From positions 2,819 to 66,818 of the forward strand of contig CAXXJI010000006.1 in the NCBI GenBank assembly GCA_963666035.2: a DNA stretch of 64,000 bases, given 5' to 3'. Of the stretch, positions 1-64,000 are shown piece by piece. A program made the position numbers and the translations under genes. Below the pieces are notes generated by a model that saw only the letters and a program-made list of their open reading frames with translations, searched no databases and was not told the DNA's origin. The DNA comes from Christensenellaceae bacterium (GTDB taxonomy: Bacteria; Bacillota; Clostridia; Christensenellales; CALMFG01). Numbering within the stretch: the first letter of the stretch is position 1; each line of letters starts with the position of its first letter.

Positions 1-1788
1 ATCATCTACTGGTTTAATCCGTTGGTGTATGCGGCCAGCAATGCTTTTCTGGAGGATATTGAGATTGCCTGCGATGAGGTGGTCAAGAAGAAGCACAGCC
101 GGGCACAAATGCTGGAATACTCCCAAGGCTTGTTGGACGTCATCCGCCTCTCACAAGGAGAGATTAAACTGCCAACCGCAATTTCTTTCTGTAAGGACAC
201 GACCAAGATCAGAAAGCGAGTGGAGAATATGCTGAAACCCAAAAGAAAATCGAAACTGATGATGACGATTACCCTGATATTGATGGCGGCGTTTGCCTTT
301 GGGTGTTTTACAACCGCCTGCAGACCCGAACAAACGGATGCAGTCGCAACGCCTGCTGTGCAGGACATAACCGAAACTGAAACAATGGGAAATACAACGG
401 CACCACGTGAAGAAAGTGCCTTCACTCCGGTTGGCACCGAGGAAAACGCGATGGCGATTGTCAAAGCGCATAACCTGACTGGCACAGACAAGTTCCGGTA
501 TGATGAACTGATGGATGATATCCTGCCGTTCCATATCATCAATAGCGCGGATGGAACGGGGACCCTTTACCAAATCTATGATTTTAACGGTGAGATTCTG
601 CAGGCGGCAATCGAAAGTAATTTTAATGAAAACAAAGCGACGATCAGCGAGGAAGAAGCCGTGGAAATGGTTCAACCGATTATCGACAGACTATATGATG
701 ATGTCGAGCTGACAGTGACCAGCTGTGTTTTAAGCCGAGGGTCGTTCTTCGATATTTCGGGAACTCTCTATAAACCGAGCGAGGGAAGCACGCGTAAATT
801 TGGAATGTCTCTAAATGGCGACGGAGAATTTTGCGCTATCATCGCGCCCTATGATGCGCTGTATGTCGTGGGGGCTTCGGATGAATTGCGCAGCAAAGTG
901 CTTGCGTATTCCCAGATTGACGATGTGGAACTGAAGTTGCATGATGTTGACACCAGCAGCGGTGAGGCGATTTATACCATTGCGCTAAACGGTACAGACA
1001 GCCCGACCATGGGCGATCAGATGGTCAAGATCAACGCATCAGATCTATCGCTTCTGGAGTATACGTCCTATCTCGGCAGAACCAACGCACACTTGACCAT
1101 GGCGGATTACCAAATAGAGAATGCGGCGCGCAGCCTGATTGCCGACTACTATCCCATGTTCTCCAACGTGGTATTCAAGGCAGTGGAAAAATCCTACAGC
1201 GAGGGGTCGGTTTTGGCAGAAGCCGTGGGCTGCGACGGGCAGATATATGTCTCGGTCTGGGCGGACGGCAGCATTAAAACCATCAAGCTGATAGACCCGG
1301 CGGGCGGCAGCAAAGCCAGCGCCGACAAAGCGCAGGAGGCAATGGCAAAGCTTAAGGAATATTACGTTGACTTGACAGCCGGAAAGGATATGACCCTGCT
1401 TCGCGTGTATAACGACCTCAGTAATGAAAACAATGTGGTCTACGAGTTTATGTATCAGTCCGCCAACCCCAGCATACGCGATTATTCCTTTGTGGCTGCC
1501 GTGACGCACGACACCGAAAACGATCGGTACTACGCAAAGATCAGCCCGGATTATGATGAGATATCCATCATCAGCGAGGATGAAGCCATTGAAAAAGCCA
1601 GGCAGATCATCGCCGAAAGAGAAGGGATTGACCCGAAAAATTTGCAGAAGATTGAGTACTGCGGGCTGGAGGAAATGAGCATTTTGTATTACGAAGTCTC
1701 CTTCCTCTATGACAATACAGGATACAGCGTGCGCCTGTATGCAGACACCGGCGAACCCGAGGGGGGATCCGAATTGCACCTGGATTAA
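1..1788 (+). CDS. BlaR1/MecR1-type M56 peptidase-family sensor, C-terminal part (5' end lies outside the window), with one TM helix and a non-PBP extracellular domain ending in a PepSY-like module
   Basis: Frame 1 is open from nt 1. IIYWFNPLVYAASNAFLEDIEIACDEVV matches the conserved M56 block. Hydrophobic LMMTITLILMAAFAFGCFTTAC follows. The C-terminus ISEDEAIEKARQIIAEREGI..YYEVSF..YSVRLYADTGE looks PepSY-like. Confidence 0.7.
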   Translation: MIYWFNPLVYAASNAFLEDIEIACDEVVKKKHSRAQMLEYSQGLLDVIRLSQGEIKLPTAISFCKDTTKIRKRVENMLKPKRKSKLMMTITLILMAAFAFGCFTTACRPEQTDAVATPAVQDITETETMGNTTAPREESAFTPVGTEENAMAIVKAHNLTGTDKFRYDELMDDILPFHIINSADGTGTLYQIYDFNGEILQAAIESNFNENKATISEEEAVEMVQPIIDRLYDDVELTVTSCVLSRGSFFDISGTLYKPSEGSTRKFGMSLNGDGEFCAIIAPYDALYVVGASDELRSKVLAYSQIDDVELKLHDVDTSSGEAIYTIALNGTDSPTMGDQMVKINASDLSLLEYTSYLGRTNAHLTMADYQIENAARSLIADYYPMFSNVVFKAVEKSYSEGSVLAEAVGCDGQIYVSVWADGSIKTIKLIDPAGGSKASADKAQEAMAKLKEYYVDLTAGKDMTLLRVYNDLSNENNVVYEFMYQSANPSIRDYSFVAAVTHDTENDRYYAKISPDYDEISIISEDEAIEKARQIIAEREGIDPKNLQKIEYCGLEEMSILYYEVSFLYDNTGYSVRLYADTGEPEGGSELHLD

Positions 1789-1795
1789 AAAGATG

Positions 1796-1830
1796 AAAAG
1801 CGCTGGACGAAAAATCCGGCGCTTTTTAAT
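1796..1830. terminator. Rho-independent terminator between convergent genes
   Basis: Stem aaaagcgctgga / tccggcgctttt (one G-U pair) with a 7-nt loop. The flanks are A-rich on the 5' side and T-rich on the 3' side. Confidence 0.7.
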
Positions 1831-1852
1831 TTCATAAGGTTTTAGGTGCGGA

Positions 1853-2830
1853 TTATATGATGACAGACAGGATGTCTTCCAAACTGATTTGATAGATCAT
1901 CTGTCCGGCGTTTGCTCTTTCCAGCACGGAGCGCACAGCGGCGGGGGTATAGCGGACATCTATCAATGCGCACTTTAGCTGCTCCAAATCACCTTGGGCA
2001 AAAAAGTCGCCGTAAAACGCAATATCCTTGATGATGCCGCCCGTCACTTCAACCGAGACAGACAGCTTTCCGCCGGCAAAGCGGTTTTCTTTGGCGATGT
2101 TGAATTGCGGGGATTTGCCGAAGTTCCACTCCCAGGTATCAAACTGTACCGCTTTGATCTGATTGACTGCAGAAATATCCGCATCCGACAGGTGATATGT
2201 TTCCATATCACGAGTTAGAAAATCAATCATCAATTCGGCAAAGGCTACGCTGGACAGCTTTTTCGGCATATAGTCGATGATATTGGTGACCCGCTGGCGA
2301 ACCGATTTGATGCCTTTGGCGATGATTTTCTCATCGTCCGGGTTCAGCGCGCGTACCAGTTGGTCAAGGTTGGTATCGTAAAGCAAAGAACCGTGATGCA
2401 GATTGACCTGGTTATTTTTATACTGCGCATTGCCTGATATTTTTTTGCCGTCCACCAAAAGGTCGTTACGGCCGGAAAGGCTGGCGCGGACACCGACGGA
2501 GGCCAGTGCGTCGATGACCGGTGCGGTGAAATGCGCAAAATCAATATTCTTACCGACGGGGTTTTTGGTGATGAAGGAAAACTGCCAGCCGCCCATGTCG
2601 GTGTAAATGGTTCCGCCACCTGTGATACGCCGCACGATGTTGATATTATTTTTTTCGGCAAAATCCATATTGATTTCGGCCGGTGTGTTTTGGAAACGGC
2701 CGACCATCAGTGTCGGCGATGTCCGCCAGAACAAAAAATAGGCGTCCGCGATATCCAGCGTTTCCATGACGTATTTCTCCAACGCAAAGTTAAAATTGGC
2801 ATCGGTGGATTGGTGATCGATGAAAATCAT
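1853..2830 (-). CDS. lplA: Lipoate-protein ligase A
   Basis: 325 aa. N-terminus MIFIDHQSTDANFNFALEKYV and RRITGGGTIYTDMGGWQFSFI are typical of LplA/BPL_LplA_LipB. RBS gagggag lies upstream. Confidence 0.8.
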   Translation of the reverse strand: MIFIDHQSTDANFNFALEKYVMETLDIADAYFLFWRTSPTLMVGRFQNTPAEINMDFAEKNNINIVRRITGGGTIYTDMGGWQFSFITKNPVGKNIDFAHFTAPVIDALASVGVRASLSGRNDLLVDGKKISGNAQYKNNQVNLHHGSLLYDTNLDQLVRALNPDDEKIIAKGIKSVRQRVTNIIDYMPKKLSSVAFAELMIDFLTRDMETYHLSDADISAVNQIKAVQFDTWEWNFGKSPQFNIAKENRFAGGKLSVSVEVTGGIIKDIAFYGDFFAQGDLEQLKCALIDVRYTPAAVRSVLERANAGQMIYQISLEDILSVII

Positions 2831-3075
2831 GATTTTCTCCCTCTGTTAGGTGGCGCTTTGGATGATTTGATATAAAAAGCGACTGAACTGATAATATGAT
2901 ATCGCAAAATAGACGATGAAACAAGGCAAATCAAGGAGATCATTCACGATGGAGCACGACGATAGATGCTCTGCGCCGCGTCATATCTTAAAAAGTCTGA
3001 ACGATTCTTGGCGGGTGCGGAGCTTGAAATCAATAAGTGTTGTTTTAATTCGGGAGAAAAACACTTAAAAGTGAA

Positions 3076-3116
3076 AACCCAAAAAAGGCACCTGCGAAAG
3101 GCGCCTTTTTTGGGTT
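3076..3116. terminator. Long symmetric hairpin terminator downstream of the HAD gene
   Basis: aacccaaaaaaggcacc-tgcgaaa-ggcgccttttttgggtt. The stem is GC-rich with A6/T6 arms, so it could work in both directions. Confidence 0.7.
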
Positions 3117-3219
3117 AAGTATCAGTTTATTATTTAGAGGAAAAAGCATATAAAATCTTTGTACTGGCTTTGCGACATCTGCGGTTCAGCTTTACGCCTT
3201 AGACCATCAGAAAGCGAAA

Positions 3220-3894
3220 CTACCGGAGCAGGGTTCCTTTTTCGTTCAATACTATGTCGGTGATCTCCGCGTGCTGGGTGACAAGGAAATCGGCCGCAGA
3301 TAAATCGAAATCGGATACGCCTTCGGATGAGAAAGCATTCAAATCGCTGCTGATGCCGATAGAAATGCATTGGTTTGCATTGCCGGCCTCAACGTCCTCT
3401 GCCCGGTCGCCTGCCATATATACAGCATAGCCCAAGTAATCCCGCATGAGGTTTCCCAAAGCCTCTTTCTTGCTGATACCCGCGCGCGCATACCATATTG
3501 TATCGAAATATTGGGTGAGTCCAAACTTATCAAGCAATGGGTATAGATAGTCTTTGGCGCCGTTGGAACAGACACACAAAGCGACACCGGCATCAAACAG
3601 AGATTTTAGCATCTGCGAAACATCCGGATGGCATACGGCGTGATCTGTTATAAAATCTGCCGCAAAATAGACGATATCGTCACAGAAAGCGGCGATTTCC
3701 TCGCTTGTGGGCGTCTGCACCAATCGCGCGGCGATATCGGGGAGCGTGTCACCCACGCTTTGTACCAGCTGTTCATGGGTCATTTCGGGCAGACCTCTTT
3801 TTGCCAGCGCGCGATTCATAGCATACACGTTGACTTCATAGGTCTGAAAGAATAATGTTCCGTCAAAATCAAAAACGGCTAAAGTTTTTCTCAC
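3220..3894 (-). CDS. HAD-superfamily phosphatase (phosphoglycolate phosphatase-like)
   Basis: GTG start with a GAGGTG RBS. The N-terminal motif is AVFDFDGTLF (DxDGT). 224 aa. Confidence 0.75.
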   Translation of the reverse strand: MRKTLAVFDFDGTLFFQTYEVNVYAMNRALAKRGLPEMTHEQLVQSVGDTLPDIAARLVQTPTSEEIAAFCDDIVYFAADFITDHAVCHPDVSQMLKSLFDAGVALCVCSNGAKDYLYPLLDKFGLTQYFDTIWYARAGISKKEALGNLMRDYLGYAVYMAGDRAEDVEAGNANQCISIGISSDLNAFSSEGVSDFDLSAADFLVTQHAEITDIVLNEKGTLLR

Positions 3895-3930
3895 GATGCA
3901 CCTCGATAAAATAATCGTTTTGTAATGTTA

Positions 3931-3960
3931 TTGACAAATATCGTTACAGCTTGATATACT
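3931..3960 (+). promoter_or_regulatory. Candidate sigma-A promoter (TTGACA-18-TATACT)
   Basis: ttgaca at 3931-3936 and tatact at 3955-3960, in an AT-rich gap about 200 nt upstream of the SGNH gene. Confidence 0.45.
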
Positions 3961-4155
3961 GACCATATGAAATAATATGAACTAATATAGCTATAATGCT
4001 TCATTATTCGGTCCAATTACTTCATATATGAAACAAAATGACGTGTATATGCACTAAAAGCGACGTTATATATCAATATTAATCATTATACTGTGTTTTT
4101 ACGAAAAAGCAATTAAAATAATCATTATATTTTCGAGAAATGAGAGGTATGACGA

Positions 4156-4788
4156 ATGAAGTACATTTTATGTTATGGCGATTCGAACACGTGGGGGTGT
4201 ATTCCGGAAACGTTCGGCAGGTATGAGTACGATGTTCGTTGGCCAGGCGTAATGCATGCCGCCTTGGGTGAGGACTATCACATTTATGAAAATGCCCTGA
4301 ATGGAAGAACCACCGTCTTTGAAGATTATATTGAAGAAGGACGCAACGGGAAGGTTGGTCTTCCGGTTGTACTGGAAAGCAGTGCGCCGCTGGATCTGGT
4401 CATCTTCATGCTGGGCACCAATGATGTTAAAAACCGCTTTTCGATGCCGGCATGGGATATTGCTTGGGGAATGGAGCTTCTGATTCAGTATGTCAAACGT
4501 GCGAACTGCGGACGCGACGGAAAATGCCCAAAGATTCTGCTTTGCAGTCCCATAGAGCTTGGCACTGAATGGGAGAAAACGCGGCTGGGGACGGTATTCA
4601 GCATGGAATCCACGCAGAAAAGCCGTGAACTGGCGGAAAAATACCGCGAGATTGCCAAAATACATGGTTGTGAGTTTTTTGAGGCAGGTAAAGTCGCCAA
4701 ACCTTCTGTGGACTGCGTCCACATGGCGCCCGAGTCGCATCAGGAACTGGGCATGGCGATTGCGCAAAAAGTAAAAGAAATGATATAG
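4156..4788 (+). CDS. SGNH/GDSL-family hydrolase (esterase/deacetylase)
   Basis: Block I motif CYGDSNTWG sits at the N-terminus, followed by GTNDV. 210 aa. Confidence 0.8.
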   Translation: MKYILCYGDSNTWGCIPETFGRYEYDVRWPGVMHAALGEDYHIYENALNGRTTVFEDYIEEGRNGKVGLPVVLESSAPLDLVIFMLGTNDVKNRFSMPAWDIAWGMELLIQYVKRANCGRDGKCPKILLCSPIELGTEWEKTRLGTVFSMESTQKSRELAEKYREIAKIHGCEFFEAGKVAKPSVDCVHMAPESHQELGMAIAQKVKEMI

Positions 4789-4799
4789 AGGAAAACGAA

Positions 4800-5888
4800 A
4801 TGGACTTAAAACAAACATTAGAACGGTTTATGATGACGCCTGCGGTTTCGGGTTATGAAAACGAAATGGCGGCGGCGATGATTGAGGAGATCAAGCCTTT
4901 TGCGGATGATATTTCAGTGGATCGCATCGGCAATGTGATTGCCAAAATTGAAGGAAGCGATAAGGAAGCGCCGGTGGTGATGGTTTATGCCCATCTGGAT
5001 CAGCTTGGGTTTATCGTGAGAAAGATTGAACTGGACGGTTTTATTCAGGTGGACCGCTTGGGCGGAATCCCTGAAAAAGCGCTGCCCGGGCTGGAGGTGA
5101 TTATCCGCACCAAATCAGGCGGATACGTGGATGGTGTCATCGGGATGAAGTCCCACCACGCAACCGGGCCGGAAGAGAAATATAAAGTTGATCTGGTCAC
5201 CAGCCTGCATATCGACATCGGCGCGAAAAGCGCGGCAGAGGTGCGGGAAGCCGGCATTGAGATTGGGTGTCCGGCACAGTATAAACCACAGTTTAATTCT
5301 CTGCTTGGGGATATGATCTATGGTACCGCGGCGGATGATCGCGGCGGTTGTGCGGCGCTGGTTCATATCGCTTCGATTTTGAAAGATAATCGTCCGAAGT
5401 CAGACGTGTATCTTGTGGGGACAGTTTGGGAGGAATTCAACCTGCGTGGCGCGATGATAGCCGCACGTACGGTGAATCCGGATATCGCGATCTGTCTGGA
5501 TGTGGTGCTGGCGGGGGATACGCACGATTTGAAAGTGCGCTATGAGGACAAAATCGGACTGGGTCCGTGTATCAATATGTACTCGTTCCATGGAAGAGGT
5601 ACATTGAACGGCACACTGCCGCATGCGGGGTTGGTAAAGCTGGCCGAAGCGACAGGCGAGGCGGACAAAATCCCTATCCAATATTTTGCCGGCGTGGGTA
5701 TTCTGACGGATTCGTCCTATATTCAGCTGGAAAACAAAGGGGTTGCCGCCATTGAGCTTGGTTACCCGGCACGATATACGCACACGCCGGTGGAGGTATG
5801 TTCTTTGGGTGATATAGAACAGCTGAGCCAGCTGGTCGCCGGAATGGCTGTGCGGATTGACCGGAATTTCAACCTAAACAGATACTAA
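4800..5888 (+). CDS. M42-family metallopeptidase-like protein (FrvX/SgcX/YpdE type)
   Basis: 362 aa. AHLDQLGF, DDRGGCAAL and a C-terminal YTHTPVE are typical of the M42 'glutamyl aminopeptidase/endoglucanase-like' family. Confidence 0.8.
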   Translation: MDLKQTLERFMMTPAVSGYENEMAAAMIEEIKPFADDISVDRIGNVIAKIEGSDKEAPVVMVYAHLDQLGFIVRKIELDGFIQVDRLGGIPEKALPGLEVIIRTKSGGYVDGVIGMKSHHATGPEEKYKVDLVTSLHIDIGAKSAAEVREAGIEIGCPAQYKPQFNSLLGDMIYGTAADDRGGCAALVHIASILKDNRPKSDVYLVGTVWEEFNLRGAMIAARTVNPDIAICLDVVLAGDTHDLKVRYEDKIGLGPCINMYSFHGRGTLNGTLPHAGLVKLAEATGEADKIPIQYFAGVGILTDSSYIQLENKGVAAIELGYPARYTHTPVEVCSLGDIEQLSQLVAGMAVRIDRNFNLNRY

Positions 5889-5904
5889 AAACGAGGCGCA
5901 GACT

Positions 5905-7416
5905 ATGAAATATTTTATGGGAATAGATATTGGCACATTCGAGAGCAAGGGCGCAATCGTCGATGAAAACGGTAAAATCATTGCAACGCACGCTTGCCCG
6001 CACCAGATGGAATCCCCCAAACCGGGATATGCGGAGCATGATGCCGAAAAGACATGGTGGAAGGATTTATGTGAAATATCGAACGCCATGATCGCCGCTT
6101 CGGGCGTGGACGCCAAGGAGATTGCAGGTTTTGGGTGCTCCACTATCGCGCCCTGCTGCCTGCCGGTGGACGCAAACTGCAAACCGCTGAGAAAAGCGAT
6201 TTTATACGGTGTGGATGTCCGTGCGGGGAAAGAGATTGAATATCTGAACGACCGCTACGGGGAGGATGCAATCTTTGAAAAATGCGGCACAGCGGTAACG
6301 TCCCAGTCTGCGGCGGCGAAGATCCTATGGATTAAAAACAACGAGCCGGAAGTTTATGAAAATGCGGCAAAATTCGTGACCGGAGCGACGTTTCTGGTGG
6401 CGCGGTTGACCGGTGAATATGTGATTGACCATTACACGGCGGCCACATGGGTGCCGATATACGATGTGGAAAAAGCCGATTGGGTGAAAAAAGATTTGGA
6501 GCTTTTCTGCCGGAGAGACCAGCTGGCGGATTGCCGCTGGACAGACGAGATTGCGGGATATGTGACCAAAGAAGCCGCTGAACAGACCGGACTTTGCGAG
6601 GGCACGCCGGTGGTGACCGGCACGGCGGATGCGTCTGCGGAAGCTCTGAGTGTGGGCGTGACGTCACCCGGCGATATGATGCTGATGTATGGTTCCAGCA
6701 TTTTTATCATCCATGTGGTGGATCGCTTTTTGACGGACAAGCGTCTTTGGGCAGGACCTTATATGTTCAAAGGCACCTACGCGATTGCGGCAGGGATGTC
6801 CACATCCGGTACGCTGACAAGGTGGTTTAGGGACAACTTTGCCAAAGACGTTTTGGAAGAACAGGAAAAGACGGGCAAAAACGCATATGCGATTATGTCG
6901 GAATGGACAAAGGATGTACCGACGGGGTCCAAAGGATTGGTGGTACTGCCCTATTTCAGCGGCGAGCGCACACCCATCAACGATACGCAGGCCAAAGGCA
7001 TGATCTTCGGGCTCAATCTTCTGCATACGCGGGAAGATGTCTATCAGGCATGTCTGGAAGGTGTGGGCTACGGCATCGGACAGCATTTTGACATATTCGA
7101 TGCGCGGAACTTTGGCACTAAAAAAGTAATGGCAGTCGGCGGCGGTGTGAAAAACGAAAAATGGCTACAGATTGTAACGGACATCAGCGGAAAGGAACAG
7201 CATGTGGCGGAAATTTCGCTGGGAGCGGCGTACGGCGATGCGCTTCTGGCGGCTTTGGGCGTGGGCTTCTACAAGGATGTTGATGCACTGACGCGCGGGA
7301 TTGCGCTGGATAAAACGATCAAACCAGATTTGGCCAACACGGAGATATACCAGCCGTATAAAGACCGTTACACGCGACTTTATACATCGACAAAAGCAAT
7401 CATGCATGAATTTTGA
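5905..7416 (+). CDS. FGGY-family carbohydrate kinase (xylulokinase-like)
   Basis: MGIDIGTFESKG ATPase motif. A C-terminal GGGVKNEKWLQIVTDISG block. 503 aa. Confidence 0.85.
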   Translation: MKYFMGIDIGTFESKGAIVDENGKIIATHACPHQMESPKPGYAEHDAEKTWWKDLCEISNAMIAASGVDAKEIAGFGCSTIAPCCLPVDANCKPLRKAILYGVDVRAGKEIEYLNDRYGEDAIFEKCGTAVTSQSAAAKILWIKNNEPEVYENAAKFVTGATFLVARLTGEYVIDHYTAATWVPIYDVEKADWVKKDLELFCRRDQLADCRWTDEIAGYVTKEAAEQTGLCEGTPVVTGTADASAEALSVGVTSPGDMMLMYGSSIFIIHVVDRFLTDKRLWAGPYMFKGTYAIAAGMSTSGTLTRWFRDNFAKDVLEEQEKTGKNAYAIMSEWTKDVPTGSKGLVVLPYFSGERTPINDTQAKGMIFGLNLLHTREDVYQACLEGVGYGIGQHFDIFDARNFGTKKVMAVGGGVKNEKWLQIVTDISGKEQHVAEISLGAAYGDALLAALGVGFYKDVDALTRGIALDKTIKPDLANTEIYQPYKDRYTRLYTSTKAIMHEF

Positions 7417-7437
7417 TACAATACTATGGGGGAAAAA

Positions 7438-7480
7438 CAGGGCGCCTGCGAATGAGATTTTCGCAAGCGCCCTTGTTCTT
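7438..7480. terminator. Bidirectional terminator between convergent genes
   Basis: cagggcgcctgcgaa / ttcgcaagcgccct, a 14-bp stem with one mismatch and a T-rich tail. Confidence 0.75.
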
Positions 7481-7499
7481 TATATCGGTTTTTTTCGTC

Positions 7500-8651
7500 T
7501 TAGAGGATCACCGCTTCTTTCATGTTTTTGTCCGTGAAATCCGGCATCTTCATGGGCCGTCCGCCGTTCATAGCCGACAGCTCGGACAGCAGCGCAACCG
7601 CTGACCATTCGCAAGCCTCATAGATATTGACCGGAGATTCGATTTCGCCTCGGATGGCACGGATGAAGTCCTGAACCACATAATAATCGCCGCCGCACGT
7701 GTTGTAGTCGCCGTTTTCGGCCAGTTTCTTTGCGCCCTCCGGCATATTCCGGTAATTTTCTGGCAGAAGGTCTGCGTAATCCCACAGGCTGTTCCATTGG
7801 ATGCCGCGGGAGATGCGTGCTTTTCCGTCGCCGAAATAAGCCCAAGGATCGCCCTGCTGGCCTAATGGACCGCGGGGAAGTTCGATGCACCCTTTTGTGC
7901 CCTGAAGCTGGAAATATGCGTTTTGATTTGGACGGGGGGACATGACGTCCACGCGCACCTTGACCAGCTTGCCGCTTTTCAATCGTAGCATGGTGATGGT
8001 GGTGTCTTCTTGGCGGAACTCCGGCGCCACATAGGGACCGACGCCAAAGCAGGAAACCTCATCGATATGGTCGCCCTTGAACCATTTCATCAGCGGGCCA
8101 ACACAGTGCGTGGGATAAAAACTGCCGCGCTTGCCCACTTGCCAGTATTGACGCCAGGACCGTGAACCGTCCGCAAACGAAAGCCAGGAGCGGATATCTT
8201 CGATATACTCGCCTTCGCCATAGTAGAGCTCTCCAAACATCCCGTCCGCGATCAGTTTTTGGATCAGCACGACATCCGGTCTGTAGCAGTAGTTTTCGCA
8301 CATCATAAATACTTGATTCGAGTTTTCCACGGTTTTTTTCATCCAGAAAAGTTCGTCCATGGAGACGCCCAGCGTCACTTCGGAAAGCACATGTTTTCCA
8401 GCGTTCAACGCCAAAAGATTCTGGGGGGTGTGGAAGTGCATGGGGGTTGCGACAAACACGGCGTCAATGTCCGTGCTGATCATATCCTCAAACAAACGAA
8501 AAGTTTGGGGAATACCATACTCGTTTTTAGCCAAATCACATACGTCCTGACTTATATCGCAAAACGCGGCGACTTGAACGTCTTCCATGTCTACGAAGCC
8601 CGGCATGTAATTCAATCCGCGTTTTCCCGCGATACCGACTTTAATACTCAT
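7500..8651 (-). CDS. Gfo/Idh/MocA-family NAD(P)-dependent oxidoreductase
   Basis: 383 aa. The N-terminal Rossmann segment is KVGIAGKRGLNYMP..FCDIS. The EKP-like motif is replaced by VLSEV. Confidence 0.75.
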   Translation of the reverse strand: MSIKVGIAGKRGLNYMPGFVDMEDVQVAAFCDISQDVCDLAKNEYGIPQTFRLFEDMISTDIDAVFVATPMHFHTPQNLLALNAGKHVLSEVTLGVSMDELFWMKKTVENSNQVFMMCENYCYRPDVVLIQKLIADGMFGELYYGEGEYIEDIRSWLSFADGSRSWRQYWQVGKRGSFYPTHCVGPLMKWFKGDHIDEVSCFGVGPYVAPEFRQEDTTITMLRLKSGKLVKVRVDVMSPRPNQNAYFQLQGTKGCIELPRGPLGQQGDPWAYFGDGKARISRGIQWNSLWDYADLLPENYRNMPEGAKKLAENGDYNTCGGDYYVVQDFIRAIRGEIESPVNIYEACEWSAVALLSELSAMNGGRPMKMPDFTDKNMKEAVIL

Positions 8652-8666
8652 TTTTCTACTCCTTAT

Positions 8667-9680
8667 CTATAGTTGAATTTTTGCTTCCTGCTCGGCCGAA
8701 TCTCGGATGGCACAAGCGATTTTAATCACATCGAGGTTTTCTTCGTGGGGCACTCTTTCGGGTTGACGGCCGCTGTTGACGCAATCCAAGAAGTACTCAA
8801 GTTGCTTGGTGTAAGCGTCGTATTGGGGCAGGGGAGTCACCTCTGCGGGTTGTCCGCCGCGGTATATTTTGATCTCACTGTCGACAGCACCGCGCTCACC
8901 GATGTTCTCGCCGGCTCTGTAGACCATTTCGACGGTAGCTTTGGTGCCGACCAGCTGAAGACTCATCGAAAACGGATAAGCGCCCTGCATATTAAAAGAG
9001 GTCTGCGCCACGGCTTTTGTCCCGTTCTTAAAAGCAATGGTGCTGAAAGCGGAATTGAAGCACTGGGTTTCGTCCTTTTTTGCGGCGCAAAATACATAAT
9101 CGGCAGGACCAAGGAGCGCACGCAGATAGTCGATGTCATGTACATGCATATCCAGGATAGCGCCTTGGCCGCGCTTGGGGTCCACAAGCCAGGTATTTCC
9201 CCAGGCCTGCATCACCGAACAGCGTGTCGCATAGGCTAAATAGATATCGCCGAGTTCACCGTTGTTTTTCATTTCCATGATTTCTGCGTATCCCGGCCAG
9301 AAGCGCACCACCTGCGCTGTCATAAAGACAACACTTGCATTGTGGACACTGTCAAGGATCGCCTCGACATCGTCAACAGACAAAGCCAGCGGTTTTTCAC
9401 ACAGGATATTTTTTCCGTGCGCCGCACAAACGGCCACGATGGGGCGGTGAACAAAGGTGGGAGCGGCGATAATCACCGTATCCAGCTCAGGATGTGCCGC
9501 AAACATAGCCTCAGGGGTGGTGTAATGAGGGCATCCGTCATTTTCTGCGGCGAGCACGGAAGCGCTTTTCTCATCAATGTCGCACACGGCGGACAGCACT
9601 GCGGTCGGTATCGCCTTGATGGCGTTTGCGTGACTGCGGCTGATCATGCCTGCCCCAATAATTCCAATATGGTTCATCAT
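8667..9680 (-). CDS. Gfo/Idh/MocA-family NAD(P)-dependent oxidoreductase
   Basis: 337 aa. IGIIGAGMISRSHANAI is the Rossmann motif and ILCEKPLA is the family signature. Confidence 0.85.
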   Translation of the reverse strand: MMNHIGIIGAGMISRSHANAIKAIPTAVLSAVCDIDEKSASVLAAENDGCPHYTTPEAMFAAHPELDTVIIAAPTFVHRPIVAVCAAHGKNILCEKPLALSVDDVEAILDSVHNASVVFMTAQVVRFWPGYAEIMEMKNNGELGDIYLAYATRCSVMQAWGNTWLVDPKRGQGAILDMHVHDIDYLRALLGPADYVFCAAKKDETQCFNSAFSTIAFKNGTKAVAQTSFNMQGAYPFSMSLQLVGTKATVEMVYRAGENIGERGAVDSEIKIYRGGQPAEVTPLPQYDAYTKQLEYFLDCVNSGRQPERVPHEENLDVIKIACAIRDSAEQEAKIQL

Positions 9681-9743
9681 GCAACCTCCTTATATATTTA
9701 ATTTAAATATGCGTTTGTTTGATGATATAAGATGATGTGAGCC

Positions 9744-10382
9744 TTAACTTCGGCTGATATCAATAAGAATTTTGTTTAAATCGCTGGGTTGAGATGCAAT
9801 ATAATCGGCGGCCAGAATTTCATCGCCGCCAAACCCATATTGTACGCCGACGGTGATGAATCCGTTGGCTTTTCCGGCGGAGATGTCGATCGACCGATCG
9901 CCGATCATGACGCCGTAATCCGCTCTGTAATACTGTTTAATCTCAGCCAGCATTTGAATCTTAGATTTGCCGTTGTCGGCAGTATGGATGCGGTTAAAGT
10001 ATCGGTCCAGACCGAATTTGATGCGATTCGCTTCCAAATACGCCTGATTGCCGTTTGAGCAGATTTCCATCTCGAATCCTTTTGCTCGCAGTATTTCCAA
10101 AAGTTCAGGCACACCGGCATACAACCGGCCGGTTTCGTAAGTGGCGGCCACTTCCACCTGGGTAAAAAAACGGGAAAATTCGTTGATTTGATCCTGCGAT
10201 GCACGGCCCAAACATTCTGATGCGATATCTTTATCGGTTAAACCGATCAATGATGTCATCGTTTGAACGGACATAGGAGGCAGGCCGAAATGCATCAGCG
10301 TCTGCTCAAACGCGGCTGCATCAGCAGTCATCGTATCGAACAGCGTGCCGTCATAATCAAAAACGAAAATTCCCTTTTTCAT
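9744..10382 (-). CDS. HAD-superfamily phosphatase
   Basis: IFVFDYDGTLFDT (DxDGT) and GDRSIDISAG (motif IV). 212 aa. Confidence 0.8.
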   Translation of the reverse strand: MKKGIFVFDYDGTLFDTMTADAAAFEQTLMHFGLPPMSVQTMTSLIGLTDKDIASECLGRASQDQINEFSRFFTQVEVAATYETGRLYAGVPELLEILRAKGFEMEICSNGNQAYLEANRIKFGLDRYFNRIHTADNGKSKIQMLAEIKQYYRADYGVMIGDRSIDISAGKANGFITVGVQYGFGGDEILAADYIASQPSDLNKILIDISRS

Positions 10383-10405
10383 GTGTTTATTCTTTATTTG
10401 TTTTT

Positions 10406-11209
10406 TTAACGAATGCTGCCCACTTTGTCCATAAAGGCTTTAACGCGGTCGATATCAACAAAGTTATTAAACAAGCCGTCTTTTTTGAAAGTAGTACCCA
10501 CAACGGCACCGTCGGCGATTTCAAGCTGTTTGGCGATGTTGTCCACGTTGCAGCCCGTATTGGCGAACACGACAGTATCCGGAACGGCTTTTTTAACGCG
10601 TGTCAGAACGGCGGTGTCTGTTTCTTCGCCGGCGGTTTGGCCGGAAACACACAGCACATCACACTGATTATTAAAGACGTTGGTTTTCGCAATTTCCGCT
10701 ACGTCTCTGTCGGCCAAATACTTTGAAGCCTCAGGCACGATATTGTAGAGCATTTTGACGTCCTTTGCGCCGACATATGTCCGATGTCTGGCGGTTTCGC
10801 CGGGGTTGGTATCCCAAAGGCCGAAATCGCTGGCATAAACACCGCTCATGATTTCGCGGATAAACTTTGCGCCGGTTGCCACCGCCAGATCCAGCGATGC
10901 AATTGGATCCCATAGTACATTAACACCGAAAGGAATCTTAATTTCACTCATCAGCTGACCGATGATGCGACCCATGGCTGCAATGGTTTCCGGATTTGTT
11001 TTGGTTAAATAAGGAAGGCTGAACTCATTGGAGAACATTACGGCATCTACGCCGCCTTCTTGCAAGGCGTGGAATTCTGAAAAAGCCTTTTCGACCACTT
11101 TCTCCATTCCGCCATCATAATCATAGTTTGGGTCGCCGGGAAGTGCGCGAAAATGGCACATCGCAACGATTGGTTTATTCGTACCGAATGTTTGCTTTAC
11201 CCATTCCAT
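10406..11209 (-). CDS. BtpA/SgcQ-family TIM-barrel protein
   Basis: KPIVAMCHFRALPGDPNYD and GVDAVMFSNEF are typical of BtpA/SgcQ. I chose the start at MEWVKQ because AGGAG lies 8 nt upstream. The longest ORF would start at 11227. Confidence 0.75.
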   Translation of the reverse strand: MEWVKQTFGTNKPIVAMCHFRALPGDPNYDYDGGMEKVVEKAFSEFHALQEGGVDAVMFSNEFSLPYLTKTNPETIAAMGRIIGQLMSEIKIPFGVNVLWDPIASLDLAVATGAKFIREIMSGVYASDFGLWDTNPGETARHRTYVGAKDVKMLYNIVPEASKYLADRDVAEIAKTNVFNNQCDVLCVSGQTAGEETDTAVLTRVKKAVPDTVVFANTGCNVDNIAKQLEIADGAVVGTTFKKDGLFNNFVDIDRVKAFMDKVGSIR

Positions 11210-11248
11210 TATTTCTGCTCCTAACATTTATATTGAATTGATAAGGCG

Positions 11249-11278
11249 AGTATACCATGTTGTTTCATTAAAAGTCAA
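11249..11278 (-). promoter_or_regulatory. Candidate sigma-A promoter for the leftward btpA-HAD-oxidoreductase operon (TTGACT-18-TATACT)
   Basis: Read on the minus strand, ttgact is at 11278-11273 and tatact at 11254-11249. The spacer contains the recurring tgtttcat motif. Confidence 0.5.
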
Positions 11279-11493
11279 TATGAATCATAAATAATCATAT
11301 AATCAAAATAAATGCATGAAAATCGCTGATATTATCGGTATAATGATGATTAAAGAGAAAGAAATGATTGAATTATTTCATAAAATACTATACAAAATGG
11401 AATATTATGTTGCTAAATATAGGTAAATTGGGCAATATAATGGCCAAAATCGTGTAAAAAGAAACAAAATGATATAATATGAATTAAAATGTG

Positions 11494-11522
11494 TTGACAT
11501 GAAAGAAAACATCAACTATAAT
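11494..11522 (+). promoter_or_regulatory. Consensus sigma-A promoter (TTGACA-17-TATAAT) for the rightward operon
   Basis: ttgaca at 11494-11499, a 17-nt spacer and tataat at 11517-11522, 75 nt upstream of the ATG at 11598. Confidence 0.7.
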
Positions 11523-11597
11523 CACGTTATAAAATGAAAATGACATAGGCGATGCTGTTTCATCCCGTAACGAAGACTGAATAATAGGAGAAGCGAT

Positions 11598-12500
11598 ATG
11601 GTCGAAAAATGCAAAGTAAAAAAGGGAATCAATATTTGGTCGTTCCCGGGAGACATGGGTATTGTCGATTGTATGAAGCTGGCGAAGGAAGCGGGCTTCG
11701 AAGGGATAGAGTTGGCGTTGGCTTTAAAAGGGCCGCTCAGCATGGAATCTACGGATGAAGAAATACTTTCCTATAAGAAAGCTTCCGAGGAAATTGGGAT
11801 TCAGATTAACAGCTTAGCCACAGGGCTTTACTGGCAGTTCTCTTTGACCAGTAATCGGGAAGATATCCGTGAGAGTGCAAAAAACGTTGTTAGAAAGCAA
11901 TTGGATACGGCTGCGCTGTTGGGCGCGGACTGCATCCTGGTGTGCCCCGGTACGGTGGGCGTTGACTTTAAACCGGATGAAGTGGTGCCGGACGCGCATG
12001 AGATTGAATTCTTCGCCGGTTCGGAAATCATCGATTATGATGTAGCCTATGAACGGGCACAGGAAGCGCTGAAGGAACTGGCGCCTTACGCTGAAGAAAA
12101 AGGCGTATGCATCGGTATCGAAAACATATGGAACAAGTTCCTCCTATCACCTCTGGAAATGAGAAATTTTCTGGATGAGATCGGATCGGATTGGGTACAG
12201 GCATTCTTGGATGTCGGGAACATGGTATTGTTCGGATATCCTGAACATTGGATCAAGATTTTAAACAAACGTATCAAAAAAATTCATTTCAAAGATTTTA
12301 GGCGGGGTGCACCCACGCTCGCCGGATTCGTCGATCTGCTTGCAGGCGACGTTGATTATAAGAAAGTGGTTGATATGCTGAACCAGATTGGCTATGACGG
12401 TTGGGCAAACGCAGAGATGTGTCCGGTATATCAGCAGTATTCTGATCAAATTGTATATAACACATCAATGGCGATGGATCGAATTCTTCACAGAAAATAA
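11598..12500 (+). CDS. Sugar-phosphate isomerase/epimerase (xylose-isomerase-like TIM barrel, UlaE/SgbU-like)
   Basis: 300 aa. KGINIWSFP..CMKLAKEAGFEGIELAL and GIENIWNKFL resemble L-xylulose-5-P 3-epimerase-type proteins. Confidence 0.75.
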   Translation: MVEKCKVKKGINIWSFPGDMGIVDCMKLAKEAGFEGIELALALKGPLSMESTDEEILSYKKASEEIGIQINSLATGLYWQFSLTSNREDIRESAKNVVRKQLDTAALLGADCILVCPGTVGVDFKPDEVVPDAHEIEFFAGSEIIDYDVAYERAQEALKELAPYAEEKGVCIGIENIWNKFLLSPLEMRNFLDEIGSDWVQAFLDVGNMVLFGYPEHWIKILNKRIKKIHFKDFRRGAPTLAGFVDLLAGDVDYKKVVDMLNQIGYDGWANAEMCPVYQQYSDQIVYNTSMAMDRILHRK

Positions 12501-12568
12501 AAAAGAAAACAATAGAAGTTTCTTTAGCATAGACAAATAGGGTATTTAGATCTGAAAGGAGACACAAA

Positions 12569-13243
12569 ATGAGATCAGAGTTGATTGTTATGCTCACGAA
12601 TCATGATAAGACAGTGGAAGATGCAATAGAAGTGTTTGAAACAGTCAAATCTTTGCCGGTGAAGTTCTGGGGGTTTAAGGACGTAGGGCTGGAGCAGGAT
12701 AAAATGCGTACGCTGCTTGAAAATATGAAGCGTGCCGGAAAGACCACGTTTTTGGAAGTGGTTTCGTATTCTGAAGAAGAATGCTTAAGAGGCGCTATGT
12801 TGGCCAAAGAAATCGGGTTTGATTACCTGATGGGAACCTTGTATTATCCCAGCGTTTTTGAATATGTCAAGAGCCAGGGAATCAAATATCTTCCGTTCTG
12901 CGGTAAGGTCAGCCAGAGCCCGAGTATTTTGGAAGGCACATATGACGAGATTATCGATGAAGCAAAAGATATGATGAAAAAAGGCATTAGTGGTTTTGAC
13001 CTTTTGGCTTATCGCCATGTAGTTGACGGTGAAGAACTGGCCAAGCGGTTCTGCAAGGCGATTGATGCCGAGACCGTGATTGCCGGAAGTATCAATAGTT
13101 TTGAAAGATTGGACATCATTTCGGATATTTCGCCATGGGCATTCACCATGGGAACTGCAATTTTCGAGAAACGTTTTGATTCAAAGGGAACATTTTTACA
13201 AAACCTTGAGCGCGTAGTAGAATATATGGATAAATTAGAATAG
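12569..13243 (+). CDS. Uncharacterised protein (possible small TIM-barrel enzyme)
   Basis: 224-aa ORF with a good RBS (aaaggaga). I did not recognise a family. Confidence 0.5.
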   Translation: MRSELIVMLTNHDKTVEDAIEVFETVKSLPVKFWGFKDVGLEQDKMRTLLENMKRAGKTTFLEVVSYSEEECLRGAMLAKEIGFDYLMGTLYYPSVFEYVKSQGIKYLPFCGKVSQSPSILEGTYDEIIDEAKDMMKKGISGFDLLAYRHVVDGEELAKRFCKAIDAETVIAGSINSFERLDIISDISPWAFTMGTAIFEKRFDSKGTFLQNLERVVEYMDKLE

Positions 13244-13294
13244 CATCAATCTTGTGTATATTCTATTAATCTGCGCAAGATATGGTGGGAAAGC

Positions 13295-14068
13295 GTGGTA
13301 AAAATGTTACAAGCGGAACGTTTAGAAAAGCTTTACGAGCTGATCAAACAGGAAAAGTACTGTTCCATCTCTGAACTGGTCCACAAGTTTGGTATTTCCA
13401 GTGCAACAGTACGACGCGATTTGAAACTTCTTGAAGACGAGAACAAAATTAAAACGACGCGCGGCGGGGCGATGATTGACAATCGCGGAACCTCTTTGGA
13501 AGCACCGCACGCGGAAAAAGCATCGGTCAACAAAGAAGAAAAATCAAGAATTGCCAAATACGCGTGTACCCTGATTGAAAAAGGGGAAACGATTTTGCTG
13601 GATTCGGGCACAACGCTGCTTGAAATCGCAAAAGAGATGAGGGCCCTTGAACAGGTGACGGTAGCGACCAACGATGTGCTGGTGGCCTGTACGCTGGCCG
13701 AAAATCCCGGCGTATCGCTGACGGTCATCGGCGGCGGTGTGCGAAGAAATTACTACTCAACGTCCGGGCTGTTTGCGCAGGAAACGGTGAAAAGCATCAA
13801 CGCGGATAAAGCGTTTATCGGGGTCGATGCGTTTAGCACAGACAAAGGGTTCATGATTACGAACATGGATGAAGTGGTCATTAAACGTTTGATGATGGAT
13901 GCGGCTAAAGAAATTATTGTTGTTTGTGACCATTCTAAGTGTGAGAATGTGGCTTTTATCAAGCTGTGTGACATCGAAGATGTTGACAAAATGATTACAG
14001 GGAACGAGATAGGCAGAGATATTTATCAATCACTGGTGGATATGGGCCTGAATTTAACACTGGTTTAG
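13295..14068 (+). CDS. DeoR-family transcriptional regulator
   Basis: HTH segment ISELVHKFGISSATVRRDLKLLEDENKI. The C-terminal sugar-phosphate-binding DeoRC part includes ILLDSGTT. The start could be GTG 13295 or ATG 13304. Confidence 0.85.
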   Translation: MVKMLQAERLEKLYELIKQEKYCSISELVHKFGISSATVRRDLKLLEDENKIKTTRGGAMIDNRGTSLEAPHAEKASVNKEEKSRIAKYACTLIEKGETILLDSGTTLLEIAKEMRALEQVTVATNDVLVACTLAENPGVSLTVIGGGVRRNYYSTSGLFAQETVKSINADKAFIGVDAFSTDKGFMITNMDEVVIKRLMMDAAKEIIVVCDHSKCENVAFIKLCDIEDVDKMITGNEIGRDIYQSLVDMGLNLTLV

Positions 14069-14085
14069 TGGGATAGGAGTGCTGT

Positions 14086-14754
14086 ATGAAATCGAAAGTA
14101 AGGTACGAGTATAAAGTGATGATCGCAGAAGGTGCGCATCTTTTCTTTGAAAAGAAGCTGACACCGGGTATGGATTCCGGCGATTTGAGTTTTTATGACC
14201 GGGAAGCGGGTTTGATCTATATCTGCCCGCGCCCGAATGAAAATCTTGAAATCACCGATTGGGGTGTTTTAAGACCGGAAGACGTGTGTGTGATTGATAT
14301 TGATAATAACTGCGTCGAAGGCGGAATTCTTTTGCCGACGGTTGAATCCCCCACACATCTTGCCATTTATCGGGCACGTCCGGAAATCAATGCCATCGTT
14401 CACAGCCATCCTATTTGGTCATCGTCCTTCGCGATTACAGGCAAAGATATCCCTCTGGCGCTGGCTGAACAGTCATTGTTTTTAGGCGGTGAAGTACGCT
14501 GTGCCGAATACGGTCTGGTGGGTTCCGAAACGCTGGCAAACAATATTGTTAAAGCACTTGGCGCTGATCGCAATGCTGCGCTGATGCGCAATCATGGCGC
14601 GGTCGCCATTGGAAAAACGCTGAAAGAAGCGTTTGTTTTAGCTGACTTTGTCGAACACGGCGCGCAGGTAGCGATTATGGCAAAATTACTGGGTGAAATA
14701 ATTGAGATTGAACCGGATAACATTTTGGATCCCAGTTTGATCGGAAAAATTTAG
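14086..14754 (+). CDS. Class II aldolase/adducin-family protein (fuculose-1-P aldolase / ribulose-5-P 4-epimerase type)
   Basis: ESPTHLAIYRARPEINAIVHSHP carries the zinc-ligand His motif. 222 aa. Confidence 0.8.
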   Translation: MKSKVRYEYKVMIAEGAHLFFEKKLTPGMDSGDLSFYDREAGLIYICPRPNENLEITDWGVLRPEDVCVIDIDNNCVEGGILLPTVESPTHLAIYRARPEINAIVHSHPIWSSSFAITGKDIPLALAEQSLFLGGEVRCAEYGLVGSETLANNIVKALGADRNAALMRNHGAVAIGKTLKEAFVLADFVEHGAQVAIMAKLLGEIIEIEPDNILDPSLIGKI

Positions 14755-14774
14755 GACAACAGGAGGGACGCTTC

Positions 14775-15560
14775 TTGCAAAAATCATTTATCGAAATAAG
14801 AGAAATATCACGCTCCTTTGAATTAAAAAAATCAAAACTGGAAGTGATTAAGAAGATTGACATGACCATTGCGGAGAAAGAATTCGTCTGTGTATTAGGT
14901 CCGTCGGGATGCGGGAAATCGACGTTTTTGAAGATTTTAGGTGGTATACTGCCAGCATCTTCGGGAGAAATCATTTTAAACGGCGAGTCATTTGGCCAGC
15001 AGATACCCCCGGTACACTTAAGGGACTTCGGGTTTGTTTTCCAAAATGATAATCTTCTGCCCTGGCGGACGGCGGCGAAGAATCTGTCGTTCACGCTGGA
15101 GATGATGAAAATTAAGGATGAAAACAATCAGCAGCGGATTTATGACATGATGGAACTGGTCGGCCTTCAGGACTATATGGACGTGTTCCCGCATGAGCTT
15201 TCGGGCGGTATGCGCCAGAGAGTGGGTATCGCGCGGGCATTGGTTCATGACCCCAAAGTGCTTTTAATGGATCAGCCGCTGGGCGCATTGGATGCGATCA
15301 CAAGAAAGATGCTGTCCTATGAGATTCTTAACATCTGGAAGAAGACAAAGAAGACCATCGTGATGGTGACCAACGACGTGGATGAGGCGCTTTTATTAGC
15401 GAACAGAATCTATATCTTCTCTAACATGCCGACTGAAATTGCGCATGAGATCAAGGTGGATATTCCTCTGGAAGTGCGTGGTGAAAACATCGTGAATGAT
15501 GAACGGTACAATGTGCTTCGAGAGAAAATCGACGAAATTGTACGCAGCATCGAATCATAG
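14775..15560 (+). CDS. ABC transporter ATP-binding protein, NitT/TauT family (copy 1)
   Basis: TTG start after AGGAGGG. Walker A GPSGCGKST, signature LSGGMRQR, Walker B LLMDQP. Confidence 0.85.
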   Translation: MQKSFIEIREISRSFELKKSKLEVIKKIDMTIAEKEFVCVLGPSGCGKSTFLKILGGILPASSGEIILNGESFGQQIPPVHLRDFGFVFQNDNLLPWRTAAKNLSFTLEMMKIKDENNQQRIYDMMELVGLQDYMDVFPHELSGGMRQRVGIARALVHDPKVLLMDQPLGALDAITRKMLSYEILNIWKKTKKTIVMVTNDVDEALLLANRIYIFSNMPTEIAHEIKVDIPLEVRGENIVNDERYNVLREKIDEIVRSIES

Positions 15561-15592
15561 CGCAAGAATTGGCGAAGGGAGAAGCATTTTTT

Positions 15593-16378
15593 ATGGCTAA
15601 TAATAATAGAAGAAAAGCAAAAAATAAAAAGAGGGACCCGATTAATTGGATCGCCCCGCTCGTCATGCTGGCCATTCTGGTTATCGGCTTGGAGATCATA
15701 GTCAGGGCAACCGGTATCAACCGGATTGTTTTGCCGACACCGTCTGCAATCGTCAGCTATACCAGCGCAGCTTTTTTGGCTGATCTGTGGTTCCATTTTC
15801 TGTACAATTTCAAAGTGATCTTTTTGGGCATGCTGATTGCGGTGACGCTGGGCATGCTGCTGGCGGCAATATGCTCGCAGTTTAAGCTTTTGGTTCAGGC
15901 GATCACACCGGTGGTTATCCTCTTGGTTGTCACTCCCATGATTACACTGATTCCGCTGATGCAGCTTTGGCTGGGATCCAACCCGAACATCCGTATTCTG
16001 GTGGTTATGATCAGCTGTACGCCGATCATTATGCTCAATACGCTGACCGGATTTACCAATATTGAAGCGGCAAAACTCGAACTGGCAAAATCGATGGGCG
16101 CAAGCAAATTACAAACATTTATGAAGGTGATTTTACCAAATGCGATGCCGCAGGTTTTTACCGGAATTAAACTGGGATGTATTTTTTCAACCATCGGATC
16201 GGTTACCGCTGACTTTGTATATGGTATGCAGGGGCTTGGTTTTAAGATTCAGCAGTACACAAAATATGTTATGACTGAGCAGATATATGGTTCGATCATA
16301 TTGATTGCAATCATCGGATTTGTACTCTATAAAATCGTTGCCATGATTGAAGAAAAAGTCGTCATCTGGAAAATATGA
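15593..16378 (+). CDS. ABC transporter permease, NitT/TauT family (copy 1)
   Basis: A multi-TM protein with the EAA-like loop AKLELAKSMGASKLQTFMKVILPNAMP. I preferred ATG 15593. The ORF is open from 15569. Confidence 0.8.
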   Translation: MANNNRRKAKNKKRDPINWIAPLVMLAILVIGLEIIVRATGINRIVLPTPSAIVSYTSAAFLADLWFHFLYNFKVIFLGMLIAVTLGMLLAAICSQFKLLVQAITPVVILLVVTPMITLIPLMQLWLGSNPNIRILVVMISCTPIIMLNTLTGFTNIEAAKLELAKSMGASKLQTFMKVILPNAMPQVFTGIKLGCIFSTIGSVTADFVYGMQGLGFKIQQYTKYVMTEQIYGSIILIAIIGFVLYKIVAMIEEKVVIWKI

Positions 16379-16422
16379 TTCGAATACGCTCGCTTTTTTA
16401 GTGCGAACGAGGAGGTGCTCCT

Positions 16423-17223
16423 TTGCAACAACATAAAATAGTATTTGACAATGTAACCAAGATATTTAAGACGAGCCGACAGACTATCACAGCGGTCAAA
16501 GATGTTAGCTTTAAAATTGAAGATGGAGATTTTGTTTCGCTGATCGGTCCTTCCGGATGCGGTAAGTCGACGGTTATCCGTTTGCTGGACGACATCATCA
16601 AACCGACTACTGGTGATATCTATATTGACGGCGAGGAAATTCCGAAGAAAAAGAAGATTTCACCCGAACAGATCAAGAAGATGGGCTTTATCTTTCAGCA
16701 ACCCAATCTATTGCCCTGGCTGACGGTGCGTCAGAACGTAGCACTGCCGCTGAAGGTTTTTGGTTTAAGAGGGGCGAAGTGGGAAGAAAACGTGGACCGG
16801 CTGATCGATATGGTGGGTATGGCCAAATATCAGGATGCGTTCCCGACCGAGATTTCGGGCGGCATGGTACAGCGTGTGGGGGTTATCCGCGCAATGGTGC
16901 ACAACCCCGAAATTCTGCTGATGGATGAACCGTTCGGGGCGCTCGACGAGATGACGCGTGAACAGCTCAATATCGAACTGCTGGACATTTGGAGAAAAAC
17001 CAAAAAGACCATTATCTTTATCACGCATAACGTTCAGGAAGCGATTCTGCTGTCATCAAAAGCTTATGTGATGGGAACCAATCCCGGCCGGATTGTGGCG
17101 GAAGTGGATATTGATCTGCCAAGGCCGAGAACACTGTCAATGATTACGAGTGATCGTTTTATCGCGTATGAAAAAGAACTGACCGATCTGATCGGAAAAG
17201 TTGATTTAAGCAAAATCAAGTAG
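16423..17223 (+). CDS. ABC transporter ATP-binding protein, NitT/TauT family (copy 2)
   Basis: TTG start after GAGGAGG. Walker A GPSGCGKST, signature ISGGMVQR, Walker B LLMDEP. Confidence 0.85.
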   Translation: MQQHKIVFDNVTKIFKTSRQTITAVKDVSFKIEDGDFVSLIGPSGCGKSTVIRLLDDIIKPTTGDIYIDGEEIPKKKKISPEQIKKMGFIFQQPNLLPWLTVRQNVALPLKVFGLRGAKWEENVDRLIDMVGMAKYQDAFPTEISGGMVQRVGVIRAMVHNPEILLMDEPFGALDEMTREQLNIELLDIWRKTKKTIIFITHNVQEAILLSSKAYVMGTNPGRIVAEVDIDLPRPRTLSMITSDRFIAYEKELTDLIGKVDLSKIK

Positions 17224-17235
17224 GAGGAACACACA

Positions 17236-17991
17236 TTGAAGAAAAGAGAAAAACTAATCGGAATTATTGCTCCTGTTGTCATGTTCCTGCTTCTGTTTTT
17301 TGTGTGGGAGATGACAATCAGAGTATTCGATATACCGAGATGGGTAATACCGGGACCGATTGCGATTATCACGACCATGCTGACGGATTTTTCGGTTTTC
17401 TGGCCGCATATCTGGATGAGCATGCTAACTATATTCACCGGATTCATCATCGCGGTACCGATGGGAATTCTGCTCGGCGCGTTGATTACGAATTTTAGAA
17501 TCGTCAATGCGGCCTTGGATCCGTTCATTATCTTTCTTGTGGTAACGCCTTTGGTCACGCTGGTTCCACTGCTGATGTACTTCATGGGCTTCGGCATCAA
17601 CGTCAGAATTCTGGCAGTGGTGATCCAGGCATTTGCGATCGTTAATATGAATGCGGCGACCGGATTTAACAATGTGGAACGTATCCGTTTAGAACTGATG
17701 CAGTCCATGCGGGCCAACCGCTTGCAGGCGTTTTTCCGGGTGATTTTTCCTTCGGCGCTGCCGGATGTTTTCACCGGAATCAAGCTGTGCGGAATCTTTG
17801 CAACAACTGCCTGTGTCAGCGTAGAGTACGTCGGCGGCAATCAGGGACTGGGCAGTCAGATTATCAAGTACACGCAGTTTATCAACACAGAAAAAGCATT
17901 TGCGTGTATCTTCTTTGTGGCAATCATCGGTATCGCACTTTATTCGCTGATCTCTCTGGCAGAGAAATTGATTATTAAATGGTCTATTTAA
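17236..17991 (+). CDS. ABC transporter permease, NitT/TauT family (copy 2)
   Basis: TTG start after AGGAGG. The EAA-like loop is RLELMQSMRANRLQAFFRVIFPSALP. It is paralogous to the 15593 gene. Confidence 0.8.
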   Translation: MKKREKLIGIIAPVVMFLLLFFVWEMTIRVFDIPRWVIPGPIAIITTMLTDFSVFWPHIWMSMLTIFTGFIIAVPMGILLGALITNFRIVNAALDPFIIFLVVTPLVTLVPLLMYFMGFGINVRILAVVIQAFAIVNMNAATGFNNVERIRLELMQSMRANRLQAFFRVIFPSALPDVFTGIKLCGIFATTACVSVEYVGGNQGLGSQIIKYTQFINTEKAFACIFFVAIIGIALYSLISLAEKLIIKWSI

Positions 17992-18023
17992 AGTAACAGA
18001 CTGTCATAAGAAGGAGGCTTATT

Positions 18024-19349
18024 ATGACATCCAAAGAAAAAGTCATCGCTTATATCGATCAGAATCAAGATGAAATTGTCAAGTTTTTGATGGATATGGT
18101 GGCGATACCCTCGGTCAACGACGGAGTAAACACCAATGAAACGCCGGTTCAGAACTGGCTGGAATCGAATTTGAAGACTTTTAAGTTTGATACCGTTGAC
18201 AAATTTGCTGTGGATGAAAAACAGCAAAGACCGAATGTGGTTGGCGTTATTAAAGGCAAAGGCCAGGGTAAATCGCTGCTGCTTAACGGACATGTGGACG
18301 TTGTGCCGGTTGCAAAACCGGAAGTATGGCAGTGTGACCCTTTTAAACCTGAGATCATCGAAGGAAACATTTACGGCAGAGGCACAAGCGACATGAAAGG
18401 TGGGCTTACGGCGGCGGTTTGGGCCATGAAAGCGCTGATCGACTGCGGGGTAAAGCCCAAAGGCGATGTCATTCTTCAAGCGGTTGTGGGCGAAGAATCA
18501 CAGCAGGCGGAAGAACTCGGCACAGTCCAGTGTTTAAAACGCGGATACACCGCCGACTTTGGTATCGTATGTGAGCCGTCCGATTTAGAAGTGCATATCG
18601 CATCTTCTGCACTCTTCCTTTTTGATCTATATGTAGAAGGCAAAGCGGTGCATATTTCGGCAAGGAATCAAGCCGTGTTTCCACAGCCGTACGGCGTCCC
18701 CAGTGGGAAAGACGTTGGCGTGGATGCCTTTAAAAAATCGTTGATGTTTGTAGATTATTTCTATCGTCTGGAAGAAGAATGGAACCATCGCTACCGTGAT
18801 AAGATTTTGGGCGGCGGCGGATATGGTGAGAAAGACGCGCAAGGCGTCGGAATATTCACCATCAATCCTTCTTCAATCGAAGGCGGTGTCTATCTGGGTT
18901 CGGTGCCCTCAAAAGTGAAATACACCTATGGTGTCTGGTATCCGGACCAACTGGTTAAGCCGGAGGTTTTGTATGAGGAGATCAAAAACGGCGTTGCCGC
19001 ACTGGCATCCACCGATGATTTCCTGCGGGAAAATCCGCCGAAACTGACCATACCGACCCTGCAGGATTGGCCCGGGTTCAAAGTGGATCCGGAGAACCCC
19101 GGGGTACAGATGATGAAAGGCGCGGTGGAATCGGCCAGAGGCAAAAAAGCAGTTATCTCCGGGTTCAAAGCTGTATGTGATGCATACTATCTTAACAAAA
19201 ACGGCGTGGATACCATCATCTACGGCCCGGGATCACTCAGCTATTCTGTGCACGGCGACAATGAGTTTATGCCGATCGAACATTTGGTGGAAGCCGCAAA
19301 GGTCTATGCATCCGCAATCATCGATTGGTGCGGAATCGACGAAAATTGA
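18024..19349 (+). CDS. M20-family amidohydrolase/deacylase (ArgE/DapE type)
   Basis: 441 aa with LLLNGHVDVVP and GRGTSDMKGG metal and catalytic motifs. Confidence 0.85.
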   Translation: MTSKEKVIAYIDQNQDEIVKFLMDMVAIPSVNDGVNTNETPVQNWLESNLKTFKFDTVDKFAVDEKQQRPNVVGVIKGKGQGKSLLLNGHVDVVPVAKPEVWQCDPFKPEIIEGNIYGRGTSDMKGGLTAAVWAMKALIDCGVKPKGDVILQAVVGEESQQAEELGTVQCLKRGYTADFGIVCEPSDLEVHIASSALFLFDLYVEGKAVHISARNQAVFPQPYGVPSGKDVGVDAFKKSLMFVDYFYRLEEEWNHRYRDKILGGGGYGEKDAQGVGIFTINPSSIEGGVYLGSVPSKVKYTYGVWYPDQLVKPEVLYEEIKNGVAALASTDDFLRENPPKLTIPTLQDWPGFKVDPENPGVQMMKGAVESARGKKAVISGFKAVCDAYYLNKNGVDTIIYGPGSLSYSVHGDNEFMPIEHLVEAAKVYASAIIDWCGIDEN

Positions 19350-19401
19350 TTACAGTTTGGAACAGAAATGTTCCCATAAATAAAAAGGAGGAAAGCAAGA
19401 A

Positions 19402-20550
19402 ATGAAGAGGATAGTTGTGTTGTTTTTAGTGCTGGCTATGGTTCTGTCATTTGCAGCTTGCGGTAATGTGCCGGAAGATCCGACTGTTGCTGATACATCG
19501 GAAGAAACTGCAGATATGAGCGAAGACAGCGGAAGCGATGCTGTGTCAGAAGAATTGACTGAGGTTACTTTTGTTCTTCCACGTACGATTGAAGTGCTTG
19601 AAGATACTCCGTTCTGGGTAGCAACAACGCAGGGATATTGGGCAGAAGAAGGCTTGAAAGTGAATATCGAACAGTCTTTCGGAACCACTGACGTTAAGAT
19701 GGTGGCAACAGGACAGGCAGAATTCTGTGTTCCTGGTACCTCTTATGTGCTGACTGCGGTTGTTAATGAACTTCCGGTTAAAGCTGTTTATCAGTATGAC
19801 GCTGTTAACATCTGGGTTATGGCTTACTTAAAAGACAGCGGAATTACATCTTGGGAAGACATGAAGGGCAAAACGGTTGCATTGGGCGACGCTTCTTGGG
19901 AAGCTTTGATCTCGCCGACATTGATTGCTGCTGGTCTTGACCCCGCAAATGACCTTGAATTCATCGTCGCTGGAGAAAACCGCTTCGTCCAAGTACAAGA
20001 AGGCAAAATTGACCTGCTGTTCTCATGGCTCGGTGAAATCTACCAGCTGCAGGGACAAGGATTTGATTTCGACTTCCTGTGGGGAGATGACGTCATTCAG
20101 ACAACTGGTAATCCGGTTGTTACCAGCTATGACATGATCGAAAACCATCCTGACATCGTAGAAGGTTTTGTACGTGGATTGGCTAAGGGCGCATATTTCA
20201 CATATGTGAATCCCGAAGCAGGCGCTGATATTTCATGCGCAAGATTCCCGAACATCGACGTCAGCTGGGATGCTGCGATCGGTATCCAAAACGGTCGTGT
20301 TGCTCAAATGTTTGGTGTTGGCGATGCAACCAATGAGAAAATGCTTGAAAAAATCGGCTGGCACTTTGAAGACAAATGGAGAACCACTGTAGACGGTTCC
20401 GTAGGTTCTATTGAAGGCTTAACATCTGATATCGACTTTGATTTGATTTACACCAATGAATTTATCGATGCTGCCAATGATTGGGACAGAGCGGAAGTTG
20501 AAGCTGATGCGTTGAATTATGAATTCACCGTAAAGGACAACTATAAGTAA
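19402..20550 (+). CDS. ABC substrate-binding lipoprotein, NMT1/THI5 (NitT/TauT) type
   Basis: Signal peptide plus lipobox LSFAACG, then an acidic linker. GKTVALG and a FVQVQEGKIDLL-type core are present. Confidence 0.75.
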   Translation: MKRIVVLFLVLAMVLSFAACGNVPEDPTVADTSEETADMSEDSGSDAVSEELTEVTFVLPRTIEVLEDTPFWVATTQGYWAEEGLKVNIEQSFGTTDVKMVATGQAEFCVPGTSYVLTAVVNELPVKAVYQYDAVNIWVMAYLKDSGITSWEDMKGKTVALGDASWEALISPTLIAAGLDPANDLEFIVAGENRFVQVQEGKIDLLFSWLGEIYQLQGQGFDFDFLWGDDVIQTTGNPVVTSYDMIENHPDIVEGFVRGLAKGAYFTYVNPEAGADISCARFPNIDVSWDAAIGIQNGRVAQMFGVGDATNEKMLEKIGWHFEDKWRTTVDGSVGSIEGLTSDIDFDLIYTNEFIDAANDWDRAEVEADALNYEFTVKDNYK

Positions 20551-20578
20551 ACAATTCATAATCTAACCTAAGAATAAA

Positions 20579-20610
20579 CCTGCCGGCGTCATGCCGGCAG
20601 GATTTATCTA
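20579..20610 (+). terminator. Hairpin terminator after the binding-protein gene
   Basis: cctgccggc-gtcat-gccggcagg followed by atttatct. The U-tail is modest. Confidence 0.55.
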
Positions 20611-20638
20611 TCATATGGGTAATAAGGAGGAAAAGCAG

Positions 20639-21850
20639 GTGAACCGAGAAAGAGTAAGTATTATTCTTGCGACGATTATCCTTGCGTTTTTTTTGTTTTC
20701 GGGATGTTCCGGGGCCGAGTATGACAGTGAGAAGGACAGAAGCACTGTGATTGCCACGGTGAATGGGCAACCTCTTTACAAAGGCGATTTAAATGACCGC
20801 TGGGCGGCAGTGGAGCCGATGATGGAGGCCGCATTTGAGGATATGACGGATGCGGAAGAAAAGAAAACCACCAAAGAATACAAAGCGAATCTCGTGGATG
20901 GAATGGTGAAACAAGAAGTGTTAAGCCAGATGGCCAGCGACGAGACCTATCAGATTAAATTGACCGATGCAGATTTATTGGCGATTGAAGCGCAGTATCA
21001 GGACACATTAAACGAAATCACAGCATTTATTTTAGAAAACTACCAGCAGTCCGGCATCACGGACGTCTCGGAAGAGCAGATGAACGCAGAAGTTGCGGCG
21101 TTCTTCGAGGGCCAGGGTACAACGTCGGATGCGTTTTATGATAATATAAAAGAAATGAAAAAACGCGCCAAGCTGAAAGATGCGGTCATTGAAAACGTGA
21201 CTGATGTGACAAAAGCCGAAGTGAGCGCATACTACGACAGCATGCTTCAAGAACAGATGAGAACCTATGAAGAGAACCCGGCGCGGTTTGAAGCGGATAT
21301 GCGTGACGGGGATTTGGTATTGTACTATCTCCCGAATTACCGCAGTTACCGCAAGGTCTTTTTGCCGTACACCGACGCGGACATTGAGATCATTGAACTG
21401 ATGATTAGTGCAAAGATGGAAGCCGAGACGCTGGAGGCTATCGACATGGCTTTTTCCAATATCAAGGATGATATTGATTTGGTTTTAAGCGATATTTCCA
21501 ACGGCGTGATAACATTTGCCCAAGCGTCCAAGCAATCATCCGGTGTGGATATGGATAAGCACTATTATATCTCGCAAGATACCATAACGCTGAACGAAGA
21601 CGCCAAACAGGCGGCATTGGCACTGAAAACCGGAGGAGAGATATCCGAAGCGGTTGAGCAGACCAATGGGGCGCTGATCTGGCAGCTGATCGGTGAAGTA
21701 GAAAAAGTGGGTGCTGTAGATTTGGAGAGCGTCTACGATGAGATCGCCGAAATGGCGCTTGCGGATAAACGGGATGCTTTTTGGGAGCAGACACAGCAGG
21801 AATGGCTGGACAGCAGTGATATTAAAATTTATCAACAGAAGATTAAATAA
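20639..21850 (+). CDS. SurA/PrsA-like chaperone-domain lipoprotein
   Basis: GTG start 8 nt after AAGGAGG. Lipobox FLFSGCSG. SurA_N-like VIATVNGQPLYKGDL. The longest ORF (from 20591) would start inside the terminator hairpin. Confidence 0.65.
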   Translation: MNRERVSIILATIILAFFLFSGCSGAEYDSEKDRSTVIATVNGQPLYKGDLNDRWAAVEPMMEAAFEDMTDAEEKKTTKEYKANLVDGMVKQEVLSQMASDETYQIKLTDADLLAIEAQYQDTLNEITAFILENYQQSGITDVSEEQMNAEVAAFFEGQGTTSDAFYDNIKEMKKRAKLKDAVIENVTDVTKAEVSAYYDSMLQEQMRTYEENPARFEADMRDGDLVLYYLPNYRSYRKVFLPYTDADIEIIELMISAKMEAETLEAIDMAFSNIKDDIDLVLSDISNGVITFAQASKQSSGVDMDKHYYISQDTITLNEDAKQAALALKTGGEISEAVEQTNGALIWQLIGEVEKVGAVDLESVYDEIAEMALADKRDAFWEQTQQEWLDSSDIKIYQQKIK

Positions 21851-21877
21851 TAAACGAAATGAGAAAGGACGAAAATC

Positions 21878-22213
21878 ATGGGTGAAGTTAAGGTAAAGTC
21901 GAAGAACGAAGTGAAGATATGGATGGAAGACCAGGAAGTCTGCCGAGAGTACTATAAGACAGATAAAATTACGTTTGGCATGTCCGAACTGCCGCCGGGC
22001 GGCGTGGGCGCGGTGGATCCCGGACACAGCGAAGCGCATGAGGTCTTTTATTGTGTGCAGGGCGAGGTGCTCTGTTACGTATCGCAGGATGATACATACT
22101 ACCGTCTTTGTGAAGGGGACGCCATGATGGTGCCCGAAGGAAAGGACCATAAGCTGTTTAACATCGGCAGTACAAAAGCGATTTTGACTTGGTCCTGTGC
22201 GCCGCATCAATAG
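21878..22213 (+). CDS. Cupin-domain protein
   Basis: 111 aa with HSEAHEVFYCVQGE..GDAMMVPEGKDHKLFN, the cupin motifs 1 and 2. Confidence 0.7.
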   Translation: MGEVKVKSKNEVKIWMEDQEVCREYYKTDKITFGMSELPPGGVGAVDPGHSEAHEVFYCVQGEVLCYVSQDDTYYRLCEGDAMMVPEGKDHKLFNIGSTKAILTWSCAPHQ

Positions 22214-22222
22214 GAGGGCAAA

Positions 22223-23752
22223 ATGTCTGGGTTAATATTGGGAATAGACGTTGGTACGACGTCACTAAAAACCGCTGTTTTTGATAAAAGCGGAGTTCAA
22301 CAGGCATCGGCAGTGGTCGAGTATGATTTGCTGACGCCGAAAACGAATTTTGTAGAAGCGCCTTGTGATATTTACATGAATTCTATCATGGCATGCATGG
22401 ACAAGATTCGTAAAAGTACCGCAGTGGATACGCGAAAAATCGATGTGGTCGGATTTTCGGTGCAGGGCGAAACGCTTTGTTTGCTGGACAAGGATGCAAA
22501 TCCGCTTAAAAATGCGATTATCTGGATGGATAACCGTGCGGGTTCGCAGGCGGAAACACTGCGAAAACAGTTTGGCGACGAAATGTGCTATGAGGTGACC
22601 GGGCAGGTGAGCTTTGAAGCTTGCTGGCCGGTATCCAAAGTGCTGTGGGTCAAAGAGAATGAACCGGAGATTTTTGAAAACATAGGACATGTGCTGCTGC
22701 TGGAAGACTACGTCATCTATCTTCTGACCGGAAAGTTTGTTACGGAAGGGTCGCTACTGACTTCCACGGAGTATTGGGACATTCGAACTAAAAAATATTG
22801 GAAAGAAATGCTGGATTTTATCGGCATCGACCAAAGCTGGCTGCCAGAAATCAAGGAATCCGGCGAGCTTGTGGGCACAATTTTGCCCGGCATAGCGGAT
22901 GCGCTGGGCATTTCACCAAAGGCGCAGATCAGTACCGGATGCCTCGATCAGGCGGCTGGAGCGATTGGCGTCGGCAATATCCGCCCCGGCATTTTTTCGG
23001 AGAATATCGGAGCCGCGCTGGCCATCTGTGTGCCGACCGAAAAGCTGACTTATGACAAAAGCCGGCTGATGCCCGTGCACTATTTTGCTGTGCCGGATAC
23101 GTATATGATGCATACCTTTACCACGGGGGGCATGTGCCTGCGCTGGTTTAGGGACAGCTTCTGTCAGGATACCATTGAAGTTCAGAAAAACACCGGACAG
23201 GATTCGTATTATCTGATGGATAAAGAGGCGGATATGGTAGACCCGGGGTCGGACGGGCTGATTACTCTGCCGCATTTGCAGGGTTCCATGGCGCCGGACG
23301 TCAACCTGAACGCAAAAGGTGTGTTTTATGGCGCGACATTAAAGCATACACGTGCGCATTTTATTCGCAGTATTATGGAAAGCCTTGGATATATTATCTG
23401 CCGCAACCTGGAGGCGATTGAGAATATGGGGCTGGAAGTCAAACAGATTCGCACGATGGGTGGCGGTTCAAAATCGGATGTCTGGAACCAGATTAAAGCT
23501 GATATCACCGGGAAAACGCTGAATGTCACGTATTCGTCACAGGATACGGCGTGTTTGGGCGCCGCAATACTGGCCGGATGTGCGGCAGGTATTTTTACTG
23601 ACATCGAAAGTGCAGTGGCATCCATGGTCAAAATCAAAAAGACATTTGAGCCGGATATGGAAAAGCATCGGATTTATCAAAAGCAGTATGAAAAGTTCAA
23701 GCTGTTGTTCGGTTCGCTTGCGCCGGTTTTCGAGGCGGACGCAAACGACTAA
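22223..23752 (+). CDS. FGGY-family carbohydrate kinase
   Basis: ILGIDVGTTSLK and GGGSKSDVWNQIKADITG. 509 aa. Confidence 0.85.
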   Translation: MSGLILGIDVGTTSLKTAVFDKSGVQQASAVVEYDLLTPKTNFVEAPCDIYMNSIMACMDKIRKSTAVDTRKIDVVGFSVQGETLCLLDKDANPLKNAIIWMDNRAGSQAETLRKQFGDEMCYEVTGQVSFEACWPVSKVLWVKENEPEIFENIGHVLLLEDYVIYLLTGKFVTEGSLLTSTEYWDIRTKKYWKEMLDFIGIDQSWLPEIKESGELVGTILPGIADALGISPKAQISTGCLDQAAGAIGVGNIRPGIFSENIGAALAICVPTEKLTYDKSRLMPVHYFAVPDTYMMHTFTTGGMCLRWFRDSFCQDTIEVQKNTGQDSYYLMDKEADMVDPGSDGLITLPHLQGSMAPDVNLNAKGVFYGATLKHTRAHFIRSIMESLGYIICRNLEAIENMGLEVKQIRTMGGGSKSDVWNQIKADITGKTLNVTYSSQDTACLGAAILAGCAAGIFTDIESAVASMVKIKKTFEPDMEKHRIYQKQYEKFKLLFGSLAPVFEADAND

Positions 23753-23787
23753 AGAGGCGGCAATAAGATTTATCGACGAGGAGAAAT

Positions 23788-24279
23788 ATGGGAGTTAATA
23801 TAAAGGAAGTTCAAAAAAATACATCACCCCATCCGTTTGCACTGGTATCAGCGAAGAAGCCGGATGGGCGAACCAACCTGATGGCGATTTCATGGTGGAC
23901 CTATGTCTCCAATAACCCTCCCACCATCGTCATCTGTGTCAGCAAAAAGGGGCTGACAGGGTCTTTGATTGCTGAAAACAAGGCGTTTGGGCTGAGTATT
24001 GTATCGGAAGACCTAAAAGACAGTGCTTTTCGATGCGGAACCTGCTCGGGCAGGGAGGTAGACAAGGCCGAGGCGTTCGGAATTGCGCTGGCACCCGCGG
24101 AGGAGATTGATGCGGCACTGGTTGAAGCGCATAAAGCGGCGCTGGAATGTCGGGTTTTGCAAAAGGTTGATGGTTATGACCATGATATGTTTATCGCCGA
24201 AGTGGTTGCAACGCGTATCAATCCGGAGGCATCTCAGCTGTTTGCCGTTAAGGGCTATGCCGCGCTGGATACCGTATAA
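23788..24279 (+). CDS. Flavin reductase-like domain protein
   Basis: 163 aa. PFALVSAKKPDGRTNLMAISWWT is typical of the Flavin_Reduct family. Confidence 0.7.
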   Translation: MGVNIKEVQKNTSPHPFALVSAKKPDGRTNLMAISWWTYVSNNPPTIVICVSKKGLTGSLIAENKAFGLSIVSEDLKDSAFRCGTCSGREVDKAEAFGIALAPAEEIDAALVEAHKAALECRVLQKVDGYDHDMFIAEVVATRINPEASQLFAVKGYAALDTV

Positions 24280-24309
24280 GAGGCAGTGAAGGTTAAAGAA
24301 TATGAATAA

Positions 24310-24342
24310 AAGCGAGCATCTGTATAGAGTGCTCGTTTTTTG
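24310..24342 (+). terminator. Rho-independent terminator
   Basis: aagcgagca / tgctcgttt stem followed by a T6 run. Confidence 0.6.
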
Positions 24343-24633
24343 TTGGTTAAAGTAAGCCATCGGCTAGGCCGGTAGTTGCAAAAATCTTTAGCTTTGCCCA
24401 AAAGCAATTCTCGAATATAGTGCTCTTAGCTCACCGCTTAAGAGCAAAAAAAAGCGGCGATATGAGCTTATACCTTAAAGACAAGTTTTCATACAGTCAT
24501 TGGTGTGCAAATATTTCATTGATATTGGTGATTTATGCGATTCTTATCACAATTTTTATATTTGCTGTTCCAAAATTGCAGATTTGCAGTTATGATATAA
24601 AATAATTAATATAAATCGTCGATGGAGAATATC

Positions 24634-25209
24634 ATGGAACAATTAAAGAAGCGCATATTGTCTGATGCAAGGATTAAAAACGGTAATATCATCAAGGTGG
24701 ACGGTTTTATCAATCATCAAATCGATATTAATTTGATGAACGAAATCGGTAAAGAGTTCAAATCGCTGTTTGAAGGAGAAGATATTACAAAAATCATCAC
24801 GATAGAGGCGAGTGGTATTGCTGTGGCTTGTCTCGCCGCACTGCACTTCAACGTTCCGGTTGTTTTTGCCAAAAAGTCAGAAAGCAAAAACATTGACGGC
24901 GAAGTTTACAAGACAGTGGTGACAAGTTACACACGAGGTAAAGATTATACCGTTATTCTTGAGAAACGTCATCTGACATCGGCCGACAGAGTACTGATTG
25001 TCGATGATATTCTGGCGACTGGCAAAGCCCAAAAAGGCCTGCTGGACATCAGCCAACAGGCAGGCGCTGAAGTTGCGGGTATCGGCATTGTCATTGAAAA
25101 AGGGTTTCAGGGCGGCGGAGACAAACTGCGCGGGGCGGGATATAATGTCCAAAGTCTGGCGATCATCGACAGCATGGAGAACAATACGGTCGTATTTCGG
25201 GAGGAGTAA
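24634..25209 (+). CDS. xpt: Xanthine phosphoribosyltransferase
   Basis: MEQLKKRILSDARIKNGNIIKVDGFINHQIDINLMNEIGKEF is colinear with the N-terminus of B. subtilis Xpt. The PRPP loop is VLIVDDILATG. The start has GGAGA 5 nt upstream. Confidence 0.9.
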   Translation: MEQLKKRILSDARIKNGNIIKVDGFINHQIDINLMNEIGKEFKSLFEGEDITKIITIEASGIAVACLAALHFNVPVVFAKKSESKNIDGEVYKTVVTSYTRGKDYTVILEKRHLTSADRVLIVDDILATGKAQKGLLDISQQAGAEVAGIGIVIEKGFQGGGDKLRGAGYNVQSLAIIDSMENNTVVFREE

Positions 25210-25261
25210 TCGCGTGGCTTGTGAAGGTTGACGAATTCGAATGATAAAGAATAAAGAGAAC

Positions 25262-25297
25262 AACCCCTCGGTTGAAACGGAGGGGTTAATTTATTTC
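25262..25297. terminator. Bidirectional terminator between xpt and the LacI-fusion gene
   Basis: aacccctc / gaggggtt stem with T-rich tails on both strands. Confidence 0.6.
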
Positions 25298-25327
25298 TAA
25301 TACCTGTGTGTTTAGAAAAAATGAAGA

Positions 25328-27568
25328 TTACGATTGGATGAGTTCACCGAGATCCTTGCTTAGGTGTTTCATTGCGCTGTCCACGGACTGGCCTTCCCTT
25401 AATATCCGCATAATGTATTGATAAATCAACGCTTCCACTAAAGTGATAGAAATCAGTTTTCCGTCTTTCGCTTTAATCGATTTGCGCTGCATATTTCCGG
25501 CATAAGTTTTGTAGATCAGAGGCAGCCATGGGTAGTGACTGGCCAGTTCGTCGTTGGTGTAGACGTTTTTCAGCGGAGATTGTCCATCGAGAATGGTAAA
25601 ATATCGGCTCATCTCCACATCGCTGGTCCACTTAAGAAACGCCAGCGCGGCCGAAGGATCCTGATTAGTCGAAGGAATGGCGAGGCCCCAGCTGCCTAAA
25701 ACTGAATGGTTGCCGGGAATATTAGCATACCCGATTTTTCCGACGATTTCCGATTTCATATTGTTGTTAACGTCCACGATAAAAGCCGCATAACTCATCA
25801 GCATCGCTGAGTTTCCAGAATAGAAGTCCTGGATTGAATCTTCAACATTATAGTTTAAGGTGTCGGGCGGCGCGAATTTAAAGGCTTCGATGAAGTTGTT
25901 AACGCCCTTTTTAAAGGCATCCGATGTGACTGCCGCATTACCATTCTCGTCAAAAATACGGGCATTGTATGCCCAAACTCGCGGCAAAAGCTCTGGAAGC
26001 AAAAGCACGTCATTTTTGGATGGCAGTGAAGTGCCGTACAGCACGGGAGACGCGGCATTGATGGAACGTGTAAAGAAACTGCTGATGACGTTGAACTCAA
26101 ACCAGGTTCTTGGCACATGCAGATTCGTGCCATATTTTTTCTTAAATGCGGCACAGAGGTTGGGATTCTCAAAAAGATCACGCCGGAAAAGCAGCAGCTG
26201 CGGACCGAAAAGAAAGGGGAGACCGTAGTATTTTTTGTCTACCATACCGACTTTATTCAAAAGGTCGTCTAAGAACACACCCTGGTCGAGACTTTCGGAC
26301 CTGACAAAGTCGGTGATATCCATCAGACGGTCATTGGCCACCAGAATATCCAGCCATGGATTATCATACATACAGACATCAAACTCTGAAAGATAATCGC
26401 GATTGCGAAGCTTGGACAGCAAGGTGCTATGGTCACAAAGGGTGACATCAACATCAATCCCCGTTTTGCGCGAAAACTCCGCGTGGGTGCGAATAATACC
26501 ATGTGCATTTGGAGAATCCAAGAAAAGCACTTTTAACTTTTTTTCGATGGTTTTGCTGGCTGTCGAGGGCAGCTTAGGCGTTTCAAACAGGTTTTTCCCG
26601 ATGATCTTATCCTTGAGCAGAATCTGCTGCTTTTCAAACATCAGCGGGCTGGAAATATTGTTTAACAGCAGACGAGCAGCGCGTGTACCCATATAATAGG
26701 CGGGGCGCATGGTGACGATAATATTATTGTATTTAATGATGCTGGAAAGTGTTTCTTCACCAATGGATATCATCAGCATATCATCGTATAGCGAAATGCC
26801 GGCAAAATAGGCAGCTTGCTCCAAACCATTTGTAATCAATCGCGAGGTGGAAATAACAGCATCCGGCGCGCAATCCTGAAACAATGTGATACCCGAACGG
26901 AAAGCTTCTTCTTTTGTCATATGAATATGTCGAATTAAACTGTTGTTGGATTCCAATCCATGCTCGGCAAAAAAATCTCGGTGAGCATTGGCATATGCCG
27001 CTTCACAGCTGAAATGTTCGGGACCTGCGATCAGAGCAATTTTCCGGTATCCATGCTGATGGAGCTGCTCAAGCAGATATTTTGCGGTTTCGTACTGGTC
27101 AATTGAGACATAATTTGCATCATCAAAGGATACGTTTCGGTCAATAAAAACAATCGGCGTATCCTTAATATCTTTGTAGAATTTCTGGTCGCGTAAGCAG
27201 GACATGACGACGATACCGCACACATCTTTTTTGAGAAAAGAATCCACTGCCGACATCTCGATATCCGGCATATCACCGGTCAGTGCAATGTTAAGATAGC
27301 ATCCCGATTTTCGAAATTCCGATTCCATACCTTCAAGAAGGTTTGCGTAATAGTATTCGGCAGTATTTGGGAAAATGACACCGATTTCGCGCGTGCTGTT
27401 ATTTCTTAAGTTTTTTGCGTAAGGGTTTGGCCGATAATTCAGCTCTTCAATTGCTTCGGCCACCTTTTCTGCAGTTTTAGGCATCACATGCTTTGCGCCG
27501 GTCAAGAAATTTGAAACAGTACCAATAGACACATTCGCATGCTTTGCAACGTCTTTGATCGTGGCCAT
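25328..27568 (-). CDS. LacI-family regulator (HTH plus type-1 sugar-binding core) fused to a C-terminal family-1 ABC solute-binding-protein-like domain
   Basis: 746 aa. N-terminus MATIKDVAKHANVSIGTVSNFLTG..YRPNPYAKNLR, then a PBP1 core to about aa 335. Residues 345-746 carry SBP_bac_1-like blocks (DVCMYDNPWLDILV, YYGLPFLFGPQLLLFRRDLFE, GSWGLAIPSTNQDP..AFLKW). There is no signal peptide or TM segment. Confidence 0.8.
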   Translation of the reverse strand: MATIKDVAKHANVSIGTVSNFLTGAKHVMPKTAEKVAEAIEELNYRPNPYAKNLRNNSTREIGVIFPNTAEYYYANLLEGMESEFRKSGCYLNIALTGDMPDIEMSAVDSFLKKDVCGIVVMSCLRDQKFYKDIKDTPIVFIDRNVSFDDANYVSIDQYETAKYLLEQLHQHGYRKIALIAGPEHFSCEAAYANAHRDFFAEHGLESNNSLIRHIHMTKEEAFRSGITLFQDCAPDAVISTSRLITNGLEQAAYFAGISLYDDMLMISIGEETLSSIIKYNNIIVTMRPAYYMGTRAARLLLNNISSPLMFEKQQILLKDKIIGKNLFETPKLPSTASKTIEKKLKVLFLDSPNAHGIIRTHAEFSRKTGIDVDVTLCDHSTLLSKLRNRDYLSEFDVCMYDNPWLDILVANDRLMDITDFVRSESLDQGVFLDDLLNKVGMVDKKYYGLPFLFGPQLLLFRRDLFENPNLCAAFKKKYGTNLHVPRTWFEFNVISSFFTRSINAASPVLYGTSLPSKNDVLLLPELLPRVWAYNARIFDENGNAAVTSDAFKKGVNNFIEAFKFAPPDTLNYNVEDSIQDFYSGNSAMLMSYAAFIVDVNNNMKSEIVGKIGYANIPGNHSVLGSWGLAIPSTNQDPSAALAFLKWTSDVEMSRYFTILDGQSPLKNVYTNDELASHYPWLPLIYKTYAGNMQRKSIKAKDGKLISITLVEALIYQYIMRILREGQSVDSAMKHLSKDLGELIQS

Positions 27569-27668
27569 ATATTTAGTATCCCTCGGAAGTTTTTTCTAAT
27601 TATACAATGGGGCAGATAAAATTGCAATATAAATTGAAACGTTATAATAAAAATTTAAATGAAATTTA

Positions 27669-27696
27669 TTGACTTTTCACCCTGTTAAATTATAAT
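27669..27696 (+). promoter_or_regulatory. Candidate sigma-A promoter (TTGACT-16-TATAAT) for the ABC/fucose operon
   Basis: ttgact at 27669-27674 and tataat at 27691-27696. Confidence 0.55.
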
Positions 27697-27799
27697 AACC
27701 TTAGACTTCAATCAGCGGGTTTGCTGAATTCTATTTGTATAAACAATCTTAGCGTAAATATTCATTTTAATAAAATATCGTTTAGAAGGGGTAAAAACT

Positions 27800-29290
27800 G
27801 TGTCAGACGTGTTACTTGAAATGAAAGGAATCCAAAAGTTCTTTCCGGGAGTGCATGCCTTGGATAACGCGCAAATCAGCGTTAAAAGAGGAGAAGTGCA
27901 TGCCTTGGTCGGCGAAAACGGGGCGGGAAAATCCACTATGATGAAAGTCTTAAGCGGCATTTTCCAGCGCGACAGCGGGGAGATTAGTCTTCGAGGAGAG
28001 AAGATTGAACCGATGAATCCAAAACACGCGCAGTCGCTGGGGATTGGCATCATCCATCAGGAACTTAACTTGATGCCGCACTTAACCGTTGCTGAAAACA
28101 TTTTTATTGGTAAAGAACCGATGAAAGGTCTCTTTATCGATAAGACAGCAGAGAACAAACAAGCCAGAGAAATGCTGAAAGCCTTGAGCATTGACATGGA
28201 TCCGACAATTCTGGCAAAAGATTTGACGGTAGCGAAACAGCAGATGGTTGAAATCGCAAAAGCACTTTCCTATCAGAGTGAATTATTCATCATGGATGAA
28301 CCGACAGCCGCATTGACCGAAAGTGAGATTCAGGAGCTGTTCAAGGTGATCCGCGATTTAAAAGCTAAAGGTCATGGCGTCATCTATATTTCGCATCGCT
28401 TAGATGAACTGCCCGAAATTTGTGATACCGTCACAGTGATGCGGGACGGTCAGTATATTGGTACCAAAGGTATCAAAGAGGTGACCAAGCCTGAAATCAT
28501 TAATATGATGGTGGGCCGCACGATTTATGAAAAGCCTAAATCACACAGTACAGTCAATCAAGATGCTCCGATCGTACTGGAAGCTGAGAACTTGGTTGGC
28601 AATAATGTTAAAGATGTTTCATTTTCACTCCGAAAAGGTGAGATTTTAGGATTTGCAGGTCTGATGGGTGCCGGAAGAACCGAAACGATGCGCATTGTCT
28701 TTGGGGCGGACCCAAGAGAAAGTGGAGAAATCATCGTTAACGGACAAAAGGTAACGATTAAATCTCCCAGTGATGCGATATCCAATGGAATCGGGTATTT
28801 GTCCGAAGATAGAAAAGCCTTTGGGCTGGCGATTGGATTAAGCGTTCGGGAAAACAGCGTCATGGCGAATCTGGACGAATTTATGATTGGTCCGTTTACG
28901 AATGATAAAAAAATCGATCAGGTAACGAAACAGTATATCAGCGAAATAGACATCAAGACACCTTCGGTTGACCAATTGGTGCGAAATCTCTCGGGCGGCA
29001 ACCAACAAAAAACGGTTATCGCCAAATGGCTGATTAAAAACAGTAACATATTGATTTTTGATGAACCCACCAGGGGTATTGATGTGGGTGCCAAGCAGGA
29101 AATTTACCGGCTGATGAACGAGTTGGTTTCACAAGGAAAGTCGATCATTATGATTTCCTCTGAAATGCCGGAGTTGCTTCGCATGAGCGATCGTTTGATC
29201 GTGATGTGTGAAGGCCGTGTTACAGGCGAGCTAGACATCTCGGAAGTAACGCAGGAAAAAATCATGACATTAGCAACAATGAATATGTGA
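27800..29290 (+). CDS. Sugar ABC transporter ATP-binding protein, CUT2 (RbsA/MglA-like, two fused ATPase domains)
   Basis: GTG start. 496 aa. Walker A GENGAGKST, a second signature LSGGNQQK, and Walker B IFDEPTRGID. Confidence 0.9.
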   Translation: MSDVLLEMKGIQKFFPGVHALDNAQISVKRGEVHALVGENGAGKSTMMKVLSGIFQRDSGEISLRGEKIEPMNPKHAQSLGIGIIHQELNLMPHLTVAENIFIGKEPMKGLFIDKTAENKQAREMLKALSIDMDPTILAKDLTVAKQQMVEIAKALSYQSELFIMDEPTAALTESEIQELFKVIRDLKAKGHGVIYISHRLDELPEICDTVTVMRDGQYIGTKGIKEVTKPEIINMMVGRTIYEKPKSHSTVNQDAPIVLEAENLVGNNVKDVSFSLRKGEILGFAGLMGAGRTETMRIVFGADPRESGEIIVNGQKVTIKSPSDAISNGIGYLSEDRKAFGLAIGLSVRENSVMANLDEFMIGPFTNDKKIDQVTKQYISEIDIKTPSVDQLVRNLSGGNQQKTVIAKWLIKNSNILIFDEPTRGIDVGAKQEIYRLMNELVSQGKSIIMISSEMPELLRMSDRLIVMCEGRVTGELDISEVTQEKIMTLATMNM

Positions 29291-29300
29291 GGGAAAATAG

Positions 29301-30275
29301 ATGAAAAAAAGATTTGATATTACAAAACTTCTGGCACCGGCGGTGCTGATTCTCCTGTATGCGTTTTTCTCAATCTTCGGAGATAATTTCTTCTCGACAG
29401 AAAAACTGGTGAACATACTGGACGGTTCGTACTACATTGGCTTTATGGCAATCGGTGTCACCTTTGTCATCATCACCGGCGGTATTGACTTATCGCTCGG
29501 CACCAACATGATGTGCGCAGCCCTGTTGGGCGGTATGGCCTATACGGTTTGGGAATGGCCGATGGGTTGGTGTCTTGTATTGGTTGTGTTGGTTTCAACC
29601 ATGATGGGCTTGGTCAACGGTATTATGGTTTCCTATCTTAACCTTCCGCCGTTTATCGCCACCTTGGGTATGATGATGATGGGCATGGGCTTTGGCGCCA
29701 TTGTGACCAAAGTGCAGACCATGCGCTACCCCACCTTCGGCACAGAAGCGGGATGGTTCAAGAACGTATTCTATAAAACTTCAAGCGGCTTACCATTGGG
29801 GGCATTTTGGCTCGCTGCGTTTTTCATCATCGCATATATCCTATTAAACAAAACAAAATTTGGCCGATACACATTTGCTATCGGATCAAACAAAGAAGCT
29901 GCCAGACTTTCGGGCATCAGGATTCGCCCGTGGCTCGCGGCAGTATACACATTCAGCGGCTTTTGCTGCGGGCTTGCAGGCATCATGTATGCAGCTGTTT
30001 ATACGTCCATTATTCCATCAACAGGAAATGGACAGGAATTGCTGGGAATCGCGGGCGTTGTTATCGGCGGAACCAGTATGAGCGGCGGTACAGGAACCTT
30101 GGTTGGAACGATCATTGGTGTTTTCATCATGAGTGTTTTAAAACAAGGTCTGATGTCGATGGGCTTGCAGAGCCACTGGCAGACTTTCTTCACAGGCGTC
30201 GTTGTTATCGGTGCTGTATTGCTTGACCAATACCGTATCAGCAGAGGCAGCCAGGTAAGAAAGCTGAAAGACTGA
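29301..30275 (+). CDS. Sugar ABC transporter permease, CUT2 (RbsC-like)
   Basis: 324 aa and multi-TM, with the ITGGIDLSLG motif typical of the BPD_transp_2 family. Confidence 0.9.
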   Translation: MKKRFDITKLLAPAVLILLYAFFSIFGDNFFSTEKLVNILDGSYYIGFMAIGVTFVIITGGIDLSLGTNMMCAALLGGMAYTVWEWPMGWCLVLVVLVSTMMGLVNGIMVSYLNLPPFIATLGMMMMGMGFGAIVTKVQTMRYPTFGTEAGWFKNVFYKTSSGLPLGAFWLAAFFIIAYILLNKTKFGRYTFAIGSNKEAARLSGIRIRPWLAAVYTFSGFCCGLAGIMYAAVYTSIIPSTGNGQELLGIAGVVIGGTSMSGGTGTLVGTIIGVFIMSVLKQGLMSMGLQSHWQTFFTGVVVIGAVLLDQYRISRGSQVRKLKD

Positions 30276-30317
30276 TATCCTCGGGGACAACCCGTTGGAA
30301 ATAAAAGGAGGAAAAAA

Positions 30318-31457
30318 ATGAAAAGAGTTCTATTGTTGATGCTGGTAGTCGTGATGGTTCTTTCTTTGGCCGCTTGTGGTTCTCCCGAACCCGCAGCTGA
30401 GACGGAAGACATGGCTCCTGCTCAGGAAGAAGTAGCCGCAGATGATGCAACAGCAGAAGTACCGTATATCGCGATCATCTCCAAAGGTTTCCAGCATAAG
30501 TTCTGGCAGACGGTTCTATCCGGTGCTGAAGCTGCTGCTGCAGACTACGGTGTTGAAATGACATTTGACGGTCCTCCGTCAGAATCCGACATTGCTATTC
30601 AGGTTGATATGGTCAATGCCGCGCTCGCGAAGAATCCTGCTGCGTTGTGCTTGGCAGCACTGGATACCGAATCCTTGAACGAACAGCTGAACACCTGTAT
30701 CGAAAAAGGTATTCCGGTAATCGGATTTGACTCTGGTGTTCCGAACGCTCCTGAAGGTTCTATCATCGCTACCGCTTCGACTGACAATGCAGCCGCCGGC
30801 GCAGTTGCTGCTGACGAAATGTTCAAGGCAGCCAGCGTAGCAGCCGCTATTGCAGGCGCTACTGTGGAAGCTCCGATCGTTATCAGTGTTATCAGCCAGG
30901 ATGCTACTTCGGCTTCGATCACTGGACGTACAGACGGTTTTGTAGACAAGATGTTTGAACTCTGTGATGGTGCACAACCCGGCTTGGTTGCTGTAACTGG
31001 CCATGACAAATGGAGCAAAGCTTCTTCTTCTGGCGATGTTGCTATAGAAATCCTTGTTTCTATCGCGGCAACCACCAGCGTTGCTGACTGTCAGACTGCC
31101 GCTCAGGCTGTTCTGCAAAAAGCTCCGGTTGGCGTATTCTGCACAAACTCTGGTTCTGTTGATGGTATGCTGGCTGCGACTACTGACGGTTCCGACCTTG
31201 ACCGTGCAACAGGCAAGTATAAAGACATGATTGTAATCGGCTTTGACTCGGGCGCAACCCTGCTCAACGCGATTACCAATGAATGGTTCTACGGTGCTAT
31301 CACCCAGGATCCGTACATGATCGGTTACTTGGCAGTTGAACTGGCTGTTAAATCACTGAATGGTGAAACGGTTGACACTTTGGTTGACACCGGCGCAAAA
31401 TTCTACGACGCAAACAATATGAATGATCCTGACATCGCTGCTCTGTTGTACGAATAA
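30318..31457 (+). CDS. Sugar ABC substrate-binding lipoprotein, CUT2 (RbsB-like)
   Basis: Lipobox LSLAACGS and an acidic linker. The PBP1 core includes IAIISKGFQHKFW and IPVIGFDSG. Confidence 0.85.
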   Translation: MKRVLLLMLVVVMVLSLAACGSPEPAAETEDMAPAQEEVAADDATAEVPYIAIISKGFQHKFWQTVLSGAEAAAADYGVEMTFDGPPSESDIAIQVDMVNAALAKNPAALCLAALDTESLNEQLNTCIEKGIPVIGFDSGVPNAPEGSIIATASTDNAAAGAVAADEMFKAASVAAAIAGATVEAPIVISVISQDATSASITGRTDGFVDKMFELCDGAQPGLVAVTGHDKWSKASSSGDVAIEILVSIAATTSVADCQTAAQAVLQKAPVGVFCTNSGSVDGMLAATTDGSDLDRATGKYKDMIVIGFDSGATLLNAITNEWFYGAITQDPYMIGYLAVELAVKSLNGETVDTLVDTGAKFYDANNMNDPDIAALLYE

Positions 31458-31480
31458 GCAAAACAGTTGACGAATTAAAA

Positions 31481-31509
31481 AAGGGCAGCCTGTTTAGGTT
31501 GCCCTTTCT
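31481..31509 (+). terminator. Weak intra-operon hairpin (possible attenuating terminator)
   Basis: aagggcagcc / ggttgccctt (one G-U pair) with only a short U-tail. Confidence 0.4.
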
Positions 31510-31560
31510 ATAAAAAGGTTTTCGAAAAAGGCATTAAAAATTAAAATTTGGAGAAAGAAT

Positions 31561-32007
31561 ATGTTAGTAGGCGTGCCAAAACTTTTATCACCAGAAATAG
31601 TTGCGACACTCAGCGAAATGGGGCACAGTGATGTGCTTGTGATTGGAGATGCAAATTTCCCTGGGAAAAAGATTGCAGATAAAGCGGGCATTAAATATTT
31701 ACGCGCTGATGGCATTTCAGGCACTGATTTGCTAGAAGCGGTGCTGACACTGATACCTTGTGATGAATACATTAAAGATCCAATTAAACTGATGCAGAAG
31801 ATGGACAGTGACGCGGATTTAGAAATTCCAATTTGGACAGAATATGAAAAAATCGTAGCGAAGCATGATAAGCGTGGAAAAGATGCGATGCGTTTTGTCG
31901 ATCGTTTTGATTTTTATGATATAGCAAAAGAGGCATTTTGTATCATCCAGTCTGGAGAAGAAGCAATCTATGCCAATGTGATGATACAAAAGGGAGTTAT
32001 TAAATAG
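31561..32007 (+). CDS. fucU: L-fucose mutarotase (RbsD/FucU family)
   Basis: LLSPEIVATLSEMGHSDVLVIGDANFP is colinear with E. coli FucU [27 protein letters not shown]. 148 aa. Confidence 0.85.
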   Translation: MLVGVPKLLSPEIVATLSEMGHSDVLVIGDANFPGKKIADKAGIKYLRADGISGTDLLEAVLTLIPCDEYIKDPIKLMQKMDSDADLEIPIWTEYEKIVAKHDKRGKDAMRFVDRFDFYDIAKEAFCIIQSGEEAIYANVMIQKGVIK

Positions 32008-33516
32008 ATGCAAAAACAGATGCTACTCGGTATAGATATCGGTACGAGCGGCTGTAAGCTGGCGCTGTTTTCAACGGAAAACGGGCTGGTTTGTGATAAA
32101 ACAGTAGCATACCCTGTTTACTACCCACGGCCGGGTTATGTGGAGCAGGAACCGGAAGATTGGTGGCGGGCAGTTTGTGAAGGCACACGCGCACTGATTG
32201 ACGAGAACCAAATTGATCCGAAAGATATTATCGGAGTGGGCGTTGACGGTCAGGGCTGGGCGGCTGTTGCCGTGGATAAAGACGGCAATGTGTTAGCAAG
32301 AAACCCAATTTGGATGGATACCCGATCGAGTGAGATTTGTACTCGGCTGAATACAGATGTGGGTGAAAAAGCGATATTTGATCTAGCGGGGAACCCGCTG
32401 AAGGCTCAATATACCACCGGCAAAATTCTTTGGTATAAGGAACATATGCCGGAAGTATATCAAAAGACTGATAATATATTACAATCTAACAGCTATATCG
32501 TATACAAAATGACCAACGCGATGACCCATGACCTTTCCCAAGGGTACGCCCTGCATTGTTTCGATATGCGAAAAGGCTGTTGGGATGACGATATGGCTAC
32601 GACGCTGGGGATTGACATTGGGCTTCTGCCCGAGTTGGTTAACTGCCATGAAGTGGTCGGCAAAGTCAGCGGCGAAGCGTCCAAGCTGCTGGGCATTTTA
32701 CCAGGCACACCGGTAGTGGCCGGAGGTCTGGATGCCGCTTGCGGCACCTTGGGTGCCGGAGTGGTTCATGAGGGAGAAACGCAGGAACAGGGTGGACAGG
32801 CCGGCGGCATGAGTATCTGTCTGGACACATACTGTGCGCATCCAAGTTTGATTTTAGGGTTTCACGTGGTTCCCGATCTGTGGCTGCTGCAAGGCGGCAC
32901 AACGGGCGGCGGCGGTGTGGTGCGTTGGTTCGATGAGCAATTTGGGTATGAGGAGCATCAAAAAGCCAAGGCACTGGGGACATCTGCACTGAAGCTGATG
33001 GACGACGCGATTAATAAGATACCACCGGGCAGTGAGGGATTGGTGTTTTTGCCCTATATGGCGGGAGAACGTTCGCCACTGTGGAATGAAAATGCGAAAG
33101 GTGTATACTTTGGGTTGGATTTTTCCAAGACCAAGGCGCATATGGCCAGAGCGGCCATGGAAGGTGTTGCCTTCGCGTTAAAGCACAATCTGGAAGTCGC
33201 GCAAAGCGCAGGCGCTGAGGTAACGACTTTGCGGGCTACGGGAGGCGCGGCGAATTCAAAAATCTGGACACAGATGAAAGCGGATATCACGGGCAAACCG
33301 ATTGATGTGCCGGGAGCGGGTATGGAAACCACACTGGGGGCAGCGATTCTGGCCGGAGTCGGGGTGGGAGCATACAGAGATTTTGACGATGCGGTGGCCA
33401 AGAACATCAGCATCAAAAAGACATATATGCCAAACAAGGCAAATCAGGAAATATATGAACAAGGATATCAAACGTATCGGACGCTTTATGAAACGCTAAA
33501 GCCGATGATGCGTTAA
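32008..33516 (+). CDS. FGGY-family carbohydrate kinase (xylulokinase/fuculokinase-like)
   Basis: LLGIDIGTSGCK and TGGAANSKIWTQMKADITG. The ATG directly abuts the fucU stop codon. Confidence 0.85.
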   Translation: MQKQMLLGIDIGTSGCKLALFSTENGLVCDKTVAYPVYYPRPGYVEQEPEDWWRAVCEGTRALIDENQIDPKDIIGVGVDGQGWAAVAVDKDGNVLARNPIWMDTRSSEICTRLNTDVGEKAIFDLAGNPLKAQYTTGKILWYKEHMPEVYQKTDNILQSNSYIVYKMTNAMTHDLSQGYALHCFDMRKGCWDDDMATTLGIDIGLLPELVNCHEVVGKVSGEASKLLGILPGTPVVAGGLDAACGTLGAGVVHEGETQEQGGQAGGMSICLDTYCAHPSLILGFHVVPDLWLLQGGTTGGGGVVRWFDEQFGYEEHQKAKALGTSALKLMDDAINKIPPGSEGLVFLPYMAGERSPLWNENAKGVYFGLDFSKTKAHMARAAMEGVAFALKHNLEVAQSAGAEVTTLRATGGAANSKIWTQMKADITGKPIDVPGAGMETTLGAAILAGVGVGAYRDFDDAVAKNISIKKTYMPNKANQEIYEQGYQTYRTLYETLKPMMR

Positions 33517-33541
33517 CACATAAAGGAAAGATGAAGAACAG

Positions 33542-34597
33542 ATGATGAAAGCAGCAGTCTTAGTGGCCAATGATGATGTACGCTATATGGATATTGAAGA
33601 GCCGCAGGTTTCCGCAGGGATGGTAAAAGTCAATGTCGTGGTTTCGGGGATTTGCGGCTCGGATATCGTTCGCGTCTTAAGGAACGGGGCACATTTCTAT
33701 CCAATCGTTCTTGGACACGAGTTTTCTGGAACCGTGACCGAAGTTGGCGAAGGTGTGGCTAAAGTAAAGGTCGGCGATAAAGTGGCTGGGGTACCGTTGG
33801 TGCCCTGTATGGTGTGCAACCATTGCCAAAAAGGTGATTATGCGCTCTGTAAAAATTACAGCTTTATTGGTTCGCGGGTTAACGGAAGCAATGCGGAATA
33901 TGTTGTTCTGCCCGAACGGAATGTCGTGGTTCTGGCCGAAGCAGTTACCTTTGAGCAAGGGGCATTGTTTGAACCCTCCTCAGTGGCGCTTCACGGCATA
34001 TTGCAGAACCAATTTAGCGGCGGAGAAACCGTAGCCATTTTAGGTGGTGGAACGGTCGGCATGTTTACCCTGCAGTGGGCAAAGCTGCTGGGCGCAAAGT
34101 CAGTTACCGTATTTGATATCAGTGAAAAAAGGTTAAAACTGGCTGAAAAGCTGGGGGCTGACGCGGTGATTAATACCGGTGAAGAAGACTTTTTTGAACA
34201 GGTGGATCAGTTGACACATGGTGAAGGGTATGACTATGTGTTTGAGACCGCGGGCATCACAGTGACCATGCAGTATGCTTTCCGGCTGGCGGCGCCGCGC
34301 GCACGGGTTTGCTTTATCGGTACGCCGACAAAAACGTTAAATTTTACGCCGGAACAGTGGGAAAACATCAATCGCAAAGAATTCTATCTGACAGGTTCTT
34401 GGATGAGTTACAGCGCACCGTTCCCGGGCAGAGAATGGCAGATGACTGCTGAGTATTTTGCAGACGGCAGGCTGAAGATTGAAGAAGAATTTATCGCAGA
34501 ACGTATGCCGATGGAAAATGCCGGGGAGGCGTTTAGGCAATTTTTGACGCCCGGGGCAGTCAACGGCAAGATTTTATTAGTTAATAAGAATATATAA
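33542..34597 (+). CDS. Zinc-dependent medium-chain alcohol/polyol dehydrogenase
   Basis: GICGSD, GHEFSG, a structural-zinc cysteine cluster CMVCNHCQKGDYALC, and the Rossmann motif ILGGGTVG. Confidence 0.85.
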   Translation: MMKAAVLVANDDVRYMDIEEPQVSAGMVKVNVVVSGICGSDIVRVLRNGAHFYPIVLGHEFSGTVTEVGEGVAKVKVGDKVAGVPLVPCMVCNHCQKGDYALCKNYSFIGSRVNGSNAEYVVLPERNVVVLAEAVTFEQGALFEPSSVALHGILQNQFSGGETVAILGGGTVGMFTLQWAKLLGAKSVTVFDISEKRLKLAEKLGADAVINTGEEDFFEQVDQLTHGEGYDYVFETAGITVTMQYAFRLAAPRARVCFIGTPTKTLNFTPEQWENINRKEFYLTGSWMSYSAPFPGREWQMTAEYFADGRLKIEEEFIAERMPMENAGEAFRQFLTPGAVNGKILLVNKNI

Positions 34598-34624
34598 GGG
34601 GAATTTAGGAGGAGGCGTTAAGAA

Positions 34625-35637
34625 ATGGAGCATATTGATCCCAAAAAAGTACCGCAAAGAACACTGTTTGACGGCGGGCAAATGCCCTGCATCGGCATGG
34701 GTACTTTTGGTTCAGATAAATATTCACCGGAACAGGTATCTGACGCAGTGGCAGGCGCGATTGAATCAGGATATCGCATGTTCGATTGCGCGGCGGTATA
34801 CGGCAACGAAAACCGAATTGGCAAAGTGTTTAAAGATGCGTTTGACAAGGGGATCGTGAAACGCGAAGAACTCTTTATCACGACCAAGGTTTGGAATGAT
34901 ATGCACGGGCGAGGCGACGTTCTGCTCTCGATGGCGCAAAGCTTAAAGGATTTGCAGCTGGAGTATATTGATGCGTTTTTTATCCACTGGCCGTTCCCGA
35001 ACTATCATGCGCCCGGATGCGATGGCGACGCTAGAAATCCAAATTCAAAACCGTTTTCGGTCGAAGAATTTATGAACACTTGGCGGCAGTGTGAACGGCT
35101 GGTGGATTTTGGGGCTTACCCGTTATATTGGCATGTCCAATATGACCATTCCTAAATTGGAAGCAGTATTACCGCTCTGTCGCATTAGGCCCGCTGTTAT
35201 CGAGATGGAACTGCATCCGAGTTTCCAGCAAAAAGAACTTTATGATTATATTGAAAAAAAAGGGTATTGTTCCTATCGGCTTTTGCCCTATCGGTTCGCC
35301 CAGCCGTCCTGAGCGGGATAAAACTCCCGACGATGTGGCGGATACCGAACTGCCTGCGATTGTAGAAGCGGCAAAAGCACATGGTGTACATCCGGCGGTG
35401 ATCTGCATCAAATGGTCAGCCCAAAAGGGCGCGGTACCTATTCCTTTTTCGGTCAAAGAAAACCAGTATATCGGTAACTTAAAGTGTGTCTCAGAAGATT
35501 CGCTGAGCGAAGCGGAGATGGCGGCAATCGCTGAATCAGATTTGAATTGCCGCTTGATCAAAGGACAGGTTTTTCTGTGGGAAGGCGCTAAAGGCTGGGA
35601 AGATCTGTGGGATCTGGAGGGAACGATAACTAAATGA
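34625..35637 (+). pseudogene. Aldo/keto reductase split into three reading frames by two +1 frameshifts
   Basis: The AKR sequence continues frame 2 (to ERLVD at ~35106), then frame 3 (GLTRYIGMSNMTIPKLE...YIEKKG), then frame 1 (IVPIGFCPIGSP...). The junctions fall at the T4G4 tract 35107-35114 and the A8G3 tract 35254-35264. Confidence 0.8.
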
Positions 35638-36909
35638 ATACAGCCGAGTTTTTTAGACAACTGATCGCAGAACAAAAAACGCGGAAAAGATGTCGGGATT
35701 TGTTCTGTTTGCAGTGCCAACGAGATGGTGCTGGAAGCGGCGATGGAAGATGCCCGTGATACAGGCAACAAGGTATTGATTGAAGCCACTGCCAATCAGG
35801 TCAATCAATTCGGTGGTTATACACGGATGACGCCTTCTGATTTTATCCACTTTGTAAGCTGCATTGCAAAGCGTGTCGGGCTGAAATCGGATCAGCTGAT
35901 TTTGGGCGGAGACCATCTGGGCCCGTTGGTTTGGAAAGCCGAGCCCGAAGAGGAAGCGATGCCCAAGGCGGAGGTGCTGATCGCACAGTTTGTAGCGGCT
36001 GGGTTTACTAAAATCCATATTGATACCAGTATGCGGCTTGGCAGTGACGATCAGGATAAACCGTTGGCCACCGAAGTGATTGCACAGCGTGCGGCACAAT
36101 TGTGTGCGGCGGCTGAAGCGGCGGCAGTTAGGGAAAAACCCATCTACGTGATCGGCAGTGAAGTGCCGGTCCCTGGCGGGTCAGAAGAAAACGAAGATGA
36201 GATTACAGTCACGACAGTTGCTGATCTGGATGATACGATAAACCAGTTTGAGGAAGCGTTTATCAGGCACAGCCTTGCGGATGCGTTTACGCGGGTTGTG
36301 GGCGTGGTGGTACAGCCGGGCGTGGAATTTGCCGATAATTCAATTATCCGTTATCAGCCGAAAAAAGCGGCGGAGCTGACCCAGCATGTGAAGACGTTGC
36401 CCAATATTGTTTTGGAAGGACATTCAACCGATTACCAAACCAAAAAGGCGTTGGGAGACATGAGAAAGGATGGCATTGCCATCTTAAAAGTCGGCCCGGC
36501 ATTGACGTTCAGTGTACGAGAATCACTTTTTAAGCTGGAAGCCATTGAAAGGGAATTATATCCTTTTTCGCCGGAGGGCGGATATTCGAATTTTGGAGAA
36601 GTCATTGAGAAAAAATTGATGACCGACCCGAAATACTGGATAAACTATTATCATGGGTCGGAGCAGGAAAGAGCATATGCACGCAAATACAGCTTATCGG
36701 ACAGAATCCGATATTATCTGGACGACAGCGATATTCAGGGGGCTATCGTTTGCCTTAAGAAAAACATCAATGATTTAGAACTGCCGTACGGCATGGTGTC
36801 GCAGTATTTTTCAGATGTGCTTGAGACGGTTATGAACTCGGGCAAAAAGATTACGGCTGATATGCTGATTAAGGAACGTGTCAAAAATGTAATAAAGGAT
36901 TACCGTTAA
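35634..36909 (+). pseudogene. AgaZ/GatZ/KbaZ-family protein (tagatose-bisphosphate aldolase accessory / ketose-phosphate epimerase family) with a +1 frameshift at about codon 14
   Basis: The body (VLIEATANQVNQFGGYTRMTPSDF..) is colinear with E. coli GatZ/KbaZ. ATG 35634 opens MNTAEFFRQLIAEQK in frame 3. The conserved GICSVCSANEMVLEAA continues in frame 1 after the A6 run at 35674-35679. An uninterrupted ORF exists only from 35725. Confidence 0.75.
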
Positions 36910-36981
36910 GGGTTAAACACTGACGGCAGAAGAAATAGCAGACAAAATAAGGGAAAAGAAACAAATAGGAGAGGTGTAATT

Positions 36982-38745
36982 ATGGCGATTATAGGAATCA
37001 GACCCACCATTGATGCAAGAGAAGGACGATTGAGCGTTAGAGCAGGATTAGAGAACCAGACCATGAATATGGCCAAATCTGCGGCTAAGCTGATTAGTGA
37101 AAATCTGAAAGACGCAGACGGCAATCCTGTGGAATGTGTGATTGCGGATACAACGATCGGGCGTGTATCTGAGGCGGCGGCGTGTGCGGAGAAATTTGCG
37201 CGCGTGGGTGTTTGCGGTACATTGACGGTGACACCCTGCTGGTGTTATGGATCAGAAACTATGGATATGGATCCGCTGCTGCCCAAGGCGGTTTGGGGAT
37301 TTAACGGCACAGAGCGTCCGGGCGCGGTTTATTTGGCGGCGGTGATGGCGGGACACGCACAGCGCGGTCTGCCGGCTTATTCGATATATGGAAAAGATGT
37401 TCAGGACAGTGACGATACATCGATACCTGATGATGTGGCAGAAAAGATTTTACGTTTTGCAAGAGCTGCGATTGCCGTGGGACAGATGAAAGGCAAATCT
37501 TATCTGGCATGCGGAAACGTTTCCATGGGTATTGCGGGCTCCAAAGTGGACGATGCATTTTTTCAGGATTATCTTGGCATGAGAACCGAGCAGGTGGATA
37601 TGGTCGAGTTTATCAGACGAATCGATGAAGGCATATTTGATCCGGATGAATTCAAAAAAGCATTGGCTTGGGCCAAGGAAAACTGCCATGAAGGCCGCGA
37701 TAAAAATGCGGAGCCGTCATCTCGCGAAGAAAAAGACAGACAATGGGAGTTTGTTGTGAAGTGTGCGTTAATCGCCAAAGACCTGATGGACGGCAATGAA
37801 AAACTGGCGGCACTCGGATTTACCGAAGAAGCTAAGGGCCATAACGCCATTGCGGCGGGCTTCCAGGGCCAGCGTCAGTGGACAGACCATTATCCGAACG
37901 GTGACTTTTTGGAAGCGATGCTTTGTTCATCCTTCGATTGGAACGGAAAACGGAAACCCTATGTGATGGCCACCGAAAACGACGCGCTGAATGGCACAGC
38001 AATGCTGTTTGGCAAGCTTTTGACCAACACGGCGCAGATGTTCAGCGATGTACGGACATTCTGGTCACCCGATGCTGTTAAGCGTGTTACAGGAAAGCCT
38101 TTGACCGGTCAGGCTGAAAACGGGATTATTCATCTGATCAATTCGGGGGCAACCGCATTGGATGCCAGCGGTCAGCAGACAAATAAAGACGGCAAGCCCA
38201 CCATAAAGCCATATTGGGAAATCAGCGACGAAGAAGTGGATAAGTGCCTGAAAGCCACCGACTGGTGCGCGGCAGATTTGGGCTATTTCCGCGGCGGCGG
38301 TTTTAGTTCGCTCTTCTACACCAAAGGCGGTATGCCGGTGACCATGTGCCGTATCAACCTGATTAAAGGTATTGGTCCGGTGCTGCAATTAGCTGAAGGA
38401 TACACGGTTGAGCTGGAAGACGACATGAATCAGATTCTCACTGAAAGAACAGACCCAACATGGCCGACCACTTGGTTTGCACCAAGGATCACCGGAGAGG
38501 GTGCGTTTAAAGATGTTTACAGTGTGATGGCAAATTGGGGAGCGAATCATGGCGCTATCTCGGCGGGCCACATAGGTGCAGATTTAATTACGCTTGCATC
38601 AATGCTGCGTATACCTGTGAATATGCACAATGTTGACAACGGCCAGATTTTCCGTCCTGCGGCTTGGGCAGCATTTGGCACAGAGAATTTGGAAGGCGCA
38701 GATTACAGAGCCTGCAGCACATATGGTTCGGTATATGGCAAATAA
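36982..38745 (+). CDS. fucI: L-fucose isomerase
   Basis: 587 aa, colinear with E. coli FucI throughout ([71 protein letters not shown]). Confidence 0.95.
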
Positions 38746-38807
38746 AGAAAAAGACTACAGTGGGGAAACCTTCCCCACTGTATTTTGATGGATGGTGAAA
38801 AAAGAAA

Positions 38808-40286
38808 ATGAAACATATTGCATTTGACTTAGGCGCAGAAAGCGGCAGGGCGATCCTTGGTGAAATCGTTGACGGACGATTGGAAACGAACGAGATACAT
38901 CGTTTTGCCACACAGGGTATTTTTGTAAACGGCAGTTTGCGCTGGGATGTTTATCGGTTGTTTGCAGAGCTGAAGCAGGCATTGAAGATTTATGCCGATA
39001 CATACGGAAATGAACCATGCACAATGGGTGTGGACACCTGGGGTGTTGATTTTGGTATTCTGGACAAAAATGGGAAACTCATCAGTATCCCGTATCATTA
39101 CCGGGATAAGCGAAATATTGGGACAACACAAGCGATAGAAGAAAAGATGGGTTTGGATAAACTCTATGCGAAGACCGGCATTGAGTATATGGAGATTAAC
39201 AGCCTTAATCAGTTGATCGCCGCAAAAGCACAGGATGACCCAACCATACAATGCGGTGAAAAGCTGCTGTTTATGGCGGATCTGTTGCAATACTTTTTGT
39301 GCGGTGTGGCAAAGGCGGAGTTTTGTCTGGCGGCCACGTCATGCCTGCTGAATAATCAGGATGGGACATGGGCAGACGAAGTGTTTGACACGTTTGGCAT
39401 ACCCAAACGATTACAGCCTGAAATTGTGCGCGGGGGAACGGTGCTTGGCAAAATCCGGGAGGATATTGCGCTTGAAACCGGTATTTCGCCTGAGTCGTTG
39501 ATTATTACACCGCCCACGCATGATACAGCTTGTGCCGCCGCGGTGGTGCCGAAGCTGGGCGGGAATGTTGCGTTTCTGTCGTCGGGGACCTGGTCTCTGG
39601 CCGGTTTGGAGCTGGACGATGCACAGATAACCGAAGAAGCGCGTTTGCTCAACATTGCCAACTCGGGCGGGCCATTTCAAAAAATTCTGTTTTTAAAATC
39701 CTTAACCGGACTTTGGTTGATTCAAAGATCACGCTTGGCATGGCGAAGAAAGCAGCCGGATTTGAGTTACGACGATATTGTTAAACTCGCCGAAAAGGCA
39801 GAACCGTTTTTTGGCATCATTGACACCAATGACGCAATGTTTGGCAATCCGCCGGATATGCCGAAGGCCGTATGCGAATATTTGCGAAAAACGGGGCAGA
39901 CCTCACCCGAATCGGATGATATCGGCCAAATTTCCAGGATCATCATGGAGTCGCTCGCATTACAATATAAATCAGCGTTTGCCGATCTTTGTAAGGCTTC
40001 GGGAAGAACGCTGGACATGGTCAATGCTCTCGGCGGGGGGATCCAAAATAAAATGTTGGTGCGGTTTACCGCAGAAGCATTGGGCGTTCCGGTGTTTGCA
40101 GGGCCGATCGAAGCAACTTCAGCGGGGAATATACTCATGCAGGCGTATGGCTCTGGTGAAATATCTTCGCTTGAGGATCTACGCCAAATTGTCATCAACA
40201 CCTATAAGCCCGAAGTGTATCAGCCGCAGCACGCGGAACGCTGGGAGAAACATTATCAAGCGTTCCAAAAGATTATCGGTAAATAA
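38808..40286 (+). CDS. RhaB-type FGGY kinase (rhamnulokinase/fuculokinase)
   Basis: MKHIAFDLGAESGRAILGE..HRF..NGSLRWDV is the characteristic RhaB-type N-terminus. 492 aa. Confidence 0.8.
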   Translation: MKHIAFDLGAESGRAILGEIVDGRLETNEIHRFATQGIFVNGSLRWDVYRLFAELKQALKIYADTYGNEPCTMGVDTWGVDFGILDKNGKLISIPYHYRDKRNIGTTQAIEEKMGLDKLYAKTGIEYMEINSLNQLIAAKAQDDPTIQCGEKLLFMADLLQYFLCGVAKAEFCLAATSCLLNNQDGTWADEVFDTFGIPKRLQPEIVRGGTVLGKIREDIALETGISPESLIITPPTHDTACAAAVVPKLGGNVAFLSSGTWSLAGLELDDAQITEEARLLNIANSGGPFQKILFLKSLTGLWLIQRSRLAWRRKQPDLSYDDIVKLAEKAEPFFGIIDTNDAMFGNPPDMPKAVCEYLRKTGQTSPESDDIGQISRIIMESLALQYKSAFADLCKASGRTLDMVNALGGGIQNKMLVRFTAEALGVPVFAGPIEATSAGNILMQAYGSGEISSLEDLRQIVINTYKPEVYQPQHAERWEKHYQAFQKIIGK

Positions 40287-40381
40287 GTGGTTTTTGCATC
40301 GTGAAAATCGGTGTGCGGATGTATAAAAAATAAAATTAAAAAATAAATTTTCTTCATCTTGGTTTCTCCTCTTTATTTTTA

Positions 40382-40417
40382 AAAAGTGCGCCTATTTCAG
40401 TTGCGCACTTTTTATTT
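40382..40417 (+). terminator. Rho-independent terminator ending the fucose operon
   Basis: Perfect 10-bp stem aaaagtgcgc / gcgcactttt with an 11-nt loop and a T-rich tail. Confidence 0.8.
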
Positions 40418-40684
40418 GTATGAAATTTCGTTTTTTTTGAAAGAGAGGAATTGATATTTTTATACTAAGCTAGTTCAAAATTATAATTTGGTAGTATGAA
40501 AAAGTAGAAAGACTTTATTGCCGGATTGTCTTACTCACGCGTGAAGAACTTTTAAGGTTGGTTTTTGCAGTACAAAAGCGCAACGAATGTCTTCGGCGGA
40601 TGTTTCATATGATTGGATATGGATTAAAGGAAGATCTTATACAAGAAAATGTTGCGATATAATTTGCTAAATACCAAGTAAAAC

Positions 40685-40732
40685 ATCAATAAAACAGTAA
40701 AAATATCAATAAAAGATCAAAAATGAATAAAA
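40685..40732 (+). promoter_or_regulatory. Phased direct repeats (ATCAATAAAA twice, ATGAATAAAA once) just upstream of the -35 box
   Basis: Copies at 40685-40694, 40705-40714 and 40723-40732, spaced 20 and 18 nt apart. Confidence 0.4.
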
Positions 40733-40749
40733 AGTTGGTATTTAAGGCA

Positions 40750-40778
40750 TTGACAGCAACCTTTGCATTCCATATAAT
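40750..40778 (+). promoter_or_regulatory. Consensus sigma-A promoter (TTGACA-17-TATAAT) for the DeoR/E2-E3-E1 operon
   Basis: ttgaca at 40750-40755 and tataat at 40773-40778, 50 nt upstream of ATG 40829. Confidence 0.7.
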
Positions 40779-40828
40779 AAAGGTGGATAATCACTTAGAC
40801 ATGTTAAATACCGAACTGAGGCAACTAA

Positions 40829-41593
40829 ATGAACAATACGATGATTAACGAAAGAAGGCAGTTTATAGAAACCAAGCTGTTAGCGGAAGGTGAAATTAAA
40901 ATTGCCGAGCTAGCCGATCTATTTAATGTTTCAACCGAAACGATTCGCAAAGACCTTTTGTTTTTGGAAGAAAAGGGGATTGCAAAAAAGGGTTATGGGG
41001 GAGCAGTGGTAGTCAACGATCTGCTCGAACCCAGCTTTAAAGAGAAGTCGTCCAAGTACAAGGACGAAAAAACGAAAATCGCAAAAGCCGCGCTCAATTT
41101 TCTATCGGACGGCATGGTGGTGCTGATGGATGCGGGCAGTACGGTATATACGCTGGCCAAGATGCTGGCACTGAAAAAAAACCTGACTGTGTTTACCAAC
41201 AGCCCGAAATCGTCGCAGGTGTTAGACGATTATAAAATCAAAACCTATTTGGTCGGTGGCGAGATCCGCAACAACTCCAATGCGCTGGTTGGCGGATGGG
41301 CGGTTCGAGGCATTTCCGAGATTGAAGCGGATATCGCGATTCTTGGTACATCGGGTTTTTCCGGAAGGGAAGGCCCTTGCGTAGAGAACTTTGAAGAAGC
41401 GGAAGTGAAAAAAGCGATGATTAAAAGCGCAAACAAAACGGTCATCATCGGCGATTCCAGCAAAGCCAAAACGCATTCCATGATTGAATATGCCAAGTGG
41501 CAGAACGTAGACGCGTTTGTGACCGACGCAGGACTGGACAACGAAACATACGCGGCGATCAGCCGGGCGACCCAAGTGGTGATGGCAAAGTAG
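40829..41593 (+). CDS. DeoR-family transcriptional regulator
   Basis: HTH segment IAELADLFNVSTETIRKDLLFLEEKGI, and a DeoRC domain with VLMDAGSTV. 254 aa. Confidence 0.85.
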   Translation: MNNTMINERRQFIETKLLAEGEIKIAELADLFNVSTETIRKDLLFLEEKGIAKKGYGGAVVVNDLLEPSFKEKSSKYKDEKTKIAKAALNFLSDGMVVLMDAGSTVYTLAKMLALKKNLTVFTNSPKSSQVLDDYKIKTYLVGGEIRNNSNALVGGWAVRGISEIEADIAILGTSGFSGREGPCVENFEEAEVKKAMIKSANKTVIIGDSSKAKTHSMIEYAKWQNVDAFVTDAGLDNETYAAISRATQVVMAK

Positions 41594-41645
41594 ATGAAAA
41601 AAGAAAAACAAATTTATAGAAAGAAAAGTTTTAGGAGGATATAAA

Positions 41646-42932
41646 ATGGCACAGGCAGTAATCATGCCGCGGCAGGGACAGTCGGTTGAAAGCTGTATTT
41701 TGACCGAGATTGTAAAAAAAGAAGGCGAATCCGTCAGCGCAGGCGAGATATTGTTCTCTTGTGAGACGGATAAAGCCACGTTTGAAGTGGAAGCCGAAAT
41801 TTCGGGGACTGTGCTGAAATGGCTGGCCGAAGAGGGTGACGATGTCCCGGTTTTGGATAATGTCTGCATTATCGGTGAAGCGGGTGAAGATATCACCGCC
41901 TTATTAACCGCAGAAGACAGCCCGAAAGCAAACGAGGATAAAACCGAACAGCAAGCGCCGCAGGAACAGCCTGTAGTACAAGCTGCACCGGCGGCATCGG
42001 CGCAGGCGGGAGAAGCTTTGAAAGTGTCTCCAAGAGCGAGAAACATGGCGGAAAACCAGAAGGTGGACCTTACCAAAACCACACCCACCGGTCCGGAAGG
42101 CCGGATCATTGCGCGCGATGTGGCGGCGGCAGCCGCCGCGGGCTATAAGACGAATGCGGCGATACAGGATAGTGAGTCTGAGAAGCGCGGTAGAGCAGCA
42201 GCAAACCAGGTACAGATCGTTCTGCCGACCGCTGGAGATGCTGAGTTTACCGATGAAAAACTGTCCAACGTCAGAAAAAAAATTGCTGGCGCTATGCATG
42301 CCTCTCTGGCGGAAATGGCGCAATTAACGCTGAATGCATCCTTCGATGCGAGCGCGCTTTTAACGTTTAGGGAACAGGTGAAACATAACGGCGAGGCGAT
42401 GGGGCTTGGCAATATCACGCTCAATGATATGGTACTGTTTGCGGTGGCGAAAACACTGAAAAAGCATGCGGCATGCAACGCGCACTTTTTGGGCGATAAA
42501 ATCCGCTACTTTCAGGCGGTGAATCTCGGGGTAGCGGTGGATACCGACCGCGGGCTTTTAGTGCCTACCATTTTTGATGCTGGCAGCTACTCGCTGAACG
42601 ATCTTTCCGCAGTTGCCAAGCAGACGGTTGCGCAGGCAAAGACGGGGAATATTTCTCCCGACCTTTTGAAAGACGGGACGTTTACGGTGACCAACCTCGG
42701 AGCGCTTGGCGTCGAGAGCTTCACTCCGGTCATCAATCCTCCGCAGACCTGTATATTAGGGGTTTGTGCGATTACAGAAAAAGTAAAAATGGTTGGCGGC
42801 CAGATGACAGCTTATCCCAGCATGGGATTATCGCTGACCTTTGACCATCGGGCACTGGACGGCGCACCGGCGGCGCGATTCTTAAAAGACTTGGCGGACA
42901 GTCTTGAGAGCTTTTCGCTGTTGCTGATATAA
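41646..42932 (+). CDS. Dihydrolipoamide acyltransferase (E2) of a 2-oxo-acid/acetoin-type dehydrogenase complex
   Basis: A single lipoyl domain with the lipoyl-Lys in SCETDKATFEVEA (codon at 41772-41774). An Ala/Pro-rich linker. The E3-binding domain is VSPRARNMAENQKVDL..GPEGRIIARDV. The catalytic motif is DHRALDG (His codon at 42846-42848). Confidence 0.9.
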   Translation: MAQAVIMPRQGQSVESCILTEIVKKEGESVSAGEILFSCETDKATFEVEAEISGTVLKWLAEEGDDVPVLDNVCIIGEAGEDITALLTAEDSPKANEDKTEQQAPQEQPVVQAAPAASAQAGEALKVSPRARNMAENQKVDLTKTTPTGPEGRIIARDVAAAAAAGYKTNAAIQDSESEKRGRAAANQVQIVLPTAGDAEFTDEKLSNVRKKIAGAMHASLAEMAQLTLNASFDASALLTFREQVKHNGEAMGLGNITLNDMVLFAVAKTLKKHAACNAHFLGDKIRYFQAVNLGVAVDTDRGLLVPTIFDAGSYSLNDLSAVAKQTVAQAKTGNISPDLLKDGTFTVTNLGALGVESFTPVINPPQTCILGVCAITEKVKMVGGQMTAYPSMGLSLTFDHRALDGAPAARFLKDLADSLESFSLLLI

Positions 42933-42943
42933 AGGAGAAAAAC

Positions 42944-44305
42944 ATGATATATGATTTGATTATATTGGGCGGCGGTCCGGCAGGATATCTTGCCGCTGAA
43001 CGTGCAGGACACGCCGGCCTTAAGACGCTGGTGATAGAAAAAGAACACATGGGCGGAGTATGTCTGAACGAAGGATGCATCCCGACCAAAACCCTGCTGT
43101 ATTCGGCTAAAATAGCGGACAGCGCGGCGCATGGCGAAAAGTACGGCGTAAAAGCCGAAGTGTCTCTCGACCACGCGGCAGTCATTAAGCGCAAGGATAA
43201 AGTAGTAAAGAATCTGACCGGCGGTGTGCGTGCGGCTGTTAAAGCGGCAGGAGCGGAGATGGTCAGTGGCTTTGGCACCATCACGGGCAGAACGGCAGAG
43301 GGCTATCGTGTGGAAGCGGAGGGCAGTACCTATGAAGGAAAGCGTCTGCTGATCGCGACCGGCTCCAGTGCCATCATCCCGCCGATTCCGGGTGTGATTG
43401 AAGGCTATAAGAGCGGATTTGTGATGACCAGCACCGAAGCACTGGCATTGACCGAAGTGCCGAAAACATTAGTCGTTATTGGCGGCGGTGTGATTGGTCT
43501 GGAGATGGCAGGGTATTTTAACTCGGCCGGAGCGAAGGTCACTGTGGTTGAAATGCTGGATAAAATCGGCGGTATGATTGACGACGAAATCGGAAAGAAT
43601 CTGCAAAAGAATATGGAAAAGAAGGGTATCACGTTTAAGCTGGGTTGTCAGGTGACGCGCGTCGAAAACGGTTCGGTATTCTTTGAAGAAAACGGTAAAG
43701 AGGAATCGGCCGCGGGCGAAAAGGTGCTGCTTTCTATCGGCAGGCGGCCCAATACGGCGAATATCGGTCTTGAAAGTGTTGGCGTTGCCACGGAGCGCGG
43801 CGCGGTGCTGACCGACGAATATATGAAAACCAATCTGCCCGAAGTGTATGCCGCAGGCGACGTGAACGGCAAATCGATGCTGGCGCATACCGCCTACCGT
43901 GAAGCGGAGGTGGCGGTGAAAAATATGCTGGGCAAGCGGGACCGGATGCGTTATACGGCGGTGCCCTCGGTGATCTACACTAATCCGGAAGTGGCCGGAG
44001 TCGGCGTGACCGAAGCGGCGGCAAAGGAAAAGGGACTGGATGTGATCGTAAAAAGTATACCGATGAATTATTCCGGTCGGTATATGGCGGAAAACGAAGG
44101 CGGCGATGGCTTTATTAAAATCATCGTGGACAATGAGTGGCAAAAACTGATCGGCGTTCATATGGTGGCCAATTATGCATCCGAGATCATATATGGTGCT
44201 GGGATGATGGTGGAAAAAGAGCTGACGATTGATGAGATCAAATCCCTGATTTTCCCGCACCCCACGGTCAGCGAGATTATTCGAGAAGCAATTTTTCAGA
44301 TTTAG
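42944..44305 (+). CDS. Dihydrolipoyl dehydrogenase (E3)
   Basis: FAD motif ILGGGPAGY. Redox disulfide GGVCLNEGCIPTK. NAD motif VIGGGVIGLE. C-terminal HPTVSE. Confidence 0.9.
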   Translation: MIYDLIILGGGPAGYLAAERAGHAGLKTLVIEKEHMGGVCLNEGCIPTKTLLYSAKIADSAAHGEKYGVKAEVSLDHAAVIKRKDKVVKNLTGGVRAAVKAAGAEMVSGFGTITGRTAEGYRVEAEGSTYEGKRLLIATGSSAIIPPIPGVIEGYKSGFVMTSTEALALTEVPKTLVVIGGGVIGLEMAGYFNSAGAKVTVVEMLDKIGGMIDDEIGKNLQKNMEKKGITFKLGCQVTRVENGSVFFEENGKEESAAGEKVLLSIGRRPNTANIGLESVGVATERGAVLTDEYMKTNLPEVYAAGDVNGKSMLAHTAYREAEVAVKNMLGKRDRMRYTAVPSVIYTNPEVAGVGVTEAAAKEKGLDVIVKSIPMNYSGRYMAENEGGDGFIKIIVDNEWQKLIGVHMVANYASEIIYGAGMMVEKELTIDEIKSLIFPHPTVSEIIREAIFQI

Positions 44306-44347
44306 TTTTTTAAAAATGCTAATTAAAGATTTATTAGGAGATATAAA

Positions 44348-46822
44348 ATGACAAAAGTATTAGTGGTGGATCCAAGTGAGAAAAGAAAATCGGGTGTTTT
44401 GAAATTTAAAGATATTCCCATCAACACCTACCAAAAGTCGGTCAAAGACGAAAAAGACAATTTTACAAAGGATGAATTTTTGCGTATCTATCGCGATATG
44501 ACCATCATTCGCGAATTTGAAAGTATGCTGAACGCCATCAAGGTGGCAGGACAGTATGAGGGTGTGGAATATAACCATCCCGGTCCGGCGCATCTTGGCA
44601 TCGGACAGGAAGCGGCCTATGTCGGTCAGGCGTTTGATCTTTCTATCGAAGATTTCACGTTCGGCTCCCATCGTTCGCATGGTGAGATATTGGCCAAGGG
44701 ATTGTCGGCCATCGATAAGCTTTCGGAAGATGAGCTTGAAAAAATCCTAAGCGAGTTCTGGGACGGCGAAACCTATGACGTGGTGAAAAAGCACACAAAG
44801 GCCACCGACAAAAAAGAGATCGCAAAAGAATTTCTGCTGTACGGCACGCTGGCCGAAATTTGGGCCAGAAAAACCGGATTCAACCGCGGGCTGGGCGGCT
44901 CGATGCATGCCTTCTTCACGCCTTTTGGCATTTACCCCAACAACGCGATTGTGGGCGGCTCAGGTGATATTGCGGTGGGCGGTGCGCTGTTTAAAAAATG
45001 CAACCAGAAAGACGGCATCGTGATCTGTAATATCGGTGACGGTTCACTGGGCTGCGGTCCGGTGTTTGAAGGGATGAACCTTTCGGCGATGGGTCAGTTT
45101 AAAACCCTATGGGAAGAAGGCTATAACGGCGGATTGCCTTTGGTCTTCAATATATTTAATAATCATTACGGCATGGGCGGACAGACCAGCGGCGAGACGA
45201 TGGCGTATGAATTTGCGGCGCGTTTGGGTGCGGGCATCAGCCCCACACAGATGCATGCCGAACGCGTGGATGGATACAACCCGCTGGCGGTGATTGACGC
45301 TTACAGAAGAAAGAGAAAAATACTCGAAGACGGTGACGGCCCGGTTCTGTTGGATGTAGTGACATACCGCTACAGCGGACACAGCCCTTCGGACGCTTCA
45401 ACTTACCGTACAAAAGAAGAGATTGCGATGTGGGAAGAAAATGATTCGATCGCGGCCTTTAGGAAACAATTGCTGGATGCAAAAGTGGCGACTGAAAAAG
45501 AGCTTGCCGCGATTGAAGCCGGAACCAAAGCGGATATCATGCAGGCGGTGCTTTTGGCTAAGGACGAAACCATTTCTCCGCGCATGGATTTAAACGCTAA
45601 TCCGAATGCGATTGCAGATTTGATGTTTTCAAACCAGCATGTGCCTTCGATGGATACAAAACGCACACCCGTGACATTGATGCCTAAGGAAGAAAATCCG
45701 CGGGTACAGCAGCTTGCTAAGAAAATTCGTTTTGCGTTTGATGAGAACGGCAAACCGGTCAGCAAAAACAAATCCTATCAATTTCGTGATGGTGTTTTTG
45801 AAGCGATGATTGATAAATTCTATGAAGACCCGACCATGATTGCATACGGCGAGGATTGCCGCGATTGGGGCGGCGCGTTTGCCGTCTACCGTGGGCTGAC
45901 CGAAAGCCTGCCTTACCATCGGTTCTTTAATGCACCGATATCCGAAGGCGCGATTGTCGGTTCGGGTGTGGGTTATGCCATGACCGGCGGACGTGCTGTG
46001 GTGGAATTGATGTATATCGATTTTCTGGGCAGAGCGGGCGACGAAGTATTTAATCAGATGAGTAAATGGCAGAGTATGAGCGCAGGCATTATCAAGATGC
46101 CGCTGATCTTGCGTATGTCCATCGGTTCAAAATACGGGGCTCAGCATTCTCAGGACTGGTCGGCGCTTTGCACCCATATTCCGGGCTTAAAAGTGGTGTT
46201 CCCAGCAACGCCGTATGACGCCAAAGGCTTGATGGCCGCGGCTTTGAACGGCACCGATCCGGTGATCTTCCTGGAGAGCCAGCGCATCTATGATGTGGCG
46301 GAACAGTTCCATGAGGGCGGCGTACCCGCAGAATCCTATGAAATTGAAATCGGTGAACCGGATATCAAACGGGTGGGCGGCGATGTGACTATACTCTCTA
46401 TCGGCGCAACACTGTATAACGCGATTAAAGCGGCCGATGAACTAAAAGAAAAATACAATGTGGAAGCAGAAGTGATTGATGCCAGAAGCTTGGTGCCATT
46501 CAACTATGAAAAAGTCATCGAATCGGTCAAGAAAACCGGACGCATCATTGTAACCGGCGACGCTTGTGCCAGAGGTAGCCATATGAGCGATCTGGCGCAA
46601 AATATTTCCGAACTGGCGTTTGATTATCTGGATGCACCACCGGTGGTGGTGGGCGCAAAGAACTGGATTACACCGGCCCATGAGCTGGAAGACGCTTTCT
46701 TCCCGCAGCCGCACTGGATGATTGACGCGATTCATGAAAAAATTCTGCCGTTGCCGGGGCATACCTGCAAGGCGAATTATACCACATTGGAACAGTTGCG
46801 TAATGCAAAACGCGGTGTGTAA
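44348..46822 (+). CDS. Fused E1 alpha-beta thiamine-diphosphate-dependent dehydrogenase component
   Basis: 824 aa. The alpha part has GGSMH and the TPP motif GDG..(38 aa)..NN (nt 45035-45163). The beta part (from about aa 477) has YGEDCRDWGGAF, NAPISEGAIVG and a transketolase-C-like end. A linker of about 50 aa spans nt 45623-45775. Confidence 0.85.
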   Translation: MTKVLVVDPSEKRKSGVLKFKDIPINTYQKSVKDEKDNFTKDEFLRIYRDMTIIREFESMLNAIKVAGQYEGVEYNHPGPAHLGIGQEAAYVGQAFDLSIEDFTFGSHRSHGEILAKGLSAIDKLSEDELEKILSEFWDGETYDVVKKHTKATDKKEIAKEFLLYGTLAEIWARKTGFNRGLGGSMHAFFTPFGIYPNNAIVGGSGDIAVGGALFKKCNQKDGIVICNIGDGSLGCGPVFEGMNLSAMGQFKTLWEEGYNGGLPLVFNIFNNHYGMGGQTSGETMAYEFAARLGAGISPTQMHAERVDGYNPLAVIDAYRRKRKILEDGDGPVLLDVVTYRYSGHSPSDASTYRTKEEIAMWEENDSIAAFRKQLLDAKVATEKELAAIEAGTKADIMQAVLLAKDETISPRMDLNANPNAIADLMFSNQHVPSMDTKRTPVTLMPKEENPRVQQLAKKIRFAFDENGKPVSKNKSYQFRDGVFEAMIDKFYEDPTMIAYGEDCRDWGGAFAVYRGLTESLPYHRFFNAPISEGAIVGSGVGYAMTGGRAVVELMYIDFLGRAGDEVFNQMSKWQSMSAGIIKMPLILRMSIGSKYGAQHSQDWSALCTHIPGLKVVFPATPYDAKGLMAAALNGTDPVIFLESQRIYDVAEQFHEGGVPAESYEIEIGEPDIKRVGGDVTILSIGATLYNAIKAADELKEKYNVEAEVIDARSLVPFNYEKVIESVKKTGRIIVTGDACARGSHMSDLAQNISELAFDYLDAPPVVVGAKNWITPAHELEDAFFPQPHWMIDAIHEKILPLPGHTCKANYTTLEQLRNAKRGV

Positions 46823-46853
46823 TGCACCGCCGAAAAGAACAGGAGGAGATAAA

Positions 46854-48119
46854 ATGAAAACAACAGCAGTTAGGTTATATGGCAAAGATGATCTGCGCTT
46901 GGAAACTTTTGAGCTGCCCCCGATAAAAGACGATGAAATATTAGCTAAGGTGATATCGGACAGTATCTGTATGTCATCCTATAAAGCGACCAAGCAGGGT
47001 GCGGACCACAAGCGTGTACCGGATAACGTTGCCGAAAGCCCGGTGATGATTGGGCACGAATTCTGTGGGCAGATCATTGAAGTCGGTAAAAAGTGGCAGG
47101 ACAAGTTTAAAGTCGGCAAGCATTTCTCAATACAGCCTGCGTTCAATTATAAAGGGTCGCTGGATGCGCCCGGCTATTCCTACCCCTATATCGGTGGGGA
47201 CGCCACATATGTGGTGATACCCAACGAAGCGATGGAGATGGATTGCCTGTTGGAATACAATTCCGACGTTTACTTTTATGGTTCACTTTCCGAGCCGGTC
47301 AGCTGCATCGTCGGGGCGTTTCATGCGTCGTACCATACCACCCAAGGGTCGTATGTGCATGAGATGGGAATCAAAGAAGGCGGTAAGATGGCGATTTTGG
47401 CAGGTGTCGGCCCGATGGGGCTTGGTGCGATCGACTATGCCATCAACAATGAACGTCGCCCTGCACTTTTGGTGGTGACCGATATTGACGATGCCAGACT
47501 GGAACGCGCGTCCAAAATCTATACGGTGGAAAAAGCGAAAGAAAATGGCGTGGACCTGCGCTATTTTAATACAAAGGATCCGGCATCCGAAGCTGAGCTT
47601 TTAAAGCTCACTGGAGGAGAAGGGTTTGATGATATCTTTGTGATGGCCCCGGTCAAGCCGGTGGTGGAGCAGGCCGACAGGCTTTTGGGTCACGATGGTT
47701 GCCTTAATTTCTTTGCAGGGCCCACCAATACTGAGTTCTCAGCCAGCTTTAACTTTTATAATGTACATTATAACGCCACGCATATTGTGGGTACATCCGG
47801 CGGGAATAATGATGACATGCGTGAATCCATTGTACTGATGTCGGGCGGCGTGGTGACACCCGCGGCGATGATTACGCATGTGGGCGGACTGAACGCGGTC
47901 ATTGAAACGACCAAAAACCTGCCGAATATTCCGGGCGGGAAAAAGTTGATCTATACCCATGTGGATATGCCCTTAACGGCGATTGATGACTTTGAGGAAA
48001 AGGGCAAAGAAGACCCGTTCTTTAAGGCTTTGGCAGATATTGTTGCGAAAAACGGCGGATTCTGGTGCGGCGAAGCTGAGCAATATGTCCTGAATAACGC
48101 CAAGAAGATTGACGAATAG
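46854..48119 (+). CDS. Long (421 aa) zinc-dependent dehydrogenase, sorbose-1-phosphate-reductase (SorE)-like
   Basis: I chose the start at MKTTAVRLYG, 7 nt after AGGAGGAG. GHEFCGQI is the zinc motif and LAGVGPMGLGA the Rossmann motif. The longest ORF (from 46722) overlaps the end of E1 and was rejected. Confidence 0.75.
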   Translation: MKTTAVRLYGKDDLRLETFELPPIKDDEILAKVISDSICMSSYKATKQGADHKRVPDNVAESPVMIGHEFCGQIIEVGKKWQDKFKVGKHFSIQPAFNYKGSLDAPGYSYPYIGGDATYVVIPNEAMEMDCLLEYNSDVYFYGSLSEPVSCIVGAFHASYHTTQGSYVHEMGIKEGGKMAILAGVGPMGLGAIDYAINNERRPALLVVTDIDDARLERASKIYTVEKAKENGVDLRYFNTKDPASEAELLKLTGGEGFDDIFVMAPVKPVVEQADRLLGHDGCLNFFAGPTNTEFSASFNFYNVHYNATHIVGTSGGNNDDMRESIVLMSGGVVTPAAMITHVGGLNAVIETTKNLPNIPGGKKLIYTHVDMPLTAIDDFEEKGKEDPFFKALADIVAKNGGFWCGEAEQYVLNNAKKIDE

Positions 48120-48130
48120 GGGAGTTTTGT

Positions 48131-48910
48131 ATGAGTGAACAAAGAATGAAAGATAAAGTGGTGGTAATCACCGGCGCTGCACAGGGGCTGGGACGCGCGC
48201 TGGCTGTGCGCCTGGCAAAAGAGGGGGCTAAGGTGGCTATTGGCGACATGAATATAGAGGGTGCTGCAGAAACGGCTAACCTCTGTGCGGACGCGTTTGC
48301 GCAAACGCTGGATGTCACCGATTACGGATCCTGCGAAGCGCTGATGAAAGCAGCCAACGAAAAATATGGTAAAATCGATATTGTGGTCAGCAATGCGGCA
48401 ATTTTGATATCAGGAGCGATTGAGGAATTTGATTCAGCGCGCTGGAAAAAGGTGATCGATGTGAATCTTTGTGGTTTTTTCAATACCGCCAAGGCCGCTG
48501 TGCCCTACTTAAAAGCCAATGATGCGGGCGTGATTATCCAAATCAACTCGAAATCTGGCAAAAAGGGTTCATACAAAAACAGTGCCTACGCCGCGTCCAA
48601 GTTCGGCGGCATCGGGTTGGTGCAGAGTCTGGCTTTGGAACTGGCCGAAGACAATATTCGCGTCAACGCAATTTGCCCGGGCAATCTTCTGAATTCGCCG
48701 CTCTGGACGGACAGCCTATTCAAGCAGTATGCTAAGAATCAGGGCATCACCGAAGCGGAAGTCCGCCAGAAATATATTGACCAGGTGCCGCTGAAACGTT
48801 CATGCGAATACGTGGACATCGAGAACGCATTGCTCTTTTTGGCCAGTGATGAGGCATCTTATATGACCGGCCAGGCGATCAACGTGACCGGTGGACAGCA
48901 AATGAATTAA
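48131..48910 (+). CDS. SDR-family oxidoreductase, sorbitol-6-phosphate 2-dehydrogenase (SrlD)-like
   Basis: TGAAQGLG. IIQINSKSGKKGS..YAASKFGGIGLVQSLALELAE..ICPGNLLNSPLW..YIDQVPLKR..INVTGGQ is nearly colinear with E. coli SrlD. Confidence 0.8.
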   Translation: MSEQRMKDKVVVITGAAQGLGRALAVRLAKEGAKVAIGDMNIEGAAETANLCADAFAQTLDVTDYGSCEALMKAANEKYGKIDIVVSNAAILISGAIEEFDSARWKKVIDVNLCGFFNTAKAAVPYLKANDAGVIIQINSKSGKKGSYKNSAYAASKFGGIGLVQSLALELAEDNIRVNAICPGNLLNSPLWTDSLFKQYAKNQGITEAEVRQKYIDQVPLKRSCEYVDIENALLFLASDEASYMTGQAINVTGGQQMN

Positions 48911-48920
48911 CGGAGCGTTT

Positions 48921-50198
48921 ATGGGAAATCAAAGTTTTGCCGAATTAGCACAAAAATTGAACAGCCGTGATTCATCCGACCGACTCGCTGCACTTAAGGA
49001 AGTCAAGGTTCCGGTGCGGGAAAAGTTTTCGGGTATCACCAACAATCATGTGCATTCAGGGTATTCTTTTTCGCCCTATATGCCGGCGCGAATCGTGCTG
49101 GAAGCGTATCGGAATGACCTGGATGTAGTAGGCATTATGGATCATGATGCGATCGGCGGCGCGGAAGAATTTATCAAAGCCGGAAAAGAATTTGGCATTG
49201 CCACCACCGTCGGGTTTGAGGTACGTACCGATTGGTCGGATACGCCTTTTAAGGACCGGCGGCTGAATAATCCGGACCAAATTGGCTGCGCTTATATGTG
49301 TGTACACGGCATACCGCATCAGAAAATTGCCGATACGGCAGCGTTTTTAAACAACATCGTCACCGCCAGAAACGTGCGAAACCGCGCGATGGTGGCGAAA
49401 ATAAACGCACTGGTGCCGGATACACCGATATCGTTCGATAAAGATGTGGTGCCGCTCTCATTGCTGGAAGCAGGGGGCAGCATCACCGAACGACATATCC
49501 TGTTTGCATTGTCAAACAAGATGATAGAGAAACAAGGCAAGGGAGAAACACTGATAAAATATTTGTCCGATGTGCTGCGTGTTTCTCTTTCTGCTGGACA
49601 GCAAAATACACTGCTGGATACGACATACGAGTATTATGCCTATGACGTATTAAACATCCTAAAAAGTGCGTTTGTTGCCAAGATATTTATCCCAGCTGAA
49701 CCACCCGAAACACCGTCTATCAAAGACTTAATCGCTTTTTGCAACAGCATCGGCGCCATTGCGGCGTATGCTTATTTGGGCGATGTGACCGAATCGCCGA
49801 CCGGAGACAAAAAAGCGCAGGTGTTTGAGGACGCCTATCTGGATGAACTGTTCGCCTATCTTGAGACGCTGGGTGTGCCCGCGGTGGCCTATATGCCCTC
49901 TCGCAACACGGCGGCGCAGATGGCGCGCGTGATGACGCTTTGCGAAAAACATGGCCTGTTTCAGATCAGCGGCGAGGATATCAACCAACCGCGCCAATCG
50001 TTTATCTGCAAGCAGTTAAAAGAACCGGCATTTTTGCATTTGGTAGAATCCGCATGGGCTTTGGTGGGGCATGAGAAGAAGGCTTCAATGGATATTCAGG
50101 ACGGAATGTTTGCCAATCAGCAAAAAAAAGTGCCGCTGGATGAAAGAATCAAGATATATGCGGCATTCGGACGCGAAGGCAGCGAGCAGAATGAATAG
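48921..50198 (+). CDS. PHP-domain metal-dependent phosphoesterase-like protein
   Basis: 425 aa. NNHVHSGYSFSPY and GIMDHDAIGG are PHP His/Asp motifs. Confidence 0.65.
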   Translation: MGNQSFAELAQKLNSRDSSDRLAALKEVKVPVREKFSGITNNHVHSGYSFSPYMPARIVLEAYRNDLDVVGIMDHDAIGGAEEFIKAGKEFGIATTVGFEVRTDWSDTPFKDRRLNNPDQIGCAYMCVHGIPHQKIADTAAFLNNIVTARNVRNRAMVAKINALVPDTPISFDKDVVPLSLLEAGGSITERHILFALSNKMIEKQGKGETLIKYLSDVLRVSLSAGQQNTLLDTTYEYYAYDVLNILKSAFVAKIFIPAEPPETPSIKDLIAFCNSIGAIAAYAYLGDVTESPTGDKKAQVFEDAYLDELFAYLETLGVPAVAYMPSRNTAAQMARVMTLCEKHGLFQISGEDINQPRQSFICKQLKEPAFLHLVESAWALVGHEKKASMDIQDGMFANQQKKVPLDERIKIYAAFGREGSEQNE

Positions 50199-50232
50199 AG
50201 TTTAGGTTTTATAGAGGGATCAATTTCTTATG

Positions 50233-50272
50233 GGTGCATTTCACAAGTTAAAAGAGGAATGCACCTTTTCTA
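50233..50272 (+). terminator. Rho-independent terminator ending the E2-E3-E1 operon
   Basis: ggtgcatt / aatgcacc stem followed by ttttctat. Confidence 0.65.
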
Positions 50273-50316
50273 TATAAAAAATCATCATTATACTCGTAGC
50301 ACAGTTACTAAATTAT

Positions 50317-51924
50317 CTATTTTTTTAAACTCACGAACAGGCTGTCTCGATACTGGTTTGGTGTCAGGCCAGTATTTTTTTTAAACAGCTTATAAAAATA
50401 CTTTTCATCCTGAAATCCGGTTTCATAGGCGACCTGATAGTTCTTCTTGCTGATGTCCTTCAGCAATTTCTTCGATTGTTCAAGCCGATAGTCGTTGAGA
50501 TAATTGATGAAGTTCTCTTTTGTTTCCTGCTTAAATAGAACGCTTAAATATGCAGGCGTGATAAATAGCTCGCTGGCCGCAGTTTGCAGATTGATGTTTT
50601 CCCGATAGTGTACATGGATATAATCGATGGCCGCTTTGATGAGATGATTCACCTGTGTATGATCGCTGATAGCAGAGATGATATCTTTGAGGGTGGATAT
50701 AAGGGCTTCTTTGAGCGTGGCGAGTGTCTTCGCGGCGTTGATTTCGTCGAACTTTTGATAGATCAACGCGTTAATTTCGGCAAAATCGATATTCCGATCG
50801 GCACAGTATTTAAAAATATTACTGAGAAGTGTGATACCGATTTTTTTCGTGAACATGCAGTCGCCGGAAAGACCACCTTCAAAAGTCTGGAAAAAATCAT
50901 CAATATAAGCACGAGCCAGCGATTTGTCTCCTGCTTCGATTAAAGAAAGGATTTTTTGTTCCTGCTTAAACGGATAGAAATGTTGGTAATGGTCCTTTAA
51001 CATACTTGGCTCAAAAACTGTAACCGCTTCAAGGCCGAGGAAAACGCCGCTTTCAAGTGCGGTCAGCGCCTGGTGAAAGGAAACCGAAGCCAATAGCGGG
51101 GAAGCAACCGTTTGTCCGATGCCTGCAGAAAAATCAAAAGTATACTGGTCGCAAAGGGATGAATAAAGTGTTTGCATCAGTGAAAGCAGGTCATTGCTCT
51201 CTTCACCGCTGGCAATCAGTACAAAACTATCCCGATAATAGATGACCTCACAGTGGGATAAAGCACGGATATGCTGGCGAATCTGCGCCAGAACGCTGAG
51301 CACCAGATGGTCGAATTCTTCAAGGGTGTTGGTTTCATAGATACTGTCAATATCCAAAAAGCGAATCACCGCGGAACAGCAGGTTTCGCGGGTCAGATGG
51401 ATATCGTATTGAGCGGCGTCCTCAAAAAAAGCATCGGGTTTGCGCAAGGAATCTTCCAGCAGGCTGACCAGAAGGTTTTCTTTCAGCGATGTTTTTTGAG
51501 CTTGGAACAGTGAATGATAGTCATTGACCATGGTCTGCTTTACTTTATCTTCATTGGCCAGATTTTTGGCACGCAGGACAGCCTGCAGAATCTCTTCGAC
51601 CGAGCAGGGCTTGAGCAGATAGTTGTTGGCTTTCAGTTGGATGGCTTTGCAGGCGTATTCAAAATTATCGTGCCCGCTGAGGATAATCATCTGAATATGA
51701 AGTCCCGCGGCGTTGATTTCCTCTATCAGGTTTAGTCCGTTAAGATAGGGCATCTGGATATCAATGATGGCGATATCCGGAGAAAGGCGCGTTAATAGCT
51801 CTAAACCGTCGCGACCGTTGTAGGCAACCCCGCAGACTTGGATATCGTATTTTTCCCAGTCGATAAAGTCTTTGATTCCGCGGACCTGTTCAAATTCATC
51901 ATCAATGATGGCGAGTCTATACAT
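50317..51924 (-). CDS. Response regulator with AraC-type HTH output (YesN-like)
   Basis: Receiver domain with LAIIDDE..PDIAIIDIQMP. The C-terminal AraC HTH includes ITPAYLSVLFKQETKENF..GFQDEKYFYKLFKK. 535 aa. Confidence 0.9.
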   Translation of the reverse strand: MYRLAIIDDEFEQVRGIKDFIDWEKYDIQVCGVAYNGRDGLELLTRLSPDIAIIDIQMPYLNGLNLIEEINAAGLHIQMIILSGHDNFEYACKAIQLKANNYLLKPCSVEEILQAVLRAKNLANEDKVKQTMVNDYHSLFQAQKTSLKENLLVSLLEDSLRKPDAFFEDAAQYDIHLTRETCCSAVIRFLDIDSIYETNTLEEFDHLVLSVLAQIRQHIRALSHCEVIYYRDSFVLIASGEESNDLLSLMQTLYSSLCDQYTFDFSAGIGQTVASPLLASVSFHQALTALESGVFLGLEAVTVFEPSMLKDHYQHFYPFKQEQKILSLIEAGDKSLARAYIDDFFQTFEGGLSGDCMFTKKIGITLLSNIFKYCADRNIDFAEINALIYQKFDEINAAKTLATLKEALISTLKDIISAISDHTQVNHLIKAAIDYIHVHYRENINLQTAASELFITPAYLSVLFKQETKENFINYLNDYRLEQSKKLLKDISKKNYQVAYETGFQDEKYFYKLFKKNTGLTPNQYRDSLFVSLKK

Positions 51925-53758
51925 CAGGCAATTCTCCTTTGATGGTCAGTACCGGGGACAAGGGCAGGACGATGTGCACAGTTGTTCCTTGCCCGATCTC
52001 GCTTGTCATGTCCAATCGGTATTCATCACTGTAATAGAGGGACAAACGGTTGATGACATTTTTAATGCCGTAGCCGCTTTTTTCCGAAGACTGAGCGGAA
52101 GATTCGGACGGATTAGTGATACTTTTCAGCACCGATTCAGGCATGCCGGGACCGTCGTCCGCGATGACAAAGTGTAGTTTATTTTCAGCTTCATACCCGC
52201 GGATGGTGATGGTCGTTTGCTTGGCTTCCACCTCCAGGCCGTGAACGATGGCGTTTTCCACAAAGGGCTGTAAAATGAGTTTGGGGATCATATAATCCAT
52301 GATGGCGGGGTCGAAGTCAAGAATATACTTCAGCTTGTCCCGATATCTTTTTCCTTGAAGCAAAATGTAATGATCGATGAATTCCTTTTCTTTGGTGACA
52401 TGCAAAAACTCATGTCCGACGTTTAATGCCAGCCTGAAAATTTTGCTTAACGCGTGAATCATGTCTCTGACTTCGTCGGTATCGCCCGCCACGGCTTTCC
52501 AATAGATGGTATCCAATGTGTTATAGAGAAAATGCGGATTGATCTGAGCCTGAAGCGCTTTGAGTTCAGCGATCTTTTCCTCCAATCCCAGAACATATAC
52601 TTCGTGGATAAGGCCGTGAATGCGGGAAATCATCTGGTCATATTCCGCACCCAGGAGCCCTATTTCGTCCCGGTACTTAAAGCCGACATATTCTTCAAAA
52701 TTTCCGTTTTTAACTCGGCTCATGGACTCCAAAAGGTTTTTGATCGGTTTTGTGAGCAGAGAAGAAGTATATGTGGTAAAGTAAAAACCGAGGAATAAAG
52801 CAAACAGAGAAGTGACCAGCGCAAACAGAGGCACAAAACCTGCATTGGTGGTGAAACTGTCCAAAGGTACAACATTGAGCACTTTCCAATCTGCGCTTTT
52901 GAGGGAAGCGAAGGTGATGAGATATTTTTGGCCGTTGTAGCGGTAAATCTCTGAACTCTCGGTTTGCGCCAAAACGGATGCAGGGATTTTGGCTAGAAGC
53001 GCGTTGATCGCTGTAAGATCCTCAGGCTGGGGGTCGATGAAAAACGGCGTATTGGTTTCGTCTAAAAACATCATCGTGCTGCCTCGGGTGGTCAATGTGC
53101 CCTCATACAGCGGCTTGATTGCCGACAGATTCATAGAGAGCATGATATAGCCTTTGGTGGAATAATCGTTCAGTTTTAAAACGGTCCGATACATGGATAT
53201 CTTAGCGTTTTTATTGTCGAGTATATAGGTGGTGTCCGATTTTGGTATATATGCCCAAAGCGACGCGCCCTTTGCAGCCAGAGCGCGCTGATAAGCATCC
53301 GTTTTTTTTAAGGTATGAAATGTAGGGATATTATTGCTCTTATCGGTGGCGGCGTAGTAGGTATAACCATTGTTGGCATACAGACTGATAAAACTCATAT
53401 AGCTTTTTGAAACCAAAAGGTTATTCAACATATATTCCACATAGCTTTCGTCAGCGAGATTCTGTTCCAGCTCCGAGGGCGTGTAGCAGATGGTTCGCTG
53501 AACGATATTGTCTGAACAGATGAAAGAGGAAAGCTCTTCTGCGTCGTTTTGAATATAATCGATGCTGTTGCTGATTTGGTTGACATCTCGAAGATTGATA
53601 ACCGCCAGTTCGTTGGCGATGGTGTGGCGGTAGAGAGAAAACGAAGCGGAGCCGATGACCAGCGCCACAAAAAGAATGATAAATGAATTAATCATGATCA
53701 TTTTATAGCGGATACTGATATTCATATAGCTGTTTTTTATTCGTTGCAAAAAGCGCAT
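51917..53758 (-). CDS. Sensor histidine kinase (YesM-like; two TM helices, extracytoplasmic sensor domain, HAMP)
   Basis: TM helices IILFVALVIGSASFSL and FALVTSLFALFLGFYF. H-box QINPHFLYNTLDTI. ATPase motif DDGPGM. It overlaps the response-regulator gene by 8 nt. Confidence 0.9.
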   Translation of the reverse strand: MRFLQRIKNSYMNISIRYKMIMINSFIILFVALVIGSASFSLYRHTIANELAVINLRDVNQISNSIDYIQNDAEELSSFICSDNIVQRTICYTPSELEQNLADESYVEYMLNNLLVSKSYMSFISLYANNGYTYYAATDKSNNIPTFHTLKKTDAYQRALAAKGASLWAYIPKSDTTYILDNKNAKISMYRTVLKLNDYSTKGYIMLSMNLSAIKPLYEGTLTTRGSTMMFLDETNTPFFIDPQPEDLTAINALLAKIPASVLAQTESSEIYRYNGQKYLITFASLKSADWKVLNVVPLDSFTTNAGFVPLFALVTSLFALFLGFYFTTYTSSLLTKPIKNLLESMSRVKNGNFEEYVGFKYRDEIGLLGAEYDQMISRIHGLIHEVYVLGLEEKIAELKALQAQINPHFLYNTLDTIYWKAVAGDTDEVRDMIHALSKIFRLALNVGHEFLHVTKEKEFIDHYILLQGKRYRDKLKYILDFDPAIMDYMIPKLILQPFVENAIVHGLEVEAKQTTITIRGYEAENKLHFVIADDGPGMPESVLKSITNPSESSAQSSEKSGYGIKNVINRLSLYYSDEYRLDMTSEIGQGTTVHIVLPLSPVLTIKGELPDV

Positions 53759-53857
53759 ACTTTTTAGCTTCTATCCTAAAACAATCTTGCTTGATATGGC
53801 CTTATTATACACGATTAGTGCAAAATCGTCTTTAAATAGCACAATATAAAAAAGATT

Positions 53858-53919
53858 GTGCACCATTTCGTTAAATTGTCTACTTACTTGAAGAAGGACG
53901 GGCGATAGAGTATAGGAAG
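53858..53919 (+). promoter_or_regulatory. Copy 1 of a duplicated ~60-bp promoter/operator element (upstream of the binding-protein gene)
   Basis: gtgcaccatttcgttaaattgtctacttacttgaag..gcgatagagtatagg aligns with 55511-55575 (about 85% identity over the first 38 nt). Confidence 0.6.
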
Positions 53920-53951
53920 TAACATTATCAAAAACTATAGGAGGTTTTTTC

Positions 53952-55307
53952 ATGAAATCAATCAACAAATTGTTGGTCCTGACATTTGTGGTCGTTATGC
54001 TGTTCAGCCTGACCGCATGTACAGGGGGAACAACTGCAGCTGACGTTCCTGCGCAAGGAGAAGAACAGGCGCAAGAATCTTCGGATGCAGCAGCAGCACC
54101 GGTTACGATTAAATTCTTTTCAAACTTGCCGGATCGTGCTTCGGGCATGGGCCAATTGGAACAGACTTTGATTGACAATTACAGTGCTGAGAATACCAAT
54201 GTGACTATCGAAGTGGAAGCATTGCAGGATGAACCATACAAACAGAAATTCCAGTCCTATGTTGCGGGCAACGAACTGCCGGATATCTTTATGGTATGGG
54301 GACAACCGTCCTTCTTCCAAGCTGTGATGGAAGGTGGTTATGCTGCTGAGCTGAACCCTGACGATTACGCTGACTATGGTTTCTTCGCAGGTTCCACCGC
54401 AGATTTCAGCTATGACGGCAAATTATATGGATTGCCGAGAAATCAGGATATGCTTTCTATTCTTTATTACAACAAAGCGCTGTTTGATGAGTATGGCGTA
54501 AAGGTTCCTGAAACTTACGATGAACTGATGACTGCTATTGAAGTGTTTAACGACAACGATATCGCTCCGATTGCAACCAACGGTAAAGATAAATGGATAC
54601 TTAACGAAATGTTCCAGGATATCTTGGTTAAAGTCAGCGGCGATCAGGACACCATCTACAATGCGGTAGATCAAAAGGTAACATTCTCAACCGACCCGGA
54701 TATCAGAAAAGCGGCGGAACTCTTCAAGGCGCTGGTTGACGCCGGCATGTATCAGCAGTCTTACCTGTCTGCGGATTATGGCGCTGCGATGAACCTCTTC
54801 CTGCAGGAAAAAGCGGCAATGTTCTATATGGGCGCTTGGGAAGTCGGCATGGCGAGCAACATGGAAAACTCAGATCATTTCAGAGAAAACGTCAGTGTAA
54901 TGCCTTTCCCGGTTATTGGTGATGGAAAAGGCAAAGCAACCGATCTTCTGGCTTGGAACGGCGGCGGATTTGCCGTATCGGCCAGCTCGGAAGTGAAAGA
55001 TGAAGCGATTAAACTGTTAAACTACATGATGCTGCCGGAAAATTGGGCAAAAATCGGCTGGGAAACCGGAAATGTGGTGCCAGGACAGGATTATTCCTCC
55101 TTCTTGACTGGCAACGAAAACCCGTTGCAGCTCAAAATCACCGAATACTTGCAGGGCGCGACATCCATGAGCGGAACGCCTTGGAACGACTATGCACCTG
55201 GTGAATGGAAAACGAACTGCGAACAGATTGTTCAGGAATATGCAGCAGGTATCATTGATATCGATGCATTCTTAGCGGCGCTGGATGAGGCGGCTGTGGC
55301 TGAATAA
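53952..55307 (+). CDS. Sugar ABC substrate-binding lipoprotein, CUT1 (family 1)
   Basis: Lipobox LFSLTACTG and an acidic linker. YGLPRNQD and MYMGAWE are family-1 blocks. 451 aa. Confidence 0.85.
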   Translation: MKSINKLLVLTFVVVMLFSLTACTGGTTAADVPAQGEEQAQESSDAAAAPVTIKFFSNLPDRASGMGQLEQTLIDNYSAENTNVTIEVEALQDEPYKQKFQSYVAGNELPDIFMVWGQPSFFQAVMEGGYAAELNPDDYADYGFFAGSTADFSYDGKLYGLPRNQDMLSILYYNKALFDEYGVKVPETYDELMTAIEVFNDNDIAPIATNGKDKWILNEMFQDILVKVSGDQDTIYNAVDQKVTFSTDPDIRKAAELFKALVDAGMYQQSYLSADYGAAMNLFLQEKAAMFYMGAWEVGMASNMENSDHFRENVSVMPFPVIGDGKGKATDLLAWNGGGFAVSASSEVKDEAIKLLNYMMLPENWAKIGWETGNVVPGQDYSSFLTGNENPLQLKITEYLQGATSMSGTPWNDYAPGEWKTNCEQIVQEYAAGIIDIDAFLAALDEAAVAE

Positions 55308-55341
55308 CGCACACAGATTTTTAAAGCACATAAGGGATGGG

Positions 55342-55385
55342 AAAAGCAGAGAATTCAGGTTCTCTGCTTTTTCATTTTATTTTTC
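55342..55385 (+). terminator. Hairpin terminator/attenuator after the binding-protein gene
   Basis: Perfect stem aaaagcagagaa / ttctctgctttt followed by a T-rich tail. Confidence 0.7.
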
Positions 55386-55510
55386 CGCTGAATTATTCGC
55401 TCATGTATCAGCAAAAAAAGGTTTATGAAACCGAGACAAACGACGGCAAAAAGCGGTCTATTTTTTGCACGGATCCACGTGTTTTTTGATAAAAAAAGGA
55501 GTGATAGATA

Positions 55511-55575
55511 GTACACCATTTTATTAAATCGTCTACTTACTTTAAAGCCTGCGTACGGTAGTGTATACATAGGAG
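55511..55575 (+). promoter_or_regulatory. Copy 2 of the duplicated promoter/operator element (upstream of the permease genes)
   Basis: gtacaccattttattaaatcgtctacttactttaaag..gtacggtagtgtatacataggag. See copy 1. Confidence 0.6.
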
Positions 55576-55679
55576 AAACGTTGCTATATCAGGGGCGTTT
55601 AAATCCGATTCAAAAGAGAATCTGGGGATGGGATAAGCCCCGTTTATTTTTTAATAATGTACGTAAGGCGGTTTTAGGC

Positions 55680-56570
55680 ATGGATAATGTAAAAAGAAAC
55701 AAATGGGTGATATTTCTGCTGGTGTTTCCCGGTTTTCTCGTTTTTTTCTTTGCGGTACTCTACCCGATCTTTAAGAGCGTGTACTACGGCATGACGGATT
55801 GGAAGGGAATCGGCGAATTCACCTTTGTCGGTATGGATAATTTTATCAAAGTCTTGACAGATGATAAGGTTTTCCGCCAGTCTCTTCTGCACGCGGGTAT
55901 CTTGGCACTGATGACAGTGGGTCTTCAGCATCCGTTGGCTATGTTTTTTGCCATTGCGGTGGATAAAATCGGGAAGCGATGGGAAGCGTTCTTTCGGGCG
56001 GTTTTCTTTATCCCGTGTGTGATATCCATCGTCGTGATTGCACGCATGTGGGTAGGGCTTTTCAATGCAGAATACGGACTGATCAATCAGCTTTTGGATG
56101 TCCTGCATCTGGGGGTGTTGAAGCAGGATTGGCTGGGCAATCCGAATGTGGCACTGTATTCTATCATATTCGTCATCATGTGGGTTGGATTCGGTTATGC
56201 ATTTTTGATCTATTACTCCGGTATTAAAGGCATACCGGTGGAACTTTATGAGGCGGGTGTGATTGACGGCGCGGGCGGATGGCAGAGGTTCTGGCATATC
56301 ACTTTACCGCTTCTCAAACCTGTACTGCTGGTAAACATTACGCTGGCTATTGTTTCATCACTCAAGCAGATGGAAATAATCTATCTGATGACCAACGGCG
56401 GGCCGGGGTCTACCACACAATTTGTGGCTAATTATCTCTATGTTCAGGCGTTTAACGCCAAGAAATATGGATATGCCAATGCCATATCGGTGGTATTCGT
56501 GGTGGTCTGTCTGGTGGTAACCATTCTGCTGCAACGCGTATTTCGGACAAAAGAAGGAAGTGAGTCATGA
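55680..56570 (+). CDS. Sugar ABC permease, CUT1 (MalF/UgpA-like)
   Basis: MDNVKRNKWVIFLLVFPG is a typical N-terminus. The EAA loop is ELYEAGVIDGAGGWQRFWHITLPLLKP. An alternative TTG start at 55581 has AGGAGA 4 nt upstream. Confidence 0.8.
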   Translation: MDNVKRNKWVIFLLVFPGFLVFFFAVLYPIFKSVYYGMTDWKGIGEFTFVGMDNFIKVLTDDKVFRQSLLHAGILALMTVGLQHPLAMFFAIAVDKIGKRWEAFFRAVFFIPCVISIVVIARMWVGLFNAEYGLINQLLDVLHLGVLKQDWLGNPNVALYSIIFVIMWVGFGYAFLIYYSGIKGIPVELYEAGVIDGAGGWQRFWHITLPLLKPVLLVNITLAIVSSLKQMEIIYLMTNGGPGSTTQFVANYLYVQAFNAKKYGYANAISVVFVVVCLVVTILLQRVFRTKEGSES

Positions 56571-57445
56571 TGAAGACTAAAAATATACAACGAGCATCTA
56601 AATCGTCGAGCAACAGGGAAAAGTGCAGCTTATCAAGAATAGTCTTTATCATACTCTGCGTGGTTGTGGCGATCGGAGCCATCTTCCCGCTGATTTGGCT
56701 GATGGATTTTTCTTTGGTCAAGAGCAACGAACTGTTTAGCGGAAAACTGCTGGTTTGGCCGTCACAGCCCGAATGGAACAATTACTATCTGGCGTTGACG
56801 GACGGCAAGGTACCGCCCTATCTTTTGAATAGTATTTTAATCACGACGGTATGTGTTGGGCTGATTGTGGTGCTGTCGGTCATGATGTCCTATGCATTTA
56901 TCCGGATGCGCTGGAAGATGAGCAAATGGGTATTAAACATCGTCCTGCTTGGCATCATGGTGCCGATCCACGCGACTTTACTGCCGAACTTTCTGACGTT
57001 CCATTCACTCGGCATCACCGACACGCCGCTGGCGTTGATTATCCCATATGTGGCTTTCGGATTGCCGCAGGCGACTTTTCTGATGACGGGGTTTATGGCA
57101 TCAATACCGGTGGAGGTTGAGGAGTCCGCGCTGATCGATGGATGCGGCATCTTCAGGATTCTGTTCCGTATCGTTTTTCCGCTGATGCGTCCGGCCATTG
57201 TGACGGTGGTGGTGACGTCTTATATCAGTATATGGAATGAGTTTATCATGGCGGCAACCTATCTTAGCAGTGATACGTTCAGGACACTGCCCTTCTCGGT
57301 CTATAATTTTGCCGGGATGTATCGGTCCAATTATGCGGCGCAGTTCGCCGTGATGGTGCTGGCGGCACTGCCTTCTTTGCTGGTTTATCTGGTACTGAAT
57401 AAGCATATCACCAAGGGTATAGTTGCCGGAGCGGTCAAAGGTTAA
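56567..57445 (+). CDS. Sugar ABC permease, CUT1 (MalG/UgpE-like)
   Basis: ATGA overlap with the preceding gene. The EAA loop is VEESALIDGCGIFRILFRIVFPLMRP. Confidence 0.9.
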   Translation: MMKTKNIQRASKSSSNREKCSLSRIVFIILCVVVAIGAIFPLIWLMDFSLVKSNELFSGKLLVWPSQPEWNNYYLALTDGKVPPYLLNSILITTVCVGLIVVLSVMMSYAFIRMRWKMSKWVLNIVLLGIMVPIHATLLPNFLTFHSLGITDTPLALIIPYVAFGLPQATFLMTGFMASIPVEVEESALIDGCGIFRILFRIVFPLMRPAIVTVVVTSYISIWNEFIMAATYLSSDTFRTLPFSVYNFAGMYRSNYAAQFAVMVLAALPSLLVYLVLNKHITKGIVAGAVKG

Positions 57446-57460
57446 AAAAAGGAGCGATTT

Positions 57461-59695
57461 ATGATTGATGAAAGATATCTGGACACCGCGCTTTTGGTTG
57501 AAGAACGGACTGAAATTCTACTGGCCCAGATGACGATAGAGGAAAAAATCGGTCAGATGACGCAGATCACATGCAGCATCACGGACGAAATCTATGAAGG
57601 CAAAGAAGTTTCATTTAAGTACTATATGATGCCGGAGCCGGATATCCGGATGTGGGCGAAAGACAGGGGAGCCGGATCGTTCCTTCATATATTGGGGGAT
57701 GAAGCGGAAAAGATACAAAAGATGGCGCTGGAATCGCGTCTGGGCATTCCCGTATTGTTTGGCATCGATGCGGTTCATGGACATGGTCTGCATAACGGCG
57801 CAACCGTTTTCCCTTCACAGCTCGGCATGGCCTGCAGCTGGAACCGTGAATTGATAGAGAAAGCGGGCCGGGTGACGGCACGAGAAGTGGCCGCGGACGG
57901 GCTTCACTGGTCATTTGCGCCAGTGCTGTGTATTGGGCGCGATCTAAGGTGGGGGCGCATCGATGAGACATTCGGCGAAGATCCATATTTGATTGGTGAG
58001 TTAGGTGCGGCGATCGTCAAAGGGATGCAGGGGGATGATATCACAGACCCTGAAAGCATTCTGGCCTGCGCCAAGCATTATGTCGCATATGGGGAATCGA
58101 CCGGCGGAAGAGATTCGTATGACAGTCCGGTCAGCGACCGGACATTGAAAGCGGTGTTTTTGCCGCCATTTAAAAAAGCGGTACAGGCGGGCTGCCAGAC
58201 CATCATGGCCGGATATCAATCCATTGACGGAACACCGGTTTCCGCGAACAAGCGCGTGCTGAAGGGAATCCTTCGGGATGAACTGGATTTCCAAGGATTT
58301 GTTGTGACGGATTGGAACAATACCGGAAGTCTCATCAACAATCAGCATGTAGCGGCCAATATCGATGAAGCGGGCCGAACAGCGGTGAGCGCGGGTAATG
58401 ATATGATTATGAATACGCCGGAATTTTTTGAATCGGCGGTTAAGCAGGTAAAATCGGGCAAGATTCCGATGGATGAGATTGATGAAGCGGTGCGCAGTAT
58501 TTTAAGTGTCAAGATTCGCATGGGCCTTTTTGAAAGAGCGAAAGATACGCGTGCGGAGGTAGTGACGGACATTTTTGCGTGTCCGGCACATATGGACACC
58601 AACCTTCAGCTGACCCGTGAATCGATTGTGCTTTTGGAGAATCGAGGAAACACACTGCCGATTGGTGCATCTGTCAGGCGCATTGCAGTCATCGGGCCGA
58701 ATGCGGATGATATTCGGGCACAATACGGGGACTGGACATTTTTTTCCCATCCTTTCCCGGACGATCATGTGGCGGCAGAACGGCCTTACGAAACCATGCT
58801 TGAAGGGATTCGCGATGCGGCAACGCGGCATGGTGCGGACGTGGTCTATCACCGCGGATGCGATATCATGAATCGCGCAGATGAGCAGATTGAAGCAGCG
58901 GTTCAAGCGGCATCGCAGGCCGATATGATCATCGCCGTTGTGGGGGACTGTCTCCGGCAAAACGGGGAGTTTAAGGATCGGGCGGATTTATCTCTTTCCG
59001 GGGCGCAGCAGGATTTATTACAGTCGCTTAAAGCGCTGGGCAAGCCTTTGGTGGTTGTGCTGGTGAACGGAAAACCGCTGACGATTCCATGGATAGCCGA
59101 AAACGCGGATGCGGTGATTGAAACCTTTAATTCAGGCATGATGGGCGGGAAAGCTGTGGGTGAGATTCTGTTTGGGGAAACAAACCCCAGCGGGAAACTG
59201 CCGATATCCTTCCCGCATCATGTGGGTCAGCTGCCCGTCTACTACAACCAGCTGCCCGGCTGGCACGGGGGTAAATATATGGATATGCCGATAGACCCGC
59301 TCTATACGTTTGGTTACGGGCTGTCCTATTCGACGTTCCGATACAGTGACCTGCAGCTCTCCGAAAAGAATCTGAAAGCGACGGATGTACTCGGCGTCAG
59401 TGTAACGGTCGAAAACATGAGTGACAGGGATGGATATGAAATCGTCCAGCTATATTTTGGTGATTTGGTCAGTTCGGTGGTTCGTCCGGTGAAACAGCTG
59501 GCGGGCTTCGAAAAAGTATGGGTACGCGCTCGCGAAACAAAGATCGTTTCTTTCAGCCTGCCCGTGTCGGAGTTTGCGTATCCTGACAGCGCGGGAGAAT
59601 CGCGCGTAGAATCTGGCACATTTACGATATCGGTCGGGCCGGATGCCAGGGATAGCGCTTTGCTGACCGAAGCGTTTATTGTGATTAGTGAATAA
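57461..59695 (+). CDS. Glycoside hydrolase family 3 beta-glucosidase, cytoplasmic
   Basis: 744 aa with no signal peptide. TIEEKIGQM, the nucleophile motif GFVVTDWN, and a C-terminal FnIII-like domain (VQLYFGD..RPVKQLAGFEKV). Confidence 0.9.
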   Translation: MIDERYLDTALLVEERTEILLAQMTIEEKIGQMTQITCSITDEIYEGKEVSFKYYMMPEPDIRMWAKDRGAGSFLHILGDEAEKIQKMALESRLGIPVLFGIDAVHGHGLHNGATVFPSQLGMACSWNRELIEKAGRVTAREVAADGLHWSFAPVLCIGRDLRWGRIDETFGEDPYLIGELGAAIVKGMQGDDITDPESILACAKHYVAYGESTGGRDSYDSPVSDRTLKAVFLPPFKKAVQAGCQTIMAGYQSIDGTPVSANKRVLKGILRDELDFQGFVVTDWNNTGSLINNQHVAANIDEAGRTAVSAGNDMIMNTPEFFESAVKQVKSGKIPMDEIDEAVRSILSVKIRMGLFERAKDTRAEVVTDIFACPAHMDTNLQLTRESIVLLENRGNTLPIGASVRRIAVIGPNADDIRAQYGDWTFFSHPFPDDHVAAERPYETMLEGIRDAATRHGADVVYHRGCDIMNRADEQIEAAVQAASQADMIIAVVGDCLRQNGEFKDRADLSLSGAQQDLLQSLKALGKPLVVVLVNGKPLTIPWIAENADAVIETFNSGMMGGKAVGEILFGETNPSGKLPISFPHHVGQLPVYYNQLPGWHGGKYMDMPIDPLYTFGYGLSYSTFRYSDLQLSEKNLKATDVLGVSVTVENMSDRDGYEIVQLYFGDLVSSVVRPVKQLAGFEKVWVRARETKIVSFSLPVSEFAYPDSAGESRVESGTFTISVGPDARDSALLTEAFIVISE

Positions 59696-59731
59696 TTATC
59701 GATTATGATTTTAAATATGGAGGTTATATAT

Positions 59732-60949
59732 ATGAGCAGAAATTTAGAGATTCCCGCAAGGAGCCGTCAGGCGATTCCCGATCTTTTGGATATTTCGGGT
59801 GGCTATACGCATACATTGGATGAAAATTGGTTGGGAGAATCGGGAGTTAATTTTGAGAAAATTGAGCGCGGTGTGATTGCCTATGCAAAATCGGCGTTTG
59901 ATATCCGTGGACTGATACAGCTAAAAGGCGGCAAAGTGGACGGTCCCGAAAAGGTTCAGATTCCAGTCGGTCTTTCCGGAAGAAAAGTCCATCTGCTGCA
60001 CGGTGTATATGGCGTGCTTCCTGTGGATACTTCGGCCGCGGTATATGTACTGCGGTATATTGATGGAGAAACACGGGAGATAAATATGATCTATGGCCGC
60101 AATGTGATCGACACCATGGGCAGTGATTTATCTCCGCTGACGGATGGTGAGGTGATTGCACTGGATGAAAATAGTGCGGGTCGTGGTATGGTGCTGGTAC
60201 GGTGCGTATTCAATAACCCACGGCCGGAAACCGAAATTGAATCGATCGATTTTGTTTCGAAAAATACTGAAGCTGCGCCGTTCCTTATTGGGGCAACGTT
60301 GGAACGCAATGATCCGGTGTATGAATGGTTTGATCGTGTCAGCATCGGGTTTTATAACCCCATCCTCCCACGAAGTCCACTGGCGACACCGGATATGGTG
60401 GATTTGACCGGCTTTTACAGTGCGTCACTGGACGATGATTGGTTTCACCATTCCAGCCATGATTTGCATGATGTCCCCAAAGGGGTTCCCCATATGGCGG
60501 ATACGATGTTTGATGTACGCGGATTGATCGTGATTGCGGGTTCGCGATCGCTTGAGATCACGGGGCTGGCACTGCCCGAAGCGGTGCGGAATATTCCGGT
60601 TAACCGTAAAGGGTCCAAGGTACATTTTCTGCATGCCTGTGGATTTGCGTCCGATCGGGGCGCAAAGATTGGTGAATATGTGATGCATTATGCCGACGGA
60701 ACCACCGCCACCGCACCCATCATCTATGGCGTTAATATCATTGACTGGTGGGAAAGCGATATTGTCTCAGATGCCCGTGTGGCCTGGGTTGGTTCGCATG
60801 CCGCGGCACGTGAGTTTGGAAAGCAAACGCATCTGATTAAGTACACTTGGGAAAACCCGATGCCGGATAAGGAAATTGTATCCTTCGACTTTGTCACGGC
60901 GCTGGAGCCATCGGCACCGTTTTTGGTAGCCGTTACTTTGGAGGCATAG
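59732..60949 (+). CDS. Uncharacterised cytoplasmic protein built from two tandem copies of a ~180-aa domain
   Basis: Start 9 nt after GGAGG. Repeat 1 is at nt 59774-60304 and repeat 2 at nt 60386-60943. Shared blocks are FD(I/V)RGLI, KVH(L/F)LH, Y(V/A)..Y.DG, IYG.N.ID, the EI.S.DFV block (EIESIDFV / EIVSFDFV) and APFL...TLE. Confidence 0.7.
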   Translation: MSRNLEIPARSRQAIPDLLDISGGYTHTLDENWLGESGVNFEKIERGVIAYAKSAFDIRGLIQLKGGKVDGPEKVQIPVGLSGRKVHLLHGVYGVLPVDTSAAVYVLRYIDGETREINMIYGRNVIDTMGSDLSPLTDGEVIALDENSAGRGMVLVRCVFNNPRPETEIESIDFVSKNTEAAPFLIGATLERNDPVYEWFDRVSIGFYNPILPRSPLATPDMVDLTGFYSASLDDDWFHHSSHDLHDVPKGVPHMADTMFDVRGLIVIAGSRSLEITGLALPEAVRNIPVNRKGSKVHFLHACGFASDRGAKIGEYVMHYADGTTATAPIIYGVNIIDWWESDIVSDARVAWVGSHAAAREFGKQTHLIKYTWENPMPDKEIVSFDFVTALEPSAPFLVAVTLEA

Positions 60950-60974
60950 AGCAGACATAATTGGATTATAGAGA

Positions 60975-61008
60975 AAAGCGCTTGATGATACCATCAGGCG
61001 CTTTTTTG
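60975..61008 (+). terminator. Rho-independent terminator
   Basis: agcgcttgatg / catcaggcgct stem (one G-U pair) followed by T6. Confidence 0.7.
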
Positions 61009-61303
61009 TATGCGCTCGGATGGTAGAAAACATACTATTTGAGACGACAGTCACGATCAAAAATTCGTTTTTTATGGAGGAACATCTTGTACACCATGAA
61101 GTATAAGATTTAACTCAGGCAGTGATCGTGACGATGAAAAAGCAGATGGAACCGTATAAGTTATGGTATATCATGAGAAAAAGACAGTGTTTTATAGGAT
61201 ATGGTCTTGGGTATATCAGTAAAGACACAGTGTATATAATATGGGCAGAAAATGGTGAATAATTTTCTTTCCTGAACACAATTATAGGCAATAAAGACCA
61301 TCC

Positions 61304-61332
61304 TTGTCCATTATCGGCATCAAGAATATACT
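61304..61332 (+). promoter_or_regulatory. Candidate sigma-A promoter (TTGTCC-17-TATACT) for the GH94 gene
   Basis: Hexamers at 61304-61309 and 61327-61332, 40 nt upstream of the ATG. Confidence 0.4.
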
Positions 61333-61371
61333 ATATAATCAAGGTAAATGAAGAATAAAGGAGCATCAGCG

Positions 61372-63771
61372 ATGCGATTTGGTTTTTTTGATATAGAAAA
61401 CCGGGAATATGTGATCGAAAACGTTGCTTTGCCGGTCTCCTGGACCAATTATATTGGAACAGGGGATATGTGCGGGGTGTTTAACCATACGGCGGGGGGA
61501 TATGTTTTCTACAAGTCTCCGGAATACCACCGCATTACCCGCTTTCGCCCCAATGGTGTGCCGATGGACGGCCCGGGGCATTATGTTTATTTGCGGGATG
61601 ACGAAAGCGGCGATTATTGGAGCATTTCGTGGCAGCCGGCGGGCAAACCCAGAGCGCATTATTCCTGCCGCCATGGATTTTCGTACAGCAAGTATCTGTG
61701 CGATTATAGCGGCATTCAGGCTGAACAGACTTTGTTTGTGGCACCGGATGATCCGGTGGAGATTTGGGATGTTCGCATGACGAACACTGGAGATAAAAAC
61801 AGAACGATCAGCGTCTATTCGTATTTGGAGTTTTCGTTTCATCACATTGATATGGATAACCGTAATTTTCAGATGAGCTTGTATGCGGCGGGGTCGCGAT
61901 ACGATTCAGGCGTGATTGAACACGATTTATTTTATGAGGAAGACGGGTATCAGTTTTTTACGGCTGACTTTGAATCGGATGGGTTTGACTGTCTGCGGGA
62001 TACCTTTATCGGCGGCTACCGCACCGAGAAGAATCCGAAGACTGTGGAAGAAGGCATCTGTCAAAACAGCTTTGGAACAACCGGCAATCACTGCGGCTGT
62101 CTGCAAAAAAAGCTGACGATTGCACCGGGCGAGACCTTGCGCTTGATTTATCTGTTGGGCGAAGGCGGCATCGAAGCGGGCAAAACGATGCGAAAGAAAT
62201 ACGCAAGTCCAGCTTCTGTGGACGAGCAGTTTGCCAAGCTTAAATGCTTTTGGGACGACAAGTGTCAAAAGCTTCAGATTGATACGCCAAACAAAGGACT
62301 GAATGCGCTGACCAATCAGTGGACATTGTACCAGAGCGAAATCAATGTGATGTTTTCGCGGTTTTCTTCGTTTATCGAAGTGGGCGGAAGAACGGGTCTT
62401 GGCTATCGGGACACCGCGCAGGATGCCATGTGTATACCGCATTCCAACCCGGATAAATGCCGACAGCGTATTAAAGAACTCTTAAATGCGCTCACACAGG
62501 CGGGTTATGGCCTGCACCTGTTTGAACCGCGCTGGTTTGAAAAAAATACGGACAAAAAACCGTTTAAATCTCCGACCGTGATACCAACGCCGGAAGCGGG
62601 AAGCTTTATCCATGACCTTGAAGACGCGTGTGCGGATGACGCCCTGTGGCTGGTTGGCGCGATTGTGAAATACATCAAGGAAACCGGCGAAACCGCTTGG
62701 GCGGATGCCGAGATGCCTTACGCGGACGGCGGCACGGCCAGTGTGTATGAACATATGAAGCGGATTTTGGACTTTTCGTCGCGTGAAGTAGGACAAAACG
62801 GCATTTGTAAAGGTTTGCGGGCCGATTGGAACGACTGCTTAAATCTAGGCGGCGGCGAGAGTGCTATGGTCAGCTTCCTGCATCATTGGGCATTGCTGCA
62901 GTTTATCGAACTCGCCGAGTATCTTGGAAGAGACGAGGATGCTGCCGGCTATCGACAGATGGCGGCGCGCGTCAAGCAAACGAGTGAAGACGTTTTATGG
63001 GATGGTGAATGGTACCTGCGCGGCATCACCGGAGACGGGCGAAAAATTGGGACGCATACGGACACCGAAGGGAAAGTGCATCTGGAAAGCAATACATGGG
63101 CTGTGCTGTCCGGCGTGGCTTCCAAAGAACGCGGCGAAAAAGCGCTGGCGGCTGTCAAGGAATATCTTTTAACGCCTTACGGATTGATGCTGAATGCACC
63201 GCCGTATACCAAACAGGATGACGGCATTGGGTTTGTTACGCGGGTGTATCCCGGGGTAAAGGAAAACGGAGCGGTTTTCTCACATCCAAATCCTTGGGCC
63301 TGGGCGGCGGCATGTATGCTGGGTGCGGGCGATGACGCGATGGCGTTTTATGATGCAATCTGCCCTTATAACCAAAATGACATGATTGAGATACGGCAGT
63401 CTGAACCCTACTCGTATTGTCAGTTTGTCTATGGCTCGGCGCACGAGTATTATGGACGGGCTCGGCATCCGTTTATGACCGGCTCCGCCGGATGGGCGTA
63501 CTTTGCTTCCACACAGTATATCCTGGGAATAAAACCGGGGTTTGATGAATTGGTAGTGGACCCCTGTATTCCGAAAAACTGGGAAGGGTTTCATGTTTTA
63601 AGGCAGTGGCAGGGAGCGGTGTACGATATCACGGTCAAAAACCCGGAGCATGTATCATCGGGTGTAAAGAAGATGACCGTGGATGGCCAGCCGGCTGAAA
63701 AAATATCACGAGTGCCACAAGGCAAGACTTGCCGGATAGAAGTTATATTAGGAGAAAAAAGTGATGATTAA
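61372..63771 (+). CDS. GH94 disaccharide phosphorylase (cellobiose-phosphorylase type)
   Basis: MRFGFFDIENREYVI..NHTAGGYVFY..RITRFRPNGVP is colinear with the N-termini of cellobiose phosphorylases. The catalytic block RADWNDCLNLGG is present. Start 8 nt after AAGGAG. About 800 aa. Confidence 0.85.
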   Translation: MRFGFFDIENREYVIENVALPVSWTNYIGTGDMCGVFNHTAGGYVFYKSPEYHRITRFRPNGVPMDGPGHYVYLRDDESGDYWSISWQPAGKPRAHYSCRHGFSYSKYLCDYSGIQAEQTLFVAPDDPVEIWDVRMTNTGDKNRTISVYSYLEFSFHHIDMDNRNFQMSLYAAGSRYDSGVIEHDLFYEEDGYQFFTADFESDGFDCLRDTFIGGYRTEKNPKTVEEGICQNSFGTTGNHCGCLQKKLTIAPGETLRLIYLLGEGGIEAGKTMRKKYASPASVDEQFAKLKCFWDDKCQKLQIDTPNKGLNALTNQWTLYQSEINVMFSRFSSFIEVGGRTGLGYRDTAQDAMCIPHSNPDKCRQRIKELLNALTQAGYGLHLFEPRWFEKNTDKKPFKSPTVIPTPEAGSFIHDLEDACADDALWLVGAIVKYIKETGETAWADAEMPYADGGTASVYEHMKRILDFSSREVGQNGICKGLRADWNDCLNLGGGESAMVSFLHHWALLQFIELAEYLGRDEDAAGYRQMAARVKQTSEDVLWDGEWYLRGITGDGRKIGTHTDTEGKVHLESNTWAVLSGVASKERGEKALAAVKEYLLTPYGLMLNAPPYTKQDDGIGFVTRVYPGVKENGAVFSHPNPWAWAAACMLGAGDDAMAFYDAICPYNQNDMIEIRQSEPYSYCQFVYGSAHEYYGRARHPFMTGSAGWAYFASTQYILGIKPGFDELVVDPCIPKNWEGFHVLRQWQGAVYDITVKNPEHVSSGVKKMTVDGQPAEKISRVPQGKTCRIEVILGEKSDD

Positions 63772-64000
63772 GTTTGGAACCGGCGGATGGCGCGCAATTA
63801 TTGGAGATGAATTCACCAAGCACAATGTGCAATTATTAACGGCGGCGCTATGCGAAAAGATGAAAAATGATGGACAGGCGGATAAAGGCATCTGTATCGG
63901 ATATGACCGCCGCTTCCTTTCAAAAGAAGCGGCACAGTGGACGGCAGAGGTCTGTGCCGGCGCAAAAGTGCCCTGCATGCTGCTGGATAGAGAAGCCCCG
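63764..64000 (+). CDS. Alpha-D-phosphohexomutase (phosphoglucomutase/phosphomannomutase family), N-terminal fragment running off the window
   Basis: MIKFGTGGWRAIIGDEFT..GICIGYDRRFLS is the typical PGM_PMM_I N-terminus. The start overlaps the GH94 stop by 8 nt. Confidence 0.75.
   Translation, partial: MIKFGTGGWRAIIGDEFTKHNVQLLTAALCEKMKNDGQADKGICIGYDRRFLSKEAAQWTAEVCAGAKVPCMLLDREAP

Follow-up and report, generated by a model that had tools for sequence, protein, structure and literature searches.

Seven genes lie on the forward strand at positions 40829 to 50198 of the window (the whole stretch of 64,000 nucleotides analyzed here, from a Christensenellaceae bacterium), encoding in order a DeoR regulator, the E2 and E3 components of a lipoamide-dependent complex, a fused E1 alpha-beta component, a Zn-dehydrogenase, a short-chain dehydrogenase (SDR), and a PHP protein. 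The open reading frame list, a promoter scan, and folding place these genes downstream of a perfect sigma-70 promoter and upstream of a hairpin terminator, and the intergenic gaps within the operon are 52, 11, 42, 31, 11, and 10 nt. The original prediction had described seven genes between one promoter and one terminator with gaps of 10 to 55 nt; sequence, motifs, and folds agree with this layout, and the measured gaps range from 10 to 52 nt. The promoter, TTGACA-17-TATAAT (40750 to 40778, plus strand), matches the consensus at 12/12 positions and is the only such match on either strand in the 11 kb between 40000 and 51000. Its hexamers and spacing are kept in two related loci, L001 and L002.

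The intrinsic terminator of the operon (50232 to 50272, plus strand) was recognized from sequence and fold; it has an 11-bp stem, a 13-nt loop, and a UUUUCU tail, and was missed by the consensus scan because of the length of its loop. The fold at 50232 to 50266 has a dG of -14.7 kcal/mol (z, -3.75). A separate terminator at 40380 to 40414 (plus strand; inverted repeat I6, a 12-bp perfect stem followed by a U-run; dG, -15.6 kcal/mol; z, -4.67) closes the fucose operon upstream, and the seven genes therefore form their own transcription unit.

The DeoR-family regulator (40829 to 41593, plus strand) contains the Pfam domains HTH_DeoR (55.8 bits) and DeoRC, the sensor domain (151.7 bits). It falls below every NCBIfam equivalog cutoff, with GlpR, AgaR, and SrlR as best matches, and is 33% identical to Escherichia coli SrlR. 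In L001, L002, and L082, the gene ahead of E2 or the Zn-dehydrogenase encodes an ortholog (51 to 61% identity). A candidate DeoR operator (40680 to 40732, plus strand) lies just 5' of the -35 box and consists of tandem copies of AAAAYATCAATAAAA at 40680 and 40700 and a degenerate third copy, spaced by ~20 nt. Exact copies of AAAAYATCAATAAAA exceed the shuffle expectation (4 matches versus 0.84 expected), and in the orthologous promoters of L001 and L002, the equivalent position again holds repeats and a CCAAGTRAAAAC box.

The lipoamide complex

All of the motifs and domains on which the complex had been called catalytically complete are intact. The E2 dihydrolipoyl acyltransferase (41646 to 42932, plus strand) has one lipoyl domain, an E3-binding domain, and a 2-oxoacid_dh catalytic domain in Pfam, and its translation carries ETDKAT and DHRALDG. 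The E3 dihydrolipoyl dehydrogenase (42944 to 44305, plus strand; Pfam Pyr_redox_2 and dimerization domains) reaches 485 bits on TIGR01350 (cutoff, 409) and carries the CLNEGC redox disulfide. The thiamine-diphosphate-dependent fused E1 (44348 to 46822, plus strand; 824 amino acids) combines a family-specific N-terminal region of ~165 amino acids with E1_dh (residues 167 to 408), Transket_pyr (478 to 648), and Transketolase_C (672 to 789) and carries GDG...NN.

Curated pyruvate dehydrogenase (PDH), OGDH, and AcoC families were considered as assignments for E1 and E2 and rejected, since all equivalog cutoffs were missed. The best NCBIfam match of E2 is PDH E2, at 258.6 bits versus a cutoff of 445, and AcoC reaches 61 bits versus 307. 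Fused E1 orthologs occur in Clostridia and Bacteroidales at 62 to 91% identity and on rhizobial plasmids at 48 to 53% identity, in alignments that begin at residue 1; the next-best matches are E1 alpha subunits at only ~32% identity.

Companion enzymes and the upstream fucose locus

The Zn-dependent dehydrogenase (46854 to 48119, plus strand; Pfam ADH_N and ADH_zinc_N) resembles ketose-1-phosphate reductases of the SorE/YggP type, with 53% identity to an annotated SorE and 55% to E. coli YggP. Its length of 421 amino acids is counted from the first ATG; the mechanical reading frame begins at a TTG at 46722, within E1. Among the best 80 E1 loci, 17 encode an ortholog (61 to 73% identity), and so do L081, L082, and L087. 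The SDR (48131 to 48910, plus strand; Pfam adh_short) is colinear with E. coli SrlD (45% identity, 259 versus 259 amino acids) and passes the SrlD equivalog NF009050 (321 bits versus 307). The SorE-like and SrlD-like labels of the original prediction are thus borne out by the identities and the equivalog pass. Plain butanediol or acetoin dehydrogenases would have counted against that prediction; a 2,3-butanediol dehydrogenase assignment was rejected for the Zn-dehydrogenase (only 25 to 28% identity), as was BudC for the SDR (200 bits versus a cutoff of 270).

The PHP-fold protein (48921 to 50198, plus strand; 425 amino acids) is a metal-dependent phosphoesterase-like protein whose Pfam PHP match (28.1 bits versus a cutoff of 26.4) covers the N-terminal motif alone. 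Across 35 homologs, H43, H45, D74-H75-D76, E100, H192, D288, E352-D353, H384, and many Arg residues are invariant. The best PDB neighbors of its AlphaFold2 model (pLDDT, 93) are TrpH/YciV-type phosphoesterases (3e0f and 2yb1) and RNase AM, with TM scores of 0.66 to 0.74. Judging from this fold, its probable activity is that of a phosphomonoesterase, with a phosphate ester of the pathway or of a side product as substrate.

The fucose locus predicted directly upstream does hold FucU, L-fucose isomerase, and a rhamnulokinase-like kinase. On the plus strand, a sugar ABC transporter (ATPase, permease, and binding protein), a FucU/RbsD mutarotase, and a XylB-like FGGY kinase (27800 to 33516) are followed by a galactitol-1-phosphate 5-dehydrogenase-like Zn-dehydrogenase (33542 to 34597; NF007642, 329 bits versus a cutoff of 550), with orthologs of 67% identity 3' of E1 in L011 and L012. 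Next come a GatZ/KbaZ-family protein without a GatY partner (35634 to 36909; TIGR02810, 465 bits versus 569) and FucI (36982 to 38745; NF008220, 1055 bits versus 775). A frameshift in an A-run near 35670 to 35725, close to the 5' end, disrupts the GatZ/KbaZ reading frame, and we infer only that this protein might be a 4-epimerase of a deoxy-tagatose 6-phosphate. The last gene of the upstream operon encodes the rhamnulokinase-like FGGY kinase (38808 to 40286; 356 bits on the rhamnulokinase model versus 528), which likely supplies 6-deoxyketohexose 1-phosphate. In L044, L057, L058, L087, and L088, the immediate neighbor of E2 or of the SDR-PHP pair is a homolog of this kinase (36 to 42% identity). 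Neither FucA nor RhaD was found in the fucose locus upstream of the operon.

Gene company in other genomes

The search confirmed fused-E1 relatives in 575 genome stretches. Of the best 80 E1 loci, 24 also encode one or more of three companions (SorE-like Zn-dehydrogenase, SrlD-like SDR, and PHP protein), and the same holds for 15 of the 34 E1 loci of at least 20 kb. Companion-bearing loci are tight operons in Clostridia and Bacteroidales, so that the predicted gene company is conserved, in shuffled order: DeoR-(aldolase-like-SDR)-PHP-ZnADH-E2-E3-E1-LplA in L075, ZnADH-E2-E3-E1-LplA-(aldolase-like-SDR)-PHP in L060, and ZnADH-LipB-LipA-E2-E3-E1-DeoR-SDR-PHP-RhaM in L020. The PHP gene adjoins the SDR gene in nearly all loci, and the SDR is swapped for a class II aldolase-like/SDR fusion in some.

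Recurrent neighbors of these loci are RhaA/RhaB, RhaM, FucI, FucU, and FGGY kinases. RhaA and RhaB are divergent from the operon in L057, RhaB occurs in L044 and L058, and L087 to L089 hold RhaM, FucI, FucU, the kinase, the SDR, and PHP; in L088, a 74%-identical FucI shares one operon with FucU, the kinase, the SDR, and PHP. On rhizobial plasmids (Rhizobium and Agrobacterium), fused E1 orthologs lie within sugar or polyol loci beside a lipoyl protein, an AcoC-type acetyltransferase, a fructokinase-like kinase, a ketose 3-epimerase-like protein, FucU, a rhamnose-type binding protein, and a SorC regulator; LipA, a mannitol-dehydrogenase-family enzyme, and XylB are encoded at the Agrobacterium locus. 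These neighborhoods support the occurrence of the fused E1 in sugar loci of Alphaproteobacteria too.

Since fucose and rhamnose genes are found next to this gene set again and again, in several phyla, we propose from gene context that a deoxy-sugar phosphate is the probable substrate, which the complex would cleave to acetyl-CoA. An alternative hypothesis is that it acts on a general substrate such as pyruvate, which fits the observation that most E1 loci consist of E2-E3-E1 only, often amid housekeeping genes, and that many are without sugar context. In favor of the deoxy-sugar reading, the partners occur unlinked in one genome: on a single 3.09-Mb contig, the complex lies in housekeeping surroundings (L084), and kinase-SDR-PHP-ZnADH is found beside RhaM elsewhere (L087).

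A possible route for 6-deoxyhexoses

In the deoxy-sugar route that we envisage, FucU, FucI, and the upstream rhamnulokinase-like kinase would yield a 6-deoxyketohexose 1-phosphate. The SorE-like enzyme would reduce C2 to give a 6-deoxyhexitol 1-phosphate, and the SrlD-like SDR or the upstream GatD-like enzyme would oxidize the carbon next to the methyl group to give a 1-deoxy-ketohexose 6-phosphate, the net effect being to shift the keto group to the methyl end. SorE- and SrlD-type enzymes catalyze reactions of this kind in the L-sorbose pathway. The product would be a methyl ketol (CH3-CO-CHOH-R) in which phosphorylation of C1 for an aldolase split is impossible. Thiamine diphosphate on the fused E1 would add to the ketone and C2-C3 would be broken, much as in acetoin cleavage or a reversed DXP synthase reaction, releasing a tetrose 4-phosphate. 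The hydroxyethyl group would be oxidized onto the E2 lipoyl arm and passed to coenzyme A as acetyl-CoA, while E3 would restore the lipoamide and yield NADH. Also in favor of the route, the operon includes an FSA-type aldolase gene in L044 and L058, placed between E1 and PHP, and FSA enzymes split 1-deoxyfructose 6-phosphate, now known to be a natural metabolite (PMC13450708).

Several points argue against this model. When we traced the stereocenters, the tetrose expected from L-fuculose and L-rhamnulose was D-threose 4-phosphate, not erythrose 4-phosphate, unless an epimerase acts. In this assembly, frameshifts interrupt the upstream GatZ-like and AKR genes, and the always-present PHP protein has no step in the model.

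An equivalent cluster has been published in Caldicellulosiruptor (Csac_0865-0876 and Athe_0695-0706), its complex named "predicted dehydrogenase in rhamnose utilization" and L-lactaldehyde put forward as a conjectural substrate (PMC8579813). Rhamnose induces the cluster, whose occurrence is correlated with growth on this sugar (PMC4187192). From rhamnose, C. saccharolyticus forms 1,2-propanediol, acetate, H2, and CO2 at 1:1:1:1 (PMC4187192), as expected if rhamnose is degraded by an aldolase and lactaldehyde reduction, and the Caldicellulosiruptor cluster contains class II aldolase-like genes or domains. Since these are the products of the aldolase route, the route proposed here cannot carry the bulk flux in C. 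saccharolyticus; bulk rhamnose flux avoids full oxidation, at least there. Class II aldolase-like genes or domains are also present in several Bacteroidales and Oscillospiraceae loci; L087 to L089 have no Aldolase_II Pfam match.

The original prediction therefore stands in part. "Undescribed" was too strong, as the Caldicellulosiruptor complex had been published and tentatively assigned to rhamnose catabolism (PMC8579813). The complete complex, the enzyme types, the conserved company, and the 6-deoxyhexose link hold, and none of the outcomes listed beforehand as refuting was observed. The 6-deoxyhexose link is strong, given the RhaA, RhaB, RhaM, FucI, and FucU neighbors and the rhamnose-induced Caldicellulosiruptor cluster. 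We tentatively suggest, giving it somewhat less than an even chance, that the operon serves 6-deoxyhexose (L-fucose/L-rhamnose) catabolism as a branch repressed by DeoR, where the lipoamide complex would replace or supplement the aldolase route.

Operon organization and regulation

The seven genes at 40829-50198, encoding a DeoR regulator, an E2, an E3, a fused E1 alpha-beta, a SorE-like zinc dehydrogenase (ZnADH), an SrlD-like SDR and a PHP protein, were recovered by ORF calling where the original prediction had placed them, all on the plus strand and separated by gaps of 10 to 52 nt. Counted from its first ATG, at 46854, the ZnADH has 421 aa. The predicted consensus promoter (TTGACA-17-TATAAT, 40750-40778) is the sole perfect match within the 11 kb scanned, and the predicted terminator is real on folding, with an 11-bp stem at 50232-50266 followed by UUUUCU (dG, -14.7 kcal/mol; z, -3.75); its long loop hid it from our consensus scan. 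Another strong terminator lies at 40380-40414 (z on folding, -4.67), where it closes the upstream fucose operon, and the seven genes therefore form a separate transcription unit.

Abutting the -35 box, AAAAYATCAATAAAA occurs as two exact copies 20 nt apart, with a third, degenerate copy. The orthologous operons of two relative loci from other genomes (L001 and L002) have kept a comparable repeat box as well as the promoter, and we regard the repeats as a candidate DeoR operator. The DeoR gene combines HTH_DeoR with a DeoRC sensor domain (Pfam), which places it in the DeoR family of sugar-phosphate-responsive repressors. The candidate operator is absent from the promoter region of the fucose locus (27568-27800), and we rejected an operator common to the two, the fucose locus having its own LacI-type regulator. 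Divergent from the ABC genes of that locus (25328-27568, minus strand) is a 746-aa protein of unusual regulator architecture, in which a LacI HTH and a periplasmic-binding-type sensor are fused to an extracellular solute-binding domain, SBP_bac_1.

The fucose locus (27800-40286) encodes, in order, an ABC transporter, FucU, an XylB-like kinase, a GatD-like dehydrogenase, an aldo/keto reductase (AKR), a GatZ-like protein, FucI and a rhamnulokinase-like FGGY kinase, and the operon comes next. FucA, RhaD and FucO are absent from it. A broader statement, that the window holds no class II aldolase anywhere, proved wrong: a single gene of this family, at 14086-14754, belongs to a separate DeoR/ABC cluster and scores under all FucA, RhaD and AraD cut-offs. 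That cluster (13295-17991) begins with a second DeoR regulator, followed by the aldolase/epimerase-family gene and two taurine/nitrate-type ABC ATPase-permease pairs.

The AKR (34625-35637) is split into ORFs at 34625-35155 and 35242-35637, the halves matching Pfam positions 3-131 and 179-289 of one family; it is either a frameshifted pseudogene or the product of an assembly indel. In the GatZ-like gene, the reading frame breaks within an A-rich run close to the 5' end (35634-35725), so that the ORF starting at 35725 and the upstream ATG at 35634 are in different frames; a GatY partner gene is absent. Downstream of the operon (50317-63771) lies an unrelated locus with an AraC-type response regulator, a histidine kinase, an ABC sugar transporter, a GH3 and a GH94 of the cellobiose/cellodextrin phosphorylase type.

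Identity of the E1-E2-E3 complex

All of the motifs named in the original prediction were read in the translations, and every domain was confirmed by both Pfam and NCBIfam. The E1 carries the thiamine-diphosphate motif GDG...NN together with E1_dh, Transket_pyr and Transketolase_C, as in 2-oxo acid and acetoin dehydrogenases, and the E2 has the lipoyl-lysine in ETDKAT, the catalytic DHRALDG and the domains PF00364, PF02817 and PF00198, as in the E2 of a multienzyme complex. The E3, with its CLNEGC redox disulfide and a TIGR01350 score of 485 bits (cut-off, 409), is by these sequence features a genuine dihydrolipoyl dehydrogenase.

E1 and E2 fall well under every curated PDH, OGDH and AcoC equivalog cut-off in NCBIfam. 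For the PDH equivalogs, the scores were 204 versus 394 (E1 alpha), 237 versus 321 (E1 beta) and 259 versus 445 (E2); the AcoC model NF011457 gave 61 bits against a cut-off of 307 and matched the lipoyl domain of E2 alone. Relatives of E1 in the PDB are ordinary E1 subunits with modest scores, and we placed the family by the HMM cut-offs and by the identity gap between its orthologues and other E1 alpha subunits. Elsewhere in the window (1853-2830, minus strand), an ORF is 32% identical to an LplA-type lipoate-protein ligase that other loci carry alongside the complex, making it a possible lipoylation enzyme for the E2.

The two dehydrogenases and the PHP protein

The SDR is colinear with Escherichia coli SrlD (45% identity over 259/259 residues) and passes the NCBIfam SrlD equivalog by a narrow margin (321 versus 307 bits), while scoring under the BudC and acetoin-reductase cut-offs; its predicted specificity is that of a sorbitol-6-phosphate 2-dehydrogenase. 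The ZnADH is 53% identical over 99% of its length to annotated sorE of Citrobacter and Klebsiella and 55% identical to E. coli yggP, but just 25 to 28% identical to 2,3-butanediol dehydrogenases, so that pairwise identity assigns it to the SorE/YggP class of ~410 to 420 aa. By these comparisons neither enzyme is a butanediol or acetoin dehydrogenase, an outcome that would have counted against the original prediction, and we rejected a plain acetoin/butanediol operon, given an SDR that passes SrlD and not BudC, a SorE-like ZnADH and an unmatched AcoC model.

The same similarities could be taken at face value: the ZnADH and SDR would then form a true L-sorbose/D-glucitol branch, leading from sorbose 1-phosphate through glucitol 6-phosphate to fructose 6-phosphate, that has nothing to do with the complex, and the PHP protein would serve as a hexitol-phosphate phosphatase. 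Rodionov et al. labeled the corresponding Caldicellulosiruptor pair "Sorbose?" (PMC8579813). However, there are no PTS genes in the window locus or in related loci, so the sorbose PTS context of SorE is missing, and neither a sorbose/glucitol PTS nor another dedicated transporter occurs in the operon or its relatives. The recurring neighbors are instead RhaM, FucU, FucI, RhaA and RhaB, and in many loci the two dehydrogenase genes share one operon with E2-E3-E1. We consider a separate sorbose branch very improbable.

The PHP protein belongs to a large unnamed family. Its Pfam score is 28.1 versus 26.4 bits, the full set of candidate metal ligands is invariant, and many arginines are kept. The predicted structure (pLDDT, 93) has a TrpH/YciV-type fold, which Foldseek aligned with 3e0f, 2yb1 and 9etk at TM scores of 0.66 to 0.74 and 13 to 20% identity; a sequence search of the PDB matched the N-terminal motif alone, and the pAp phosphatase model gave 31.7 against a cut-off of 400. 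From the HxH motif, the ligands and the modeled barrel fold, the protein is a predicted PHP-superfamily member, phosphoesterase-like and nothing beyond that.

In a further relative locus (L081, 10001-13943), a SorE-like orthologue with 73% identity to the ZnADH is clustered with a low-molecular-weight phosphatase, a fructosamine-kinase-like protein and a 390-aa protein, downstream of a sugar ABC system and with no E1 nearby. The 390-aa neighbor is not a PHP homologue.

Gene company across genomes

A collection holding one genome per species yielded at least 575 stretches with confirmed relatives of the fused E1. The best 80 loci (L001 to L080) come mostly from Christensenellales and other Clostridia, with some from Bacteroidales, and E2-E3-E1 is nearly universal among them. 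One or more of the ZnADH (61 to 72% identity), the SDR and a PHP gene are also present in 24 of the 80, and in 15 of the 34 loci that span at least 20 kb.

The gene company that the original prediction had singled out recurs, in shuffled order and in tight operons, across orders and phyla. L075 reads DeoR-(class II aldolase-like-SDR fusion)-PHP-ZnADH-E2-E3-E1-LplA, whereas L060 has ZnADH-E2-E3-E1-LplA followed by the same type of fusion and PHP. L020 has ZnADH-LipB-LipA-E2-E3-E1-DeoR-SDR-PHP-RhaM, and in L057 RhaA-RhaB are divergent from E2-E3-E1-PHP-like-(fusion)-ZnADH. Where the SDR-PHP pair occurs without the complex, it is still found with RhaM, FucI, FucU and a rhamnulokinase-like kinase (L087 to L089), and no Aldolase_II family member is listed in any of these three loci. 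One 3.09-Mb contig carries the complex among housekeeping genes (L084) and, ~630 kb away, kinase-SDR-PHP-ZnADH beside RhaM (L087); partners that appear unlinked may therefore still be present in a genome.

In Christensenella tenuis (L008, 1-12469), two paralogous E2-E3-fused-E1 sets lie on the same strand ~2 kb apart, with an unrelated gene between them. Relative to the window E1, their E1s show 59% and 71% identity, suggesting that the family has diverged in function. L087 contains an unfused E1 alpha/E1 beta pair (20074-21296) beside an aminotransferase, 9 kb downstream of its kinase-SDR-PHP-ZnADH genes.

Orthologues of the fused E1 on the Rhizobium pRL8 and Agrobacterium pAt plasmids are 48 to 49.5% identical to the E1 alpha half with its N-terminal extension; all other E1 alpha subunits reach at most ~32% with the same query. 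In the pRL8 locus (L085), the genes after the fused E1 encode a lipoyl protein of 78 aa, an alpha/beta-hydrolase matching the model for the acetoin dehydrogenase acetyltransferase, a kinase of the fructokinase-like type and a SorC-type regulator, and the flanks hold a binding protein of the rhamnose type, a FucU-like mutarotase and a psicose-3-epimerase-like protein. The pAt15955 locus (L086) lacks the fructokinase-like kinase; its genes include LipA, an enzyme of the mannitol dehydrogenase family, a sugar ABC system and a true XylB. In both, the E2 is split into the 78-aa lipoyl protein and a separate alpha/beta-hydrolase acetyltransferase, and neither locus contains an E3 gene or a class II aldolase. 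The regulators of these sugar/polyol loci are SorC and RpiR. We found no publications on either locus. Rhizobium and Agrobacterium possess their own PDH. By sequence and setting, the rhizobial fused E1 plainly reads as a sugar/polyol catabolic enzyme that would deliver an acetyl-type unit.

These comparisons bear on a plainer reading, in which anaerobic Bacillota/Bacteroidota use the complex as an ordinary dehydrogenase for pyruvate, acetoin or branched-chain 2-oxo acids and deoxyhexose genes are merely co-located or co-regulated in some genomes. In most of the 80 loci E2-E3-E1 stands alone, beside genes such as ValS, FolC, PFK, UvrB and TIM; among HMMs and PDB entries it matches PDH and BCKDH subunits best; the JGI family name is 2-oxoisovalerate dehydrogenase E1; and lipoylation genes accompany it, as expected for the main lipoylated enzyme. 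Yet all PDH and OGDH equivalog cut-offs are missed widely, and the same three non-PDH genes are co-operonic in shuffled order across orders and phyla. The alphaproteobacterial orthologues, in hosts with a PDH of their own, sit in sugar/polyol loci under SorC/RpiR with an AcoC-type E2, and control here is by DeoR rather than by a central-metabolism regulator. The acetoin version also lacks its butanediol dehydrogenases and AcoR-type activator. PDH activity, moreover, was not found in Caldicellulosiruptor (PMC3561251), which carries an equivalent cluster. We regard an ordinary dehydrogenase as unlikely.

The Caldicellulosiruptor cluster

The route had been put forward as a candidate undescribed one, but an equivalent cluster is in print. 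In C. bescii, Athe_0695-0706 comprise FucA, RhaD1, a hypothetical protein, SrlD, SorE, LipB, LipA, E2, E3, E1, RhaR2 (DeoR) and RhaA (PMC8579813). In gene set and local order (SrlD, SorE, LipB, LipA, E2, E3, the fused E1 and DeoR, beside RhaA, FucA and RhaD), this cluster matches L038, L039 and L052; it differs from the window, which has FucI and no aldolase in the locus, in having RhaA and class II aldolases. The equivalent genes of C. saccharolyticus (Csac_0865-0876) are strongly induced on rhamnose and their presence tracks growth on it, and a 2013 review stated that the part played by the cluster's other genes "remains unclear" (PMC4187192). We found no characterization of the complex, of the SorE-like enzyme in this context or of the PHP protein in the literature searched, and nothing on a Christensenella PDH or on a link between fuculose, erythrose 4-phosphate and a dehydrogenase complex; for 1-deoxyfructose 6-phosphate, a glycyl-radical pathway alone was found.

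Rodionov et al. (2021) predicted that the complex is a dehydrogenase of rhamnose utilization and suggested that it acts on L-lactaldehyde: they noted that Caldicellulosiruptor lacks a lactaldehyde dehydrogenase and reductase, and assigned Athe_0702-0704 to the last step (PMC8579813). More generally, the complex could act on the C3 fragment of the classical aldolase route, with L-lactaldehyde either oxidized directly on thiamine diphosphate or converted via 1,2-propanediol to hydroxyacetone by the two dehydrogenases, condensed with glyceraldehyde 3-phosphate in an FSA-type reaction and then cleaved. Class II aldolase genes or domains accompany the Caldicellulosiruptor cluster and those of L049, L057, L059, L060, L062, L075, L077 and L080, and in L044 and L058 the operon includes an FSA-type aldolase gene. 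Lactaldehyde is oxidized by the RhaW SDR domain of RhaEW (PMC3870299), and SDRs of the same architecture replace the SrlD-like gene in some loci. Against this, a class II aldolase is absent from the window locus, from L087, L088 and L089, and from the rhizobial loci, and the 45 to 55% identity of the ZnADH and SDR to hexose and hexitol phosphate enzymes points to phosphorylated C6 substrates. C. saccharolyticus forms propanediol, acetate, H2 and CO2 from rhamnose at 1:1:1:1 (PMC4187192), a ratio from which we conclude that the classical route dominates there; 1:1 propanediol also means that lactaldehyde is mostly reduced, not oxidized. Action on a C3 fragment thus seems to us rather unlikely.

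Discussion

SorE and SrlD together shift the keto group of a hexose from its phosphate end to the far end via a hexitol phosphate. With fuculose or rhamnulose 1-phosphate as the starting compound, this shift would give a 1-deoxy-ketohexose 6-phosphate, a methyl ketol for which the C1 phosphorylation preceding an aldolase split would be impossible. It would present the functional group that acetoin dehydrogenase E1 cleaves, and thiamine-dependent cleavage between C2 and C3, oxidation onto lipoamide and transfer to CoA would yield acetyl-CoA, NADH and a tetrose 4-phosphate. Support for this keto-shift route comes from the recurring gene set, the sugar-phosphate-sensing regulators, the AcoC-type E2 in rhizobia and the FSA gene in L044 and L058; 1-deoxyfructose 6-phosphate is split by FSA enzymes in the YbiW/PflD pathway, which was described recently (PMC13450708).

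The route has weak points. It leaves the PHP protein without an assigned step. By our own bookkeeping, the tetrose 4-phosphate formed from the L-sugars would be D-threose and not D-erythrose 4-phosphate in the absence of an epimerase, for which the GatZ-like protein is a candidate. Several loci contain class II aldolase-like domains, and most E1 loci look housekeeping. The products of C. saccharolyticus on rhamnose also count against it, as they point to the classical route as the main one in that species.

By its gene content, the operon truly belongs to a conserved and widespread cluster tied to fucose/rhamnose catabolism, with a predicted biochemistry. The central idea of the original prediction, oxidative cleavage of a sugar-derived ketol, has the best support among the readings, though it is still a hypothesis and had in part been published before. 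We tentatively postulate, at somewhat less than an even chance, that fused-E1 complexes are widespread lipoamide-dependent "ketose-phosphate dehydrogenases" that oxidatively cleave a 1-deoxy-ketose phosphate, formed from fucose or rhamnose by the keto shift, to acetyl-CoA and an aldose phosphate. Such a route for 6-deoxyhexoses, in rhizobia as well as in anaerobes of the gut and of digesters, would need no aldolase and form no propanediol, with the PHP protein at a further step.

The closest known chemistry is that of AcoABCL (Cupriavidus necator, Clostridium magnum and Bacillus subtilis), which likewise combines a thiamine-diphosphate alpha/beta-type E1, a lipoyl E2 and an E3 and converts a methyl ketol CH3-CO-CHOH-R to acetyl-lipoyl and an aldehyde, as proposed here. 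The rhizobial orthologues share its AcoC-type alpha/beta-hydrolase acetyltransferase, and the Caldicellulosiruptor orthologues share 33 to 42% identity with AcoC, with AcoL and with the acetoin dehydrogenase P27746 of C. necator (PMC8579813). In contrast, the window E1 has fused alpha and beta parts with a conserved extra N-terminal region; an AcoR-type activator and butanediol dehydrogenase are absent, the regulators are of the sugar-phosphate-sensing type, and the neighbors are sugar enzymes. The L-sorbose pathway of Klebsiella and E. coli pairs a ketose-1-phosphate reductase (SorE) with a hexitol-6-phosphate 2-dehydrogenase (SrlD/SorD), 53 to 55% and 45% identical to the window ZnADH and SDR, and moves the keto group end to end; the window differs in having no PTS, in its fucose/rhamnose context and in placing the pair in one operon with a lipoamide complex and a PHP gene. 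The YbiW/PflD "anhydroglycolysis," like the proposed route, handles a 1-deoxy-ketohexose 6-phosphate barred from glycolysis via C1 phosphorylation (PMC13450708). Its cleavage, however, is a non-oxidative aldol split to hydroxyacetone and glyceraldehyde 3-phosphate, and the window contains no glycyl radical enzyme.

Other enzymes also make or break a C2 unit beside a sugar-phosphate backbone: phosphoketolase cleaves fructose 6-phosphate, giving acetyl phosphate and erythrose 4-phosphate, DXP synthase makes DXP out of pyruvate and glyceraldehyde 3-phosphate, and LsrF releases acetyl-CoA and DHAP from a phosphorylated diketone. To our knowledge, none of these uses lipoamide or is homologous in architecture to E1/E2/E3, and the characterized lipoamide complexes all act on 2-oxo acids, glycine or acetoin. 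Sugar-phosphate cleavage, if true, would be a new reaction class for lipoamide machinery in a large family whose fused-E1 relatives occupy at least 575 stretches at one genome per species.

Fucose and rhamnose are abundant in mucin and plant cell walls, and a new route for their catabolism would make lactaldehyde, propanediol and a B12-dependent microcompartment unneeded and give more ATP. It would also provide a role for the rhamnose-induced Caldicellulosiruptor genes and explain "PDH-like" genes in strict anaerobes that use pyruvate:ferredoxin oxidoreductase.
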